Shown: positions 1 through 64,000 of the stretch, one piece after another | Layout: each line of letters begins with the position of its first letter | Position numbering within the stretch: the first letter of the stretch is position 1 | NCBI GenBank assembly: GCA_963707025.1 | Contig: CAVPOM010000018.1 | Location: 416,001 to 480,000, forward strand | Source: an uncultured Verrucomicrobiae bacterium | Lineage (GTDB): Bacteria; Verrucomicrobiota; Verrucomicrobiia; Limisphaerales; Palsa-1400 | DNA length: 64,000 nt | Direction: 5' to 3' | Translations under genes and position numbers: made by a program | Notes under the pieces: generated by a model | Database searches by the model: none | What the model was told of the DNA's origin: nothing | Seen by the model: only the letters and a program-made list of their open reading frames with translations

Positions 1-1465
1 TGAGTTGCAACATCCCGACGCCCACCGCCTTGATGCTGAGCGAATTAATGTTCACGCCTGGGGGCGGATAGTTTTGAGCTGCATCGTCAAGCACCAGCAC
101 CCAGTCATTGGTGTCCGGCGGGCTGAAGGTTTGCGTGCCGATTGTGGCGTAGCCGCCGATGGCGGTGGCCGCGCCGCTGCGCGGATCATACCACCACGCC
201 AGCGCCGCGGGGCCGGAAATTTGTGTCATGTTCACCGTCGGCGTCATGCTATAACCCGGAATGTAGGCGATGACCGACTTGCCCGTGGCCTCGCGCATAC
301 AGGTCACATAATTTTGCTGCCCGTAGATCCCGTAACCCGCCGTCACCACGGTGTTGCTGTAATCAGGGATGCAGTTCCACCAAGGCCTTGTGTTCATCAA
401 CTTTATGACGTTGCTCACGCTGGCTCCTGGCGACGTGAGGTTGGTCTGCCAGTTGGCCGCAAAGGGCCAGATGTTGGCGTTGCCGTAGAAATGGCCGCAC
501 TCGCCGTAAGTGACCGACCCCCAGGCGTAACGCCGGCAATCATAGCCGGTGGCGCCCGCGCTGGTGGGAAGATAAGCTGAGTATTCATACCACGGCTCGC
601 GCGCAAAACTGGGCATCGTCGGAGAATAAAACCAGTTGGTCTTGGCATGGTCATACGTTATGTAATTCGCGCTCCCGGGAGGCGTGCGCGGGTAGGTGTC
701 GTTCAAATTGCACCAACTGTTGGTGTAAAAGAGCTTGGCAGGCTCGAAAGGAATGGACTGCGCGGTGATCAAATGATTGGTGTCCTGGGAAAGAATGCCA
801 CCGGCGATGACGGTCCACACATTCTGCTCATCATTGTCGCCTGCCCCGATATAGACGATGTTGGGGAACGAAGCGTAACGGCCCCCGATGAACGCCCCCC
901 ATTGAAAGACGCTGTTGCTCGGATTGGCCGACGCTATTCCATACCAGTTGTCCGACCCCCCGTCGAACATCGGGTAAATGAAGCAGCAGATTCCGTAGTA
1001 GGCCGCCCGGTTTATCACCCAATCCACATTCGTAAAATAATTCACATTCCAGGTCAGGAGATTGGTTTGCGGCCCGGCGATGGTGCCGGTGAAGGGGTTT
1101 TGCCCATATAGGTTGGTCTGCACATTCCAATCGCTCAGTTGCGGGGCGGTGATGTCCAAGATGACCGAGTTGAAGCCCTGCGCCCACCGATTGCTCAGAT
1201 ACCAGTCCACGTTGGAACTGGTGATGTATTCGGTCAGATACCACGGGCTGTCGCCTTGGATGAAATAGGGGACATTGTTCTGGTCCACCAGATAATGCTG
1301 CCCGGCATTGTATTTCAGCGGATAGGCCACTCCGGCAATTGTCCAATACGGTACGAAGGACATCCACAACACCGCCAATGTTTCCCAAAGGAAATGATTT
1401 CGTGCCCAACGTCTTGCGCATCCGCAGGCCGAAACCGGTTGTGCATACATAATCGTTTCTATCAT
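1..1465 (-). CDS. Secreted DUF4038 / apiosidase-like (GH140-related) glycoside hydrolase with C-terminal collagen-binding-like domain; runs off the window edge
   Basis: Absent from the ORF track because there is no stop in the window. Manual translation from ATG 1465 is open to position 1: ...YPLKYNAGQHYLVDQNNVPYFIQGDSPW...YLSNRWAQGFNSV...EPWYE...RRYAWGSVTYGECGHFYGN...AWWYDPRSG...DWVLVLD, typical DUF4038 motifs. Confidence 0.8.
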   Translation of the reverse strand, partial: MIETIMYAQPVSACGCARRWARNHFLWETLAVLWMSFVPYWTIAGVAYPLKYNAGQHYLVDQNNVPYFIQGDSPWYLTEYITSSNVDWYLSNRWAQGFNSVILDITAPQLSDWNVQTNLYGQNPFTGTIAGPQTNLLTWNVNYFTNVDWVINRAAYYGICCFIYPMFDGGSDNWYGIASANPSNSVFQWGAFIGGRYASFPNIVYIGAGDNDEQNVWTVIAGGILSQDTNHLITAQSIPFEPAKLFYTNSWCNLNDTYPRTPPGSANYITYDHAKTNWFYSPTMPSFAREPWYEYSAYLPTSAGATGYDCRRYAWGSVTYGECGHFYGNANIWPFAANWQTNLTSPGASVSNVIKLMNTRPWWNCIPDYSNTVVTAGYGIYGQQNYVTCMREATGKSVIAYIPGYSMTPTVNMTQISGPAALAWWYDPRSGAATAIGGYATIGTQTFSPPDTNDWVLVLDDAAQNYPPPGVNINSLSIKAVGVGMLQL

Positions 1466-1549
1466 ATTGTCTTGTTATACCAGTGTGCCCCACCTGTCAA
1501 CGCCTGTGCAGTCGTTCGGGGGAACCGCCCTCACAGCAACGACCCGGCT

Positions 1550-3208
1550 TTATTTGTTCGGACGGTTGTTCCCTATAAAAACCAGGAGGTCCACCGCATT
1601 CTGTCGCCCCATAGGAAGATGCATAGGCGGTTGGAACTGCGTTGAGTTGCGTAAGCGAACAATAAAATCGGCATTGTATAAGTTGTCGGCTAGGAAATCG
1701 GTATAGGCATGGGCCGTGAAGTCCGCGCTGGTCAGGACGACATCGCAAGCGGTCGCTGCGGCGACAATCGAATTCAAGTTGGTTGGGCCATCGTCGTGGC
1801 GCCAAAGCCAGTTGACACGGGGTGGCGTTTCATCATGCCGCAGCCAGGGGTACTGTATTCCTTCGGGATTCAATTCGCCAACGCCGCCGAGATACCCGAT
1901 CGTTGGATTTGTAATTCCTTTCGACCGCAGCAGCACGCGCAGTTGATTCCAATCCCACTGCTCCCTTCGAGCCAAGGCCGTCCAGGCGGTGCGCACTCCC
2001 GGAAAATCCTCCGGCCAGGCGAGCGGTTTCAGGATCATGGCAAGTTGCACGAAAACGATGAGGTTCAAGACGAGGAAGCGCAAGGGAGAAGACATCCATC
2101 CCTGCCGTTGCGCGAGCAAGGCAAAGCCGGCTGCGAAGAGGATCAGCGTCGCACTGACGTGATAAATAAGCGGGTCGGGAACACTCACGGAAAGCAGGCA
2201 GAGGGGCAGCGGAGCGAGCAAGGCGCAGGCAATGGACATGGCTGATGGCCTCGAAGTTGGCGGTGCCAGGCTGGCCAGGCGGCCAATGATGGCCAAGAGC
2301 AGGACCGCCATACACCAACAAGCCAGGGGGAGTCCGATGCCTTGCCGGACAAATTCCTGAAACCAGAGTGCGGTGGCGTGGACTCCCGGGGGGCCGTAGC
2401 CGTGTCGCACCGTACCCAGCGCGTAATGCGCGTAGGAAGCGGCGGAGCGAAAATTCACGAGCCACCAAGGGGCGGCGATGAGGCTTCCAATGACGCAGGC
2501 ATTGACGATGAATTGGGGGCTGGGGCCAGTGATCTTCTTGCACAGGCGAAAGCAAACAACTAATAACAAGAAAAAACCGGCCAGGGTCGCAAAACTGGCC
2601 TTGGCCAAGGCTCCGATTCCCAAGGAAACCCCGAGTCCAAGGCAGTTGCCTAAGCTCTCGCTGGCATGATCCCAATTACGGAAAACGAAGCAGCACGTTC
2701 CCGCAGTGGCAAGGTAGAGCGGGTATTCGTTGTAGAACACCGTATTGAAGAAGACAATGTCGGGGCACAAGGCTAGAAAAATCACCGCCAGCGCGGCTGG
2801 CTTGCGCCCGGCGACGCTGGCTACGCCGATAAAAAGCAACCAGAATGTGAGGACACGAAACAAGATTGCGACCATTCGGAGCACAAAGGTGCTTGGACCA
2901 AAGAGGGCGGCCAATGGAAAGGCGAGGATGCGGTAGGCCGGCGGGCGCTCCCTATCTTCGGCAAACCAGGCCTTTATCAGCCCGTGGATTCCGTTTGCGT
3001 GGAAATGGCCAATGTCGGTTTGCATTTCGTTGATATAATGCGATTCATCCCAATTAAATCCATAAGGATGCTCATGGCTCCACCAAAGCGACGCAAGCGT
3101 GACCAATACAACGACGGCCAACGCCAACAGGGGAAGATACGGCGTCTGAGCGCCGGCCGGAGTGCCCGAAGGAATCTCGGAGTCAACTGCGTGCGAGGAT
3201 TGCACCAT
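1550..3208 (-). CDS. ArnT/PMT-like GT-C membrane glycosyltransferase
   Basis: 552 aa, many TM segments, N-terminal loop WDESHY and RPPAY motif, C-terminal soluble domain. Confidence 0.75.
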   Translation of the reverse strand: MVQSSHAVDSEIPSGTPAGAQTPYLPLLALAVVVLVTLASLWWSHEHPYGFNWDESHYINEMQTDIGHFHANGIHGLIKAWFAEDRERPPAYRILAFPLAALFGPSTFVLRMVAILFRVLTFWLLFIGVASVAGRKPAALAVIFLALCPDIVFFNTVFYNEYPLYLATAGTCCFVFRNWDHASESLGNCLGLGVSLGIGALAKASFATLAGFFLLLVVCFRLCKKITGPSPQFIVNACVIGSLIAAPWWLVNFRSAASYAHYALGTVRHGYGPPGVHATALWFQEFVRQGIGLPLACWCMAVLLLAIIGRLASLAPPTSRPSAMSIACALLAPLPLCLLSVSVPDPLIYHVSATLILFAAGFALLAQRQGWMSSPLRFLVLNLIVFVQLAMILKPLAWPEDFPGVRTAWTALARREQWDWNQLRVLLRSKGITNPTIGYLGGVGELNPEGIQYPWLRHDETPPRVNWLWRHDDGPTNLNSIVAAATACDVVLTSADFTAHAYTDFLADNLYNADFIVRLRNSTQFQPPMHLPMGRQNAVDLLVFIGNNRPNK

Positions 3209-3750
3209 GGCTTGGAGGTTACGAAAGCGACAACGGAAACTACTACAGAGCGACTAAAAGCACGGGTTATCTTGATTCAGCGTGAAATGGACTTTCCCAG
3301 TTCACGCTTAAGTACTAATAAGGCTGTGGATTCCTGCCCCAAACCCAAGTTTTTTGAGGCATGCGGAGGCTCTAAAATAAAGGTCTCCAGCAAGTTTTTT
3401 CGGGGAGGTTTTTAGCTTCCCCAAAAAGTGCAGACGTTTTTATTTCGTCGCCTCATCCCGTTATCCCTCGGCGGTTCGCTCTTGAGCAGAGGCCGCTTCT
3501 GGTTCGCGGGACGTGGCCACTCCGGCAGCCGCCGTTTGATTTGTCAAACCCGATTTTTGCGATTGTGGCGCTTTTTCCTCGAGCGCAGCAGGCATGGCCC
3601 TGGCAGCCCGGCGCCTGCGCTGGCGCTGCTGCCGGGTGGCCTCCACTTTTAACATGCGGGAAAGAAATCCTTCAATCGAAATAGGCACCGACGGTCTTTC
3701 TTTTTGCGATTAATGTTGCTTTGCCGGATCATAAAGGCTCTCCAACTTGG

Positions 3751-5571
3751 TCAATGCTGAGCCGCCGATGCCTTGGGAACAGGCTGTAACTCATCGCGCA
3801 AATCAGGCTGTTGGGATATAGTCCACCGTGTTATTGAAGCATCCAACCAACGATCTGGAATTACAGGCCGGTTGGGAAACGCGAAATGAAGATAGCGCTT
3901 GAGAAAATTAAATGCGCGCGGAACGCGAGGGCCAGGCTCGTAAGAAAATAAGAGGTCGCCGCCCTCCCGGTATACGGTGCTTTCAGCAAGAGAAGCATCG
4001 TCCTTCGGCAGAACAATGACAAGATCTCCCGGCTCAGGCCCACGACCGGCATGACCCCTGATCCCATGATATTCCTCAAGCAGTCCGTCATTGGCCACAA
4101 CCCGACTGACCAACACAACATTGTTCGTTCCCGCTGATTCATCCCCCGCTCGTTCAACAGGCAGCCCGCGATAGCTGAGATAGGCGCCAAATTCCATCAT
4201 CACATAGTGGCTGGAGAAGGGAAAGAAAAGCCTTAGCGTTTTACCCGCCCGACGTTGATACTGCGCTTGAATCACACTGCCAATTTCGGCATTGCCATGA
4301 ATGCAGTTCTTTCGCTCGAATTCACGAAAGGCTGAAAGCAAAACGCTTTGAAAGAGGATCGCAAACAGCAGCAACAAAGAGGCAATCCTGATCCCGAGGC
4401 TCAGTTTTCCAAACGACCGAATAGCGAGCCTGCCAAGGCACAAGGCCGCGATGACATCCACAGGCGCCAGGTAGTAGGCGCTTGCCATGCCTAATATAAG
4501 GAATCCAGCGAAATAAGCCATGGCGCCATAGGCCAATCCATCCCAAAGCAGCGATGGCGTAATTCTGCGTCGCCAAATCAAATAGGTCCGGCCGATCACC
4601 AAGGCGACAAAAACCCAGGCCATGAGATCCATCCTCAAGTAGGCGAGCAGCACTTCCAGTTCCGGAAGCCGCTGTTGATGAGCGTAATGCAGACTCGTAT
4701 GCCGAAACATTACTGCGGCGTAATAAAGCACGAAAACCAGCCCAAGCGAAACAAAGCACAGGTCCAGGCGACTTGCCTTCTCCTGGAGCCGGCTGAAATC
4801 CCATCCTGGCCGGTCGGGGTTTCGACACCGCAATAAAAGCCGCCCGCCAACGAAGCCCCACAGGAAAAGGAAGGCCGTCTCCTTGTAATAGATCATGAAC
4901 TGAGCACAGACGATTGCAGCCACGGCACTTGAGGTGGACTGAGTCCGGTCGAAACGCTTGATAAAAAACGACAGGCAAAGAAGCCAGAACACCACGTTGC
5001 GCTCCTGATAAATCAAGCCGCCGAAGGCGACAAAAACACTTGGGGTCATCAGGACACATGCAGCCAGACATACAGGCGCAGCAATTTTCAACCCGCCATC
5101 AAGGTTGACGAGAAGGAGGGATACAATCAGGAGCTGAAGTATAGGCAGAGCGTGATAGGCGGCAACGCTCCTGCCAAAGTGACGCACCAAGTTAAACTCC
5201 TGGAAGCCAAGAGGGAAAAAGCGGCCGCCGTATGGCCAGATCGGCGGATCAATGTTGTGGTTTTTAAGCGTAAACAAGGTAAAGACGGAATTGTCGTTGT
5301 AGGCGAAGCCCTCCCATAGCATCATTAGAGCGATATAACACGCCAGGAATGCGCCGAACAACACCAGCACTGCAAAGACATTACGGGACCAAATCAAAGC
5401 CTGAGGCCGAACTGGATTGCTCGGCACCTCCTGTTTCTCGTCAGGCACCCTCATCCTTGCCCGGCTGACAAACCACGCCGAAGCGACCGCTGCCACCACG
5501 GTCAGGGTGATCCAGATTGGCCAGAAACACGAGATCCGCTGCCGCCACAAGGCCTGGAGAATATCGTGCAT
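3751..5571 (-). CDS. Polytopic membrane protein, probable GT-C-type glycosyltransferase
   Basis: ORF 3751..5664, likely start MHDILQ at 5571. Many hydrophobic segments; GRFFPL and YYKETAF motifs reminiscent of lipid-donor GT-C enzymes. Confidence 0.55.
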   Translation of the reverse strand: MHDILQALWRQRISCFWPIWITLTVVAAVASAWFVSRARMRVPDEKQEVPSNPVRPQALIWSRNVFAVLVLFGAFLACYIALMMLWEGFAYNDNSVFTLFTLKNHNIDPPIWPYGGRFFPLGFQEFNLVRHFGRSVAAYHALPILQLLIVSLLLVNLDGGLKIAAPVCLAACVLMTPSVFVAFGGLIYQERNVVFWLLCLSFFIKRFDRTQSTSSAVAAIVCAQFMIYYKETAFLFLWGFVGGRLLLRCRNPDRPGWDFSRLQEKASRLDLCFVSLGLVFVLYYAAVMFRHTSLHYAHQQRLPELEVLLAYLRMDLMAWVFVALVIGRTYLIWRRRITPSLLWDGLAYGAMAYFAGFLILGMASAYYLAPVDVIAALCLGRLAIRSFGKLSLGIRIASLLLLFAILFQSVLLSAFREFERKNCIHGNAEIGSVIQAQYQRRAGKTLRLFFPFSSHYVMMEFGAYLSYRGLPVERAGDESAGTNNVVLVSRVVANDGLLEEYHGIRGHAGRGPEPGDLVIVLPKDDASLAESTVYREGGDLLFSYEPGPRVPRAFNFLKRYLHFAFPNRPVIPDRWLDASITRWTISQQPDLRDELQPVPKASAAQH

Positions 5572-5579
5572 ACACGATG

Positions 5580-5789
5580 TTATCTGGAATTTCCCATTTG
5601 GGCTTTTGCCCAAGACCGGCGTGGGGCTTTTTCGTGATTTTCTTCCCTCGCCACAAGTTTGCAAGTCTCGTTTCCAGTCCGACCTCGATTTTTCTCTGGC
5701 AGAGGGGTGCTTCGCTGCGATTTGTGCCTTTCCGCACGGTCTCCCACCCCACGCGAAGACACCGCGTACGTGGTTTCCATTGTTTTCAT
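5580..5789 (-). CDS. Possible small basic hydrophilic protein
   Basis: 69 aa ORF preceded by GAGAGGA about 5 nt before the ATG; stops 8 nt before the next gene's ATG. No recognisable family. Confidence 0.25.
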   Translation of the reverse strand: MKTMETTYAVSSRGVGDRAERHKSQRSTPLPEKNRGRTGNETCKLVAREENHEKAPRRSWAKAQMGNSR

Positions 5790-5958
5790 GCGAGTCCTCT
5801 CACTTTTCCTTCATTCATTCTTATTATCCGTCATGTTTTCCAGTCTGAGTTACTGCTAACCCAAATTTTGGAAAAGTCCATTTTCAACTGAGGCAAGACA
5901 GTGCGCGCTGAAGCCACTTGAGCAACATTCTCCGACGATGGGGATAAGTGTCTGACGA

Positions 5959-7224
5959 TCATTGTCGGACCCCATTCGAAGCTACTTCTCTAAAACGAGC
6001 TGCAATCGCCTCCGGCGAAAATTGCCTCCTGGCTCGTTCCCTGGCAGCCTTGCCCATCTCCTTCCTTGTTTCTGGTTTTTGGTAAAGGAAAGTCAACGCA
6101 TCCGCAAGCTCCGCAGGAGACTCTTCCGGCACTAGAACGCCTGTTGCGCCATCAACCACAGCATCGGGGATGCCGCCGCTCCTCGATCCAACCGCGGGAA
6201 CTCCGAATGCTGCAGCCTCGGCAAACGCTATGCCGAAACCTTCCTGCCATGGGATCGTCGGATCGAGCCGCGAAGGCATAACAAATACATCGCCATTGCG
6301 CAAGAGAGACCATTTTTTCTCGCCAGCAACGGAGCCCTCGAAATGAACTTTGTGCCGCAATCCAAGTTCATCCACAAGCGCCTCAAGAAAGCTTCTCTCG
6401 GGGCCATCCCCGCCGATGACATACCGATGGGGAATCCCTCTTGCAGCAAGAATCTTAAGGGCACGGAGCACAATGTCAACGCCCTTGCCCCTCACCAACC
6501 TACAAATTGTCACAAGATTGAGATAATCGTCCTTTTTAGCCCTAGGCTCCAAAACGGCGGATGCTTTTAGTGCCTCTTCGGATATCGGCGGATAAATGAC
6601 CTTGACCCTATCGGGTGGAACCTTCCACGCCTCCAGCAATGATTTAGTGTGGCGGGAATTCGCCGCAATCCAGCTAGCCCCTCTCAACATCACTCCCCTT
6701 TTAACGAGGTCGTTCTTCTTGTGATTCGGGAGCCGGCGAATTTCAGCGTCGTGAGCTATTATTCCATACGGCCGGTGCCGTCCGATCAAGGACAAGGCAA
6801 GTGGATAGAGCCTCAGGTCCAAATACCCAAAAACAACCGCTGTTGGCTTCTCCTTTGACAGAATCCCCTCCAGTTCCGCGATCGAAGCGGTCGAGGCCTT
6901 AAAAAAGAAGGTCCCCTCCAAAACACGGCGACAATTGGGGCTTAAACATCGAAGGATTTCCAGCAGGCTGACACATTTCCTGCCCAGCCAGTTTGCGGGT
7001 TTACCGTCACAAATTAGTTGGAATGGAATCACCCATGCTTCGTACTTTTCCAGGAATCCTTTCCGTTCGTTTTCGTCGGGCCGAACGACCGCCAGCACTT
7101 TTACCGAGTCGCCGAGGCTCATAAGGCCTCGCATCAGGCTATCTAGATAAGTGTCAACTCCTCCGGGCCATATCATTGCCCCGCCCCAATCAGAAGCTAT
7201 TAACAAAAAGCGATTTGTTTCCAT
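5959..7224 (-). CDS. Glycosyltransferase family 4
   Basis: Likely start METNRFLL; ANSRHTK, RLVRGKG and EGFGIAFAEAAAFGVP (GT4 EX7E) motifs. The upstream ORF extension overlaps the GT2 gene and is spurious. Confidence 0.9.
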   Translation of the reverse strand: METNRFLLIASDWGGAMIWPGGVDTYLDSLMRGLMSLGDSVKVLAVVRPDENERKGFLEKYEAWVIPFQLICDGKPANWLGRKCVSLLEILRCLSPNCRRVLEGTFFFKASTASIAELEGILSKEKPTAVVFGYLDLRLYPLALSLIGRHRPYGIIAHDAEIRRLPNHKKNDLVKRGVMLRGASWIAANSRHTKSLLEAWKVPPDRVKVIYPPISEEALKASAVLEPRAKKDDYLNLVTICRLVRGKGVDIVLRALKILAARGIPHRYVIGGDGPERSFLEALVDELGLRHKVHFEGSVAGEKKWSLLRNGDVFVMPSRLDPTIPWQEGFGIAFAEAAAFGVPAVGSRSGGIPDAVVDGATGVLVPEESPAELADALTFLYQKPETRKEMGKAARERARRQFSPEAIAARFREVASNGVRQ

Positions 7225-7369
7225 TGCGGCCTCGTGCGGTAAGAATTGTGTCAACCTCTGCAGGGTGATCATTCCGCTGACCCAGTGTCCGGCCCAAGCG
7301 GTCACCTGGGAAGGAAGTGATCTGTTATTAGGTAGCGGGGATGGTGTATCATTTGGTGGAGGCTCAAAC

Positions 7370-8437
7370 CTATGGCAATTCTGTTCTGGGTTCGCCCCGA
7401 TCCGCTCCCGCTTGCCCTGCTGTCCGCGGCTGCAGGAGCGCCCGCCCGTCATCCAAGTCTGGGCGAAAGTCGTTATCCCACCTTCTCCAGAAAGCATGCC
7501 AAGCCTTTTCGATGACCGCACGAGGCAGCCACTTTGCCAACATCTTCCAATCGAAGGAATAGTTGATGGCCGCCATCCCGCTTCTATGAAATTCCCAGTA
7601 TTCGCGAGTCTTACGGTGTAGTGAGCAAGCTGACTGCGCAAGTTGCAGGAAGTATTCCCGTTCGGCACGCTTGAGACAGCGATCATACTCCTCCCCGGAA
7701 AGGTAGTCTCTGCCATGCGCGACGAGCATGGAAAGATGCACAAAGGGACCGATCCCGAACTGGCGTACACGCGACATGACCCCCGCATTACCCCAGCGGG
7801 AATAGGTCAGGACCTGATGGACGAAGCCAAAGTCCCAGGCCCGGAGCAGGTCAAAGCAGACATGGCCGTCCTCGAAGGGCGCGTACCTTTCGTCATAGAA
7901 CGGGTTTCGCGAGCGGACCAGCTCCGACCGCATCAGCAGTGAAGTGGGCGACCCAAAAACATACGTGCCGTGGAAAAAATAGAGGCGGCCAACGTCACGG
8001 CCGGAAAACATGCCGCTGGAATAAGGGAGGCCGTCCAGAACGACTTCAGCGCCTTCCAGCCGGTAAGCGGCGACGATGCCGACGCCGGGATGCGCCTCGG
8101 CCACCTCGACCATGCTCCGGACACAATCTGGAAACAACCAGTCATCCGCCTGAACCATCTTGCAGTATTTGCTCCCGGGTGAAATACAAGAAAGCGCAAA
8201 GTTGTAATTCTGGACTTGCGACAAGAATGACGGCGGACGGATGACACGTATCCTCCCTGGGAAACGCGACGCATAATTGGCGGCGATCGCACTCGACCCA
8301 TCCGTGCTGCAATTGTCCACGAGGAGGTATTCCGAATTTTCATAAGTCTGGCGCAGCACGCTTTCGATACACTCGGCCAGATACTCCTGTGTATTATAAA
8401 ATGGTGTGACGATGCTAACAAGAGGGGCGGTGCTCAC
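7370..8437 (-). CDS. Glycosyltransferase family 2
   Basis: VSIVTPFYN, VDNCSTDGS, QADD and FED motifs. Confidence 0.9.
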   Translation of the reverse strand: MSTAPLVSIVTPFYNTQEYLAECIESVLRQTYENSEYLLVDNCSTDGSSAIAANYASRFPGRIRVIRPPSFLSQVQNYNFALSCISPGSKYCKMVQADDWLFPDCVRSMVEVAEAHPGVGIVAAYRLEGAEVVLDGLPYSSGMFSGRDVGRLYFFHGTYVFGSPTSLLMRSELVRSRNPFYDERYAPFEDGHVCFDLLRAWDFGFVHQVLTYSRWGNAGVMSRVRQFGIGPFVHLSMLVAHGRDYLSGEEYDRCLKRAEREYFLQLAQSACSLHRKTREYWEFHRSGMAAINYSFDWKMLAKWLPRAVIEKAWHAFWRRWDNDFRPDLDDGRALLQPRTAGQAGADRGEPRTELP

Positions 8438-8659
8438 GATACTCTATCTTTTCAATTGCATCGAGCCTCATGGATGCCATCGAACGGTGCTTCCGTCCTG
8501 GGATCGGCCCGTCATTTCGCGCGGATCAAGAAAGCAACAACCAAGCCGCCATAGAGCGGGAAAAGCGACGATTGAGATCACCGGAAGGGCGGCCAAAGAG
8601 CGTCAAAAGCTTCTGTTAGATCCGCGTTTTCGATGTAGTGCCTCCAGGTTTCTCAAGTA

Positions 8660-9668
8660 TTATCCCACAGGCCCGCCGCAACTTCTTATATTATGCTTTT
8701 TTCTTGCGCGCCATTTGCTGTCGCGCAGCAGGCGGTACATCTCCACGATGTGGCCGGCGGCTCTCCACACCTCACACTTGTGGATAAATCTCCGCCGCGG
8801 GTTCAAGTCCAGCATCCACAGGAGTGTTCTTTTCGGCAGCTCGATTACAATCATTTTCAAAGCCGTGAAGCATCGCCGCGGAACGCCAAAATAAGCGGGA
8901 CCGAGTCCCCATACGCGGACACCGGCTCGAACCTTGGTCGAATATCCAGGCCAGAAAGTAATCCTTTCGTATCCGATTTTTCGGAACCGAGTGGTAAACA
9001 ACGGCGGCGGGCTCATAACACAACCGTTCCCCCTTGGCCATCAAGCGGCGACCGAATTCGCAGTCCTCACTGTGGGGCGGGATTGACTTGTTGGGGCTGG
9101 GTCCGAGGTCGGTACGAAAATCCCCGTATTTTTCACACATGGCCTTCCGAAAAGCCATGTTCGCTCCATAAGGAGGCGAAGCAAGTTCACATGGCTTGTC
9201 ACCCGCGTCGAAGTGGGCATAGAGAGTTGCCGCCATGCTGTTCGGACCGTCCAGTGGCAGCCAGCGGGGCGGTGAGAAGGTCTCTGCCGGAAGCGTTCGT
9301 CCTCCGGTGCCCGCCCAAGGACCCTCCTTCAGGGGCGCCGTCAAGTTCCACAACCATGCCGGATCCACGGTCACATCGTCGTCGGTGAAGGCCAGGACGT
9401 CGCCTCGCGCTTCGCGAATGCCGCTGTTCAGAGCAAACGACTTGCCCGGCTGTGGTTCGAAGAGATAACGGAAGCGTCCCGGAAACCGGCGACAATAATC
9501 CTCGACTACAGCACGCGTTTGATCGGTCGAATTGTTATCCACCACCAGAACCTCCCATTCGACAGACTTGGGTATTGTCGAGGCTGCAACACTAGCCAGA
9601 GTATTCCCAAGACTGCCGGCACGGTTATAGGTGCATAAAATGACCGTGATCTTCATGTTCTGCGTCAT
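8660..9668 (-). CDS. Glycosyltransferase family 2 (one-base frameshift near 8930)
   Basis: ITVILCTYNR, VVDNNSTD, FTDDD, GANMAFR, SED. The C-terminus (GRAGVRVW...RRFIHKCEVW) continues in ORF 8660..9016 if one T at 8930-8931 is removed. Confidence 0.85.
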
Positions 9669-9723
9669 CACTTCTCGTCTTCCCGGTCGCAAGGCAACAA
9701 GCCCGGTCAGATGAGCGAACTCA

Positions 9724-11787
9724 TCACGCCGGCATGTTTGATTTCGGAGCCATCGCTGCCCGGGCCAGCTCGAGAACGTCGAACGCGGGCGGCCCCGCGG
9801 CAATTTCCTCTTTTGCGTTGGCAATCATGACCATGCAAAACGGGCAGGCGACCGCCACCTTGTCCGCGCCCATGTCCGCTATCTCGCGCATGCGCGTCTG
9901 GTTGATCCGGCTGCCCAGCTTCTCTTCCATCCACATTCGGCCACCGCCCGCGCCGCAACAAAGCCCCTCTTCCCTCGAACGGGCCATCTCTTTGAGTTTA
10001 AGCCCCGGAATTGCCTCGAGAATCTGGCGGGGGGCGTCATAAACCTGATTATAGCGACCGAGGTAACACGGGTCGTGGAAAGTGACCGTTTCCGGAATCT
10101 CCCTCTCGAACACCGCGCGGCCCTGTGCCACGAGTTCCGCGACCAGTTGGCTGCCATGGGCGACCTCGTAATTTCCCCCGAACTGGGGATATTCATGCTT
10201 CAGGCAGTTGAAGCAATGCGGACAATTTGTGACAATTTTTTTCACCCCGTAGCCATTCAACGTTTGGATGTTTTGTCGGGCCAGCGTCTGGAAGAGATAC
10301 TCGTTGCCCATGCGGCGCGCGGAATCTCCAGTGCATGTTTCCTCAGTGCCAAGAATCGCGAACTTGACTCCCGCGCGGTCGAGGATTTCGGCGAGAGCCA
10401 CTGAAACTCGCTTCGCGCGGTCGTCGTAGCTGCCGGCGCAACCGACCCAGAACAGGTATTCGATGTTTCCCTTGCCTGCCTCGGCCATGGTGACGACCGG
10501 CAGTTCTTTGGCCCAGTCCGCTCGCGATGCCGTGCCGATTCCCCAGGGATTGCCGTTGGTTTCCATCCCGCGAAAAGCCGTTTGCATCTCCTTCGGGAAT
10601 TCCGCGCGTTCCAGTACCAGGTGACGCCGCATCTCGACGATTTTATCAACCGCGGGAAGGATGAACACCGGACAAACCGATGTGCAGTATCCACATGTGG
10701 TGCAGGCCCAGATTGTATCTTCGGAAATCCAACCGCCAATCAGGGACTTCGCGGCTTGCTCCGGAATCGGCTGTCCGTCTCCGCCAGCCGGCCGGTCCAT
10801 GGCGCGAGCAAGCAGTCGTGGCGTGTCCGCGTAGAACGCGTCGCGGAAGGCTTGGATAAAGTTTTTGGGATCGAGCGGCTTGCCGGTCAGGGCGGTTGGG
10901 CAGCCCACGCGACAACGGCCGCATTCCGTGCAGGCGTAGCCGTCGAGCAGCGCCTTCCAACTGAAGTCCTCGACCCTGGAGGCCCCAAACTTTTCAGCGC
11001 TTTCAAGATTGATGGCCGGAAGTTGTCCCATTGGGGAGAGCTGCTGCGCGAAGATGTTCGGGATCGCCGTGATGACATGGAAGTGCTTGGAGTAAGGCAG
11101 GTAGTTGGCGAAGAAGAATATGTCAATCAAGTGAACCCACCAACAGAACGCGAAGAGGCTGTGCAAGGACGGAGCCGGGAATCGAGCCAGCACCAGGGCC
11201 AGCGCTCCGGCTCCTGGAGACCACCATCCCCCTCGTGAAGGGTTGAGCGCGATCCGTGAAGCATCGGCCAGCAGGTCCGTGACGATGAGGAGGCCGATCA
11301 GGAACAGGATGAACCAGGCGTCGAACGAAAGGTCAAGCCTCTTCGGCTGCGCCATGGCCCGCCGGTACACCGCCATCGCAACTCCGACCAGGACGAAGAG
11401 CTCGACCAGGTCCTTCGCCCAGTTGCAAGCATGCCCGAACCGTCCGGTGAAGATCTCGAAACCCGGCACAAATCCTTCGACGGTGAGCGCCGCGGTTCGC
11501 ACGGTCAGAAGGACGAAACCCGAAAAGATAAGAATATGCATGATCCCGGCGTAGGGGTCCTTGAACATTCTCAATTGCAGAAGGGCGTACTGGAGGGTCC
11601 GCCAGCTTCGTGTGAACACGCGGTCGAAACGGTTCTCGCGCGTTCCGAGCGCGATCGCCCGGAAGCGGCGGGAGATCGAGCAGGAAAACGCTCCAAACGC
11701 GAGCGCGACGAGAATGCCGAAGAGCAGGATTCCGGATACTCCGAAATAGCTCTGGGCCGTGGGCGCTATGAGGTTATCCGTCATCAC
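9724..11787 (-). CDS. Membrane-anchored Fe-S oxidoreductase (FadF / HdrD-like; ETF:quinone oxidoreductase-type)
   Basis: N-terminal TM domain with His residues, two CxxCxxCxxxCP motifs ([24 protein letters not shown]) and two CCG-type domains ([22 protein letters not shown]). Confidence 0.9.
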
Positions 11788-12839
11788 TGCGCTCTTCCAT
11801 CCGCGTAGAAGCCCCGGCCGGGACTGTCGCCCGGACCAGCGGAACCGCCCTTGTCTTCATTTCTTTGCTCCGCCTTAATCGCGCGCACAGCCTTCGTGAA
11901 TTCCGGCACAAAGGAAAACAAGTCCGCCACCACACCATAGGTGGCCACCTTGAAAATCGGAGCATCTGCGTCCTTATTGATCGCCACGATCACCTTCAAC
12001 GTCCCCATGCCCGCAAGGTGCTGGATGGCGCCGGAGATTCCGATTGCGACGTAAAGCGTCGGCGAGACGACTTTTCCCGTTTGGCCCACCTGGTATTGAT
12101 GGTCAATCCACCCCGCGTCCACGGGCGCCCGCGACGCTCCGGCCGCCGCGCCTGCGCCCATGGCCTCCACGAGGTCCCGGAGGATCGGCCAATTCTCCGG
12201 CCGCTTGATGCCGCGCCCTGCCGAAACCACGATGGCCGCCTCGGTAACGTCAAGCTCTTTGCCGGCGGTGGTCTCCACGTTCGTGACGCGTGCCCCGATT
12301 TCGAGTTTGCCGAGGTCGAGCATTTCGATCTTCGGAACGGCCGCGTCTTCCTTGGGATCCGCGGGAAAAATGTTCGGCCGGACGGTCACAACCTGAAGCG
12401 GCGCCGCGCCGCAATCAACGGTCGCCCGCGCCTTGCCCGAATAGACGGGCCGTTTGGCGACGAGTTGATTGCCTTCGACCTGGAGATCTATGACATCCAC
12501 AAGAACGCCGACGCCGTTACGTGCGGCGAAGCGGGGCGCCAGGTCCTTTCCCATCGCGGTCGCCGCGATTAACACAGCGTCGGCGCCTGCGGCTTTTCGG
12601 GCGGCGTCGAGCGCGGAGGCGTATCCCTGGCTGGAGTAAAGCGCAAGCTCATGCCGGTCGGCGACGTACACGACTTCCGCGCCGTATTTCGAGAGCACCC
12701 GGGCGGCGTCCGCGACGCCGTGGCCCGCCACGATGGCGGCAACCGGCCCGCCGGCCAGGCGCGAGGCGAGCCGCACGGCTTCGAGCGAGGCTCTGCGGAT
12801 CTGGCCTTCACGTTGCTCGACAAAGACGAGAAACTTCAT
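11784..12839 (-). CDS. etfA: Electron transfer flavoprotein alpha subunit
   Basis: [29 protein letters not shown]...VAINKD FAD-binding signature. Confidence 0.95.
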
Positions 12840-12840
12840 G

Positions 12841-13631
12841 TCAGATCACCTTCGCTTCCTCACGCAGTATCCGCGCCAGCACCCGCGCCGCCGCCGCCGG
12901 ATCGGCCGCCGCTCCATCCGCCGAGGACTTTGCGTCGCCTCCGGGCACGAAGCAGCAGGGTTTTGGCGGCGGCGGAAGTTCGAGCCGGCGCACATTGGTT
13001 ACGGGCGCGAATGCCACCGCCGGCTTCTCCCGCATCGGCTTCTTTCTGGCCGCCATGATTCCTTTAAGCGACGCGTACCGTGGCTCGCTTAATCCCTTCT
13101 GCGCTGTCAGAACGCAGGGAACCGAGGTTTCCACACGTTCATGAGCCCCTTCGATTTCCCGCTCGCAAACGAGCGAGCTGTCCGCCATCTCGAATTTTAC
13201 GACATCCCCCACATGGGGAAGGCCCAGCAGCTCAGCCGTCATCGGTCCGACGACGGACTCATCCCACCCGGCGCCTTTTTGGCCGAACCAGAGGAGATCG
13301 AATTTGCCTTCGCCATAAACGGCCGCGATGTTCCTGGCCACACCGAGGGCGTCCAGATCGCCTCCTCGGGCCGTCCGCACCCACACTGCCTCGTCAGCGC
13401 CGCGTGCGAGACATTCCAGCAGGCCGGATTTGACGCGCTCGGCGCCAACCGAAGTGACCGTCACCGAGCCACCCCGCGACTCTTTCAGCTTGATCGCCTC
13501 CTCCAGCGCCAGCTCGTCATACGGAGAGATGATCCACCTCACGTCGCTCTCATCAATCGTTTTGCCATCGGCGGCAATCTTAACCTTGTCTCGGTGTCAG
13601 GGACGTACGCTATGCAAACCAGTGAATTCAC
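12841..13631 (-). CDS. etfB: Electron transfer flavoprotein beta subunit (one-base deletion near 13586)
   Basis: GTG 13631 gives MNSLVCIAYVPDTET, then in another frame VKIAADGKTIDESDVRWIISPYDELALEEA...ARGADEA...EPRYASLKGIM. Confidence 0.9.
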
Positions 13632-13695
13632 CTGTTAGGAAATTGTTCTGCCAACCATCTTCCCCAATCCTGTTTCCCCCGGGACCTCGCAAGCA

Positions 13696-15297
13696 TCAGG
13701 GGAAGTCTCCCCGCCTGAACGCTTCGATAATTCCATCAGCCGTCCTCGTAGCCAGCGCGGAGATGGTCAACGCGGGGTTTGCCGCACCCCCGGTCACCCA
13801 AACACTGCCGTCCCCTATGAACAGATTGGGCACGTCATGCGTGCGGCACCACGGATCCACAACCGATGTCCTTGGGTCCTTGCCCATTCTGCAGGTGCCG
13901 AGGTAGTGCGAGGAAGCCCCGGCAATGATTTCGCCCACGGTTATGTTGCGCGCCCCGGCGGCTTCGAGTATCTCGCGGAGTTTGGACGAAATCGCGCCGA
14001 TCATGGCCAGGTCATTCGCGCCGTGGGTGTTGACAATCTGCGGCACGGGCAATCCATAAATATCTTTTACAACTGGATCGAGCCTGACCTGATTGCGCTC
14101 GTCCGGCAATTGTTCCCCGTCGGTAGCAAGGCCCACCATGTGTCCGAAGCGTTCCTTGACCTGCGCCTTGTGTTCAGCCCCCCAACCGGGGATGGAACGT
14201 GCCGTGGCCAGAGGCCATTGCGGCTCATTCTCCACGGAAATAGTCCATCCGCGCGCGAAACCGTTCCTGGAATTGGTTTCATAGAAATCCTGCATGATGC
14301 CGCCCGTCGGGACCCCGCGCCAGGAATCCAGGCGCTCGGAGAAGATCCCATGCGAAAACACCGACAAGTGTTCCATAAAGTATTTGCCTGCCAGTCCACT
14401 GGAATTGGCCAGCCCATCAGGAAATAAGCGCGAGGTGCTTAATAGCAGAAGGCGAGTGGTCTCGACCGCATTACCCGCCACCACAATCACGCGTCCAAAA
14501 ACCTCCTTTTCGTGCCCTTCCGCGTCAAAGTAGATCACGCTGCGCGCTCTGTCCTTGAGCCCAACCGTGATTCTCCGGGCCATGCATTCGGTGCGGATGG
14601 ATACCCGGCCAGTCCGTTCCGCCTTGGGAATGTAAGTGACATCAATGCTTGATTTCGCCGAGATTTTGCAGCCCAGGCTGCAGGTCCCGGCGCCGTTGCA
14701 GGCCGGTCGGCCGTTCCAATCCTTGGTGGGGATGGCCAGCGGTTCTCGCACCAGGTGCAATCCCAACCTTTCCGCACCGCGTCTCACCGCGCCGCTGGCC
14801 AGGTTGAATCCGTGTGGCGGAGTAGGGTACGGTCGCGAACGGGGCGGATCGAAGGGGTTGGCGTCGGCGCCATCCGGCCCCGAAACACCCAGCTCGTACT
14901 CGACTTTTGTATAGTAAGGTTCCAGATCGGCGTAGCTGATCGGCCAATCGTCCGCCACTCCGTCCTGGCTTCGCACTCGAAAGTCGGATTCATGGAGCCT
15001 GGGCGTCATGGCGTGGTAGCACAGCGTTGAACCACCGACCCCCTTGACGCGATGATAGGAGAACCGGTTTTTGCCGCCGGAGGTGTATTGATCCCGGCGT
15101 GGATCTTTGGGCGCAAAAACGTCAGCCGCGCGAACCTCAAAATCAATGGCACTTGTGTGGTAGTCGTTATAAGGATCGTAGCGCCTTCCGGCTTCCAGTA
15201 CAATGACTTCCAGTCCTGCTTCCCCCAACTGCTTGGCCATGACCCCGCCTCCGGCGCCTGAGCCGATCACTATGACATCTGCGCTGTCCTTTGTCAT
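13696..15297 (-). CDS. GMC family flavoprotein oxidoreductase (gluconate/glucoside dehydrogenase large-subunit type)
   Basis: GSGAGG Rossmann motif, GVGGST, Cys cluster CNGAGTCSLGC, HYLGTCRMG, ANPALTI. No signal peptide. Confidence 0.9.
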   Translation of the reverse strand: MTKDSADVIVIGSGAGGGVMAKQLGEAGLEVIVLEAGRRYDPYNDYHTSAIDFEVRAADVFAPKDPRRDQYTSGGKNRFSYHRVKGVGGSTLCYHAMTPRLHESDFRVRSQDGVADDWPISYADLEPYYTKVEYELGVSGPDGADANPFDPPRSRPYPTPPHGFNLASGAVRRGAERLGLHLVREPLAIPTKDWNGRPACNGAGTCSLGCKISAKSSIDVTYIPKAERTGRVSIRTECMARRITVGLKDRARSVIYFDAEGHEKEVFGRVIVVAGNAVETTRLLLLSTSRLFPDGLANSSGLAGKYFMEHLSVFSHGIFSERLDSWRGVPTGGIMQDFYETNSRNGFARGWTISVENEPQWPLATARSIPGWGAEHKAQVKERFGHMVGLATDGEQLPDERNQVRLDPVVKDIYGLPVPQIVNTHGANDLAMIGAISSKLREILEAAGARNITVGEIIAGASSHYLGTCRMGKDPRTSVVDPWCRTHDVPNLFIGDGSVWVTGGAANPALTISALATRTADGIIEAFRRGDFP

Positions 15298-15341
15298 GCT
15301 ACACAGCTTACAGCACCTGCGGAAGCGCGCACATTTGATGC

Positions 15342-16740
15342 TTATGATCTTCCGGTGTGTCGGCCAGCTTGCGCACCCATAATCTTGTCATACTGCAAAT
15401 CGAGCGCTTGGCGGAAAAGCAGAGCAGCAGAACGGAGGCGGGCCGCCTCCCGCTGGCGGGCGGCTTGCAGTGCCTCAAACCGTTCGATGAACGCGTCGAG
15501 TTTCAATGCATTGATATCGAGGCAATACCCGCTCTGTTTCACGCTTTTCATGTGTGCATCCACCTTGCGGTCGAAAGAAATGGCCAGCACGGGTATGGCG
15601 ATGAGGTGTGACAGGATAACGCCGTGGAGCCTGCTCGCGATGATCAAATCGGCCTGCCCAATTCCTTCCAAATGATTATCAACGCTCTGCTCGAACGGAC
15701 CCGGAAGCGTCAGAATCGCATCGGGGTCTCTTGGGATGCCAGAGATGCCGGTTAGGACATCCTTAATGGTTTCGAGATCGGGGCTGTCCGTCGCGAAGAC
15801 AATCAACCGATGCCCTTCCTTTAAGAGCCACTTCACCATCTCCGTAAATTGGCTGAGGTATGCGCCATAACGGCGTTCATCGCTCTCAGGCCAAACTCTC
15901 GGGTCGCAATAGGCGATGGGACTAACCCCAACCACGAGGCGGCCAGCTCGCCGGGCGCCGGTCTCTGCGGTGTGGATCGTTGGAGCGGGATAGCTAAAGG
16001 CCAAATCTGGAAACACGGGATCGTTGGACGCGTTGATCAAAGCTTGGACGGCGATCTTCGAAATCCGGGTCCCTGTAGGAACGGTAAGCCGCCAGTCTCA
16101 GGGCGATGCGGACGAAGAAACGACTGAGCGGATGTTCCAGCGAGCATTTCCCCACGCTTACAAACAGAAATGGAACTCGATAAATTCTGCTCAGGACACT
16201 CCATTTCAACAAGGACCAGGGATGCCCCCAAGGGCCGCCCCAAAACTCGTCCAAAGCGCCCCCACCCGGGATAATGACAGCATCTAATCTCCGAACAACG
16301 CGCGTCGCCGCCGCAATATGGGCCAGTTCCCGGCTCCACATGCGCACAGTTTTTACAAGAATCACCAACAACGGAATCCGCTTCAACCATTGCTTAATCC
16401 GCCCGCTCCCGCGGGCTTTCCCTTCGCGGGTTTGGGAACTGCTTGGACTGTCTTGGTAATAGTGGAGGCGGGAACCCGCTGCCAGCGGGAAAGCCTCAAA
16501 TCCGTAGCGACGGCGGGTTTGCTCCAGGCTCAGAGTGATTCCCACAAACTCCACGGCCGGGATCCGATTGGATATGTTCAAAATCACAGAAGAAAGGATT
16601 GTGGTATTTCCCAAATTGCCTCCTGACCAGGGGCTGAGAAGAGCCAATCTCCTAACCGGCCGGCTCAGGACAAACGAGCGGCTCTCATTCTGCGCACATT
16701 CCTCGATTCCTTTGCTGCAAGTTTGAGACACTTCTGCCAT
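15342..16740 (-). CDS. Polysaccharide pyruvyl transferase family protein (frameshift near 16062)
   Basis: GNLGN, IPGGG and SYRD motifs in 15994..16740; PDLAF and SRLHG in 15342..16040. Removing one T restores RDPDSKIAVQALINASNDPVFPDLAF. Confidence 0.85.
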
Positions 16741-16755
16741 AAAGGTGCTTGCGCC

Positions 16756-17400
16756 TCAGCGCGGCTGCGTAAGATTTGCATATCCCTTTTCCATGGGAGG
16801 TCCGTCATACTCCAACCAGGTCCAACTCACACGGCTGGTATAGAATATCTGGATACAATCGTCCCTGATCATCGGATACAACATTGCGGCGAAATACATT
16901 CCTTTCCCGGCTTGCGTGACGGCCCGAAGCCTGCGGCCTGCCTTCAGGATTGGAGATGCCGCCGCCGTCCAGCTATCATGCAACTCCTGGGCCGCCCGAA
17001 ACAAGCTGGTCTGTTGCTCCGCCGGCAGCCCGGCAAACTTGCATCCGTGCTGCCTGACCGCCCAAATATCGAAGGATAGCAGGCCGCGCGAATAGAAGTG
17101 CTGCCGGTCCGGGCCTTCCCCGATCATCTTGTCGAGCAAGGCAACGGCGCTGGGGCCAAATATGCAGATCTCGTCAATTCCGGGAGATCCTTCCTCCGAC
17201 GGAATGATTATTCTGGCCAAGGCTTCGGCGACTGCCGTCTCCTCCGGCGTAAGCCAGTGCAGGGAATCCCCTCCTCGCGCGGAATTCCGCAGGTCAAGCT
17301 CCTTGTTAAAACCCCTCGACGCCAAAGCAAGACAAGCATCAAGAAGCCTCTTAATAGCCGCAATCCCCAGCATTCTCAAACGCCTCATAGTCGCTTCCAT
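16756..17400 (-). CDS. Gluconate 2-dehydrogenase subunit 3 (small subunit) family protein
   Basis: LARIIIPSEEGSPG, FAGLPAEQQ, FYTSRVSWTWLEYDGPP motifs. Start uncertain (17400 or 17457). Confidence 0.7.
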   Translation of the reverse strand: MEATMRRLRMLGIAAIKRLLDACLALASRGFNKELDLRNSARGGDSLHWLTPEETAVAEALARIIIPSEEGSPGIDEICIFGPSAVALLDKMIGEGPDRQHFYSRGLLSFDIWAVRQHGCKFAGLPAEQQTSLFRAAQELHDSWTAAASPILKAGRRLRAVTQAGKGMYFAAMLYPMIRDDCIQIFYTSRVSWTWLEYDGPPMEKGYANLTQPR

Positions 17401-17495
17401 GGTCGGGCGTCGCAGCCCGTGCTCAAACCATCCGCTCCACTGTTCTCTGGAGGCCATTGGGATGCAGTCCTCCCGGAAGCGGCCAAATCTCCATA

Positions 17496-18243
17496 TCAGG
17501 CGCCACCTTTGACAAACACGAGATATTCGCTTTGCCCGGGCATCATAGGAGCAAAGAAACTCTCCCGCAGACGGCACTGTCGTCTGGCGAAGAAGTCTAT
17601 CAGCAGTGAGCGCGGCATCATGCATGGATAATAGACCTTGCCGGCGATCCATTTCTCGATCGTCGCATCCGGCATGCAGTTTTCCGAAACAATGTCAAAA
17701 ACAATCCAGCCCCCGCTCCGGGCAACGCGAATCATTTCACCAAAGGTACTGGCAGGTGACAACGAAGGGCAAATACACAAAGACCTTGTGCGCGTGAACC
17801 AAATCCACCGACCCGGTAACCGTGTCGCGCAGACTCGTCCCGTCCGCCGGATGGGCCGTGACATGATAACTGCGCGCCAGCCAATCAGACCACTCCTGGT
17901 CGGTTTCATATATTTGGTAGGAGCGCGGAGCGCACAAGAGCTGCACTTTTTCAAGATACCGGCCCGACCCAGGCCCGATTTCGCACACCTCTTGCACGTC
18001 CCTGCTCAGTATTCCACACGCCACGAGCTGGTCAATGGTTGATTGAGTTGCCCCAGGCACATGGAATTTTCGGTCAATGTAGTCTCCCACTGACAACCCA
18101 GCCTTGGTTGCCTCATCAAATGTCCTCCTAAAAGGTTGAAAGGACTTGATATGAGCCTGCTCGCCGGGACGTACCAACTGGAAACCAGCACGCGCCAGCA
18201 GGGCGTTAAGTTTCTTGCGCGCTGCTTGTCGAAATGTGGACAT
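17496..18243 (-). CDS. Class I SAM-dependent methyltransferase (frameshift near 17745)
   Basis: VCEIGPGSGRY motif I, SVDLVHA; continuation FGEMIRVARSGGWIVFD in ORF 17496..17954. Confidence 0.8.
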
Positions 18244-18375
18244 AATTTGCCTTCGCGGCCTGGAACCTAGACTCGCATCTCAAGGCCGCTGTAGGAGGCG
18301 AGGAAAGGCTGGCAAGCTTGTCATTGACCTCGCGGCCCAACGCCACAACGAGATCTTCCATTTGCTATGGCCAAT

Positions 18376-19641
18376 CTACGTCGCATTTTCCGCCGCGGAT
18401 GTGGCTCCTGCCCTAAGAGCGGGCCTCGAACCCGAAGCCGTGCGAATCTCCTGCCGGGTAACTTTCGGAAAGCAATTGGCGGCGCCGCGGACATCCTCTT
18501 CAGAACTGACATGAATGGCGGCGGCCGGCTCCCATCTGTCGTATTCACGTTGTGTATCATACCGGTAAACGAGGATGGAAGGGTGGAAAATGCCGTTGGC
18601 CAGATTCAAATGGAGTTCGAAGGTGCAGTAGTAAACGTCACCTTCGTCGAGGGAGAAATTACCGTGGCCGAGGCGTTCGGTGGAAGTGTCGAAAATGTTT
18701 TCGTGTTCGCTGTTGGTTATATAAATAGTGAGAGATAATTTGCTGCAGCGCGAGTGCGCACACAACTCAACGTCAATCCACGCTTTCTCGCCGGATTGAA
18801 AGTGCAGGCATTCTCCACTTTGATTGCGTACGGTGACTTTCGAGATTCTGACCGGAGTGCGCTCGGCATCCTCCGTGCGCGCGCTTCGAGACCGGGCCAG
18901 ATAGGCCGAAATGACCTCCTGCGGCGGGCCGATCGTGAGGGTGCGCCCTCTTTCCAGGAGCAGGCATGAATGGCAAAACTCGGCTATGTTTTTCAGGTTG
19001 TGTGAGACGAAGACAACGGCGGCGCCGCTTCGGATCACCTCGCTCATGCGCTCGACGCACTTGCGCTGGAAAACGTAGTCGCCGACGCTGAGAACCTCGT
19101 CCACAATCAACACATCCGGATTGACATGAGCGGCCACCGCAAAGCCCAGCCTGGCGTACATGCCCGAGGAGTAGCGTTTTACCGGGGTATCAATGAATTC
19201 TTCGAGCCCGGAGAAAGCGACGATCTGGTCGAGTTTCGATTTGATCTCGACCCTGTTCATGCCGAGGATCGTTCCGTGCAGGAAGATATTCTCCCTGCCA
19301 GTGAGGTCTTGATGGAAGCCTGCCGTCACTTCGATGAGCGCGGAGAGCCGCCCATTGACAAAGAACTGTCCTTTGGTGGGTTTCATGATCCGGCTGAGTA
19401 TTTTCAATGCCGTGCTCTTGCCCGCACCATTGTGCCCGATAAGGCCAAAGGCTTCTCCGCGCTTGACCTCAAACGAGATGTCCTGCAACGCCCAGAACTC
19501 CCGCCGGTCAGTCCCGCTCAGTTCCTGCCGGCGAAACATCCTGCCGGTTAATGCGGGTATCAGGTCGCGCAGGGAGTTGAAAACCTCGCCTTTGCGGAAC
19601 ATTTTGTACACATGCTCCATCCTGAGTGCAACATCAGACAT
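18376..19641 (-). CDS. wzt: Polysaccharide ABC transporter ATPase with C-terminal carbohydrate-binding domain
   Basis: FWALQDISFEV, GHNGAGKST, YSSGMYARL, LIVDEVLSVGD, plus a C-terminal extension. Confidence 0.92.
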   Translation of the reverse strand: MSDVALRMEHVYKMFRKGEVFNSLRDLIPALTGRMFRRQELSGTDRREFWALQDISFEVKRGEAFGLIGHNGAGKSTALKILSRIMKPTKGQFFVNGRLSALIEVTAGFHQDLTGRENIFLHGTILGMNRVEIKSKLDQIVAFSGLEEFIDTPVKRYSSGMYARLGFAVAAHVNPDVLIVDEVLSVGDYVFQRKCVERMSEVIRSGAAVVFVSHNLKNIAEFCHSCLLLERGRTLTIGPPQEVISAYLARSRSARTEDAERTPVRISKVTVRNQSGECLHFQSGEKAWIDVELCAHSRCSKLSLTIYITNSEHENIFDTSTERLGHGNFSLDEGDVYYCTFELHLNLANGIFHPSILVYRYDTQREYDRWEPAAAIHVSSEEDVRGAANCFPKVTRQEIRTASGSRPALRAGATSAAENAT

Positions 19642-19651
19642 AAGTTCCCGG

Positions 19652-20437
19652 TCAAATGCTCTCCGCGAAGGCCGGCTCCAAGTGCTTGAAGAAAACGTAC
19701 CCACCGAGGAGAGTCACCATGGCGAAAGCAAGGCTGTAGCCAAGCCAAGACAGGTCCGGGCTTTGTTGCCGGGTAATGCAGGCGCTGAACCCTTCCAGAA
19801 TCGGGGCCGCCGGATTGAGCAACAACCATTTGCCTTTGTCGCCGAACATCCGTGCGTCGTAAAAGACCGGAGTAAAGAAGATCGCGAAGGTTAACACTGC
19901 CTCAACGATGTATTTCACGTCGCGGAAGAAAAGGCTGGCCGCCGATACGAACATTCCTATTCCAATGGCCAGCAGCACCATCGTCAAGAGCAGTATTGGA
20001 ACCCAGAGAAGAGCCACGCTCCAGCCGGTCTTGATCACAAGCAGCAGAATCACGAGGGCCGCGGACGCCACAATGAAGTCGAAGAGGCAGGCCAGCACTG
20101 CCGCCAAAGGAAAAATCTCCTTTGGAAAGTAAATCTTGGTCACCAACGCGGTGTTGTTAGTGAGGCTGCCGCAGCTAAATCGAATACCAGAGACCAGGAA
20201 TGCCCAGGGGACAGATTTCACGGCCACTCCGGCGATATCTGCCGTCTCCAGGTGTTTGCCCGCCACCAACGCGTACCCATAACGGACGATAATGCCAGCC
20301 ATAACGATGAGGGCTGGCATCAAAATCGCCCAGAGAAAACCCATCACCGACTGCTTGTACCGAACCTTAATATCGCGGTAGGTGATCATGTAGAGCAACT
20401 CGCGATGCTTGTATAATTCCCTCAGTTCTTCCTTCAT
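19652..20437 (-). CDS. wzm: Polysaccharide ABC transporter permease
   Basis: RDIKVRYKQSVMGFLWAIL, KIYFPKE, FFRDV, LLNP motifs. Confidence 0.92.
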   Translation of the reverse strand: MKEELRELYKHRELLYMITYRDIKVRYKQSVMGFLWAILMPALIVMAGIIVRYGYALVAGKHLETADIAGVAVKSVPWAFLVSGIRFSCGSLTNNTALVTKIYFPKEIFPLAAVLACLFDFIVASAALVILLLVIKTGWSVALLWVPILLLTMVLLAIGIGMFVSAASLFFRDVKYIVEAVLTFAIFFTPVFYDARMFGDKGKWLLLNPAAPILEGFSACITRQQSPDLSWLGYSLAFAMVTLLGGYVFFKHLEPAFAESI

Positions 20438-21231
20438 GTGCCGCTGAGTTTCTTCAACACGAAACGAGTCCGGATGTCACGCAGCACTGGAAAATCCAGG
20501 CGCATCCGGTTCAGCGCGGGCAAATCCAACTTGGCGGCAATGAGCGTTTCACCTCGCCCGGCCTCGGCCACCGTCTCGCCCCACGGATTCACGACCAGGC
20601 TGCCTCCGTCGTAATCATGTTGCGGGTCGCTGCCACAGCGATTCACTCCGATTGCGTAGGCTTGGCTTTCAATCGCCCGGGCGCGCAGCAGCGCCGTCCA
20701 ATGCGAATGTCTTTTGCCCGGCCAGTTGGCGATCACCACCAGCATGTTCGCGCCCCGTTGGACCGCCATCCGGGATATCTCCGGAAAGCGCAAATCGTAA
20801 CAAATGGATACCGCCACCTTAAATTTACCCCAGCGGAACAGGGTAACCGCCGCGCCCGGTGCATAATGCCGGGTTTCACCGCCCGGAGAGAACAGGTGCA
20901 ACTTGGCATAGCATGCAACGCGCCGGCCCGACGGGGCGATGCAGACTGCTTCATTACATATCCGGCCGCGGGAGGCTGATCGGGCCAGTCCGCCAAGGAC
21001 GAAGACACCCCTTTCCCGCGCCAGTTCGCGGAGGAAACCATCGGTCGGACCGTTGTCGTGTTCCGCCATGGCGCGCGCATTCATGGTGAAGCCAGTGGCG
21101 AACATCTCTGGCAGGACAAGGAGCGAGCCCGGGGAAAGTCTGTGTTTGTCCAGCAACGCCCGGATTCGTTTGAAGTTTTCGCCTTTGTTTTCCCAAGCGA
21201 TGTCAAGCTGGCAGCCGTAAATCTTCATCAT
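20434..21231 (-). CDS. Carbon-nitrogen hydrolase (nitrilase/omega-amidase family)
   Basis: Glu-Lys-Cys triad: LPEMF, YAKLHLF, ICYDLRFPE; stop overlaps the wzm start. Confidence 0.9.
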   Translation of the reverse strand: MMKIYGCQLDIAWENKGENFKRIRALLDKHRLSPGSLLVLPEMFATGFTMNARAMAEHDNGPTDGFLRELARERGVFVLGGLARSASRGRICNEAVCIAPSGRRVACYAKLHLFSPGGETRHYAPGAAVTLFRWGKFKVAVSICYDLRFPEISRMAVQRGANMLVVIANWPGKRHSHWTALLRARAIESQAYAIGVNRCGSDPQHDYDGGSLVVNPWGETVAEAGRGETLIAAKLDLPALNRMRLDFPVLRDIRTRFVLKKLSGT

Positions 21232-21256
21232 TTCGGCCTGGGTTACAAATCACCAG

Positions 21257-22619
21257 TCAGAGCGCACATGGCCGTGCTCCGCCGGCCTTGGCAAGCAGCC
21301 CGGCATTTTCCAGTTGATCCGCCGCGGCCGACAGCGCTGCCAACGGAAGGCCGGATCGGGTCGCGATATCGAGCAGCGAATGCCCGCCGTCCGAAAAATT
21401 TAGCACCCACAACATCGCCTCTTCGGCGCCGGCGTTTTTTGTTCCGCCAACCGGGTGATAAAGTCCCCGCCGGCCCAGTTGGGGCTCGCATTTCGGATTC
21501 AAGTTCACGTAGCTCTCGTTCTCCTCCAGTGCGGTGATGATCTGCAGTATTTGTTGCAGCGATTCGGCCATGCTCGAAGGTTTGACCAGACTCAAGTTAT
21601 CCGCCGAAGTGTGATATTGCGGATATCCGCCATTGGGTGTGCGCATGAAACATCCCACCGGCAGGTTGATGCCGGGCGAACAGTACCTGGCGCTCATCGT
21701 ATCCATGAGGAGTGAAGTCCAGCAACTGAAATTCCCGGCCCGACTGCTGCAAGACATGCTCAACCACCCGGTCAATCTCGGCGTTTCCCCGGCGGCTGCG
21801 CTTGTAAGTGAAACGTCCCGGATCACCGACGCAGGAGAGGACCAGGCCGTGCTTGATATTGGGGAGGTGCGCCTCATTCAACGCCAGCCAAGTAATCGAG
21901 CCAATCGTTCCCGGTATCCACACAAACCGGTAGGAATAGCGCAACGGCCGGCCGGACAGATGTTGCGCCAGCCTGGCCGCGACCGCCATCCCGGACAGAT
22001 TGTCGTTGCAAAGCGAGGGATGGCAGCAATGCGACGAGATCAGAACCTCGGCATCCGTCGCGCCTTGAATGCGCAACTCGCCATAGGTCAGGTGGCCGGG
22101 TTCCAGTGTGGAATTGATGCAAACCTCGTACTCGGCATCGGCCAGGCTTTCCAACTGGCGATGGCTCAGGCAGAATCCCCAAGTCTCCTTGTAATATGAC
22201 GTGCGATAAGGGATCCAGTCCGGCGATCCGGACAACGTAAACAAGTGCGGCCGCAACTCTGAGAGGCCCACCTTCTTCCGCACCGGAACGCTGTAGTTAA
22301 CGACATGCAGATTGGACTTGCGGAAATCCACCACTTTCCCGCCTCCTGCATTCTTGATATAGGCATCACGAATGTTCCATTCCTTCGGCACCACCCAATC
22401 GAAAACCTTGGTTCCGCTCGGGACTTCGTGGAGGGACAACGGTGCCTGCTGCTGAAGCAACCGCAGGCTTGCGCGCAGCCCGTTTCCGGTAATGCTGCGG
22501 CAGATCGGATAAAGTTCCGACACGATGCGGTATAGTTCCGCGCCTTCCCGGGCGGCATCCCACTCACGGGATGCGCCGGCGGGCCGCTGGCCGCCAGTGT
22601 CAAGCATATCAACCATCAA
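21257..22619 (-). CDS. DUF4910 aminopeptidase-like protein (frameshift near 21686)
   Basis: YPICRSITGNG, HCCHPSLCNDNLSG; DERQ joins YCSPGINLPVG...YHTSADNL...PKCEPQLGRRGLY after removing one G. Confidence 0.88.
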
Positions 22620-23143
22620 GCCAGGAGCGGCCAGTTCCGGTCTTTATCGTTTATCACGGTCACGGGCAGGGGCCACTCAATGCCCAGTTTTGGATCGTCA
22701 AAGCGCAGGCCGGCCGATTTGTCGGGCGCATAAAACTCGCTGATTTGATAGAAGACCTCGGTTTCGTCCGCCAAAGTCTGCAAGCCATGAGCGAACATCC
22801 CGGGAATATAAAGCGCGCGCCGGTTCCGGGCGGTCAATTCCGCACCCAGATGCTGGAGGTGGGTCGGGGAATCCTGCCGAAGATCAACCACCACGTCGTA
22901 GATGGCGCCGCTCGTGCAGCGCACCAGCTTGGTTTCGCAGGCGGGGGCCAGTTGATAGTGCAGTCCGCGCAGAGTGCCCCGGGTTCGATTGGCGGAGATG
23001 CTGCATTGCACAAATTCCCCCGCCAACCCGTGCTCCTCGAATTCGCGGGCGCAAAAGGTCCGCGCAAAAAAACCGCGGGCATCTTTGTGCGGCTCCGGTT
23101 CGATAATATAAACTCCGGACAGTTTCGTCGGGATGAAAATCAT
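22616..23143 (-). CDS. rfbC: dTDP-4-dehydrorhamnose 3,5-epimerase family protein
   Basis: DARGFFARTF, TLRGLHYQ, DVVVDLR, FAHG motifs. Confidence 0.9.
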   Translation of the reverse strand: MIFIPTKLSGVYIIEPEPHKDARGFFARTFCAREFEEHGLAGEFVQCSISANRTRGTLRGLHYQLAPACETKLVRCTSGAIYDVVVDLRQDSPTHLQHLGAELTARNRRALYIPGMFAHGLQTLADETEVFYQISEFYAPDKSAGLRFDDPKLGIEWPLPVTVINDKDRNWPLLA

Positions 23144-23194
23144 CGCTTCCGCAGTCGCCGGCTGCGCCCGCCGGCGGGATTCTGCAACGGCCGG

Positions 23195-24226
23195 CTAAAT
23201 GGCGTCGCGCCAAAAAAATTGTTCGTTGATTTGCCCGGTGCGGATGAGATACTCGATTTGCTTCAGCCGCGTGAAGGTCCGGTGCTGGAAAACTTCCGGC
23301 GGCATCTCGATCCGTTTGAACAAGGCATAAAGCTGTTGCGCGCCGCGCCGCGCATCCCACGCGCACTGGAACCCGGCGAGGTGTTTCCGGATCTTTTCAA
23401 ACGATACCCGGTAGCTGCGATTGTCCGGGCTGGGCGGGCCGAGGGTGAGCCGGCAGCCGGGGAATGTCTCGGCCACGATCTCAGCGATCTCTCTCACCCG
23501 ATAATTGTGCTGCGTGTCGCCGACATTAAAAAGTTCATTATGCACGGCTTCACGCGGGGCTTGCAGCACCGCGCTGATGGCCCGGCAGATGTCCAGGCCG
23601 TGGACCAGCGGACGCCAGGGCGTGCCATCGCTGGTCATGCGGATTTCTCGGGTCGTCCAAGCCAGCCCCGCCAAGTTGTTGAGCACAATGTCGAACCGCA
23701 TGTGCGGCGAGGCTCCGTAGGCGGTGGCGTTGCGCAGAAAAGTGGGTGAGAACTTGTCGTTGGCCAGTGGTTTAACGTCGCGTTCGACCAGCGTTTTGCA
23801 GATGGCGTAGGTGGTTTGCGGATTCACCGGCGACTCCTCGTCCACATAGTCCTCCTCCGCCACACCGTACACGGCGCAGGATGACATATAGACAAAGCGC
23901 TTGACACCGGCCTGGCGGGCAAGTTCAGCCAGCCGCACCGAGCCAGCATGGTTAATCTCGTAAGTGATCTTCGGCGCGAGTTGTCCGATCGGATCGTTGG
24001 ACAGTTCGGCCATATGCACCACGGCGTCAATTCCGCGAAAGTCGGCCGGCTCGATTTGCCGCAGATCCTTGACCAGGGTTAGTGGCGCAAACGGCCCGTG
24101 GCGGTACAGGGTGCCCTCCTTGTAAAACCCGGTGTCGAGTCCCATCACCTCATGGCCAGCTCGGAGGAGGTCCACTGCGAGCAGGCTGCCCAAATATCCA
24201 TCGGTTCCGGTCACGAAAATGCGCAT
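23195..24226 (-). CDS. NAD-dependent NDP-sugar epimerase/dehydratase
   Basis: VTGTDGYLG, HMAELSNDP, YAICK (YxxxK), RNATAYG, DGTPWRP. Confidence 0.9.
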   Translation of the reverse strand: MRIFVTGTDGYLGSLLAVDLLRAGHEVMGLDTGFYKEGTLYRHGPFAPLTLVKDLRQIEPADFRGIDAVVHMAELSNDPIGQLAPKITYEINHAGSVRLAELARQAGVKRFVYMSSCAVYGVAEEDYVDEESPVNPQTTYAICKTLVERDVKPLANDKFSPTFLRNATAYGASPHMRFDIVLNNLAGLAWTTREIRMTSDGTPWRPLVHGLDICRAISAVLQAPREAVHNELFNVGDTQHNYRVREIAEIVAETFPGCRLTLGPPSPDNRSYRVSFEKIRKHLAGFQCAWDARRGAQQLYALFKRIEMPPEVFQHRTFTRLKQIEYLIRTGQINEQFFWRDAI

Positions 24227-25054
24227 GGGAATTGTCTCCAATATTTCCGGTTCAGCCAAGACGAGTTGGCAGCGCTGGATTGAAGGTCATCAACGGAGTG
24301 CAACTTAACCGCAGCGCCAAGGCGATGGCCGGTAGAAGCTCCCTCCGACCAGGCTGCATGTCCAGCAGGAATGAAAACCCGGAAGAACGCCAACCCCATC
24401 ACCAGACGGGAAACCACCGGCAAACCAGCCCAGGACGACGAAACTGGCGCTTCAAGGCCACACTCCGTGCCGGTCAATTCGCAGGACCATTCTTGACTGT
24501 CCTGCTATCTGCGTCGTTTACGCTCTCCACTGCCTTTAATCGGTTTCAGTCGCCTGATGCCCGTAAGCCGCTTGGCTCCGGCGCTTGCTCCCTGCCCTTT
24601 GCCCGGAGACTTGGCACGATCCGTTGGTCTGTTCGTAAAAGCCGGCGCCCGCCACTATTATTAAGCCGGGCGCGGGTGCTCTCGTCAACGTCGTTTGTCC
24701 CGCCCGTGCGCACCTCACCCTCATCGAAGCCGGCGATTTGGCCGGCGGTGGTATCCTTAATTTTCCCAGCCGTCCGAGTTTAAGTTGTGAAATCGCCTTC
24801 GTTGAACTGCCATCCGGCATCCACGCGGGGGGATGGACAAAGCATTGCCTGGCGCAACCGCCAGAAGGGCATGGCAAGCGGTCATTGCAGGGGGTAATCG
24901 TGGCATGGCCACTAATTATCATCACTTTTTGTTTATGTTTCGCGATCCGGCTAAACCGTAACACAGAAACCGGGAAGCGCAAATGTCTTTGACAACCAGC
25001 GCCGGCAGTCGGCTCAGGAATGGAAAACGGCGGCGCCGGGCCGCTGGACCTGGG

Positions 25055-26407
25055 TCACTTCCGGGGCATTCCCAACCTGTCCATCAGTTCGTAAAGGTTG
25101 GATCTGGCGATGCCCAGTTCCACGGCGGCGGGAGCAATTTTTCCGTCATGCTTGCGCAGGGCATTTTTTATCATCTCCTTTTCCAGATTCTCCCGGGCCT
25201 CTTTGAGCGTGGTGCCGCCGGAGCCGGGGGCGCGCGCCGGCAATTCCAGGTCAGGCACTGTCACGCGCTTTCCCTCGGCCATGATGACGGCCCGGTGGAT
25301 GCAATTCTCCAACTGGCGGACGTTGCCCGGCCAGGGGTTGCGGCTCAAGGCGCGCATGGATTCCCGATCGAACGCCAAGCCCGGTTTGCCGGCCTGCTCG
25401 GCAAAACGGTGCAGAAAATATTGCGCCAGCAACCGGATGTCATCCGCCCGTTCCCGCAGCGGGGGCAGGGCTATTTTGACCACGGCGAGGCGATAAAACA
25501 AATCCTCGCGGAAGGTTCCGTCAGCCAGCCCTTTTTTGAGATCGGCGTTGGTGGCGGTGATGATGCGCGCATCAATGGGGATGGGCTGCCGTCCGCCGAC
25601 CCGCTCAATGCACTGCTCCTGGAGGAAACGGAGCAGTTTGACCTGGAGCGGCAGGGGAATTTCCCCAATCTCATCCAGAAACAGCGTGCCGCCAATCGCG
25701 CTTTCAAACCGCCCTTTCCGCTGGACGTGGGCGCCGGTGAAGGAGCCTTTCTCGTGCCCGAACAATTCGCTTTCCAAAAGCGTTTCCGGGATGGCGCTGC
25801 AGTTGATGGCGACAAAGGGCCCCTTCTGGCGGGCGCCGCAATGGTGGATGGCTTGCGCCACCATTTCCTTGCCCGTGCCGCTCTCCCCCAATAAAAGCAC
25901 CGGAGCGTCCGTCGTGGCCACCTTGCGGATCGCCTCAAACAAGCTGCGCATGGCCGCGCTGGTCCCCAGCATCCCCTCGAAAACGTCCGGGCGCTCTTCC
26001 CGCTGCCTCTCGCGCAGTTCCCGTTCCAGGTGCGCCACATGAAAGACCCGTTTCAGAACAATTCGCAGTTCTTCCATTTCCACCGGCTTGGCCATGAAAT
26101 CGTAGGCCCCTCCGTCTATGGCGTGGAGACCGATCCCCTTTTCGCCCTGGCCGGTGATGACGATGACTTTGGTCAGGCTTTCCAAGGCGGTTAACTCCGC
26201 CAGCGTGGCCAACCCCTCCTCAGGATCGGCGGGACGCGGCGGCAGGCCCAGATCCAGCAGGACCACCAGGGGGCGGGCCGCCTGAAAAGCCTCCAGCGCG
26301 CTCACCCGGTCGCCCGCGAGAATAATGTCATAATCGCCGGCCAGCGCCCATTTCATCTGGGTGCGTATTTCCTCTTCGTCGTCAACAATCAATAATTTAG
26401 GATTCAT
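25055..26407 (-). CDS. prsR: PEP-CTERM-system sigma-54-dependent response regulator
   Basis: Receiver domain with LLDLGLPP, AAA+ GESGTGKE and ELFGHEKGSFTGA, C-terminal HTH; adjacent to a PrsK-type kinase. Confidence 0.9.
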   Translation of the reverse strand: MNPKLLIVDDEEEIRTQMKWALAGDYDIILAGDRVSALEAFQAARPLVVLLDLGLPPRPADPEEGLATLAELTALESLTKVIVITGQGEKGIGLHAIDGGAYDFMAKPVEMEELRIVLKRVFHVAHLERELRERQREERPDVFEGMLGTSAAMRSLFEAIRKVATTDAPVLLLGESGTGKEMVAQAIHHCGARQKGPFVAINCSAIPETLLESELFGHEKGSFTGAHVQRKGRFESAIGGTLFLDEIGEIPLPLQVKLLRFLQEQCIERVGGRQPIPIDARIITATNADLKKGLADGTFREDLFYRLAVVKIALPPLRERADDIRLLAQYFLHRFAEQAGKPGLAFDRESMRALSRNPWPGNVRQLENCIHRAVIMAEGKRVTVPDLELPARAPGSGGTTLKEARENLEKEMIKNALRKHDGKIAPAAVELGIARSNLYELMDRLGMPRK

Positions 26408-28552
26408 CAGCTGCGCTGGTTCGCCGGCAAAAACACTCGAAAGGTCGTGCCTTTGTTCAGTTGACTCTCCACCTCAACCCTGCCGCCGTGCGCCTCAACA
26501 ATCATTTTACTCTGAAACATGCCAATGCCAAAGCCTTCTTTCTTGGTGGTTTGAAAGGGCCGGAACAGCGATCCCTGGAGAAACTCCGGCGCCATGCCGC
26601 AACCATTGTCCGCCACCGTCAGCACCACCCAGCCTTTGGTCAGGCTGGTCTCCACCCGGATTTGACCGTTGGGCGGGACAGCTTCGGCGGCATTGAGGAC
26701 GAGATTGGTCACCACTTTGTGAATCTGCTCTGAGTCAAATATAAATTTCGGGATGGGGTCCAGATGGGCCGCCCATTCAATGGCGGGGGCGCCGTTCCAA
26801 CCGGCCAGGATTTTGGAAACCAAGTCATTAAGATCGGAAAACTGCGGGCGAATCTGCAGATCATGGCGCAGCACACTCAGCCGCCCAATCAAATTATTGA
26901 TATGCTGCCCGGATTTGGCGATGCCCCGCAAGGCATCCTCCCGGAAGGCCGGATTATCAAAGTGGACGGGCAGATTTTTCAGCATCAAATTCAGCGTCGA
27001 GGCGGTGTTCTTCAAGTCATGCACGAAAAAGGCGGACATGGTTTGAAACGCCTCCAGTTCCTTGGCCTGCAACAGCTTCTGCGAGAGTTGGCAATTGAGC
27101 AGGCTGGCTGCCACCTGGTCGCCCACACATTTGAGAAGGTCGTAATCCTGGAGGGAAAAGAGCGCCCCGCCCACCCGGTCGCCCAACAGCATCAGGCCCA
27201 GCAGTTGGCCCGCCGCGATCATGGGCACGCACACCCGGCTGCCGCCTTCCTCAAACTCCGAAGGATGGCAACGCCGCAAGGTCACCGCCCACTTCTCACC
27301 GGAGTACTCCACATCCACCGGGTCCAGACGATTTCGCATGGCCTGAATCAACTCGGACGACTCCTCGCGGTTCGGCCGCAATAGTTCAGCCATTGGCCCG
27401 GAGATCGAAGTGGAAGCAGCCAGCTCCAAATTCTCCCCCTTGTCGTCCATCAGCCAGATGCTGACGGAAAGGGCCTGAAAAATATCCGCCGCCAGCTTCA
27501 CCGAGGCCAGGCACAGTTCTTTTTTCGTCACCCGGTTGGCCGTGCCTTCGGTGAAACGCCGCCAGACGGTGCGGTAATCATAAAGCGGCTTCTGCAAATA
27601 CCGGCTGGCGAAGCGACGCGCATGCAATCGCACCCGGTCGGAAAGCAAAAGGACCGTCACCACCAGCAAGGCTACCAGGATCAAAAACGCCCGAAGCGGG
27701 AAGGAACCCGTCAACCCCAGCCATTGCACCAACTTGGCCAGCACTCCCACGATCAGCAAATAAAGACCCGCGACCAGGGCAGTGACCGATTTGTGCAGGT
27801 TCTTATGGGAAGGATAGACGGCCACCTTCAACGACCCGCGGAACAGCGAACGCAAGACCAGCAGGCCGCCCAGCAGCAACGCCGCCGCATTGACTGTCGG
27901 GGCAGAACTTTGCGGTCCTGTCATGGAAATCATTTGTTCCTTGTCCAGGAGTTGGGTCGGAAGGGCCAGCGCTTGACTGGCAGTATAAACCCTCGCCGCA
28001 AACAAGAGGCCCAAGCCAAGCAACATGAATTTGATCCGCCACCGCATCGTCCCAACTGACGCCCAGAAGGTCATTTCCAGTTGCATCAGAACCACGACCG
28101 CGCTCAACAGAGAGATCAAAAACAAGGCCCAGCCGGCGCGTGTCAATGGGAACAGCCATCGCAAGGTTGCGGGAAGAGGAACCGGCAGGGCCACAAGGCG
28201 GCCATGACAGCAGATCACAAGGGCTGTTGGGATGATGAACGCAGCTCCCAAGGCCACCCGCCATTTGCCCAAAAACTCCCGATAATTTCCCCGCGCGTAA
28301 CTTAGACTGAAAGCAAGCCAAGTTCCCGGCAGCAGCGACCCGGCCAATAAAGCCCAATCCTCCCAATGCCCCGCCACCTCCGGGCGGACAGCGTTCTGCC
28401 ATCAGTCCGGAAAAAACACTTTCACAGGACAGCAAGACCATGCCGGCAACAAAAAACCAGACCGCCACGGAGCGCCGCTCACGAGAAACGGCGACCAACG
28501 CTATCGCGCCTCCAAAAAAGGCGCTGGCGTAGTCAAACACAGCAGCACTCAT
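26407..28552 (-). CDS. prsK: PEP-CTERM-system membrane histidine kinase (frameshift near 28390-28397)
   Basis: N-terminus MSAAVFDYAS in ORF 27803..28591; multi-TM region, GAF domain, AFFVHDLKN H-box and DNGCGM...FQTTK...GIG in 26407..28377. Confidence 0.88.
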
Positions 28553-28695
28553 TAGTTTATTGGAGCCCGCCAAGGGATCAGCACGGAACAAGCTTATTTC
28601 TCAGGCGATAGTAAGCCCGGAATCCGGGGCCAGCAATGGAAAAGCGGGGCGGGACCCACAGCGGCAAACCGCAGCCAAAACCGCGTCAAGGAAGC

Positions 28696-28790
28696 TTTCC
28701 CCGCCGTGTCGCAGAGAGCGCAGGGAAAATCATAAGTTTCCGATCTTCTTCCCCGGTCTTTCTGTGTTCTCCGCGCCTCTCCGCGGGAAA
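28696..28790. repeat. Imperfect inverted-repeat intergenic element
   Basis: Left arm tttccccgccgtgtcgcagagagcgcaggg and right arm tctgtgttctccgcgcctctccgcgggaaa are approximately reverse-complementary. Confidence 0.4.
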
Positions 28791-28843
28791 AATCCCGGGT
28801 TCCCGGGTCTTGCGCCTTCCTCAAGGAGCGCATCGGAAAAATG

Positions 28844-28872
28844 AAAAAGGCAGGACAATCAAGCCCTGCCTC
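28844..28872 (-). terminator. Intrinsic terminator after the VPDSG-CTERM gene
   Basis: Minus strand AGGCAGG-loop-CCTGCCT followed by a T run, about 30 nt past the stop. Confidence 0.7.
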
Positions 28873-28899
28873 TGTGAAAACCTATGGCAAACAAAGTCC

Positions 28900-29547
28900 T
28901 TAGCGGATCAGTTTGCGGCGAAACATTTGCAAACCGGCCAGCGCGCCCCCCAACAGCACGATCGTCAACCCACCGTCAGGAACCGTGAGTTCAGCATCCA
29001 AGCTGGCGTGACCGCCACCGCTACCCGCCGTAAGAAAAATGTCTTGGGTTAAAGAACAGGGTGTGCTTCCAACACTGCCTTCCGCCGAACCGCTTGTGAT
29101 TCCCGTAGTCGTTCCGATCAGGCTGGTTTCAGCTCCCAGCGTATTGCCACCGTCGTAGTAAGCGCTGTAGGAACCGCTCATATTGCGGGCCGTTCCACCG
29201 ACGGTGAGAATGCCCGTGCCAACACCGGTATAATCGTTCCCGGAGAAGATAATCTCCAAGGTTCCGCCGGAACTCGAATAGACGTCCACGGTGGATGTGT
29301 CCAAATCGGCAGACGCAAGCGAGCCGTAAGTGGGAAACGGATATGTGAAAGAATTGATTGTAATATTCCAACTGCCGATCGTGGCGGAATACTCCAGCGT
29401 GCCTCCGCTGGCTACCCCCGTTGCACTCACATTATATACGGTCGTCCCGTTGGCGATTACTTCCAATGAGACTGAATTTGCTTTTGCCAAGGGGACCGCC
29501 AGAAGCGCCGCGCCGATGAGCCCTGTGATGATAATCTTCGTTTTCAT
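28900..29547 (-). CDS. VPDSG-CTERM (PEP-CTERM-class) exosortase-sorted surface protein
   Basis: Signal peptide ending LAKA, Ser/Thr/Gly-rich body, C-terminal VPDGG, a hydrophobic helix, then RRKLIR. Confidence 0.9.
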   Translation of the reverse strand: MKTKIIITGLIGAALLAVPLAKANSVSLEVIANGTTVYNVSATGVASGGTLEYSATIGSWNITINSFTYPFPTYGSLASADLDTSTVDVYSSSGGTLEIIFSGNDYTGVGTGILTVGGTARNMSGSYSAYYDGGNTLGAETSLIGTTTGITSGSAEGSVGSTPCSLTQDIFLTAGSGGGHASLDAELTVPDGGLTIVLLGGALAGLQMFRRKLIR

Positions 29548-29610
29548 TGTCTGCTACTTTGGTTTCACATTTCTTGCGCGTCCCACTACTCTTGCAGCTT
29601 CTTGGATTAT

Positions 29611-29627
29611 AGCCAGTTATGTGCCAA
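29611..29627 (-). promoter_or_regulatory. Sigma-54 -24/-12 promoter of the VPDSG-CTERM gene
   Basis: Minus strand TTGGCACATAACTGGCT with GG-N10-GC spacing, 64 nt upstream of the ATG. Confidence 0.75.
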
Positions 29628-29655
29628 GGGTAATTCAGCGCGAGTGGGAATGTCG

Positions 29656-29668
29656 TAACATGTTGATA
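29656..29668 (-). promoter_or_regulatory. IHF-binding site
   Basis: Minus strand TATCAACATGTTA matches WATCAANNNNTTR exactly and lies between the promoter and the putative enhancer. Confidence 0.65.
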
Positions 29669-29725
29669 AACAGTATATTACAACCAAAGTTTTAACCCTC
29701 CAGAGAATGGCGTTTATGGCCGAAC

Positions 29726-29742
29726 CGTAGTCATTTCCGACA
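29726..29742 (-). promoter_or_regulatory. Putative PrsR enhancer site
   Basis: Minus strand TGTCGGAAATGACTACG, a TGT-N11-ACA-like box about 100 nt upstream of the -24 element. Confidence 0.5.
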
Positions 29743-29865
29743 GAAAATCCGATTGTGAGCCCGAAATCAGACGTAAGTGCCTTATATTAAATAAGATATG
29801 CGATTTCGTGGTTTTCTGTAGGTATTACCGACGTTTTGAGGGCCATTTGGCGCTCTGGGGCAAGG

Positions 29866-30546
29866 TCAAAACCAACTGAATTTCTCCGGCACGAAGATGG
29901 TATCGTAGGGCTTGAGCGAGAACGGTTCAGACTGCACTTCACCATCAATGGTTTTCTTGAGGTTAAGCACCTTATAGGTGTTGTGTCCACCAGCGTCCGT
30001 TCGTATCACTTTGACCTTGGCGAGGTTCGACTTGGCGGAATCAACGCCGACCTCGACGACCGCCTGCAAGACTGTCAGCGGCCGGTCTGAGATGAGCTTG
30101 CCCGGCCGGAGGACCGCCCCTGTCACATAGACGATGAAGGCGGAGCTTTGCACGGTCACGCTGACCTGCTTGACTTTGATCTGTTCACCGACAGCCTTCA
30201 GGACGGCCTGCTCCGCTCCGTCCGGGGTCAGACCGGAGACTTTAACTTCGCCCGCGTTGAGAATGGTGATCTTGCCATCGGCCCGGATGGTTTGCAAGGC
30301 GTCCATTTCCGGCGCGCCGGGGAACTTGATCTGCAAGACATCTCCTTCGTGCAACGACAAGGAGTATGTGGCGTTGGTGTCGTTGAGCGGGATCTGCGGA
30401 AGCGTTGCGGTGGCACATCCGGACAGGATGAAGCAGAGGACCAGCCCTAGGGTGGCGGCGACGGCATGGCAAGACGGACGAAAGGGCAAGGCCCCGGCAG
30501 GGAGGCTGTTCTTCAATGGAATTGTCGCGCTTGAATATTTCAACAT
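29866..30546 (-). CDS. Polysaccharide export lipoprotein (Wza/OPX family, short form)
   Basis: Lipobox LSGC, Poly_export motif GDVLQI...IRADGKITI...GLT, SLBB domain, DTIFVP. Confidence 0.85.
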   Translation of the reverse strand: MLKYSSATIPLKNSLPAGALPFRPSCHAVAATLGLVLCFILSGCATATLPQIPLNDTNATYSLSLHEGDVLQIKFPGAPEMDALQTIRADGKITILNAGEVKVSGLTPDGAEQAVLKAVGEQIKVKQVSVTVQSSAFIVYVTGAVLRPGKLISDRPLTVLQAVVEVGVDSAKSNLAKVKVIRTDAGGHNTYKVLNLKKTIDGEVQSEPFSLKPYDTIFVPEKFSWF

Positions 30547-31115
30547 TTTTTCTCCATTCGGCGCCGCGGAGGCGCTCTTTGATTGTTCGATTGGTTTAGA
30601 GGACAAACGGTTTGCGGTCAAGAAAACTTTGGCGCGAGCCGGCCGGCCGGACAGGGATGGTCGCACCTCAGGCCGTGCTGTGATCGCTGCGGCCCGGCCT
30701 TTCCCATCCTCCAACCTTCCTGCTCGATGCCCGCATTCTTGGCGCGGCTCGCTTTCGCAACCATGCGAAAAAGCGGCGGGGGCAGGCGGGTCGGATTCGC
30801 GGAATTAGAATCGGTCCTGCGCCGGAAAACTTTGTCCAGAAAACAGCCGGTCGTGTACCAAGACCGTCCGCGCGTCAGTCAATCAAGAAGCCGTCGCGGG
30901 GTTTTCCGAAAATAATCTGAAGAAAAAACGCGCCGCTCCGCCCACCGGATGCACGGGGCCACCGCCAAATGGCTTCATGCAACCTGTTGCCGGACAGCCG
31001 GTTGCAAAATCAGAAAAACACACTGCCCCGGACCTGATCTTTGACATGCCGTCCGCCGCGAAATACCTGGCGCGCCCGAAGGCCAGGTTGGCAGACCGGC
31101 TGCTAAACAGGGGTA

Positions 31116-31679
31116 ATGATGCGTGAGACCATTTCAAAAATCAGTTTGGCAGGAATCTCCAGCCGTCGGGCGATTCTCATTCTTGTCGCGGGCCTGGCCC
31201 TGGCGCTGAGCCCAGCGGCGCGCGCGACCCAAAGCGTGACGCTGGCCTGGAATGCCAGCCCCGCCACCAACGTGACCGGTTACAAGATTTACTACGGGAA
31301 CAACGGCACCAATTACAACAACCAGGTGGACGCAGGCGCCAGCACCAGCTGGAACGTAGCCGGATTGCAGGAAGGGCAGACTAATTACTTTGTGGTGACG
31401 GCCTATGATGTCAATCATAACGAGAGCCCGCCGTCCAACCAGACGCTTTATTACGTCCCGGGCGTGTTGCAACTGTCCGTCGTGAACGGCCCACGGCAGG
31501 CCGTGGCCGTCAACTTCCCGGTGGCGCTCGGCCAGTCTTACTCAGTGCAGGCGTCCACAGACTTGAAAAACTGGGCAACCATCTGGCAAACCAACGCCAC
31601 CACCAATATCTGGGTGCAATTCCAGGACCCTGCCGCCCCGAACCTCCGGATGCGCTTTTACCGGACGGTTGCTAATTGA
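31116..31679 (+). CDS. Secreted fibronectin type III domain protein
   Basis: Signal peptide, VTLAWNAS...GYKIYYG...YFVVTAYD...ESPPSN FN3 repeat, C-terminal QASTDLKNW...FYR module. The only clear plus-strand gene. Confidence 0.85.
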   Translation: MMRETISKISLAGISSRRAILILVAGLALALSPAARATQSVTLAWNASPATNVTGYKIYYGNNGTNYNNQVDAGASTSWNVAGLQEGQTNYFVVTAYDVNHNESPPSNQTLYYVPGVLQLSVVNGPRQAVAVNFPVALGQSYSVQASTDLKNWATIWQTNATTNIWVQFQDPAAPNLRMRFYRTVAN

Positions 31680-31691
31680 GGAACGGACCGA

Positions 31692-34600
31692 TCATTGCTG
31701 CAACAGCCCGAGAACGCGCCGGGCTTCGGCGTCGAGCTTTGCGGGAAGCTTCAAATCCACGGCCTGTTTCAGGGCTTTTTTAGCTTCGGCGGACTGCTTG
31801 AGTTCATAGTAGTCCATGCCCATATACCAAAACAACTCGGCGTCATCGCCTTTTTTCCGGACGCTTTGGTCCAGTGATCGGAGCGATTTGGCGTAATCCT
31901 TGCGCCGGTACTCCACCATGCCGATGACTTTGGCCACGTCCTCGTCGCCAGGATAGGCCGAAGCGGCTTTTGCCGCATAACTATAGGCCTTGGAATCATT
32001 GCCGCCGTCTTGCGCGTAGAGGATGGCCAATTGCCGGATGGCGGGGAGAAAGAGAGGATAGGCGGCCAACACCTTCTCGCAGGTCCGTTCCGCTTCCTTG
32101 CCCTGGCCTAGATGCTCCTGCACACGGCCCAAGGCCATCAACGCGGGAGCGTAGTCGGCATTCGTCTGCAAAACCTGCTGCACACGGGCGACCGCCTGAG
32201 GTTGGTCCGGGTTTTTGAAGGCCGACATCATATCGAGGAATTGTTTGGCGTCGTCGAGTTGGTCAAAGGGGGCGCCGGTTTGCATTGCCCGTTGCATGGC
32301 ATCCTGCGCTTCGGCGACTTGGCCCACGCCGAAGTAAGCCCAAGCCAGGTCGTGGAGCAAATCCGGCTGCGCCGGCAGCAGGCGGGCGGCGGCTTCCAGC
32401 AGGCTCCGGGCGTAAGGATAGTCGCGGGCCTGAAAGAGCATCCGGCCCAAGGTCGCGGAGATGTAGGGATCATCCGGGGCGAGGGTGTGGGCGGTCTTGG
32501 CCAAGTCCAAACCCTTCCCGGCCTGATTAAGTTTGGTGGCATCCAGGAGTGCGAGCCGGATAATGGCGCGGGCATTTTGCGGGGTTTGTTTGATCTCTTT
32601 CTCATAGGTCGCGGCGGCCTTTTCAAAAGCGCCATCATGCTCTTGAATGCCAGCCAGCCGAACCAAGGCAACCGGATCGGCGGAATCCTTCCCGATTTGC
32701 TCTTCCAACTCGGCGCGCTCGGCGGCAGAGGCGGTTTTGGGGTCGAGTTCGAGAATTCTCAAGCGAAGCCGGGCTTCGTTGGTGCCATCAAAATTCTTCT
32801 GGGAAAGAGCAAATTTCAAATTCAACTTGGCGGATTCTTCCTCTCCCAGCATGTAATGAGCCATGCCCACATGGTAGTGAACGTCGGCATCGGCCGGTTG
32901 CTTGTCCATGCTTTCCAGCAACAAGGCCAGGGCACGCTCATAGTCGTGCCGCTTGTAAAGAATCCACCCCAGGGTGTCGGCCGCGTAAGGATCATAAGGC
33001 GCGAGTTCCCGGTCCTTCTCCGCCAACTTATATGCCTTGTCCAGGTCGTTGCAGTGCTCGGAATAGAGATAAGCCAGATTGTTCAAGGCACCGGCGAAAT
33101 GCGGGTCCACCTCGAGAAGCTTTTCGTAGGCCTGGCGCGCCAGTTCGTATTCTCCCAATTGAGTGTGGATGATGCCGATTTCCATCAAAGCGGGAACGCT
33201 GTTGGTCAAATTGATGAGGGCGTTAAGTTTGTCCAGCGCTTGCTTCTGTTGGTGCTGGTCCAGGTAAAGCTTGGCCAGCATGAGGTAAGGCAGGGGGAGT
33301 TTGGAATCCAAATCAATGACCTTTTCCAAGTCGGCTCGGGCTGCCGCATTCTCTTTTTGTTTGACATGGATTTCGGCCTGGAGGAGCCAGGGCAGGGGGG
33401 CTTTGGGGTTCTTGTCCATTTGCTGTTTCACACGTTCCAAAGCGGTCGCGTAACGGGATTCTGCAAGGTCCAGGTTCACCAGTCCCTCCAGGGAGGGGAG
33501 GTAATCGGAATTGATGGCGAGGGATTTCTCAAAAGCGGCGCGAGCTTCCACGAGTTTGTCCGTCGTCACCCAGGCTTGTCCTTCGAGAAAAGGAATTTGC
33601 GGTTCTTGCGGAAACGCTTCCTCCACCCGACGATAGATGGCGACGGCTTGATCGGGGGATTTCTGGATCAGGTAGGACAGGGCAAGGGTCAAGCTGGCTG
33701 GAACGATGACCGCCGGAGGGAGATTGGTCTGTTCGGTCAATGGCGTGAGCAGGAAGATGGCCGCCGCGGAATTGCCCTGGCGCAGGTTCAGTTCGGCGAG
33801 CATCAGCTTGGCGGGCACAAAATTGGTGTCCAGTTCCAAGGCGCGGTTCAGGTTGGAGAGGGCTTTGGTCCGGTTCCCACTGAGCAGATAAGCCGAGGCC
33901 AGTTGATAGGGAACCTGTGGGCGGGGATCTTTTGGATACTGGGCCATCAGGTATTCAAAGTCCGCCACGGCCTGTTTTCCGTCCTGCCTTCCCATGCTCA
34001 CATCGGCTTTCATCAGCAGCGCGTCGTAATTGTTTGGATCATGAGCCAGGACTTGGGAAATGTAAGACTTGCATTCTTCGTAGTTGCCTTCGCTATAGGC
34101 AAGCTTCATCAAGAAAAATGGCGGCGGCAAGTAATCGGGCGCCTGGCGGATCAACTCCATCATGCCCTGCCTGGCCTGATTGGTCGCTCCGGTTCGGGCC
34201 TGGAATTCAGCATACATCATCCGCACGGGAGAACGAAGCGGGGCCAGTTCAACCGCCGTTTTGTAGGCTTGGTCCGCCCCTTTGAGATTGTGGTGCATTT
34301 CAGACAATCTGGCCAAACCGACATAAGCCAGGCTGGACTTGGGGTCCATGCTCCTGGCCTGGTTCAATTCGGTCTCGGCGGCGGCCAGGTTGGTTTCGCG
34401 GGCGTCAATCATGCCCAAAGCCAAATGATAACTGGCGCGGTCCTGGTCCTGCTTTTGCAGTTGTTCGATATATTGGCGCGTTTGCCCGGCATCCTCGGCG
34501 CTTTGAGAGGCATCGCACAGAGCCAGGAGAGCCCGTTCGTTGCCCGGCAGGAGCTTGAGGCCGCGCCGGGCCGCCTCTTTTGCGTCCGCAATGCGGCCTA

Positions 34601-34973
34601 CCATCGGCAAGATGGCGGCCCACTCGACCTGGACCTCGGCATTGTCCGGTTCGTTCGTGGCCGCCCTCTGCAAAAGCCCAAACGCCGCCCCCGGCCGGCC
34701 TTCCTTGACATAGACCAAGCCCAGTTGGCGCAGAGCGATGGGATTTGGGGGATAAGCCATCCGGCAGGCGTTGCTATAGGCGACTTCCGCTGCGCTGTAA
34801 TCCCCGGCCTGATAGTAATAGTCGGCCCGCGCAACGGCGCGTTTGCTCCGCGCCGCTTTAGTGCAACCCCCGCCCGCGGCGGCAACCAGGGCCAGGGCCA
34901 CCATCGTGGCGAGGGATCGCTTTAAAGTCAGCATGGCAGGCATCTGGCTAAGTTTTGTCTCCAGGTTTGACAT
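31692..34973 (-). CDS. prsT: Large TPR lipoprotein, PrsT-like exosortase-system component
   Basis: 1093 aa, GGGC lipobox-like motif, many TPRs incl. ALNNLAYLY and ADTLGWILY; directly downstream of exosortase. Confidence 0.8.
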   Translation of the reverse strand: MSNLETKLSQMPAMLTLKRSLATMVALALVAAAGGGCTKAARSKRAVARADYYYQAGDYSAAEVAYSNACRMAYPPNPIALRQLGLVYVKEGRPGAAFGLLQRAATNEPDNAEVQVEWAAILPMVGRIADAKEAARRGLKLLPGNERALLALCDASQSAEDAGQTRQYIEQLQKQDQDRASYHLALGMIDARETNLAAAETELNQARSMDPKSSLAYVGLARLSEMHHNLKGADQAYKTAVELAPLRSPVRMMYAEFQARTGATNQARQGMMELIRQAPDYLPPPFFLMKLAYSEGNYEECKSYISQVLAHDPNNYDALLMKADVSMGRQDGKQAVADFEYLMAQYPKDPRPQVPYQLASAYLLSGNRTKALSNLNRALELDTNFVPAKLMLAELNLRQGNSAAAIFLLTPLTEQTNLPPAVIVPASLTLALSYLIQKSPDQAVAIYRRVEEAFPQEPQIPFLEGQAWVTTDKLVEARAAFEKSLAINSDYLPSLEGLVNLDLAESRYATALERVKQQMDKNPKAPLPWLLQAEIHVKQKENAAARADLEKVIDLDSKLPLPYLMLAKLYLDQHQQKQALDKLNALINLTNSVPALMEIGIIHTQLGEYELARQAYEKLLEVDPHFAGALNNLAYLYSEHCNDLDKAYKLAEKDRELAPYDPYAADTLGWILYKRHDYERALALLLESMDKQPADADVHYHVGMAHYMLGEEESAKLNLKFALSQKNFDGTNEARLRLRILELDPKTASAAERAELEEQIGKDSADPVALVRLAGIQEHDGAFEKAAATYEKEIKQTPQNARAIIRLALLDATKLNQAGKGLDLAKTAHTLAPDDPYISATLGRMLFQARDYPYARSLLEAAARLLPAQPDLLHDLAWAYFGVGQVAEAQDAMQRAMQTGAPFDQLDDAKQFLDMMSAFKNPDQPQAVARVQQVLQTNADYAPALMALGRVQEHLGQGKEAERTCEKVLAAYPLFLPAIRQLAILYAQDGGNDSKAYSYAAKAASAYPGDEDVAKVIGMVEYRRKDYAKSLRSLDQSVRKKGDDAELFWYMGMDYYELKQSAEAKKALKQAVDLKLPAKLDAEARRVLGLLQQ

Positions 34974-35929
34974 TGCTTTGCGGCTTGGGTTCGGACTTTC
35001 GCAGCCACACCAGAAACAAAAAGAAGGGGATCAGCGAGAGCGCGAAAAAGACCGGCCCGCCATGGTGGTGAATCCACGAGTTTATCCAGTCGTGGTTGAG
35101 TTGAACGCACAGTTCACCGATGACGAAGATACGAAAGCCGTTTCTGACGATGGCCAGAGGAATGATGAACAACGCCAGGAAGGCGCGCCGCCAGGGTGAA
35201 CGCAAGAAGAGGTTCCCTGCCAGAAGACTAGTAATGAGCAGGACTTGGGTGGAGTGGATCCCGCTGCACTCCGGCGCCACCCCTCAGACTGAAATCAGTC
35301 GGCAGATTCAGTATCAGCCCGTTTTGGCCGCAGTGCGTCCCAGCCAGGCTGAAAAAGCCGTGAGCGGCAGCGGCAGAACTATGTTGGAAGAAGTTTTCCA
35401 TCCCCGCATTCACACGCTCCGGATAAGGAACCATGAAAAGCAGCAGCGCCAGCGGGAAGGCGATGGCCGACATCGTGGCGGCGCCCAGAGAGGCAAAACC
35501 CACCGCCAGCAGCAGCAGTAAAAACGACAGCATCATCACGCACAGATAATCCGCTTCTGCTGGAAACCAGCCCTGTTGGCGGGCCCGAAAATAAAGCGCG
35601 AGGATGGCGCCTCCCGCCGCCGCCGCCGCCGCCGCCGCTCCCCAGCTCGGGCGGACCTCCGCGCCCAACCCGGCGCGCCTGAGCCAGATGAGATAGCCTG
35701 TGATCAGGGGCATGAGCGGCATGTAGGAGTAGAACTCGCTGTCCATGGCGAATCCCATCCAATCGCACAGCGGAACGATGAAACAAAGTGCCAGAACGGC
35801 CGTCAGCGCCGCCAGCACCGCCAGCTTTCTCCACCCAGGCGGCCCCGTTCCCCGCAGAAGGCCGGGCGCGGGCGCGGGAGAGGTTTTCTGCGTATCACCC
35901 GCCAAAACAACATCGCCGGAATTCTCCAT
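34948..35929 (-). CDS. Exosortase/archaeosortase family transpeptidase (frameshift in G run at 35280-35283)
   Basis: Multi-TM N-part in 35228..36010. Catalytic motifs VAPECSG (Cys), NGFRI (Arg) and HHHGG (His) in 34948..35280; removing one G joins FSLR to VAPECSG. Confidence 0.88.
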
Positions 35930-35997
35930 GGCATGGCTCCCCTTCAATCGAATCATTTGTGCTCGGTCCTGCGCGTCCCACCATCGCAACAACTCCT

Positions 35998-37470
35998 CTA
36001 ATAATGCCACCCTATTTCAATTCCAACTTGCTTGCTGCTCAGGTTAAAAGCGGACAAGCTGGAAGCATCGTCGTAATAGGAATAGAAAATGGAAACCGTG
36101 CCCCGTTGCCGAAACGTGCTGCCCACACTCACTCTGGCAAACCGGTAATTATCCGTGCGATTTTGCTGAACGCTCGCCAGCACCACTGGCGAGCCTATCT
36201 GGTTTGGGTGGAGCAATTCACTAACCGTGGCAAACCCCACATAAGGTATGCTGGAGTAGCCGCCGTTGACTTCGAAGTTGAATTGTTGAAAAAACCGTTG
36301 GCGAAAAGTGGCGCTGATCGAGGTGGTTACCGTCACATCGTCCTGGAAAAGGGCGGGGGCAACCGTACGGGAGGCGACGAGTGACGCGCTGGTGTGCTCG
36401 AAGGGCTGGTAGTTGATCGCGGCGGAAAAAGTAGGATCCACCAATTGCGCCCCCATCAACTGAGAGACCTCCATCCCGGCGCTCGCCACTACGGAGAGTT
36501 TCTTGGCCAACTGCCAATTCAATGTGCCCTGAACCTGTTCAAATTGGATATCCGCACCAGGACTGATCAGGTCGTAGCCGGCAGAGCCATTGATGCCGAA
36601 TCCCAATTTGTATTCTGTCTGATAATTCAAGCCACTGGATAATACCCATGAATGGACATCCTGGGAGATGCCGGTCGTGGGGCCTAAATTCTCTGAAGTG
36701 GAGGTGATGGTCTGATTCACGCTCCATTGAGCCGTGAGATGGCTTCCCAGCTGGCGGCTGGCCGTCAATATTGTCGCATAACTCGCCTGCTGGGTCAGGG
36801 CCTCCGTTTCTCCCTGCGGCTCAGTGGTATAGATGTATGCTTGGGACAAACCGAAGGTCCAGTCCTCATAATGCGTGGTCCCATTCAAGAGCGCATTCTC
36901 GTCAGTTCCATCAGTGAATTTCGGATTGGAATACAAACGCAGAGTAGGGGTGTAATCCAGGGTCCAATGGGAGCCTACATTAAGCAGAAGGCCGGGGGAT
37001 ATCTCCTGGATGGCCGTGGTCAGATGGTTGGTCGGCGAGACCGGAATGCCATCGCCGTAAATGAACCGATAAAGCAAATGCGGGTGGAAATCCACCGGAC
37101 CTAACTGCACTGGACCGAGCGTTTGGGGGATGGAGCCGCCCGGGGGTGGAACGCCCCCCGTTTGGTAACTGGGGAGGGACGGCGCCAGAGTTGATTTCTC
37201 GAAATCGGCCGACGACGGGGCCAGGATCCCTTGGGCCAGCGCCCCGGTGACGCCCGCCAGGAAACCGAGCAGAAGAAGTCCGCGCCCAAGAACCCGGCAG
37301 CCTTCGCGGCGATGAGCCGCCGCTGGCCGACGCCACGGACGAAATGTGATTGTTTTGTCCAAAAAGCGGCCGCGTTTCAGTTTTGCAACGTCCGGGGAAA
37401 GGATAGCCCCTTCAAACCGGGGCTGTAAAGAGCGGCTTAAGCAGTCTTCTTCTTTACCTGTTTCACCCAC
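35998..37470 (-). CDS. Outer-membrane beta-barrel protein, EPS/exosortase-associated
   Basis: Signal-like [16 protein letters not shown], alternating beta-strand pattern, C-terminal aromatic GIEIGWHY. True start probably downstream of 37470. Confidence 0.75.
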
Positions 37471-38474
37471 CCCTGGTTATCCAGGTACCATTGGATCGTC
37501 TCCCGGATGCCGCTTTCGAAGGTGTGCGCCGGCTTCCAGCCCAGCTCCTTTTCAATCTTGCCGGCATCAATCGCGTAACGCCGGTCGTGGCCCTGACGGT
37601 CTTTGACAAATTTAATCAGGCCCCGGGAATGCCCGCCCAATTGCGGGGCCATTGCGTCCATCAGGTCGCAGATCAATTCCACGATGCGGATATTGGACCA
37701 TTCATTGTGCCCGCCGATGTTGTAAGTCTCCGCGTCGCGCCCGCGCGTCAGCACCTGCCAGAGCGCCTCCGCGTGATCCCGCACATAAAGCCAGTCCCGC
37801 ACGTTCAGACCGTCGCCATACACAGGAATGGGTTGCCGTTGGCAGACCGCTTCGATGATGACCGGAATCAGCTTCTCTGGAAACTGGTAGGGGCCGTAGT
37901 TGTTGGAGCAATTGGTGGTGACCACCGGCAGGCCATAAGTGCGGTGATAGGCGCGCACCAGCAGGTCGCTCGAGGCCTTGCTCGCCGAGTAAGGCGAGTT
38001 GGGCGCATAGGACGTGGTTTCGGTGAAATAGCCGGTGGCGCCCAGGCTCCCATAAACTTCATCGGTCGAAACATGGTGAAAGCGGCATTCTAATTGCGGA
38101 TTGCGGATTGCGGATTGCGGATTAAACCAGAAACCGCGGCATGCTTCCAGAAGATTGAACGTACCGACGACATTGGTCTGAATAAAGTCGCCAGGGCCGG
38201 TGATGGAGCGGTCCACATGAGATTCGGCGGCCAGATGCAAAACATGGGTGATGCGATGCTTCTCCACCACCCCCAGAACCGCGGCTTTGTCGCGCAGGTC
38301 GGTTTTCTCAAAAGTGTATTTGGGTTGATGCGCGACGCGCTCCAGATTCCCCGGATGACCCGCGTAGGTCAGGCAATCCAAATTGACCAGATGCCGGACT
38401 TCCGGCTCGTCAATAATGTGATGGATCAGGTTCGATCCGATGAAGCCGGCGCCCCCTGTCACTAATAAGTTCAA
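37437..38474 (-). CDS. rfbB: dTDP-glucose 4,6-dehydratase
   Basis: [51 protein letters not shown]. Confidence 0.95.
38093..38123. repeat. Heptamer tandem repeat (ATTGCGG) x4.4 inside rfbB
   Basis: attgcgg attgcgg attgcgg attgcgg att; reads [10 protein letters not shown] on the coding strand. Confidence 0.9.
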
Positions 38475-38488
38475 TGTAAAATATAAAT

Positions 38489-39430
38489 TCAGGCGGCCGA
38501 GGGCGTCCAATTTTGCAGCGCCTCCCGCAGGGCCTCCTCCACCGGACGGAGCTTGACGCCCGTGCCCAGCAGTTTGGAAACATCCAGAACGCAGTTGGAG
38601 CGCGGGGTTTTGGCCGCCAGTTTGTAAAATTCCTCATCATCGGCCCAAAACTCGAACGGCCGGGCCGGCTGGAGGATGCGCTTTATCATGGCCACCACCT
38701 GGCGGGTGGAAACAAAACCGGGATTGGTCATGTTGTAAGTCCCGAAAGGGGCGCGCCTCTGCCACAGATCCAGGCAGGCGGCGACAAAATCCCCGCGCTG
38801 GGAGAGCGAATTGACGTTGTCATACACCTTGGCGTAATTTTGCACTTTGCTCAGGTAATTACGGGGATGGTCCCACTGGTCAAAGGGGATGCGCAACCGC
38901 CAGATATAGTGTTGACCCGACTGCCCGAGGGCTTCCTCCGCCAGCGCCTTGGTCCCGCTGTAAAAGCTGCATGGGGGCCGGCGAAAAGTGAAATTCGGCT
39001 CGTCCTCTTCGGTAAAGCCCCCGATGGCCCCGCGATTCTGTTGGAACAACGCCTGGCAGTCCGGCGTGGTCAGATCTTTTTCCACCCGCCCCCCAATTTT
39101 GGCGCCGGCATAAATGCAGCCGGAGGAAACATGCCCGAAAGGAACGCCCTGCGCGGCGCAGGCATGGGCCACCATGGCGGGAAAGAGCGTGTTTCCTTGC
39201 AAGGTGTCCGCCCGGTTTGTTTCGCAGGCATCCACGTTCGGTTTGCCGGTGTAACCAGCCGCGTTGATTAAAAAATCCGGTTTGGTGCGGCGCAACAACT
39301 CCCGCAACACGTCAAACCGGGTGTAGTCGGTCTGGACGCGGGCCGGGGCCTCAAAAGCGAGGGCACGCGCCGCCAGTTCCCGCGCAAAAACCTGGCCGAT
39401 GTAACCGGTCCCGCCTAATAATACGATCTG
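38489..39430 (-). CDS. RmlD-like NDP-4-keto-6-deoxysugar reductase; start codon apparently damaged
   Basis: The frame extends upstream of the ORF call to [40 protein letters not shown]. No ATG before ATC-GTA (the sequence reads CC-AG-ATC). Confidence 0.8.
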
Positions 39431-39432
39431 GC

Positions 39433-40302
39433 TCAGGGTTGTCCTTCCGCCAGCACCCGGTACAGATAATCCCGGTATTCGCAGTTGGGTGATCGGGCCG
39501 CCAGTGCTTCAAATTGGGGCCGGTTAATGAATCCGCTCCGGAACGCCGCCTCTTCCGGACAGCCGATCTTTATCCCCTGTCTTTTCTCGATGGTCTGCAC
39601 GTAGGCGGAAGCTTCGTGCAGGCTGCTGCTGGTCCCGGCATCCAGCCAGGCAAAGCCGCGGCTCAACTGGCGCACCCGCAACTGGCCGCGCCGCAGGTAT
39701 TGCACGTTGACCTCGGTGATCTCCAGTTCGCCCCGGGCCGACGGCCGCAGTTGCCGCGTAATTTCCAGCACCGTGTTGTCGTAAAGATAAAGTCCGGGCA
39801 CCGCGTAATGGCTGCGGGGCGACTTGGGTTTTTCTTCAATGGAAATGGCCCGGCCGTCCTGGTCAAACTCCACCACGCCATACCGTTCCGGATCGGTCAC
39901 CCGATAGCCGAAAATGCAGGCGCCCCCGTCAAACTGCTCGAAGGCGGCCTTGAAACTATCCGCGCCGTAAAAAATGTTGTCTCCCAGGATCAGCGTCACC
40001 GGATCGGCGCCGATGAACGAGGCCGCGATTAAAAAGGCCTGGGCGATGCCGGCGGGCTTGGCCTGCTCCCGATAATCCATGCTCAACCCCAATTGCCGGC
40101 CGTCGCCCAGGAGTTGCTGGAAGCGCGGCAGATCCTGCGGCGTGGAGATGAGGCAAATCTCCCGCACGCCGTTTTCAATCAAAGTGGTCAGCGGATAATA
40201 AACCATTGGTTTGTCGAATACCGGCTGCAACTGTTTGCTCGCCACCAGGGTGAGCGGGAAGAGGCGCGAGCCCGCCCCGCCGGCCAGTATGATTCCTTTC
40301 AT
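39433..40302 (-). CDS. rfbA: Glucose-1-phosphate thymidylyltransferase
   Basis: MKGIILAGGAGSRLFP, SKQL, LGDNIFYG, EEKP, SARGELEIT, AWLDAGT. Confidence 0.95.
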   Translation of the reverse strand: MKGIILAGGAGSRLFPLTLVASKQLQPVFDKPMVYYPLTTLIENGVREICLISTPQDLPRFQQLLGDGRQLGLSMDYREQAKPAGIAQAFLIAASFIGADPVTLILGDNIFYGADSFKAAFEQFDGGACIFGYRVTDPERYGVVEFDQDGRAISIEEKPKSPRSHYAVPGLYLYDNTVLEITRQLRPSARGELEITEVNVQYLRRGQLRVRQLSRGFAWLDAGTSSSLHEASAYVQTIEKRQGIKIGCPEEAAFRSGFINRPQFEALAARSPNCEYRDYLYRVLAEGQP

Positions 40303-40331
40303 CCGATTCCTTTCGTGCGACCTTGCCAGAA

Positions 40332-41336
40332 TCAAGGCGGCGTGGAGGGAGATGGCCCGGGAGGACTCGCCGGCGCTTGCGGGGCGCGCGCCGCCAGGCG
40401 CACTTTGTGCAGACAATCCTGCCAGGCCTCCTCCAGGCTCCGCATTTTGACGCCGGTGGCCAGAAGTTTGGAAACGTCCAAAATACAATGGGATTGCGGC
40501 GCTTTGCCGCCCGCCCGCGCCGGCTCTTCCTCGTCCGGCCGGAAATCCAGCGGGCGCGGCAGTTTGCCGACCCGGTGCATCAACTCGGCCAGATGCAAGG
40601 TGGTGGCCGCGCCGGGATTGGTCACATTGTAAATGCCAAACGGCGCGCCGATTTTCCACAGGTCAAGACAGGCCCGCACACAATCCTCCGTGTGAGACAG
40701 CGAATCAATCGTGTCGCCAGGATGGGCCTGACGTTGGAACTGCCACAGGAAATTGCGCGGATCCTCCCGCTCGCTGAAGGCCAGCCTGGGCCGCCAGATA
40801 TAACTATGCCCAATGTCCCGGATCGCCTCCTCCGCCAGCGCCTTGGTCCCGCTGTGAAACGTGCAGGGCGGGCTGCGGAAGGAAAAATTCGGCTCATCCA
40901 GCTCGTTAAACCCGGAGATCAATTGTGGCTGCTTCTCAAACATCTCCCGCACGCCGGGCCGGCTCAGGTCTCGCTCCACGCGCGCCTGGCCCTCCTCCAT
41001 GATTTTTGCCCCGGTGTAAATGGAACCGGAGGACAGATGGCCCCAGGGCGTCTTGGTCATCAGGCAGACCCGCGCAATCATCTGCGGCAGCAGGGCGTTG
41101 GCCAGCATGGCCTGTTCCCGCGCCGCTTCCAACCCGTCTTCCTCCGGCCAGCAGCAATAACCGGCGGCGTTGATGAGGAACAGCGGCCTCATCGTGCGCA
41201 GGTAATCAAAGAGGTAGTCGAAACGGGTGTAATCGAACGCCGTGCGGGTCAGCGGGATAAAGGACTGGCCGCGCCGCCGCAATTCGGCGGCGAAAGCCCT
41301 GCCAAAATATCCGCTGGAACCGAGCAAGACGATCAT
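40332..41336 (-). CDS. Second, divergent RmlD-like paralogue
   Basis: MIVLLGSSGYFG; colinear with 38489..39430 but has FHSGTK in place of FYSGTK. Confidence 0.8.
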   Translation of the reverse strand: MIVLLGSSGYFGRAFAAELRRRGQSFIPLTRTAFDYTRFDYLFDYLRTMRPLFLINAAGYCCWPEEDGLEAAREQAMLANALLPQMIARVCLMTKTPWGHLSSGSIYTGAKIMEEGQARVERDLSRPGVREMFEKQPQLISGFNELDEPNFSFRSPPCTFHSGTKALAEEAIRDIGHSYIWRPRLAFSEREDPRNFLWQFQRQAHPGDTIDSLSHTEDCVRACLDLWKIGAPFGIYNVTNPGAATTLHLAELMHRVGKLPRPLDFRPDEEEPARAGGKAPQSHCILDVSKLLATGVKMRSLEEAWQDCLHKVRLAARAPQAPASPPGPSPSTPP

Positions 41337-41359
41337 TAGCTGTCCTTGGCTTTCCGAGC

Positions 41360-42646
41360 TTAGGCCTTCCAAACCTGCCCCGGTTTTGATTTGACGCTGG
41401 CCATGGCGTTGCGGGAATCCACAATGCAACCAGCCCACTTGGCCAACTGCTCGTAGTCAACGGCGCTGTGCTTGGTCGCAATCACCACCAGATCGAATCC
41501 TCCGATGTTTTTTTCATTCCACGCAACGGACTGCTCCCCCGCCCATTGCGGATGCTCGCGGGTGGGCTTGATCACCGGCACGTAGGGATCGTGATAGCAA
41601 ACCTCCGCGCCACGGTCCTTCAGCAACGTCATCAGAACGTAGCTGGGCGATTCGCGGTCATCGTCCACGTCGGCCTTGTAAGCCAGGCCGAGCACGAGCA
41701 CTTTGCAGCCGTTGAGGGACTTTTTCCGCGCGTTCAGGGCGGAGACCGCCTGATGAACCACGTAGGCGGGCATGGCGGTGTTGATCTCCCCGGCCAGCTC
41801 GATGAAACGGGTGTTGACGCCGTACTCGCGCGCCTTCCATGTCAAGTAGAACGGGTCAATGGGGATGCAGTGGCCGCCCAGGCCCGGCCCGGGATAAAAG
41901 GCCATGAAACCGAACGGTTTTGTTTTGGCGGCATTGATCACCTCCCACACGTCAATGCCCATGGCCGTGTAAACGATCTTCAGTTCGTTGACCAGGGCAA
42001 TGTTGATGCTGCGGAAAATATTCTCCGTCAGCTTGGCCGCTTCGGCCGCGCGGCAGGAGGAAACCGGGACCAGTGTTTTGATGGCCAGGCCATAAACCGC
42101 CTTGGCCCGTTCCAGGCAGGCCGGCGTGTAGCCGCCGATCACTTTTGGAATCAGCGCCACTTTGCTGTCCGGGTTGCCCGGGTCTTCTCTTTCCGGCGAG
42201 AAGGCCAGATGGAAATCGGTCCCCGCCTTCAGGCCGGAACCGCTTTCCAGCACCGCCCGCAGGTCTTCGTCGGTCGTGCCCGGATAGGTGGTGGATTCCA
42301 GCACGACCAGGATTCCCTTCTTCAAATAGGGCGCGATGCTGCGCCCGGTGTTGAGGATGAAGCTAATATCCGGCTCGCGGTTTTTGTTCAGCGGCGTCGG
42401 CACGCAGATGATCACCGCATCCATCTGCTTGACTTGCCGGAAGTCGGTCGAGGCGGAAAACTTCCCGGACTTGACCAGTTCGGCGATGGCGGCGGCTGCT
42501 ATGTGTTTGATATAGCTGCGCCCCTCCGTGATGGCCTCAACCTTGGCGCGATCCACGTCCAGCCCCAGCACGGCCGCCCCGGAGTGGGCGAATTGGAGTG
42601 AGAGGGGGAGGCCGACGTAACCTAAACCGACGATGGCAATCTTCAT
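41360..42646 (-). CDS. UDP-N-acetylhexosamine 6-dehydrogenase (WbpA/WecC family)
   Basis: VGLGYVGLP, CVPTP, ESTTYPGTT, SPEREDPG, GPGLGGHCIPIDP, RESPS. Confidence 0.92.
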   Translation of the reverse strand: MKIAIVGLGYVGLPLSLQFAHSGAAVLGLDVDRAKVEAITEGRSYIKHIAAAAIAELVKSGKFSASTDFRQVKQMDAVIICVPTPLNKNREPDISFILNTGRSIAPYLKKGILVVLESTTYPGTTDEDLRAVLESGSGLKAGTDFHLAFSPEREDPGNPDSKVALIPKVIGGYTPACLERAKAVYGLAIKTLVPVSSCRAAEAAKLTENIFRSINIALVNELKIVYTAMGIDVWEVINAAKTKPFGFMAFYPGPGLGGHCIPIDPFYLTWKAREYGVNTRFIELAGEINTAMPAYVVHQAVSALNARKKSLNGCKVLVLGLAYKADVDDDRESPSYVLMTLLKDRGAEVCYHDPYVPVIKPTREHPQWAGEQSVAWNEKNIGGFDLVVIATKHSAVDYEQLAKWAGCIVDSRNAMASVKSKPGQVWKA

Positions 42647-42751
42647 ATTTTTAAGTTTCAATGCTGCAAGGCGTTTCGGAAAAAAGAGAGGTTTGGAATC
42701 AAAGTAATTGCCAGCCGGAACTGTTTCCGCAACCAGCGGAAGAACCGCCGC

Positions 42752-44041
42752 TTAACGTCCGATGCTCTTGTAGAGAAAGCCCAGGCGGTCCATTTCCGCG
42801 GCGTCGAAAAGGTTGCGGCCATCGAAAATGATGGGGTGGCTCAGGCCGCGGCGCACCCGGTCCAGATCCAGATGCTTGAACTCCGGCCATTCGGTCGCGA
42901 TCACCAGCGCGTCGCAACCTTCGGCGACTTCATTCATGTCGGCCACGTAAGTAACGTCTTTTAGGATCGCCCGCGCCTTGTCCATCGCCTGCGGGTCATG
43001 GACGCGCAGCCGCGCGCCGGCCGCTTGCAGGCGCTGGCACAGTTCGATGGCGGGGGACATGCGGATGTCATCGGTGTTTTGCTTGAAGGCCAGGCCGAGG
43101 ACGCCCAGGGTCTTGCCTTTGACGATCCAGAGAGTGTCGCTGATTTTTTTGACGAAGCGATCCATCTGCGCAGCATTGATGTGCTGGACTTCCTTAAGCA
43201 ACCCGAAGTTGTAGCCGAGCGCCTCAGAGATGTGGATGAAGGCGCTGAGGTCCTTGGGAAAACAACTGCCCCCAAAACCCAGGGAGGCCTCCAGGAACTT
43301 GCCTCCGATGCGCGAGTCCATCCCCATGCCCCGGGCGACTTCCTGCACATTGCCGCCGGATAATTCGCAGACCACAGAGATGGCATTGATATAAGAAATT
43401 TTCAGCGCGAGGAAGCAATTGGCCGCGTGTTTGATCAGTTCGGCCGACTTAATGTCCGTGATGATGACCGGGGCGTGATAGGGCGCGAAAATCTCCTGCA
43501 TGGCGGCGACCGGTCGCGCGGAAGAGACGCCCACCACCACACGGTCCGGTTTCATGAAATCTTCCACGGCAAACCCCTCGCGCAGGAACTCGGGATTGCT
43601 GACGACATCGAACTCCAACTGGGGTTTGCCATAGCGCTTGATGGTTTCGGCGACTTTCTCCCCGGTTTTCACCGGGACAGTGCTTTTGTCCACGACGATG
43701 CGGTAACTGCTCATGGCGGCCGCGATGTCGCGGGAGACGGATTCGATGTAGCTCAAGTCCACCGAGCCATCCGGCAGGGAGGGTGTGGGAACGGCGATGA
43801 AAATGACCTTCGACCGCTCGACCCCTTCCTGGGTGCTGCTGGTGAAGGAGAGCCGGCCGGCGGCGACATTCTTTTGCACCAGTTCGGGCAGGCCGGGTTC
43901 ATAGATGGGCATTCCCCCCTGCTGCAGCACCTTGACTTTATTGACATCACAATCCACACAGGCCACTTCATGTCCGCCCTCGGCGAAACAAGTGCCTGTC
44001 ACCAACCCCACGTAGCCCGTGCCGATGATCGTTATCTTCAT
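42752..44041 (-). CDS. ugd: UDP-glucose 6-dehydrogenase
   Basis: GTGYVGL, KSTVPV, SNPEFLREG, GFGGSCFPKD. Confidence 0.93.
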   Translation of the reverse strand: MKITIIGTGYVGLVTGTCFAEGGHEVACVDCDVNKVKVLQQGGMPIYEPGLPELVQKNVAAGRLSFTSSTQEGVERSKVIFIAVPTPSLPDGSVDLSYIESVSRDIAAAMSSYRIVVDKSTVPVKTGEKVAETIKRYGKPQLEFDVVSNPEFLREGFAVEDFMKPDRVVVGVSSARPVAAMQEIFAPYHAPVIITDIKSAELIKHAANCFLALKISYINAISVVCELSGGNVQEVARGMGMDSRIGGKFLEASLGFGGSCFPKDLSAFIHISEALGYNFGLLKEVQHINAAQMDRFVKKISDTLWIVKGKTLGVLGLAFKQNTDDIRMSPAIELCQRLQAAGARLRVHDPQAMDKARAILKDVTYVADMNEVAEGCDALVIATEWPEFKHLDLDRVRRGLSHPIIFDGRNLFDAAEMDRLGFLYKSIGR

Positions 44042-44069
44042 TTTTCCTTGTTGAACGCTCCCCTTTACG

Positions 44070-44918
44070 TCACCAGCCTGCGCTGGAAGCTGCCTCCGTC
44101 AGGCGGCCAATCGCCCCTTTCCCGTCCGGCAGAAGGGCGGGCCACTTGAGTTGGGAATCGCCGATGGTTATAACAGCCGGGTTCCTGAGGTCCGGCTTGC
44201 CATAGCGAAGCGGGCGACCATCCAGAGAGCAGACCGAACCGCCGGCGGTTTCCACGACACATTGCGCCGCCGCCGTGTCCCATTCCATGGTCGGCAGGTC
44301 GCGCAGGTAGATATCCGCCCGGCCTTCGGCCACGAGACAAAACTTGAGGGAGCTGCCCATGCTTTGAAGGGCAGGCTGGGGCAAACGGGCGAGCAGGGCG
44401 GCGACCATCGGGCCGGCGTGGTCCTTGCTGGCCACGACCGTCATGCGGGAAAAATCCGCGCGGCGGGTGGCGATGGGGACGGGGGCCTGGGCGGACAGTT
44501 GCCGCCAGGCGCCGCTCTTTCTCGCGGCAAAGTAGGTTAAATCCAGCGCCGGCGCATGCACGACGCCCAGCATGGGCCGGCCGCCTTCGATCAAGGCAAT
44601 ATTCACCGTAAATTCTCCGGTGCCTTTCACGAATTCCTTGGTTCCGTCCAATGGGTCCACCAGCCAGAAGCGGCCCTGGCCGTCCGCTGGCCGCCGGCGG
44701 GACTCGGTTGACTCTTCGGAAATCACCGGAACGCCAGGCATGAGGCCCGGCAAATGTTCCGCCAAAAAATGGTGCGAAGCCAAATCCGCTCCGGTCAAGG
44801 GCGACGAGTCGCTCTTGAGCGCAACCGCCGCGTTGCGTCGGTAAAAACCCAGAATCGCCGCGCCGGCTTGAACGGCCAATTCGCAACACCGGGCTAAAAG
44901 TGGATCGAGCGGCTTCAC
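44070..44918 (-). CDS. cysQ: 3'(2'),5'-bisphosphate nucleotidase
   Basis: KSDSSPLT.AD, ISEE, WLVDPLDGTKEF, GSSLKFCLVAEG, EWDTAA; likely GTG start at 44918. Confidence 0.9.
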   Translation of the reverse strand: MKPLDPLLARCCELAVQAGAAILGFYRRNAAVALKSDSSPLTGADLASHHFLAEHLPGLMPGVPVISEESTESRRRPADGQGRFWLVDPLDGTKEFVKGTGEFTVNIALIEGGRPMLGVVHAPALDLTYFAARKSGAWRQLSAQAPVPIATRRADFSRMTVVASKDHAGPMVAALLARLPQPALQSMGSSLKFCLVAEGRADIYLRDLPTMEWDTAAAQCVVETAGGSVCSLDGRPLRYGKPDLRNPAVITIGDSQLKWPALLPDGKGAIGRLTEAASSAGW

Positions 44919-44934
44919 GCAGGCAGGTCGTCTT

Positions 44935-45999
44935 CTATTTTTTTTCCCGCCGCGCGCCGGTCTTTGTTTTTGACGCGGGCGCGCCCGCGGCATCGGCCAC
45001 GTACCAATCCAAGGCCGCATCCAGGCCCCGTTCAAAGCCATAGTCAGGCTGGTAACCCAGCAACCGGCGCGCTTTGCTGATGTCCGCCAGCGTGTGGCGC
45101 ACGTCGCCCGCGCGGAAATCCTGGTAAACCGGCTTGAAGTTTTTAAGGTGCGGGCAGCGCGGCAGCAAGCGCTCGCGCAACAGGCGCCACAGTTCATTCA
45201 AGCTCGTCCGCTCGCCCACCGCCACATTATAGGCCTGGTTGATCGCGCCCGGACGGGTTGTGGTGGCGGCCTTCAGATTGGCCTGCACCACGTTGCTGAT
45301 GTAGCAGAAGTCCCGGCTCGTTTCCCCGTCGCCATTGACCCGCACCGGCTGGTTGCGGATCATGGCGGCAATCCATTTGGGAATCACCGCCGCGTAAGCG
45401 CCCTCCGGATCCTGCCGCGGGCCGAAGACATTGAAATAGCGCAGCCCGATCGTTTCCATCTGGTAGCATCGCGCAAACACGTCCGCGTAAATCTCGTTCA
45501 TCGCCTTGGTCGCGGCGTATGGCGAGACCGGATGGCCGGTGCGCTTTTCGATCTTCGGCAGCCGGTCGTCATCGCCGTAAACCGAACTGCTGGAGGCATA
45601 GACAAACCGGCCCACCCCGGCCTCTCGCGACGCCACCAGCATGTTGACAAATCCGGTGACATTGCTGGCGTGCGACGCCAGCGGATCGTCCACCGAGCGG
45701 GGCACCGACCCCAAAGCCGCCTGATGCAGGACCAGTTGGACCCCTTTGACCGCCCGCCGGCAATCTTCCAGTCGCCGGATATCGCTCTCCCAAAATTTAA
45801 AACGCCTCCATTGCTCCCGCGAGACCGCCTCTCTGACCTGGTCCAGATTCTTCCGGTGGCCGGTGGCGAAGTTATCCAGCCCGGTCACGCGCTGATTAGA
45901 CTTCAGCAGCGTTTCGAGAAGATTCGAGCCGATGAACCCGGCGACGCCGGTCACCAACCATATTTTCCCGTCATTCTTGAGCCTGATTTTTGTGTCCAT
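44935..45999 (-). CDS. UDP-GlcNAc(A) 4-epimerase (WbpP/TviC family)
   Basis: [53 protein letters not shown]. Confidence 0.9.
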
Positions 46000-46113
46000 A
46001 AATTTGAGCGGAAACGATGGCTCCAACCAGCCGGTCCACCCTGGCGCCGTGGCGCAAAGACAGCTTTTGCCGGCCTTGGATTCTCTCCCGCAGCATTGTC
46101 CAAACCGACAACC

Positions 46114-46554
46114 TCACACGACCTTCCGGGCAAAACTCAGCTTGCCCCGGGCCACCACAGTATCCTCCACACGGGCGACTCCTTCGACCAAGGCCGCATT
46201 CTCCACCATTTTCAGGACATTGATTTCCATGGTCATGGTATGACCGGGCAACACGGGGGCCAGGAATCTCATGTCGTTGACGGCGGCCAGCGCCATGAAT
46301 TCCCCCGGCTTCATGCCTTTGCCCGTCGTCTGGCTGAAGAGGATGGAAGCGCTTTGCCCAATGGCTTCAATGATGAAAGTTCCGGGCATGATGGCGAACT
46401 CTGGGAAGTGGCCCAGGAATTGAATCTCACTGCCCGTCACGTTTTTGAGGGTCTTGATGCGTTTGCCCGGTTCCAATTCCAAGACCCGGTCCACCATGAT
46501 CAGCGGGAAGCGCTGCTTCAAGTGGTCTTTCAGTTCCGCAAAGGTCATCACCAT
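46114..46554 (-). CDS. FabZ-like 3-hydroxyacyl-ACP dehydratase
   Basis: QRFPLIMVDRV, KNVT, GHFP...MPGTFIIEAIGQ (His/Glu dyad). Confidence 0.88.
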   Translation of the reverse strand: MVMTFAELKDHLKQRFPLIMVDRVLELEPGKRIKTLKNVTGSEIQFLGHFPEFAIMPGTFIIEAIGQSASILFSQTTGKGMKPGEFMALAAVNDMRFLAPVLPGHTMTMEINVLKMVENAALVEGVARVEDTVVARGKLSFARKVV

Positions 46555-46586
46555 AATGAAGGGTTGGGCAATTCGGATGGCCCGGC

Positions 46587-47489
46587 TCAACGCCGGCGCA
46601 GGATCATGGCCAGGGCGCGGGGGAGAAAACGGCCGCCCGGAACCGGGTTGCCCGCATCACAGACCAGCCGCGTCACACGAAGGCCGACTTCCTCGGCCAT
46701 CTGGAGCGCCTCACTTTCGCGATGATACTCGTAAGTATGATCGCGTTGGGCTGATTCCAGCGCGGTGCTGAAAAAGACCAGGCCGTCGTCGGCGAGATGA
46801 TGGGCGATGACTTTAAACAACAGGCGCGGATCTTGCAGATGCTCTGCCAGCATGGCGGCAATGATGCCTTGATACGTCTTACCCGGACCCATCAGGTTCA
46901 AATTGAGCGCGTCCTTAACCTCGAAGTTCACGCGCTGCCCAAACCCGGTCACGGCCAGCAGCCGCTTTGAGACAGCCACCGCCGGCGGACTGATGTCAAA
47001 ACCGTCCAGATGAATGTCGGGCCTTTCCTTGGCTGCCAGCAGGCCCATGACTCCATGGCCGGAGGCCAGTTCGAGGACTTTCGCGCCCTTCGGCACCCCT
47101 TTGATGAATTCGTCCCGGTATAAGGCGATGTGGCTGATCATCGAAGGCCAGAATGGATAAATTAAAATGGCGGCCCACATGTAGGGAACCATGTAGCCTT
47201 CTGACTCATAGACATTGGAAATGACATCCGGCATTGCTTGAGGTTCGTAGCGCCCGGTTTTCTCGTACTGTTGCTGGCACTTCCAGACGCCCAGGCAGTA
47301 CTTGGCGTAGCCCTCGGCGGCGTCGTCAAAGGCGCGTTCGCCGTAGGCCGCGCCAGCCCAGAGGGCCAGGGGATCCAACAACCAGGAACAGAGGCCCGCA
47401 TTGGCCTCATAGGTGGCCCGCACGGCGGGAGCAAATATCCTGGCCTTTTTCTCCAAACTTCTTAGAAACGAATTGGCGTCGGTCACCAT
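46587..47489 (-). CDS. Class I SAM-dependent methyltransferase
   Basis: VLELASGHG, GFDIS, LAEHLQDP motifs. Confidence 0.8.
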   Translation of the reverse strand: MVTDANSFLRSLEKKARIFAPAVRATYEANAGLCSWLLDPLALWAGAAYGERAFDDAAEGYAKYCLGVWKCQQQYEKTGRYEPQAMPDVISNVYESEGYMVPYMWAAILIYPFWPSMISHIALYRDEFIKGVPKGAKVLELASGHGVMGLLAAKERPDIHLDGFDISPPAVAVSKRLLAVTGFGQRVNFEVKDALNLNLMGPGKTYQGIIAAMLAEHLQDPRLLFKVIAHHLADDGLVFFSTALESAQRDHTYEYHRESEALQMAEEVGLRVTRLVCDAGNPVPGGRFLPRALAMILRRR

Positions 47490-47512
47490 TTGAATTTTCC
47501 TCGTTAGTGTGT

Positions 47513-48778
47513 TTAGTGTGTTCCATCGGCCGAGCGAACATGACGCACCATGCGGACCATGGGCCGGACCAGATCCACCCCGTCCCACGGAGGGACAAAA
47601 GCATGCATGCGTCCCAGCTTGACGATCCGATCCACGCCTCTTCTGGCGGCCAGTCCGGCCAGTTTGCCCTCTTTCTCCGGATCCGCCATGCCCAAACCCA
47701 GCGTCTGCATGACCCCATCAAACTTTGAAGCCGCCTCAATTAAACTGTCCACCTCCAGAACCGTCAACGTTTTCCCTTGCGTGGGTTGGGGCAGGTCCGA
47801 TCCCGCGCCGAAGAGCAGCGTCCAATCCGGCCCCATCGGAAAGACGGCCCGATGCGCGGTGTCCTGCAACAGCCAGGCCGTGCGGGCCTGGCAAATGGCT
47901 GAGGTCAATCCGGATGCAATGGTTTGCCGCGGATGCGCCTTGTTTTCGGCTTCAAAGGCGCGCCTCAGGACTGACAGAAATTGAGCCGTCGGCAGGCCCG
48001 CCTCATTTTCGAGGAACAGAACCTGGGGCGACGAACAGGCCTGCTGGTCAAATTGCCAGACATCCCGCGCCAGCCGCACGCACCAAGTCTCCTGGACCTC
48101 AGGGTTGTTCCAAGTGCCCGCGTCCATCGCGGCGACGGACATTCTGGGACCGAAGACCGCGATTCTCGCCCAATGAGGAAAAGGCAGTGCCCGCACGCTC
48201 AAAACAGACTCTTTTCCGCCCCAAATCATCGCGCCGTCCACCGATTGAGCCATCGTTTCATGCAAATCCTGCCGGCCATGCTCGAATGCCGCCATAAAAA
48301 TGCGGGAGGTTAGCGATTGCCCCGGGTCGCTTTGCGCCAGCTTTCCCATCACCCGCCGCGTCACCTCGGTCAAACCTTCCGGGACGCGGACCATAGCGGC
48401 ATTGCCCCCCAACAGAGCGCACGTCATGGACAGAAGCGGCTGGATTTCCACATTGCCGGCAGGCCAGTGGCCCACCACGCCGACGGGGTAGGCCTTGCAC
48501 TGGGCGCGGCCATATTCAGTCCACCCGCCATGCAACGCGTTGGCTCCAAGTTCGCGCGCAATAATCGGTTCCAAATTCCCCCGCTTCAGCCACATCCGAA
48601 GGAAAAGTATTCCGGGAATATCGTCCATTTCGCGTGCGTCCAGGCTCCCGGCCCAAGCATCGAAAACGGTCATCACATCGTCGGGCGGGATTTCCCGCTC
48701 CACAACCCGTTGGCGCAGTTGGACCGCCGCGCAGGAAATCTCGGCGGGGGCCTGAACATCATGGATCAGATTTGTCAT
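47513..48778 (-). CDS. LuxC-like acyl-CoA/acyl-protein reductase
   Basis: HWPAGNV, WGG, FGPRMS, FDQQACSSPQ (catalytic Cys), GVDRIVKLG...PWDG. Confidence 0.88.
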   Translation of the reverse strand: MTNLIHDVQAPAEISCAAVQLRQRVVEREIPPDDVMTVFDAWAGSLDAREMDDIPGILFLRMWLKRGNLEPIIARELGANALHGGWTEYGRAQCKAYPVGVVGHWPAGNVEIQPLLSMTCALLGGNAAMVRVPEGLTEVTRRVMGKLAQSDPGQSLTSRIFMAAFEHGRQDLHETMAQSVDGAMIWGGKESVLSVRALPFPHWARIAVFGPRMSVAAMDAGTWNNPEVQETWCVRLARDVWQFDQQACSSPQVLFLENEAGLPTAQFLSVLRRAFEAENKAHPRQTIASGLTSAICQARTAWLLQDTAHRAVFPMGPDWTLLFGAGSDLPQPTQGKTLTVLEVDSLIEAASKFDGVMQTLGLGMADPEKEGKLAGLAARRGVDRIVKLGRMHAFVPPWDGVDLVRPMVRMVRHVRSADGTH

Positions 48779-48793
48779 CGAAAAACCCGCCGT

Positions 48794-49918
48794 TCAACTT
48801 ACGGGATCTCGTTTGCTTTGCAGATTTCCGCAGCCCCGCACCTCCGCCTTGGGAATGCGTCCGGCAAAGCGGAAACTGATGCCCCGTCTCCCGCAAGGGC
48901 AACAATCATAAGCGACCACTTTGGCTAAGTCCTCCGTGAGCAGCAAATGGCCGGGGAAGCTGGTGGGCAAAACACTGCAAACCTGAACGATGCCGTGTTC
49001 TCCCGCGGCAACGGGCTGCAGCGTCAATGGATTCCTGACAATCACCTCGCCAAAGGCCGGGCTGTGTTTGTTCCCCTCGGGACAATCCGGAAAAATAACC
49101 CCCACGCTCTCCACCATGCCATAGAAATCAATGACGCATTCCGGCGAACACCCAAAGACCCGGGCCAAGCCCTCGTTGAAAGCTGCTTTTTCCACGGCTT
49201 GTTCCTGCAAACGTTTCCAGCCGCCGCTGTGCAGGATGCGGACCTTGGGCAAATTCAAACACGCGCCATCGGCCAGGAGCGGCTTGACCAGGTGGTTCCA
49301 CAGAATATAGGTGAAGCCATAAACCAGCAACTCGGCATCCTGCCGGTCCCGGGCGAATTCTCTCAGTTTGTCCCGATCCAAAATCAGTTCATCCTGGTCA
49401 TTTAGGCCAAGACAATAGGTGGCCTCGCTGGCAAAAGGCTGCAACCCCTGAATCGCCGCCCCCCTGGCCCCAAGTTCGTTCCCGTCTCCCCTGTAGCCTG
49501 GCACGTCCACCACCAAATACGGCCGGCGGGCCGGTCCAATGTAATCTCGCACAATGGTCACAATTCCCTTGGTCATCCGTCGCGAGGTTGGCCCATCAAT
49601 CGCCACACGGCTGGGCGATTGAGAGGTTGTCGCGCTCGAGGTCAGGGTTCTCTTAATCTCGCCCGGACCCACCAGGGACAGCGGAGGATTGGCTTTAAGA
49701 ACCCCCACAGGCAAAAAAGGAAGGGAAGCCACGTCACCTGCGGCGCTATAGTCCGATGGCCAGCCCCGCACATAATTTTCATAACCCGCGTGGCGCTGGC
49801 AGGCGTAATGCAACTCATCCTTGAGCAATTCCAACAGCCCCGCCTGTTTCTCCCCGGGAGGCTGGCTATAGGGAGGAATGGACAGCAAGCGGCTTATTTT
49901 ATCATCCAATGATTGCAT
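48794..49918 (-). CDS. LuxE-like acyl-protein synthetase
   Basis: LPFLPV..LK, SSATT, HSGGWKRL, DFYGMVE, SFPGHLLLTEDL, C-terminal EVRGC acyl-accepting Cys. Confidence 0.9.
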   Translation of the reverse strand: MQSLDDKISRLLSIPPYSQPPGEKQAGLLELLKDELHYACQRHAGYENYVRGWPSDYSAAGDVASLPFLPVGVLKANPPLSLVGPGEIKRTLTSSATTSQSPSRVAIDGPTSRRMTKGIVTIVRDYIGPARRPYLVVDVPGYRGDGNELGARGAAIQGLQPFASEATYCLGLNDQDELILDRDKLREFARDRQDAELLVYGFTYILWNHLVKPLLADGACLNLPKVRILHSGGWKRLQEQAVEKAAFNEGLARVFGCSPECVIDFYGMVESVGVIFPDCPEGNKHSPAFGEVIVRNPLTLQPVAAGEHGIVQVCSVLPTSFPGHLLLTEDLAKVVAYDCCPCGRRGISFRFAGRIPKAEVRGCGNLQSKRDPVS

Positions 49919-51392
49919 GGAGGCTTTTGCCCTGAACGGGGAGCGAGATGCGCGCTATCTTCCCGGTGGAGGTCTTCGGCAATTCAGAAACCAAATGAAT
50001 GGAGTCCAAAGCCCAATGGGCCGGAAGATGGCGGCGAACCTCTTCCACCCCAAGGTTCGCTCCCGGCTCGGGCACGATAAACAACACCAGCGCCTCTCCC
50101 GCTTCCGGATGCTCCACCGCGCGGGCGGCGCATTCATAGACCCCTGGCATGGAGGCCACGGTTTCCTCAGCTTCCGTAAAACTCACCCGCATCCCTCGCA
50201 TTTTCAGAAAGGACCCTTGCCGTCCTTCGATCCACAGATACCCTTCCTCATCCTGCCGGGCCAGATCCCCGGTGCGCAGCCAGCCGTCCCCGAAGACCCG
50301 TTCCGTTTCCACCGGGTTGTTCCAATAACCCGAGGAGATGGACGGTCCCTTGGCCCACAGTTGGCCGGTTTGCCCTGTGCGCAAATCATTTCCCTGCTCA
50401 TCCATGATCCGCACCGTCAGGTTGTCCAGCGGGCGGCCCACGCTGCCGGGTTTCTCTTCCCACCGTTCCGGTTCCAGGCACGATATGCGGGCCGTCGCTT
50501 CAGTTTGTCCGTACATCACGTAAAACTTCGTCATGGGCAATGCCGCCCGCATCTCATTCACTTTCTCCGGCGCCAGGCGGCCCCCGGCCTGGAGAAAACG
50601 CCGCAAGGAAGGCATGGCGATCCCCCGAAAATTGGAACGTCGCAGCAGCACATTATAAACCGTCGGCACCCCGGCAAAGGTGGTGCAGCCATGCTCGGCC
50701 ACCGCTCGCAGCACTTTGTCTGGAAACATAAAGCGGCGGTCAAAGACCACGCCACCTCCCGCATATAGATGCGTATGCAGCACACTCGTCCCAAAACAGT
50801 AGCTCAACGGGAGAATCAGCATGGCCCTGTCGTCGCCCGCCAATTGTTGGCTGCGGATGATGGCTTCGGTATTGGCGATCAGGTTCCCGTGGCTGACCAT
50901 GACGAAACGAGGAACGCCGGTGGATCCGGACGTGGCCATCAACGCCGCCAGATCCGAGTCATGGACTGCCGCCGCCGGCATCTTGTCTGACCTGTCCCCG
51001 GCCAAGTCCCCGCGCAGCATGAGGATCGAGCCTTGGTCAATCCCCCCGTCCCGGAGACCTGTTTCGGTCCACACGGCTTTGGCCCCGCTTGCCTCCAGCA
51101 GCGTCCCCAGCGACGTTGTCACCGCGCGCTCTTCCACCGGCACCGCCACCAGGCCGGCGTAGATGGCTCCCAGATAGACCAGGGCGCTGGCAGGAGACAA
51201 AGAACAGCCGATCAACACCCGGTCTCCTTTTCTCAAACCAGCCGAAACCAAGGAAAGGCCATGCGCCGCGATCAACCGCGGCAAATCTTCCGGGTCAATC
51301 GCGCGGCCGGTGGCCGCATCAATCAGCCAGGAACACGGCCCAAGGCGCTGCACCAGGCGCCCGGCAAAATTTACTTCTGCCGCCGCTGTCAC
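49902..51392 (-). CDS. AMP-forming acyl-CoA/acyl-ACP ligase
   Basis: TSGSTGVP, MYGQTEA, LRTGD, PKTSTGK adenylation motifs; GTG start immediately after the ACP stop. Confidence 0.9.
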   Translation of the reverse strand: MTAAAEVNFAGRLVQRLGPCSWLIDAATGRAIDPEDLPRLIAAHGLSLVSAGLRKGDRVLIGCSLSPASALVYLGAIYAGLVAVPVEERAVTTSLGTLLEASGAKAVWTETGLRDGGIDQGSILMLRGDLAGDRSDKMPAAAVHDSDLAALMATSGSTGVPRFVMVSHGNLIANTEAIIRSQQLAGDDRAMLILPLSYCFGTSVLHTHLYAGGGVVFDRRFMFPDKVLRAVAEHGCTTFAGVPTVYNVLLRRSNFRGIAMPSLRRFLQAGGRLAPEKVNEMRAALPMTKFYVMYGQTEATARISCLEPERWEEKPGSVGRPLDNLTVRIMDEQGNDLRTGQTGQLWAKGPSISSGYWNNPVETERVFGDGWLRTGDLARQDEEGYLWIEGRQGSFLKMRGMRVSFTEAEETVASMPGVYECAARAVEHPEAGEALVLFIVPEPGANLGVEEVRRHLPAHWALDSIHLVSELPKTSTGKIARISLPVQGKSLHAIIG

Positions 51393-51393
51393 C

Positions 51394-51648
51394 TTAGGCT
51401 CCCTTGGCCAGCTTTGCCTGGATGATGCGCACGATCTCGCGAACATTCTCCATTTCAATCATCTCATCCACATCCAGGTTGATTTTGAACTCCGTCTCCA
51501 GATTGCTGGCCAAAGACAAATGACCCACAGAATCCCAACCCGGGATATCGCGTGCGGCAGTCTCCATGGATACTTTTTGTGGTTCGATGTCAAAGGAAGC
51601 TTTGAAGACTTCCCGGACTTTGTTTAAAATGCCGTCTGTATCGTTCAT
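51394..51648 (-). CDS. Acyl carrier protein
   Basis: 84 aa acidic protein with GWDSVGH phosphopantetheine site. Confidence 0.9.
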   Translation of the reverse strand: MNDTDGILNKVREVFKASFDIEPQKVSMETAARDIPGWDSVGHLSLASNLETEFKINLDVDEMIEMENVREIVRIIQAKLAKGA

Positions 51649-51677
51649 TTAATGTGTTTATCTTTCGTAAGTTGTTC

Positions 51678-52451
51678 TCATACCATTATCCCCGTGCCCC
51701 CGTCTATAACAAGAGTTTGCCCGATGATCCCCGACGCCGCATCGGAGAAAAGGAATTGCGCCCCATACGCAACCTCCTCGGCTGTCACCAGACGCCCCGC
51801 CGGAGTCCGGCGGATGGCCTCGGCAATTCGGTTTTCGGCATCCGGCAACGCCTTCCAGACATCCGTCAGCACCGCCCCGGCCGTGATAATGTTGACACGA
51901 ATGCCGCGCGGGGCCAGTTCGACGGCCAGATGGCGGGCCAGGGCCTCCAGCGCGCCCTTGGACGAACCAACTGCGCCATAGCCCGGCTGGAAGCGCAAGG
52001 CTCCCCAGGAACTGACCGCCACGACGCTTGATCCCTTGGAAAAGCGCGCCAGCAGCAGCTTGATCACCTTGAAAAAGGCGCCGACATTCAGGCTAAAAGT
52101 AAAGTCGAAATGCCGCCAGTCAAGTTCCTCCACGGAGCGATGAACCCCGGTCGCGGCACAATGGACCAATCCGGAAAGTTGCGGACCCACCTCCGCAACC
52201 GAGCGGTCCAACTGTTCCAAACCCCGGTCGTTCGTCAGATCCGCCCGGCACAAGCGGATGCCCAAACCTTCTTCCGTGGCGATCGCCTTCAATTCCTCTG
52301 CCGCCTTTTGGTTGCGCACAAAGTTCGCGATGACGGTGGCTCCGGCCCGCGCAAAACGAAGTGAAATGGCGCGACCAATGCCGCGCGTGCCCCCGGTCAC
52401 CAAAATCGTCCGGCCGGACAAGGAAAATAAATTATTCGGACTTATGCCCAT
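51678..52451 (-). CDS. SDR, FabL-like enoyl-ACP reductase
   Basis: TGGTRGIG, CAATGV, YGAVGSSK (Yx6K spacing of enoyl reductases), GQTLVIDGG. Confidence 0.8.
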   Translation of the reverse strand: MGISPNNLFSLSGRTILVTGGTRGIGRAISLRFARAGATVIANFVRNQKAAEELKAIATEEGLGIRLCRADLTNDRGLEQLDRSVAEVGPQLSGLVHCAATGVHRSVEELDWRHFDFTFSLNVGAFFKVIKLLLARFSKGSSVVAVSSWGALRFQPGYGAVGSSKGALEALARHLAVELAPRGIRVNIITAGAVLTDVWKALPDAENRIAEAIRRTPAGRLVTAEEVAYGAQFLFSDAASGIIGQTLVIDGGTGIMV

Positions 52452-52840
52452 AACGGCTCAAATATACCTGTTCTTCCAGCCAACCATCGGACTGCAACGG
52501 TCACGCACTTCAACCAGAATCTTGCGAACGATGGGCCGCAAGGACGGCGGAGGCGGCGCCGTCGTTTTGAAGTCAACGCCATTTTTCCGCGAACAGGCCA
52601 CCACCAGATTCTCCGCTTGCTTGACAGGAAAAGAGCCGCACACGCCGTTGCTGGCGAGCTGGGACGCGCTTCGCTGCTCGTGGCCGCAAAGAAAAGTCAG
52701 ATCTTCGCCCTCCTCCCCCGGCCCGAGCCAGGGGCGGTGGTGTATCCAGAGTTCTTCCACACCGTCGGCAATGGAGGGATGAATCCGGTGTGAGCAGGGG
52801 CGGATATGGAGGGCCCGCCCCCGCCGAAGTTTCTTTTAAT

Positions 52841-52858
52841 TGGCACGCATGATGCCAG
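52841..52858 (-). promoter_or_regulatory. Putative sigma-54 promoter for the FabL-to-PrsT gene run
   Basis: Minus strand CTGGCATCATGCGTGCCA has GG-N10-GC spacing. It is near-palindromic (TGGCA-N7-TGCCA) and about 390 nt from the fabL-like ATG. Confidence 0.45.
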
Positions 52859-53068
52859 TTTGGCATCGCTGCTGCTGCGAGAAATGACAAAACCGAGTTC
52901 AAATCGCTCACACCAATTCTCTTATACAAACCACTCAAAATCAGCCACTTCCAACAAGGACAGTCTCTCCAAACCGGATGACGGTGACAGGCAGGAGAGG
53001 TTGCCGGGCTGAAAAGTCCAACTGTTAATCTGGGGGGAACGTCCCCAAGGCATTAAGACATCATTTGC

Positions 53069-53488
53069 TCAAGTTCCCAGGAGTATTTGGGTCAGGGGAC
53101 CGATCCGGACAAGTTTGGAGGCGCCCCAGTCTGCAAAGGTCGCTTTAAGGTTAGAATCCCATTGATCCCTGACCGGCCCCCCGCTGGTGATGATTTTTTG
53201 GTGGTTTCCTTTCTTGAACTGATCCCAAGCCTCCCGCAATTTGGTGGCCGGGATCAAGCCTTCCACCACCAGGTAGTCCCCGCCCACGCGGCTGTTGACG
53301 GCCGGAAGCCGTAAACACCACGCTGGAGGCCCAGCAGCAGGGCGAGGGTCAGCAGCCTGCCGCGCCAGGCTAAAAGCCAGGCTTCCTTGCGAACAAAGAG
53401 GCCGGAAAGCGCCGTCGGACACCTTTGTGGAGAATTCACGCCAGAAATCCTTAATGAACCGGAGGGCATCCAGCACTGCGTTCATCAT
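53069..53488 (-). pseudogene. Frameshifted, truncated YdcF/ElyC-like remnant
   Basis: GLFVRKEAWLLAWRGRLL in one frame and AVNSRVGGDYLVVEGLIP...IITSGGP in another match the N-half of 54887..55615; the C-half is absent. Confidence 0.65.
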
Positions 53489-53573
53489 TGCGCCAAGAAG
53501 CCATTCCGGCTGCGGCCAATCCGCCTTTGAAAAAACGCGGTACTTCACGCTGCCGGAGCCCGGTTTCATTCGA

Positions 53574-54662
53574 TCAGTGACTCTGGTGCTGGGGAGATTC
53601 GTGGTCACGGGCTTCTGCCGGAGGATGAAATTGCCCCTGCCTCCGCCTTTTCCCCGCGGCCGGTTTTGTCAAGTAAAAGAGCATCTTATACCACGATCCT
53701 ACAAAGAACATCTTGCATTCATTGTAGAGCAAGCTGGATAGCTTGGCCGCCCTCATTCCAAAAGCCCTTTGAATCCAGGCGTACTTCCAACTGAGGCGGG
53801 GAATCTGCAATTGCCCCCCCAGCGTCGCGGCCAGCCGCCGGGACTCTTCCACGATTTTAGGCATCTCAGGATAGAAAAAAGGCAGCCAGTTCTGCAGGAA
53901 GGTCACGCAGGCGGCTCGTACCCTCGCGCTATCCTCGACCGAGCGCAGGTAGCCGATTTGCAGGCGCATGCCCAGGAACTGCGCCTCCTTTTTCTTTTTG
54001 GAGCGGCCCACATAAGACAGGCTGCCGACGGGGCACCTGCGGTAGTACACCTTGGCCTCGGGCACAAAGCAGACGCGGTCGCTTTTGAGAACGACCCTGC
54101 TGAAATACTCCCCGTCGTCATCCCCGAGCAGGCGGGTGTCCCAAGGCCCGGCCGCTTCTGTCAGCTCGCGGCTCACCAGCCACGTTGCTGTCTGCATAAA
54201 GACGTTCTGCTCCCATTTCCGCGTCATCCACTCCACCGGAGAAAGATCGCACCACAGGGCCGTGGGGCGAAAGCGGGCTTTGTTCACACGGTAAAAAAAG
54301 TAGCCCCAAGCCGACGAAACGAGCGTCCGCCTGCTGCCGTAGCTTCTGAACAACTCCATTTGCCTGGCAATTTTTTCACGGCTCAGGAGATCGTCGGCGT
54401 CCAGCCACTGGATATAGTCCCCCTGGCACAAGGAAAAAGCCTTGTTTCTGGCCGCCGCCGCGCCCTGGTTGGGCTGGCTGACCACCGACACCTCCTTCCC
54501 GGCAAATTTACGGGCCACCGCCAGAGTTTGGTCGGTGGAACCATCGTCCACTATAATGATTTCCTTCCTGGGCCACGTTTGACACAGGGCGGACTCAATC
54601 GTCTCCGCGATGCACCCCTCTGCATTAAATGCAGGTATGAGTATTGATATCAAAGGTTCCAT
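53574..54662 (-). CDS. Glycosyltransferase family 2
   Basis: ISILIPAFNA, VDDGSTD, WLDADD, DDDGEY. Confidence 0.92.
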   Translation of the reverse strand: MEPLISILIPAFNAEGCIAETIESALCQTWPRKEIIIVDDGSTDQTLAVARKFAGKEVSVVSQPNQGAAAARNKAFSLCQGDYIQWLDADDLLSREKIARQMELFRSYGSRRTLVSSAWGYFFYRVNKARFRPTALWCDLSPVEWMTRKWEQNVFMQTATWLVSRELTEAAGPWDTRLLGDDDGEYFSRVVLKSDRVCFVPEAKVYYRRCPVGSLSYVGRSKKKKEAQFLGMRLQIGYLRSVEDSARVRAACVTFLQNWLPFFYPEMPKIVEESRRLAATLGGQLQIPRLSWKYAWIQRAFGMRAAKLSSLLYNECKMFFVGSWYKMLFYLTKPAAGKRRRQGQFHPPAEARDHESPQHQSH

Positions 54663-54671
54663 GGCTGGGCC

Positions 54672-54839
54672 TCAGTCTTTCCGATAGGCAGATACCAGGA
54701 TATCTTGAAACTGCTGACGAACCTCTCCTCGCAGCAGCTTCACGCTCAACTGATAACCAAATCCAGCCTTTTCAAGTTGTGCCGCAACGACCGGGAAGCA
54801 GTCCCGACTTTGTTCTGAGGAGAGCGGGTGCAAAATCAT
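54672..54839 (-). pseudogene. Probable C-terminal remnant of an FkbM-family methyltransferase
   Basis: LEKAGFGYQL...QFQDILVSAYRKD resembles FkbM C-termini from memory; no N-terminal part is present. Confidence 0.4.
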
Positions 54840-54886
54840 GCCGCTTCGACGTTTCCTCAGGCCACCGCGGCGCGTCCCAGAACTTC

Positions 54887-55615
54887 TCAGGAAGCCGCCG
54901 GACGAAAGAAAAAACGGGCATAAAGGTAGGCGATGCTCTCGCCGACCACATTCCGCACCCCTTCGCTGGTGCGCCACCAGTGGCGCGGATCATATTCGTG
55001 ACTGTCCATGGCAATAATGCCAATCTTTACCCCGGCCCCGAACGCTTTTTCGTACATCAACCGGGAGCGCCGCGCATGCGGCCCCTCTGTCGCAACATCC
55101 AAAAACTTTACCTCCATCCCTTGTTCCCTGGCCCACTGTTTCACCACCAAGGCCGAATGGTAAGTGCGGTCTTTGCTGGCCACATTGGGGAAGAGCGTCG
55201 AGAGTTTCTCCTGGGGCACGCCGTCCTGGACCAACAGTCGGCTCACAAAATCACCGGAATAGCGGCCCGACTCATATCGGTCCCCCTCCTCCAGCACCGG
55301 TCGAATCAGAACGGCACGCTGATAGCCGCCGTGCAAAAACTCCGAGGCAGCCTGCTTCATCGTATTGGGTGGAGACCAACCCTCAATCACCAGCAACTTT
55401 GCCGGAACTCGATCTGTGAGAGCTAAAAACGAATGCACGCCGAACCGTAGCGTAACTAGGATCACAAGCCCAAGGGCCAACACCAGCAGCCAACCGGCCC
55501 GGGACAACGTCCAGCATTCCCGGCGGCGCAGCAAGCCACCGAAGGCCGATGGCCGTTTTTGGCGTGGACGTTCCATCGGCGGATTCAAAGCGAAACCTCT
55601 CTTTCCATCCATCAC
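54887..55615 (-). CDS. YdcF/ElyC (DUF218) family envelope protein
   Basis: Single N-terminal TM, LVIEGW, DRTYHSA, TEGPHARRSR, ESIAY. Confidence 0.75.
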   Translation of the reverse strand: MMDGKRGFALNPPMERPRQKRPSAFGGLLRRRECWTLSRAGWLLVLALGLVILVTLRFGVHSFLALTDRVPAKLLVIEGWSPPNTMKQAASEFLHGGYQRAVLIRPVLEEGDRYESGRYSGDFVSRLLVQDGVPQEKLSTLFPNVASKDRTYHSALVVKQWAREQGMEVKFLDVATEGPHARRSRLMYEKAFGAGVKIGIIAMDSHEYDPRHWWRTSEGVRNVVGESIAYLYARFFFRPAAS

Positions 55616-55616
55616 G

Positions 55617-57200
55617 TCACTGGACCGCGTCTTTCTTGGTCATTTTTGACAAAAAACCGCGCATTTCGTGGATCACTCTTTGCGCCGTCCGACGCTGATG
55701 GGGCAAAATCCAAATAATCGCCAAGCCGGCTGCCAGTGTTGCCGGAACACCCACGCAGAGCTGCAGGATGGGTGTTATTTTTGCGCAGGCCAGGCTGGTT
55801 CCATACGCCGCCCCAAAAGCCACGACCCACACCGGTACGTGGCGGAATAACACCCGCCAGAGGTCAGCATTGCTGACGGGGCCGAAACGACCCACGATAT
55901 AATTCTGCAGCGGCAATCGAACCAGCAGTCCCCCCAGCGAAAACGCCAGAGCCACGCCCGTGATCCCGTAAAACAGCCCGATGGCATATGAGGCGACTGA
56001 GACCAGCGATACGGCCAGGCCGGTCCAGAGAATGTCCCGATTGCGTCCCTGGGTCGTCAACAGCCACATGGACGATCCGGCCGCCGCATAGTAGGTGGCG
56101 GCGATGGCCAAGGCTGCGAAAACGGGCACCACTTCCAGCCAGCGTGGCCCGAGCGTCGCCAGCACCAGGGGACGGGACAGTCCCAGAAACAAGCCAGCCA
56201 TCAGGTAGCTGGCGAGCACCAACGCGTCGTAAATCTGCAAGAAAGTGCGCCGATACCGTTCTGGCGCGTCTTGCAAACGCGACAACATCGGGATGAAGAC
56301 CGTGTCAAACGGAATGAGAAACTGGTCCAGAGGCCGCATCAGCAGCGCCATGCCTCGACTGTACACTCCCAGCGGCCCCGCGCCGCAAACGCGGCCAATC
56401 AAAACCGAATCCATGTTGCTGGAGACACGCCGCAACACGGCGGACACCGTGAGGCTGGCTCCAAGGTGAACCATGGATAGGGTTCCTGCACCGGCCTTGG
56501 GGAGCTGCGGACGCCAGCTCGACAAAGTCCATGCCAGGGCCAGCTCGCCCACGGCGATCGCGAATTGCGAGCCGACCAACGACCAATAGCCGTATCCCAG
56601 CAAGGCCATCCCGACTCCGACGATCAACGACAGGACCATGGAACCAATATCCACCCACGCCAAGGCTTTGAACCGCATCTGCCGGTTGAGCAGCGCCAAA
56701 TGCTGCACCGTCGAACCGCTCAGGATGAAGGTGCTACAGAGCCAGATCGTAATGGCAACCAGCCGCTGATCGCGGTAAAACCATGCCATAACGGGCGAGA
56801 GGGCGGCCCCAATCGCAGCGGCGCAAATGCCGAGCGACACATTGATCCAAAAGAGATTGGAAACTTGGGCATGCGTAACTTTATCCCTCTGCACCGTGGC
56901 GGCGGACAACCCGGCCTCACGAAACAGGCGCAGAAAGGCAATCAAGACCGCCGCCATCGCCACCAACCCGAAGTCCTCCTTGGACAGCAACCGGGCGAGG
57001 ATGACCGTCGAAATGAAGTAGAGGCCGAACTTGGCCGCCTGGGCTCCCACCGTCACCAGCCCGCCGGAGATGACTCGTCCGCCCAGGTTCGTCATCAAGT
57101 GGTCAGTGCTAAAATGCTTGTCGTGCCGGCCTTGCGCTGCGGCCAGGACCGCGGATTCTCCCGCACCTGGCGCGTGATCAGGAATTTCCGGATGATTCAT
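55617..57200 (-). CDS. wzx: Wzx-type oligosaccharide flippase
   Basis: ILARLLSKEDFGLVAM, LFWIN, RQMRFK, D..LIGR...LGVYS; many TM segments. Confidence 0.9.
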   Translation of the reverse strand: MNHPEIPDHAPGAGESAVLAAAQGRHDKHFSTDHLMTNLGGRVISGGLVTVGAQAAKFGLYFISTVILARLLSKEDFGLVAMAAVLIAFLRLFREAGLSAATVQRDKVTHAQVSNLFWINVSLGICAAAIGAALSPVMAWFYRDQRLVAITIWLCSTFILSGSTVQHLALLNRQMRFKALAWVDIGSMVLSLIVGVGMALLGYGYWSLVGSQFAIAVGELALAWTLSSWRPQLPKAGAGTLSMVHLGASLTVSAVLRRVSSNMDSVLIGRVCGAGPLGVYSRGMALLMRPLDQFLIPFDTVFIPMLSRLQDAPERYRRTFLQIYDALVLASYLMAGLFLGLSRPLVLATLGPRWLEVVPVFAALAIAATYYAAAGSSMWLLTTQGRNRDILWTGLAVSLVSVASYAIGLFYGITGVALAFSLGGLLVRLPLQNYIVGRFGPVSNADLWRVLFRHVPVWVVAFGAAYGTSLACAKITPILQLCVGVPATLAAGLAIIWILPHQRRTAQRVIHEMRGFLSKMTKKDAVQ

Positions 57201-57254
57201 CAGGGAAAGAGACGTGCAGAAATTAGAATCTTGCTTGCTACAGCAAGCCCTTTA

Positions 57255-59042
57255 TCAGATGGCTTCATGCTGCGGTCGCTTACCGAAGCGTCCCGCCAAC
57301 GGGGCAAAACGATCTCGACCTTCGCAAAGCAATCGTCGTGCAAAAGCCCAGACGTTGAGATGGGGAATTTTGACCAAGTTCTGAGCAATGGCTTCTGGAT
57401 GAATAAAGGCAATTTCGACGCTGCTGCCAGGCTCCACGGGCAAGGATTCCCCCGCGTAACTTTCGATGAACTTCATTTCGCCTCCTGGAACGCCCAGACG
57501 CATGCCTTCGTTGCGTCCGTTCGTGGAATGGGGACGCAACACCGAGATGGAATGACATTCCGGCGGAACAGCCACATGAAGGAGCCTGGAGTAGGCCCGC
57601 ACGCGAAAAAGGCCGCCCTGCTTCTGCGTTTGGTAATTGTGCCGACTGATGGCGCTCATGCGCATCCATTGCGCGTTCCCCAGCGCATTGATGGAAGCGG
57701 CTACCTCCTCCAGAATGCCCAAGCCTTCGGCCACATCTTCATGGTGGCCATAAGGAATAATGGGCCGGTGCAGATACGCGGCCAAATGAATCGCGGCGTC
57801 ATACTGCTTGCTCTTGAAGCGGAAGCGGGGCAGAACGGGCAAACCGGCGACAACGTCGGAAACTCGTAGTCCCAGGCCATGGGACCATGGCTTGTTCGCA
57901 TTTGTTTCCAGCAGGCAGGGCACGGCGGTGGACACGGCGTCAAATCCAAGCCTGGCCAAGGCCTCAAGGACCTCCTCGCCGCAGACACCATGAGGCGGGG
58001 CCATCACCCGGCAAATTTCAAGCCGCCCAGCTTTTTCTGCGCGGCCAATCCGTTGCAGCGCCTGGACGAGAGACGCGATCGCTTTTTCCTGGGAGCCAAA
58101 GGAGGCCAGTTCGGAGTGCAGATGGTCATTGCCATGCATCATCAGTGAGAGCTGCCCGGAATTATGGCTGAAAACCTCCGCCGTCCGCCTCCGCACCAGC
58201 CACGCATCCAAAGGCACCGTGGCAAAAGCAACATGGTAGGGCGAGGACCGCGCGCTGGCCGCCAAGCGCCTGAAATCCAGCCACCCGTATCGCCCGGCGT
58301 GCAAATTCGGATCGTCGAACTGAAAGCAGGCCCTTGGCCCTGAAGAGAGCCATTGCTCCTCGCCGGTGAGTTGTCGCAGAAAGTCTATCAAGGGAAGCAT
58401 GGCGATGAAATTGCCAGAATGAAAATAACGGTAGAGGCAGCCCTCGCTCTTGACCTCCGGCAACGGCATCGCGCTCACGTCGTGTCGAAGAACGCCATTT
58501 GCACGGCGGACCCACAACGGTTTGTCTCCCAATCGCGCCATAATCACGTCCCCTTCCCTCAAGCCGGGCGGCGCGCCTTGGCGAACATCCTCTTGATAAA
58601 ACCGGTGCGCGCGAAATGCTTTCGGAACCTCCGCGCTTTGGCCGAATTGGATTTCAGCAGATGGAAAAGAAAGGTCGCCGGAAGCAGCGCAGGGCAGATG
58701 CAGTGAAGGCAGCTCCAGCGCGCTTTCCTCCAGAATCCCGCCCCAGGCGATCACCGCGTCCAGGCCCTTCATTTCGTGGGCGTTGCGGCGTTCGAAACGG
58801 ACGGGCAAAAGTTCTTCCAGCCAAGCCCAGAGCGGACCGCCACAAGCTCGGTCGGGGCCTGCCAAGCCCACAATTCTATTGGAATCAGTCAAAGGAATCA
58901 CGCCAGTCAAAGTATCGGGGGCAACTGGCTCAGATTGCGAAGGCCTCTTCGGGCCGCCAGACTCATCCTTCAAGAAAACCTGCCAGACAACGGAACGGCG
59001 TCGGCGCCCTTCCTTCAGAAACCAGGTCCGCCAAAGCTCCAA
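57255..59042 (-). CDS. Hypothetical protein with polysaccharide-deacetylase-like domain
   Basis: FQFDDP, MHGNDH, APPHG and YGHH resemble CE4/NodB-type metal motifs; start uncertain. Confidence 0.55.
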   Translation of the reverse strand: MELWRTWFLKEGRRRRSVVWQVFLKDESGGPKRPSQSEPVAPDTLTGVIPLTDSNRIVGLAGPDRACGGPLWAWLEELLPVRFERRNAHEMKGLDAVIAWGGILEESALELPSLHLPCAASGDLSFPSAEIQFGQSAEVPKAFRAHRFYQEDVRQGAPPGLREGDVIMARLGDKPLWVRRANGVLRHDVSAMPLPEVKSEGCLYRYFHSGNFIAMLPLIDFLRQLTGEEQWLSSGPRACFQFDDPNLHAGRYGWLDFRRLAASARSSPYHVAFATVPLDAWLVRRRTAEVFSHNSGQLSLMMHGNDHLHSELASFGSQEKAIASLVQALQRIGRAEKAGRLEICRVMAPPHGVCGEEVLEALARLGFDAVSTAVPCLLETNANKPWSHGLGLRVSDVVAGLPVLPRFRFKSKQYDAAIHLAAYLHRPIIPYGHHEDVAEGLGILEEVAASINALGNAQWMRMSAISRHNYQTQKQGGLFRVRAYSRLLHVAVPPECHSISVLRPHSTNGRNEGMRLGVPGGEMKFIESYAGESLPVEPGSSVEIAFIHPEAIAQNLVKIPHLNVWAFARRLLCEGRDRFAPLAGRFGKRPQHEAI

Positions 59043-59069
59043 CTTAGTGGAACCACAAGCATCTCCAAC

Positions 59070-62018
59070 TCACGGCACTACGTGCAAACCAGTCGGCGCC
59101 GGCAGTGGTTGACCGCCGGTTGGTGGACCGGGATTCATTAACGCGTTGAAGCGCGCCTGCGCCGGGATCATGCTCACCATGGGTGTCCGGTCCGGTCCGA
59201 TGGGCGGCCAGGCGAAACCGACCGGCCACCACGATGGCTGGGAGGAATAGTAGAGCGAGGCTGGGAGCGTGGTCGCATAGCCGTTGGAAATGACCGTGGA
59301 CATGTGGGCGTAGTCGTAATTCTCGTGCCAGAATGTATTTGTTTCCACCCTCAAATCGTAGGCGTTGGTCAGCGGATAAAATGGCACGGCGGTAGGCGAG
59401 CCGGTGTAGGTCGTCTTGGCCGAGGCCGGATAACCGAATTTGCGAATGGCGTAACTGGTATAGTAGTCGTCATAATTGTTGGTGTCGCCAAGATCAAAAG
59501 TGTAGAGCCGGGACGGCTCGCCCAGGACGTTGCCCACGATGTTGTTGGAAAGTGTCCATGCGTCCAGGTCCACGGCGATGATGTTCTGGTAGAAATAATT
59601 CGTCGGGGAAAGCTCTTGCAAAGCGTTGCGGAAGACGGTCTGGCAGGTACCGCCGCTGCCGTGAGTGTGGTCGAAAGTGACGTTCGGGCAGACATTTCCC
59701 TCCACCAGGTTCATCACCGGATTAGGGACGTGGATGCCGATGTAGGGGTCTTGAAACCCGGATGATCCCATGAGGTTCGTCAAATAATTGTAGCCATAAA
59801 CGTTGCCGGTGCAGCCGCCTTCGATGAACACGAACATGAGCAGGTTATATTCGATATTGTCCTCCCACAGACAATCCGTGCAGCCGGGCACTTCCAGCCC
59901 GTAACCGTAATCAATGGAGTAGGTGGTGGCGTCGTGGATGGTGCATTCGCGCATCTCGCAGAACAGGCATTGGTTCCACCACTGATGCCAGCGTTTGGCG
60001 TAGGCAGTCTCAACGCCTTTCTCCCAGCAGTTCAAGCAACCCTCAAAGTCCACCAGGTTCTGGCCGGTATTATTGGCCACATCATTGCTGATGGTCAGGT
60101 TTTCCAGGCCGAACCTCTGGACCGGCGCTTCCATCATGGCGACCTGCGGCGATTCGGCCATGTCAAAGTTCCACTGGATGGGCGGCCAGACGGTCAGGTT
60201 CGTCACCTGGCTGATGGCCTTGACCTGGGTGAGCTGGCTCAAGCAACGGCTGCCGTTGTGGGGCCGGTCATAGTTGCCCAAAGCGTCGGAACCGAACGGC
60301 GTCACGAAGCTGTTTTCCATGTCCCCCGTTGCCATGTTGGTGTTCAACTGGTCTATTTGCAACATCATACCCACGGTGATGCTGGCGGCGTTGCCCGCCA
60401 CGCTGACCACCGAGATGTTGCTGGAACCGATGGTGAGGCCGGAATGGACCGGGCAAACACGGGCGGCGTTGGTATTGATCCAATAGGTGTCGCCGACGAG
60501 CAGCGCATCACTGGAACCCACAGGGTTCTTCTCGTGCCAGATCGTCTTGCCCGCGCCATCGCCGCGGATGACCACGCCGTTACGGTTGTAGTTGGCAACG
60601 AGGTTGGTCATCAAATAGGTTCCCGTCGGAATGTAAATCACCCAGTTGGACGGGCAGTGCGCGAGGACGCTGGCCAGGATGCCGGAGTCATCGTTCACGT
60701 TGTCGCCGTGAAACCGGTAAGCCAGATTGGTGATGGTACCATTGCTGCAAACACCAGTGGCGCAGTTGCAAAAGACGTTGGTCACAGTGGGGATGCCACC
60801 CTGCACGCCGACCCCGCTCCTCGTCCAGTTAATGTACCATCCAGCCGGCATCAATGGCAGTGCCGAATTGGTCGGCGGTGCCGAATAGGCCGGAACAGGC
60901 GTGCCACCGTTGAGCACATACACGGTGCCGTAAGTGTCAAAGTTCTCTCCCGTGGCCGTGTTTTCCTCGGTATTCTCGCAACCCACAATCCCTTGGATCG
61001 TCGTCCAGTTGGCCGGGCCGGTGGCGCCGCTGCCAACATTGTCGGTCACGGTGGCCGACCCCAGATAGGTTTGACTGGCGCAATCCCAGACATACATCGT
61101 CATCACGCCGCCCGACGGCGCATCGGTAATCACAGCCAGCGTGTGGTTGAAAGTCATATGAAGCAGTGGAGTCGCTTGGGTGCTGATTTCGTTCTCTATC
61201 GTGACATACGATCCGGGGTCGGGATGATCGTTGAAATTGTCATACATATTGTGGTTGTTGGGCGCCGTATTCAGGTTCAGCCAGTCGAAGTTGTTAAATT
61301 GGGGCACCACCGTGGTAAACGTGATAACCTGATAGACCGTCACCTGGGCCGCGTTGAGTCCTCTTCCCTGCAAAAATCCCACCATGTTCGCCCCGGACTG
61401 CCACTCGGCGCATTTGCTGCCGGTCAGCATTGCTGAGACGTTGGCCCCCCCGATGGTCATGGCCGGCCAAGGCCATTGGCCCGCCGCCAGCGTGTTGGAA
61501 CTGACGATCTTGATGTTGTTGAATGAACCGCCGGGAGAAATCTCACCGGCACTTTCCCAGAGCGTCAAGACCGGCTGGCCGGCGACTTTAAAGGTTCCTG
61601 CATAAACACCGTTTGAACTTAGATAACTGCCAACTGAATCCGTGACCAAATCCGGGAAAAAACCCAGGGAACCGGACTGCCCGTGAACCGAAGCCGTCAG
61701 GCAGAGGAGCAAGGAAAAAATGACAAGGCGCAGTTTGATGGCCCTCACGCCCACACACTCTGGGGCAGCGGCTTCTTCGCCGCTTCCACCGGAGGCGTCA
61801 CATTGGATGTCCTTAACATTATGTTGAAAATCAGGGCCGCGCCTAACCCACCCTAAAGGGAGGGATTGGGAGCGATTGCGATTGAAAATTTTCATGGGCT
61901 CAATATTGTTTATCATACGATGCTGAAGCAAGACCCATGCCAAGACCCACCCGGTTAACCCTTCAGAATCTCCGCGCATCGAAAAGAAGACATTTAAAGC
62001 GCACCAATTATGCCGCAA
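59070..62018 (-). CDS. Large secreted protein with pectin-lyase-like beta-helix domain
   Basis: Signal-like LRLVIFSLLLCLTASVHG (likely start near 61748), GVGVQGGIP, GDNVNDDS...VIYIPTGTY...VIRGDGAGKT, NLVEGN repeats, C-terminal PAPTGLHVVP. Confidence 0.75.
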   Translation of the reverse strand: MRHNWCALNVFFSMRGDSEGLTGWVLAWVLLQHRMINNIEPMKIFNRNRSQSLPLGWVRRGPDFQHNVKDIQCDASGGSGEEAAAPECVGVRAIKLRLVIFSLLLCLTASVHGQSGSLGFFPDLVTDSVGSYLSSNGVYAGTFKVAGQPVLTLWESAGEISPGGSFNNIKIVSSNTLAAGQWPWPAMTIGGANVSAMLTGSKCAEWQSGANMVGFLQGRGLNAAQVTVYQVITFTTVVPQFNNFDWLNLNTAPNNHNMYDNFNDHPDPGSYVTIENEISTQATPLLHMTFNHTLAVITDAPSGGVMTMYVWDCASQTYLGSATVTDNVGSGATGPANWTTIQGIVGCENTEENTATGENFDTYGTVYVLNGGTPVPAYSAPPTNSALPLMPAGWYINWTRSGVGVQGGIPTVTNVFCNCATGVCSNGTITNLAYRFHGDNVNDDSGILASVLAHCPSNWVIYIPTGTYLMTNLVANYNRNGVVIRGDGAGKTIWHEKNPVGSSDALLVGDTYWINTNAARVCPVHSGLTIGSSNISVVSVAGNAASITVGMMLQIDQLNTNMATGDMENSFVTPFGSDALGNYDRPHNGSRCLSQLTQVKAISQVTNLTVWPPIQWNFDMAESPQVAMMEAPVQRFGLENLTISNDVANNTGQNLVDFEGCLNCWEKGVETAYAKRWHQWWNQCLFCEMRECTIHDATTYSIDYGYGLEVPGCTDCLWEDNIEYNLLMFVFIEGGCTGNVYGYNYLTNLMGSSGFQDPYIGIHVPNPVMNLVEGNVCPNVTFDHTHGSGGTCQTVFRNALQELSPTNYFYQNIIAVDLDAWTLSNNIVGNVLGEPSRLYTFDLGDTNNYDDYYTSYAIRKFGYPASAKTTYTGSPTAVPFYPLTNAYDLRVETNTFWHENYDYAHMSTVISNGYATTLPASLYYSSQPSWWPVGFAWPPIGPDRTPMVSMIPAQARFNALMNPGPPTGGQPLPAPTGLHVVP

Positions 62019-62027
62019 AGTGCTTAC

Positions 62028-63038
62028 TCAACGGTTTGCTGTCGGGGCGGATTGTCCCCCCTTTTGGCTTCCCGAGGCTTGGATGAGCGATTGGAGACGC
62101 TTGCCCACGTCACGCGTGAACGCTTCCGCTCCAATCGCATTGAGGTGTTGCGAATTGTAGAAAAGGTCGCGGTTTTTGGAAAACTCCGACTCGCTATAGT
62201 CCCAAAACGGGACATGATAACGGTCAGCGATTTCGCGGAATTTGGCAAAGATCTCCGCGCGATTGGTGACCATGTTGAGCATTTTGCAATATTGCGGCGA
62301 ATAAACCAAGACAATGCCGATGTCTTTGCTTTGGCAGGTCTGGATCAACTCTTCCAAGACCCGCACGCCGTTGCTGGAGACGTCGAATCCGACGCCATCC
62401 GGATGCATTGCCTTGAAGAGATCAAAGTCGCTATTCCATGCTTTGTTCATCGGACAAAAGCCGTCGAAATCGTCTTCGCGAGGGTTCAGACCGGTGAGGC
62501 CCCGCAGGCCAGAGAGCCAGCCTAAATTCACGTCCTCAACCACATAACCGTAGAGCGGAATGTATTTCCATTTCCACACCCTGGGATTGATTTGGAGCAG
62601 GGCTTGGTAGAGTGGGCGTTCGCTTAAATAGGGCACGTACTGGAAAGGCGCAAAGATTTCATCTCGCGGCGTGAGAGCGAAACTATGCACATCCAGGTTT
62701 TCCACGACCAGTTCCGGTTTGGCGTTGTGACGCAGATAAGCCTGGAGCACGGCCAGTTGAACGTCAGTATGCGAGGCGTTGCGAGCCAAGTTGAACGCGG
62801 TTTTGCCGGTCATGGCGCCGATGATCCTGGGATCGTAACCGCGGAAGGCCCGGGAGGAGCCACCGATGATCACCTGGGCGTTGACGCGGCCGGTCATGGC
62901 GCGGTTGAAAGCGCCGCCATCGCCAGTTTTCACGCGCTTTAGACCGGCGCCGATCAGCAGGTGAAGCCCGATGGCCAGTAAGCCGGCGAGGCCGAAGAAC
63001 AAGACAAGCCGCCGCACATCTCGAGGAAACGCTTTCAA
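62028..63038 (-). CDS. SGNH-like (AlgJ/DltD-type) periplasmic partner of the MBOAT
   Basis: N-terminal TM, IGGSSRA, FYNSQHLN..GA; overlaps the MBOAT stop. Confidence 0.75.
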   Translation of the reverse strand: MKAFPRDVRRLVLFFGLAGLLAIGLHLLIGAGLKRVKTGDGGAFNRAMTGRVNAQVIIGGSSRAFRGYDPRIIGAMTGKTAFNLARNASHTDVQLAVLQAYLRHNAKPELVVENLDVHSFALTPRDEIFAPFQYVPYLSERPLYQALLQINPRVWKWKYIPLYGYVVEDVNLGWLSGLRGLTGLNPREDDFDGFCPMNKAWNSDFDLFKAMHPDGVGFDVSSNGVRVLEELIQTCQSKDIGIVLVYSPQYCKMLNMVTNRAEIFAKFREIADRYHVPFWDYSESEFSKNRDLFYNSQHLNAIGAEAFTRDVGKRLQSLIQASGSQKGGQSAPTANR

Positions 63039-64000
63039 AATTGGAAGTAGATAAACTGTGTCTGTCGGAAAACGCCAAATAAAATGACAAGAAAGACCGC
63101 TGCAAAATAGCCCGCCCAGCGTGGAATCAGCGGCAGGCGCAAGAGAGGGTCGGTGAAGGATGTTGTGCGCGCAATCAACTGGCCCACCTCGAGGAGCAGG
63201 ATGCTCATCACCGCCACCGGCATTTGGCGCAGGTAGAACTGCACCGTGGCAACGTGGTGGATGTCCCAGTTGCGAAAGAAATGGGTCAGAACGTAAGCGG
63301 CGTCACCAAGATTACGGGCGCGAAATACGGCACAACCGGCACAAACGAGAAAAAACGTGGTGACCATGCTGATTCCGGCGCGCCAAGAGCTCTCCACGCC
63401 CAGACCGATGGATCCAAAGAAACGGTCGCGCAAACCCTTGCCCGCCCTGCCGGCAAGAAGGTAAAATCCGTTGAGCAAGCCCCACACCACGTAAGTCCAA
63501 TTGGCCCCATGCCACAGGCCGCAGATGCCAAAAGTGACCAGGATGGTAAAGACCCAGCGCTTCATTGCCACGCGTTTGCCAACCATAGGATAGTAAACGT
63601 AATCGCGGAACCAGGTGGAAAGGGAAATGTGCCAGCGCTGCCAGAATTCCGAGATCGAGCGGGAAAAATACGGATTGTCGAAATTCTCCATGAGCCGGAA
63701 CCCCAGGACGCGCGCCGCTCCAATGGCGATGTCCGAATAGCCGGAAAAATCGCAATAGATTTGGTAGGCAAAAAAGAAGGTGGCGATGGAAAGCTGCAAT
63801 CCGTTGCAGGCGGCGGGAGCGGCATAGACGTCGTTGACGTAAAGGGCCAGGCGATCGGCCACGACCAGCTTCTTGAAGAATCCCCACGCCATGCGTTTGA
63901 GGCCCGAGACCACGCGGTCATAGTCGAAGGGGTGGTCCTCGTAGAACTGGTGGAGCAGGTGTTGGGGTCGTTCGATCGGCCCGGCCACCAACTGCGGGAA
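63035..64000 (-). CDS. MBOAT family O-acyltransferase (AlgI/DltB type), 5' end outside window
   Basis: FPQLVAGPIER, GFFKKLVVAD, YCDFSGYSD, FWQRWHISLS, GLWHGANW, FIYFQF. Confidence 0.93.
   Translation of the reverse strand, partial: FPQLVAGPIERPQHLLHQFYEDHPFDYDRVVSGLKRMAWGFFKKLVVADRLALYVNDVYAAPAACNGLQLSIATFFFAYQIYCDFSGYSDIAIGAARVLGFRLMENFDNPYFSRSISEFWQRWHISLSTWFRDYVYYPMVGKRVAMKRWVFTILVTFGICGLWHGANWTYVVWGLLNGFYLLAGRAGKGLRDRFFGSIGLGVESSWRAGISMVTTFFLVCAGCAVFRARNLGDAAYVLTHFFRNWDIHHVATVQFYLRQMPVAVMSILLLEVGQLIARTTSFTDPLLRLPLIPRWAGYFAAVFLVILFGVFRQTQFIYFQF

What the first reader, a model, noticed from the sequence alone, without database searches (positions are those of the whole stretch)
46114..52451. 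Luciferase-free LuxC/LuxE acyl-reduction cassette with its own ACP, dehydratase, enoyl reductase and methyltransferase, heading the exosortase gene run
Seen: fabL-like, ACP, AMP ligase, luxE-like, luxC-like, methyltransferase and fabZ-like genes with gaps of 32 nt or less or overlaps. Catalytic Cys motifs are intact; there is no luxA/B/D, ketosynthase or ketoreductase in the window. Co-oriented genes continue through the sugar genes to the beta-barrel, exosortase and prsT. Known: LuxE/LuxC reduce fatty acids to aldehydes; acyl-CoA ligases and ACPs are recognised companions of exosortase A loci; to my knowledge the exosortase acceptor is not established, whereas archaeosortase substrates are lipidated. 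Inference: a discrete assembly line loads an acid on ACP, dehydrates, reduces and methylates it, then releases an aldehyde or alcohol. The product could be a glycan substituent, an ether/acetal lipid or the anchor for VPDSG proteins. This is the best candidate for an undescribed system in the window.
Basis: partly seen in the sequence, partly recalled or inferred. Interest (0 to 1): 0.85.

Follow-up and report, generated by a model that had tools for sequence, protein, structure and literature searches.

The report
Portable acyl-tailoring cassette for surface sugars

Summary
The seven genes are real, tightly packed and keep their catalytic residues. Six of them (ACP, ligase, luxE, luxC, methyltransferase, fabZ) keep this order in 65 of 67 related loci with room to show it; the FabL-like gene joins in 47 of 67. 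The exosortase link fails. Exosortase occurs in 59 of 60 relatives, this LuxC type in 1 of 60. Of 50 cassette genomes, 4 have an exosortase within 25 kb and 11 have none detected. An acyltransferase directly flanks the cassette in 44 of 67 loci. Distant methyltransferase homologues sit beside FkbH in 8 of 10 sampled genomes, against 47 of 401 genomes carrying FkbH at all. Best reading (0.6): a variant of the V. cholerae tetronate / flagellin-island ACP-ligase-LuxE-LuxC module that likely makes a short O-methylated acyl-ACP for the polysaccharide. The exact acid is unknown. The scan noted this cassette twice before on other DNA. New variant of a known kind; interest 0.5.

The parts
51678..52451 (-). 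FabL-type SDR (likely enoyl-ACP reductase); optional member
   Evidence: Best NCBIfam FabL 207 bits, cut-off 328; best PDB hit FabL 3oic E 1e-45, next 4e-29; Y-x6-K motif and no YxxxK; in order in 47 of 67 loci
51394..51648 (-). Dedicated acyl carrier protein, GWDS40VGH
   Evidence: PP-binding above cut-off; WDS motif in 76 of 78 motif hits across the loci
49902..51392 (-). AMP-forming acid:ACP ligase (GTG start at 51392)
   Evidence: AMP-binding E 3e-64; groups 99/97 with ligases of four other Lux-type cassettes in a 15-row tree
48794..49918 (-). LuxE-like acyl-protein synthetase
   Evidence: PF04443 E 3.5e-50; K235, R354 and C363 align with K238, R355 and C364 of P. phosphoreum LuxE; RGCGN-type motif in the 76 long homologues counted
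47513..48778 (-). LuxC-like acyl reductase
   Evidence: PF05893 E 6e-50; C248 aligns with the catalytic Cys of 7xc6; FDQQAC(S/T)SP in 78 of 79
46587..47489 (-). Class I SAM methyltransferase of an ACP/FkbH-associated family (likely O-methylates an ACP-bound hydroxyacyl group)
   Evidence: Model pLDDT 96; SAM fold with no close solved relative; distant homologues beside FkbH in 8 of 10 genomes and 2 of 2 plasmids
46114..46554 (-). Non-housekeeping FabZ-like dehydratase (ATG start at 46554)
   Evidence: H49/E63 intact; Ser at the tunnel Gly position in 65 of 65 counted; best PDB hits are anammox FabZ; a separate housekeeping-like FabZ is on contig C7
52467..52856 (-). C-terminal remnant (about 130 aa) of a protein that directly precedes the SDR in L043 and L048; possible scar of the donor locus
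   Evidence: tblastn E 3e-10; gene order
63035..64000 (-). MBOAT acyltransferase (runs off the window) followed by an SGNH-like gene at 62028-63038; one candidate outlet for the acyl group, a second pair lies just beyond the window
   Evidence: role inferred
35005..35800 (-). Exosortase, split over two frames in this assembly; neighbour, not part of the cassette

Best explanation
The seven genes are a conserved, patchily distributed cassette without a ketosynthase that likely builds one short acyl group on its own carrier protein and likely hands it to an acyltransferase that decorates the surface polysaccharide encoded around it. Shown: gene content, order, intact active sites, neighbours, independence from exosortase. 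Inferred steps: (1) The substrate is a small polar acid with two carboxyls, probably a C4 hydroxy-dicarboxylate such as malate, because the cassette has two acid-activating enzymes. (2) LuxE adenylates one carboxyl and passes it through Cys363 to LuxC Cys248, which reduces it with NADPH to an aldehyde; an alcohol probably follows, but no dedicated carbonyl reductase is encoded. (3) The ligase loads the other carboxyl on ACP Ser40; steps 2 and 3 may run in either order. (4) The methyltransferase O-methylates a hydroxyl of the ACP-bound group. (5) FabZ removes or adds water at C2-C3, and FabL, where present, saturates the double bond. (6) An acyltransferase moves the group to a sugar: LbH or GNAT in most relatives, here more likely an MBOAT/SGNH pair or the LbH/GNAT genes upstream in the locus. 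My single best guess for the product is a methoxy-C4 acyl such as 4-methoxybutyryl (residue 100.05 Da) or, without FabL, 4-methoxycrotonyl (98.04 Da); I give that exact structure about 0.2.
For: Order kept in 65 of 67 loci across Acidobacteria, Verrucomicrobiota, Syntrophobacteraceae and others. Acyltransferase as immediate neighbour in 44 of 67 (35 LbH, 8 GNAT, 1 MBOAT; labels from one representative per cluster). Glycan genes within 10 kb in 39 of 62 loci of 15 kb or more (38, plus L019). Methyltransferase family beside FkbH in 8 of 10 sampled genomes, beside a PDH-like E1/E2 pair plus ACP in one more, ACP detected in 7 of 10; all 10 genomes carry FkbH against 47 of 401 in the same sample. 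FkbH making glyceryl-ACP is recalled. One LuxC-methyltransferase fusion, P0122. Ligase in one clade with ligases of ACP-FabG-ligase-LuxE-LuxC cassettes, one of which sits in a Deinococcus EPS locus with a NeuD-type acyltransferase. A same-family genome has a different Lux cassette with the same LbH family in the equivalent locus (G027). LuxC cleft entry is polar: Gln113 and Ser249 stand where P. phosphoreum has Ser166 and Phe297 (Ser/Thr249 in 79 of 79). FabZ lacks the two basic residues that bind housekeeping ACP (Leu98, Val117). Precedent: the V. cholerae O1 ligase WbeL is needed for O antigen carrying 2,4-dihydroxybutyryl (PMC3441752, PMC12208996; passages). The Aeromonas island with ACP/FabG/ligase/luxE/luxC goes with an unknown 102 Da moiety (PMC7874193; passages), which equals a dihydroxybutyryl residue, 102.03 Da (my match, not the paper's).
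Against: No acyltransferase touches the cassette in this window; orthologues of the usual partners were not found in the genome beyond weak LbH hits at 26-48% over short stretches. 23 of 67 loci have no labelled acyltransferase next door, and 23 of 62 show no glycan gene within 10 kb (only 68 of their unlabelled proteins were scanned). 8 of 62 lie near NRPS/PKS genes. No aldehyde-to-alcohol enzyme is in the cassette. The fold search cannot tell O- from C- or N-methylation. No substrate evidence from the ligase pocket: best solved relatives are generic. The LuxC residue mapping rests on a low-identity pairwise alignment. The 10 FkbH-linked genomes may be kin. Two loci have an alpha/beta hydrolase inserted between luxE and luxC (L057, L081), which could mean hydrolytic release.
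Confidence: 0.6

Rival explanations
1. Same acyl-ACP chemistry, but the acceptor is not the polysaccharide: a small molecule, lipid or protein.
For: 8 of 62 loci lie near NRPS/PKS genes; L056 has a PPTase next door, L026 a T-TE gene, L050 a FAAL-PKS with MMPL; 23 of 62 loci show no glycan gene within 10 kb.
Against: In this genome the cassette lies inside a long polysaccharide locus, and the nearest homologues sit among flippase and glycosyltransferase genes.
Confidence: 0.15
2. A fatty aldehyde or alcohol line: an acyl chain is tailored on ACP, then LuxE/LuxC release an aldehyde or alcohol that becomes an ether, acetal or wax lipid.
For: LuxC accepts acyl-LuxE or acyl-CoA and yields aldehyde (PMC9157457, passages); FabZ and FabL are fatty-acid enzymes; hydrolase inserted in 2 of 80 loci.
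Against: No thioesterase or LuxD, so LuxE would lack a free acid; no ketosynthase in the window; polar LuxC cleft entry and a LuxC about 56 residues shorter than 7xc6; acyltransferases flank 44 of 67 loci.
Confidence: 0.12
3. The cassette arrived by horizontal transfer without its transferase and is idle in this genome.
For: Gene remnants directly upstream; no LbH or GNAT neighbour; absent from 59 of 60 relatives; the ligase pairs with an acidobacterial one at 100/100 in a small tree.
Against: All seven frames are intact with conserved active sites in an assembly that shows splits in other genes; GC3 0.60-0.76 is like the neighbours; MBOAT, LbH and GNAT genes are in the same locus.
Confidence: 0.1
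4. The cassette makes the lipid anchor that exosortase attaches to VPDSG-CTERM proteins.
For: Same strand and locus as exosortase, PrsT and a VPDSG protein. Exosortases lie within 70 kb in 9 of 50 cassette genomes. The acceptor is treated as open in PMC12188702 (passages).
Against: Exosortase in 59 of 60 relatives, this LuxC type in 1 of 60. None detected in 11 of 50 cassette genomes, more than 70 kb away in 7, on another contig in 23. Two more full-length exosortases lie on other contigs here, and the local one is split. Shared residence in large EPS loci explains the nearness.
Confidence: 0.03

Closest known systems
Vibrio cholerae O1 tetronate module wbeK-O / rfbK-O (VC0248-VC0252)
   Same: ACP plus AMP ligase in a glycan locus, making a short reduced acyl (2,4-dihydroxybutyryl) for the O antigen (PMC3441752, PMC12208996, passages). 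That RfbN is a LuxE/LuxC homologue, RfbM an alcohol dehydrogenase, RfbO an acyltransferase and malate the proposed start is recalled from Morona 1995, of which I saw only the reference line.
   Different: Here LuxE and LuxC are separate, there is no alcohol dehydrogenase, and a methyltransferase, FabZ and a FabL-type reductase are added. The V. cholerae proteins were not compared directly.
ACP / FabG / AMP ligase / LuxE / LuxC set of Aeromonas group II and enterobacterial flagellin glycosylation islands
   Same: Four shared gene types in glycan loci, no luciferase (PMC7874193, PMC4875605, passages). Sets of this layout fetched here (Deinococcus, Ponticoccus, G027) share the ligase clade; LuxE 33-38% and LuxC 24-26% identical for those compared.
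   Different: Their SDR is FabG-type (YxxxK), ours FabL-type (Y-x6-K). They lack this methyltransferase family; FabZ was seen in one enterobacterial strain only. The papers suggest a 'liposugar' and report no product.
Lux fatty acid reductase LuxCDE (PDB 7xc6)
   Same: LuxE and LuxC catalytic residues conserved.
   Different: No LuxD or LuxAB; scores far below NCBIfam cut-offs (60 of 750, 51 of 550); polar cleft entry; own ACP and ligase.
FkbH-ACP-methyltransferase(-MBOAT) sets, e.g. Tistrella pTM1 and Paroceanicella pD4M1C
   Same: Same methyltransferase family (about 25% identity) next to an ACP and often an MBOAT. O-methylated short acyls on glycans exist, e.g. di-O-methylglyceroyl on C. 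jejuni flagellin (PMC3068675, passages).
   Different: The acyl-ACP comes from FkbH, not ligase + LuxE/LuxC; none of the 12 loci had LuxE/LuxC hits. Whether the Campylobacter enzyme belongs to this family was not tested.
Anammox amxFabZ (PDB 8ayd, 8ayc)
   Same: Best structural relative of the FabZ; both lack canonical ACP-binding basic residues and the tunnel Gly.
   Different: amxFabZ has Ile there and sits with FabF genes; ours has Ser and no ketosynthase. No ladderane link is implied.

Membership tests
Lux fatty acid reductase (LuxCDE) | LuxC catalytic Cys; LuxE Lys/Arg pair and C-terminal Cys | tested here: met
Lux fatty acid reductase (LuxCDE) | LuxD thioesterase and LuxAB luciferase in the operon | tested here: not met
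   None in the window; no PF02273 in the genome; luciferase-like domains only in long frames on contig C12
Lux fatty acid reductase (LuxCDE) | NCBIfam equivalog cut-offs NF052251 and NF052244 | tested here: not met
   60.1 of 750 and 50.9 of 550 bits
Lux fatty acid reductase (LuxCDE) | Hydrophobic cleft for a long-chain acyl group | tested here: inconclusive
   Polar residues at two entry positions, from a low-identity alignment; no LuxC model was built
Tetronate-type / flagellin-island acyl module | ACP + AMP ligase + LuxE + LuxC together in a glycan locus | tested here: met
Tetronate-type / flagellin-island acyl module | Ligase of the same clade as other Lux-cassette ligases | tested here: met
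   99/97 support with four such ligases in a 15-row tree; WbeL itself was not in the tree
Tetronate-type / flagellin-island acyl module | Carbonyl reductase (FabG-type SDR or alcohol dehydrogenase) | tested here: not met
   SDR has Y-x6-K and no YxxxK; best hit FabL
Tetronate-type / flagellin-island acyl module | Acyltransferase adjoining the cassette | tested here: inconclusive
   Absent next to the window's cassette, present elsewhere in the locus; adjacent in 44 of 67 relatives
Tetronate-type / flagellin-island acyl module | Product is a short hydroxyacyl on a sugar | not testable with these tools
   Needs chemistry
Exosortase-A-associated acyl-CoA ligase (TIGR03098) | Score above 592.35 bits | tested here: not met
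   260.2 bits
Exosortase system component | Co-distribution with exosortase | tested here: not met
   59 of 60 against 1 of 60 relatives; 4 of 50 within 25 kb
FabL enoyl-ACP reductase | Y-x6-K motif and FabL as nearest solved relative | tested here: met
   below the equivalog cut-off (207 of 328)
FabZ dehydratase | His/Glu dyad; family score | tested here: met
   H49/E63; NF000582 123 of 113, but TIGR01750 125 of 155
O-methyltransferase acting on acyl-ACP | Methylation of oxygen on an ACP-bound substrate | tested here: inconclusive
   Context supports ACP-bound substrates; fold does not fix the atom

The most novel reading that the evidence does not exclude
This is a plug-in, ketosynthase-free tailoring line that turns a central-metabolism dicarboxylate into a methyl-ether C4 acyl group on ACP. 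It can be wired to LbH, GNAT or MBOAT transferases or to NRPS modules. Its methyltransferase defines an uncharacterised family dedicated to short ACP-bound hydroxyacyl groups. The same logic would identify the unknown 102 Da moiety of Aeromonas flagellin glycan as dihydroxybutyryl and recast 'fatty acid' Lux genes in glycan loci as dicarboxylate half-reductases.
Probability: 0.3. Interest if true: 0.72.

Novelty: new variant of a known kind. Interest (0 to 1): 0.5.

Why it matters
LuxE/LuxC pairs without luciferase occur in many glycan loci and are usually annotated as fatty-acid or bioluminescence genes; the tetronate route is still called putative in the papers read. This cassette is seven soluble proteins, so the question of what such pairs reduce can be tested in vitro. 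It predicts an O-methylated glycan substituent in soil Acidobacteria and Verrucomicrobiota and points to an ACP-linked methyltransferase family. It does not shed light on the exosortase acceptor.

Tried and rejected
Exosortase anchor: rejected on distribution. A first tally by tblastn with the window's split exosortase found 0 of 80 loci and a cluster tally 3 of 80; a profile search gave 4 of 80. Because the window's own distance is 11.5 kb, the 10-kb test was replaced by a genome-level test on 50 of the 80 loci, chosen for long contigs. Own promoter: 3 sigma-70-like sites against 3.6 expected, 25 terminator-like sites against 18.8 +/- 3.8; uninformative. Expression: no RNA holder listed. Exosortase split: the listed contigs of run X1 did not cover the break, so error or pseudogene stays open. 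Methyltransferase fold search: generic SAM fold, top Z 18.4, no close relative; the ESM Atlas gave only unnamed methyltransferase clusters. Names and accessions of the distant methyltransferase representatives could not be obtained, so a link to the C. jejuni flagellin locus is untested. Cispentacin AmcE-type cyclising decarboxylase: 96 of 140 bits and no ketosynthase, rejected. Ladderane link: rejected (see closest known). No complex prediction was run: LuxE-LuxC is a textbook pair and enzyme-carrier jobs rarely decide. Literature: searches listed no paper on an ACP-ligase-LuxE-LuxC-methyltransferase-FabZ set; the library lacks most subscription papers and no supplements were read.


Full report
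Observation. The seven ORFs are present on the minus strand with gaps of 29, 1, -17, 15, 23 and 32 nt. Pfam and NCBIfam assign them as SDR (best FabL), ACP, AMP ligase, LuxE, LuxC, class I methyltransferase and FabZ. Against the solved LuxC-LuxE complex, LuxC Cys248 and LuxE Lys235, Arg354 and Cys363 match the catalytic residues named in PMC9157457 (passages and section 7). No ketosynthase, LuxD or luciferase was hit among 53 window ORFs; LuxD was not found in the genome (88% complete) and the two luciferase-like domains are in long frames on another contig.

Setting. The cassette lies inside a long co-oriented polysaccharide locus. Upstream, beyond the window, are a NusG-family gene, a sugar transferase, a Wzz-like protein, glycosyltransferases, an O-antigen-ligase-family gene, two MBOAT/SGNH-like pairs, and LbH and GNAT genes. 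Downstream are nucleotide-sugar genes, the exosortase, PrsT/K/R, a VPDSG protein, ABC export genes and more glycosyltransferases. So it does not head the exosortase run; luxC is 11.5 kb from it. The organism is probably Verrucomicrobiota: the VPDSG tag and an 88% identical LuxC from a Verrucomicrobiota record point that way.

Conservation. A scan with LuxC confirmed 123 relatives and kept the best 80, at 60-88% identity, mostly Acidobacteria, with Verrucomicrobiota, Syntrophobacteraceae and others. Of 67 loci with room on both sides, 65 have ACP-ligase-luxE-luxC-methyltransferase-fabZ in order and 47 also have the SDR in front. The cassette is rare: cassette-type LuxC in 1 of 60 relatives, no full-length methyltransferase in 400 other genomes of the phylum (8 matched the SAM domain only), and no LuxC at E 1e-60 in 300 other genomes of an acidobacterial carrier's phylum. 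High identity across phyla with patchy presence suggests horizontal spread (inference).

Exosortase test. Exosortase is in 59 of 60 relatives. In 50 of the 80 cassette genomes, picked for long contigs, the nearest exosortase was within 25 kb in 4, 25-70 kb in 5, further in 7, on another contig in 23, and not detected in 11 (these are incomplete assemblies). The ligase is not a member of the exosortase-A ligase family (260 of 592 bits). The local exosortase is split over two frames while two full-length ones lie on other contigs. One loophole: a distant luxE/luxC-like pair, 22-29% identical, occurs in 53 of the other 59 relatives and in this genome; nothing seen links it to exosortase, but I did not test that.

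What travels with it. An acyltransferase is the immediate neighbour in 44 of 67 loci: 35 LbH, 8 GNAT, 1 MBOAT. Labels come from one representative per cluster, and one LbH representative is under the Pfam cut-off though it hits LbH families at E 9e-13. A fourth-family candidate (4 loci, no Pfam hit) was left out of the count. Glycan genes lie within 10 kb in 39 of 62 loci of 15 kb or more; NRPS/PKS genes in 8 of 62. Genome G027, of the same family, has a different cassette (ACP, FabG, ligase, LuxE-LuxC fusion, the same LbH family) in the equivalent locus, so Lux-type cassettes behave as exchangeable modules of these loci.

The methyltransferase. It folds with high confidence as a SAM enzyme with a helical N-terminal part and no close solved relative. 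Its distant homologues are informative. In a 401-genome sample centred on an alphaproteobacterial carrier, 10 other genomes have a full-length homologue. Eight of the 10 have FkbH within 6 kb, one has PDH-like E1/E2 genes plus an ACP, and one, on a 7.5-kb contig, shows neither; an ACP was detected in 7. All 10 genomes carry FkbH, against 47 of 401 in the sample (kin are not independent). Both plasmid hits sit beside FkbH and an ACP. Three of these 12 loci have an MBOAT. FkbH and PDH-like systems load glyceryl and glycolyl groups on ACP (recalled), so this family likely O-methylates short ACP-bound hydroxyacyl groups (inference).

Substrate hints. The ligase groups at 99/97 with ligases of four other Lux-type cassettes (15 rows). 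LuxC has Gln113 and Ser249 where the long-chain enzyme has Ser166 and Phe297 at the cleft entry. FabZ has Ser at the tunnel glycine position in 65 of 65 counted and lacks two basic ACP-binding residues, like amxFabZ. The SDR has the enoyl-reductase Y-x6-K motif, while cassettes lacking this FabZ/methyltransferase set carry YxxxK enzymes. These are weak hints for a short polar substrate and a private ACP.

Mechanism. Two acid-activating enzymes and no thioesterase fit a dicarboxylate: one end reduced by LuxE/LuxC, the other tethered to ACP, then methylated, dehydrated or hydrated, optionally reduced, and transferred. The precedent is V. cholerae O1, where the ligase WbeL is needed for an O antigen acylated with 2,4-dihydroxybutyrate (PMC3441752, PMC12208996; passages); the Lux homology of RfbN and the malate start are recalled. 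In Aeromonas, islands with ACP/FabG/ligase/luxE/luxC go with an unknown 102 Da moiety (PMC7874193; passages); a dihydroxybutyryl residue weighs 102.03 Da. That match is mine and rests on nominal mass. Open points: no enzyme for aldehyde to alcohol, the order of steps, the acid, and which transferase serves this window, where none adjoins the cassette.

Prior knowledge and verdict. The five-gene relative is in print without a product (PMC7874193, PMC4875605; passages). Seven searches listed no paper on the methyltransferase + FabZ version. The scan noted the same cassette in two other genomes with a similar reading, seen after I had stated mine; I do not count it as support. Verdict: real, conserved, a new variant of a known kind; glycan acyl tailoring 0.6, exosortase anchor 0.03; interest 0.5.

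Noticed in passing
window 35005-35800 (-): Exosortase split over two frames; the DUF4910 gene (21257-22619) and an RmlD-like gene (38489 upward) also look split, so assembly indels are plausible. Reads did not cover the exosortase break.
   Followed up: partly
G000:C4:469252-471777: A second, stand-alone luxE-like/luxC-like pair without ACP; a distant LuxC of this kind is in 53 of 59 other relatives, so it looks like a lineage-wide gene pair of unknown role.
   Followed up: partly
L104:2507-7823 (G027:C188): Different Lux cassette (ACP, FabG, ligase, 790-aa LuxE-LuxC fusion, LbH) in the equivalent EPS-exosortase locus of a same-family genome.
   Followed up: partly
window 52467-53415 (-): Remnants of two genes upstream of the SDR: the C-terminus of a protein whose full-length homologue is at 57255-59042, and a frame-split fragment similar to the G027 counterpart of 54887-55615.
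   Followed up: partly
window 21257-22619 (-): DUF4910/DUF2172 gene; the family recurs in 10 of 80 cassette loci. That it is the family of C. jejuni Cj1295, needed for di-O-methylglyceroyl pseudaminic acid (PMC3068675, passages), is recalled, not tested.
   Followed up: no
P0122: 594-aa protein joining the C-terminal part of LuxC to the methyltransferase; single case, could be a miscall.
   Followed up: no
L110 (Rhizobium plasmid NZ_CP140876.1): Transketolase halves, LpxA-like LbH, ligase, luxE, luxC, SDR, GMC oxidoreductase, fabZ and an unrelated methyltransferase next to siderophore uptake genes.
   Followed up: no
L114:1-4428 (G643:C294): PDH-like E1/E2, this methyltransferase family, ACP and a further gene in one run; could make methoxyacetyl-ACP (inference).
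   Followed up: no
L063:1190-4330: Second AMP ligase and a sodium:dicarboxylate symporter about 3 kb upstream of the cassette in one locus; weak hint for a dicarboxylate.
   Followed up: no
window 9724-15297 (-): ETF alpha/beta, a CCG-domain Fe-S protein and a GMC oxidoreductase inside the glycan locus; already noted by the scan.
   Followed up: no
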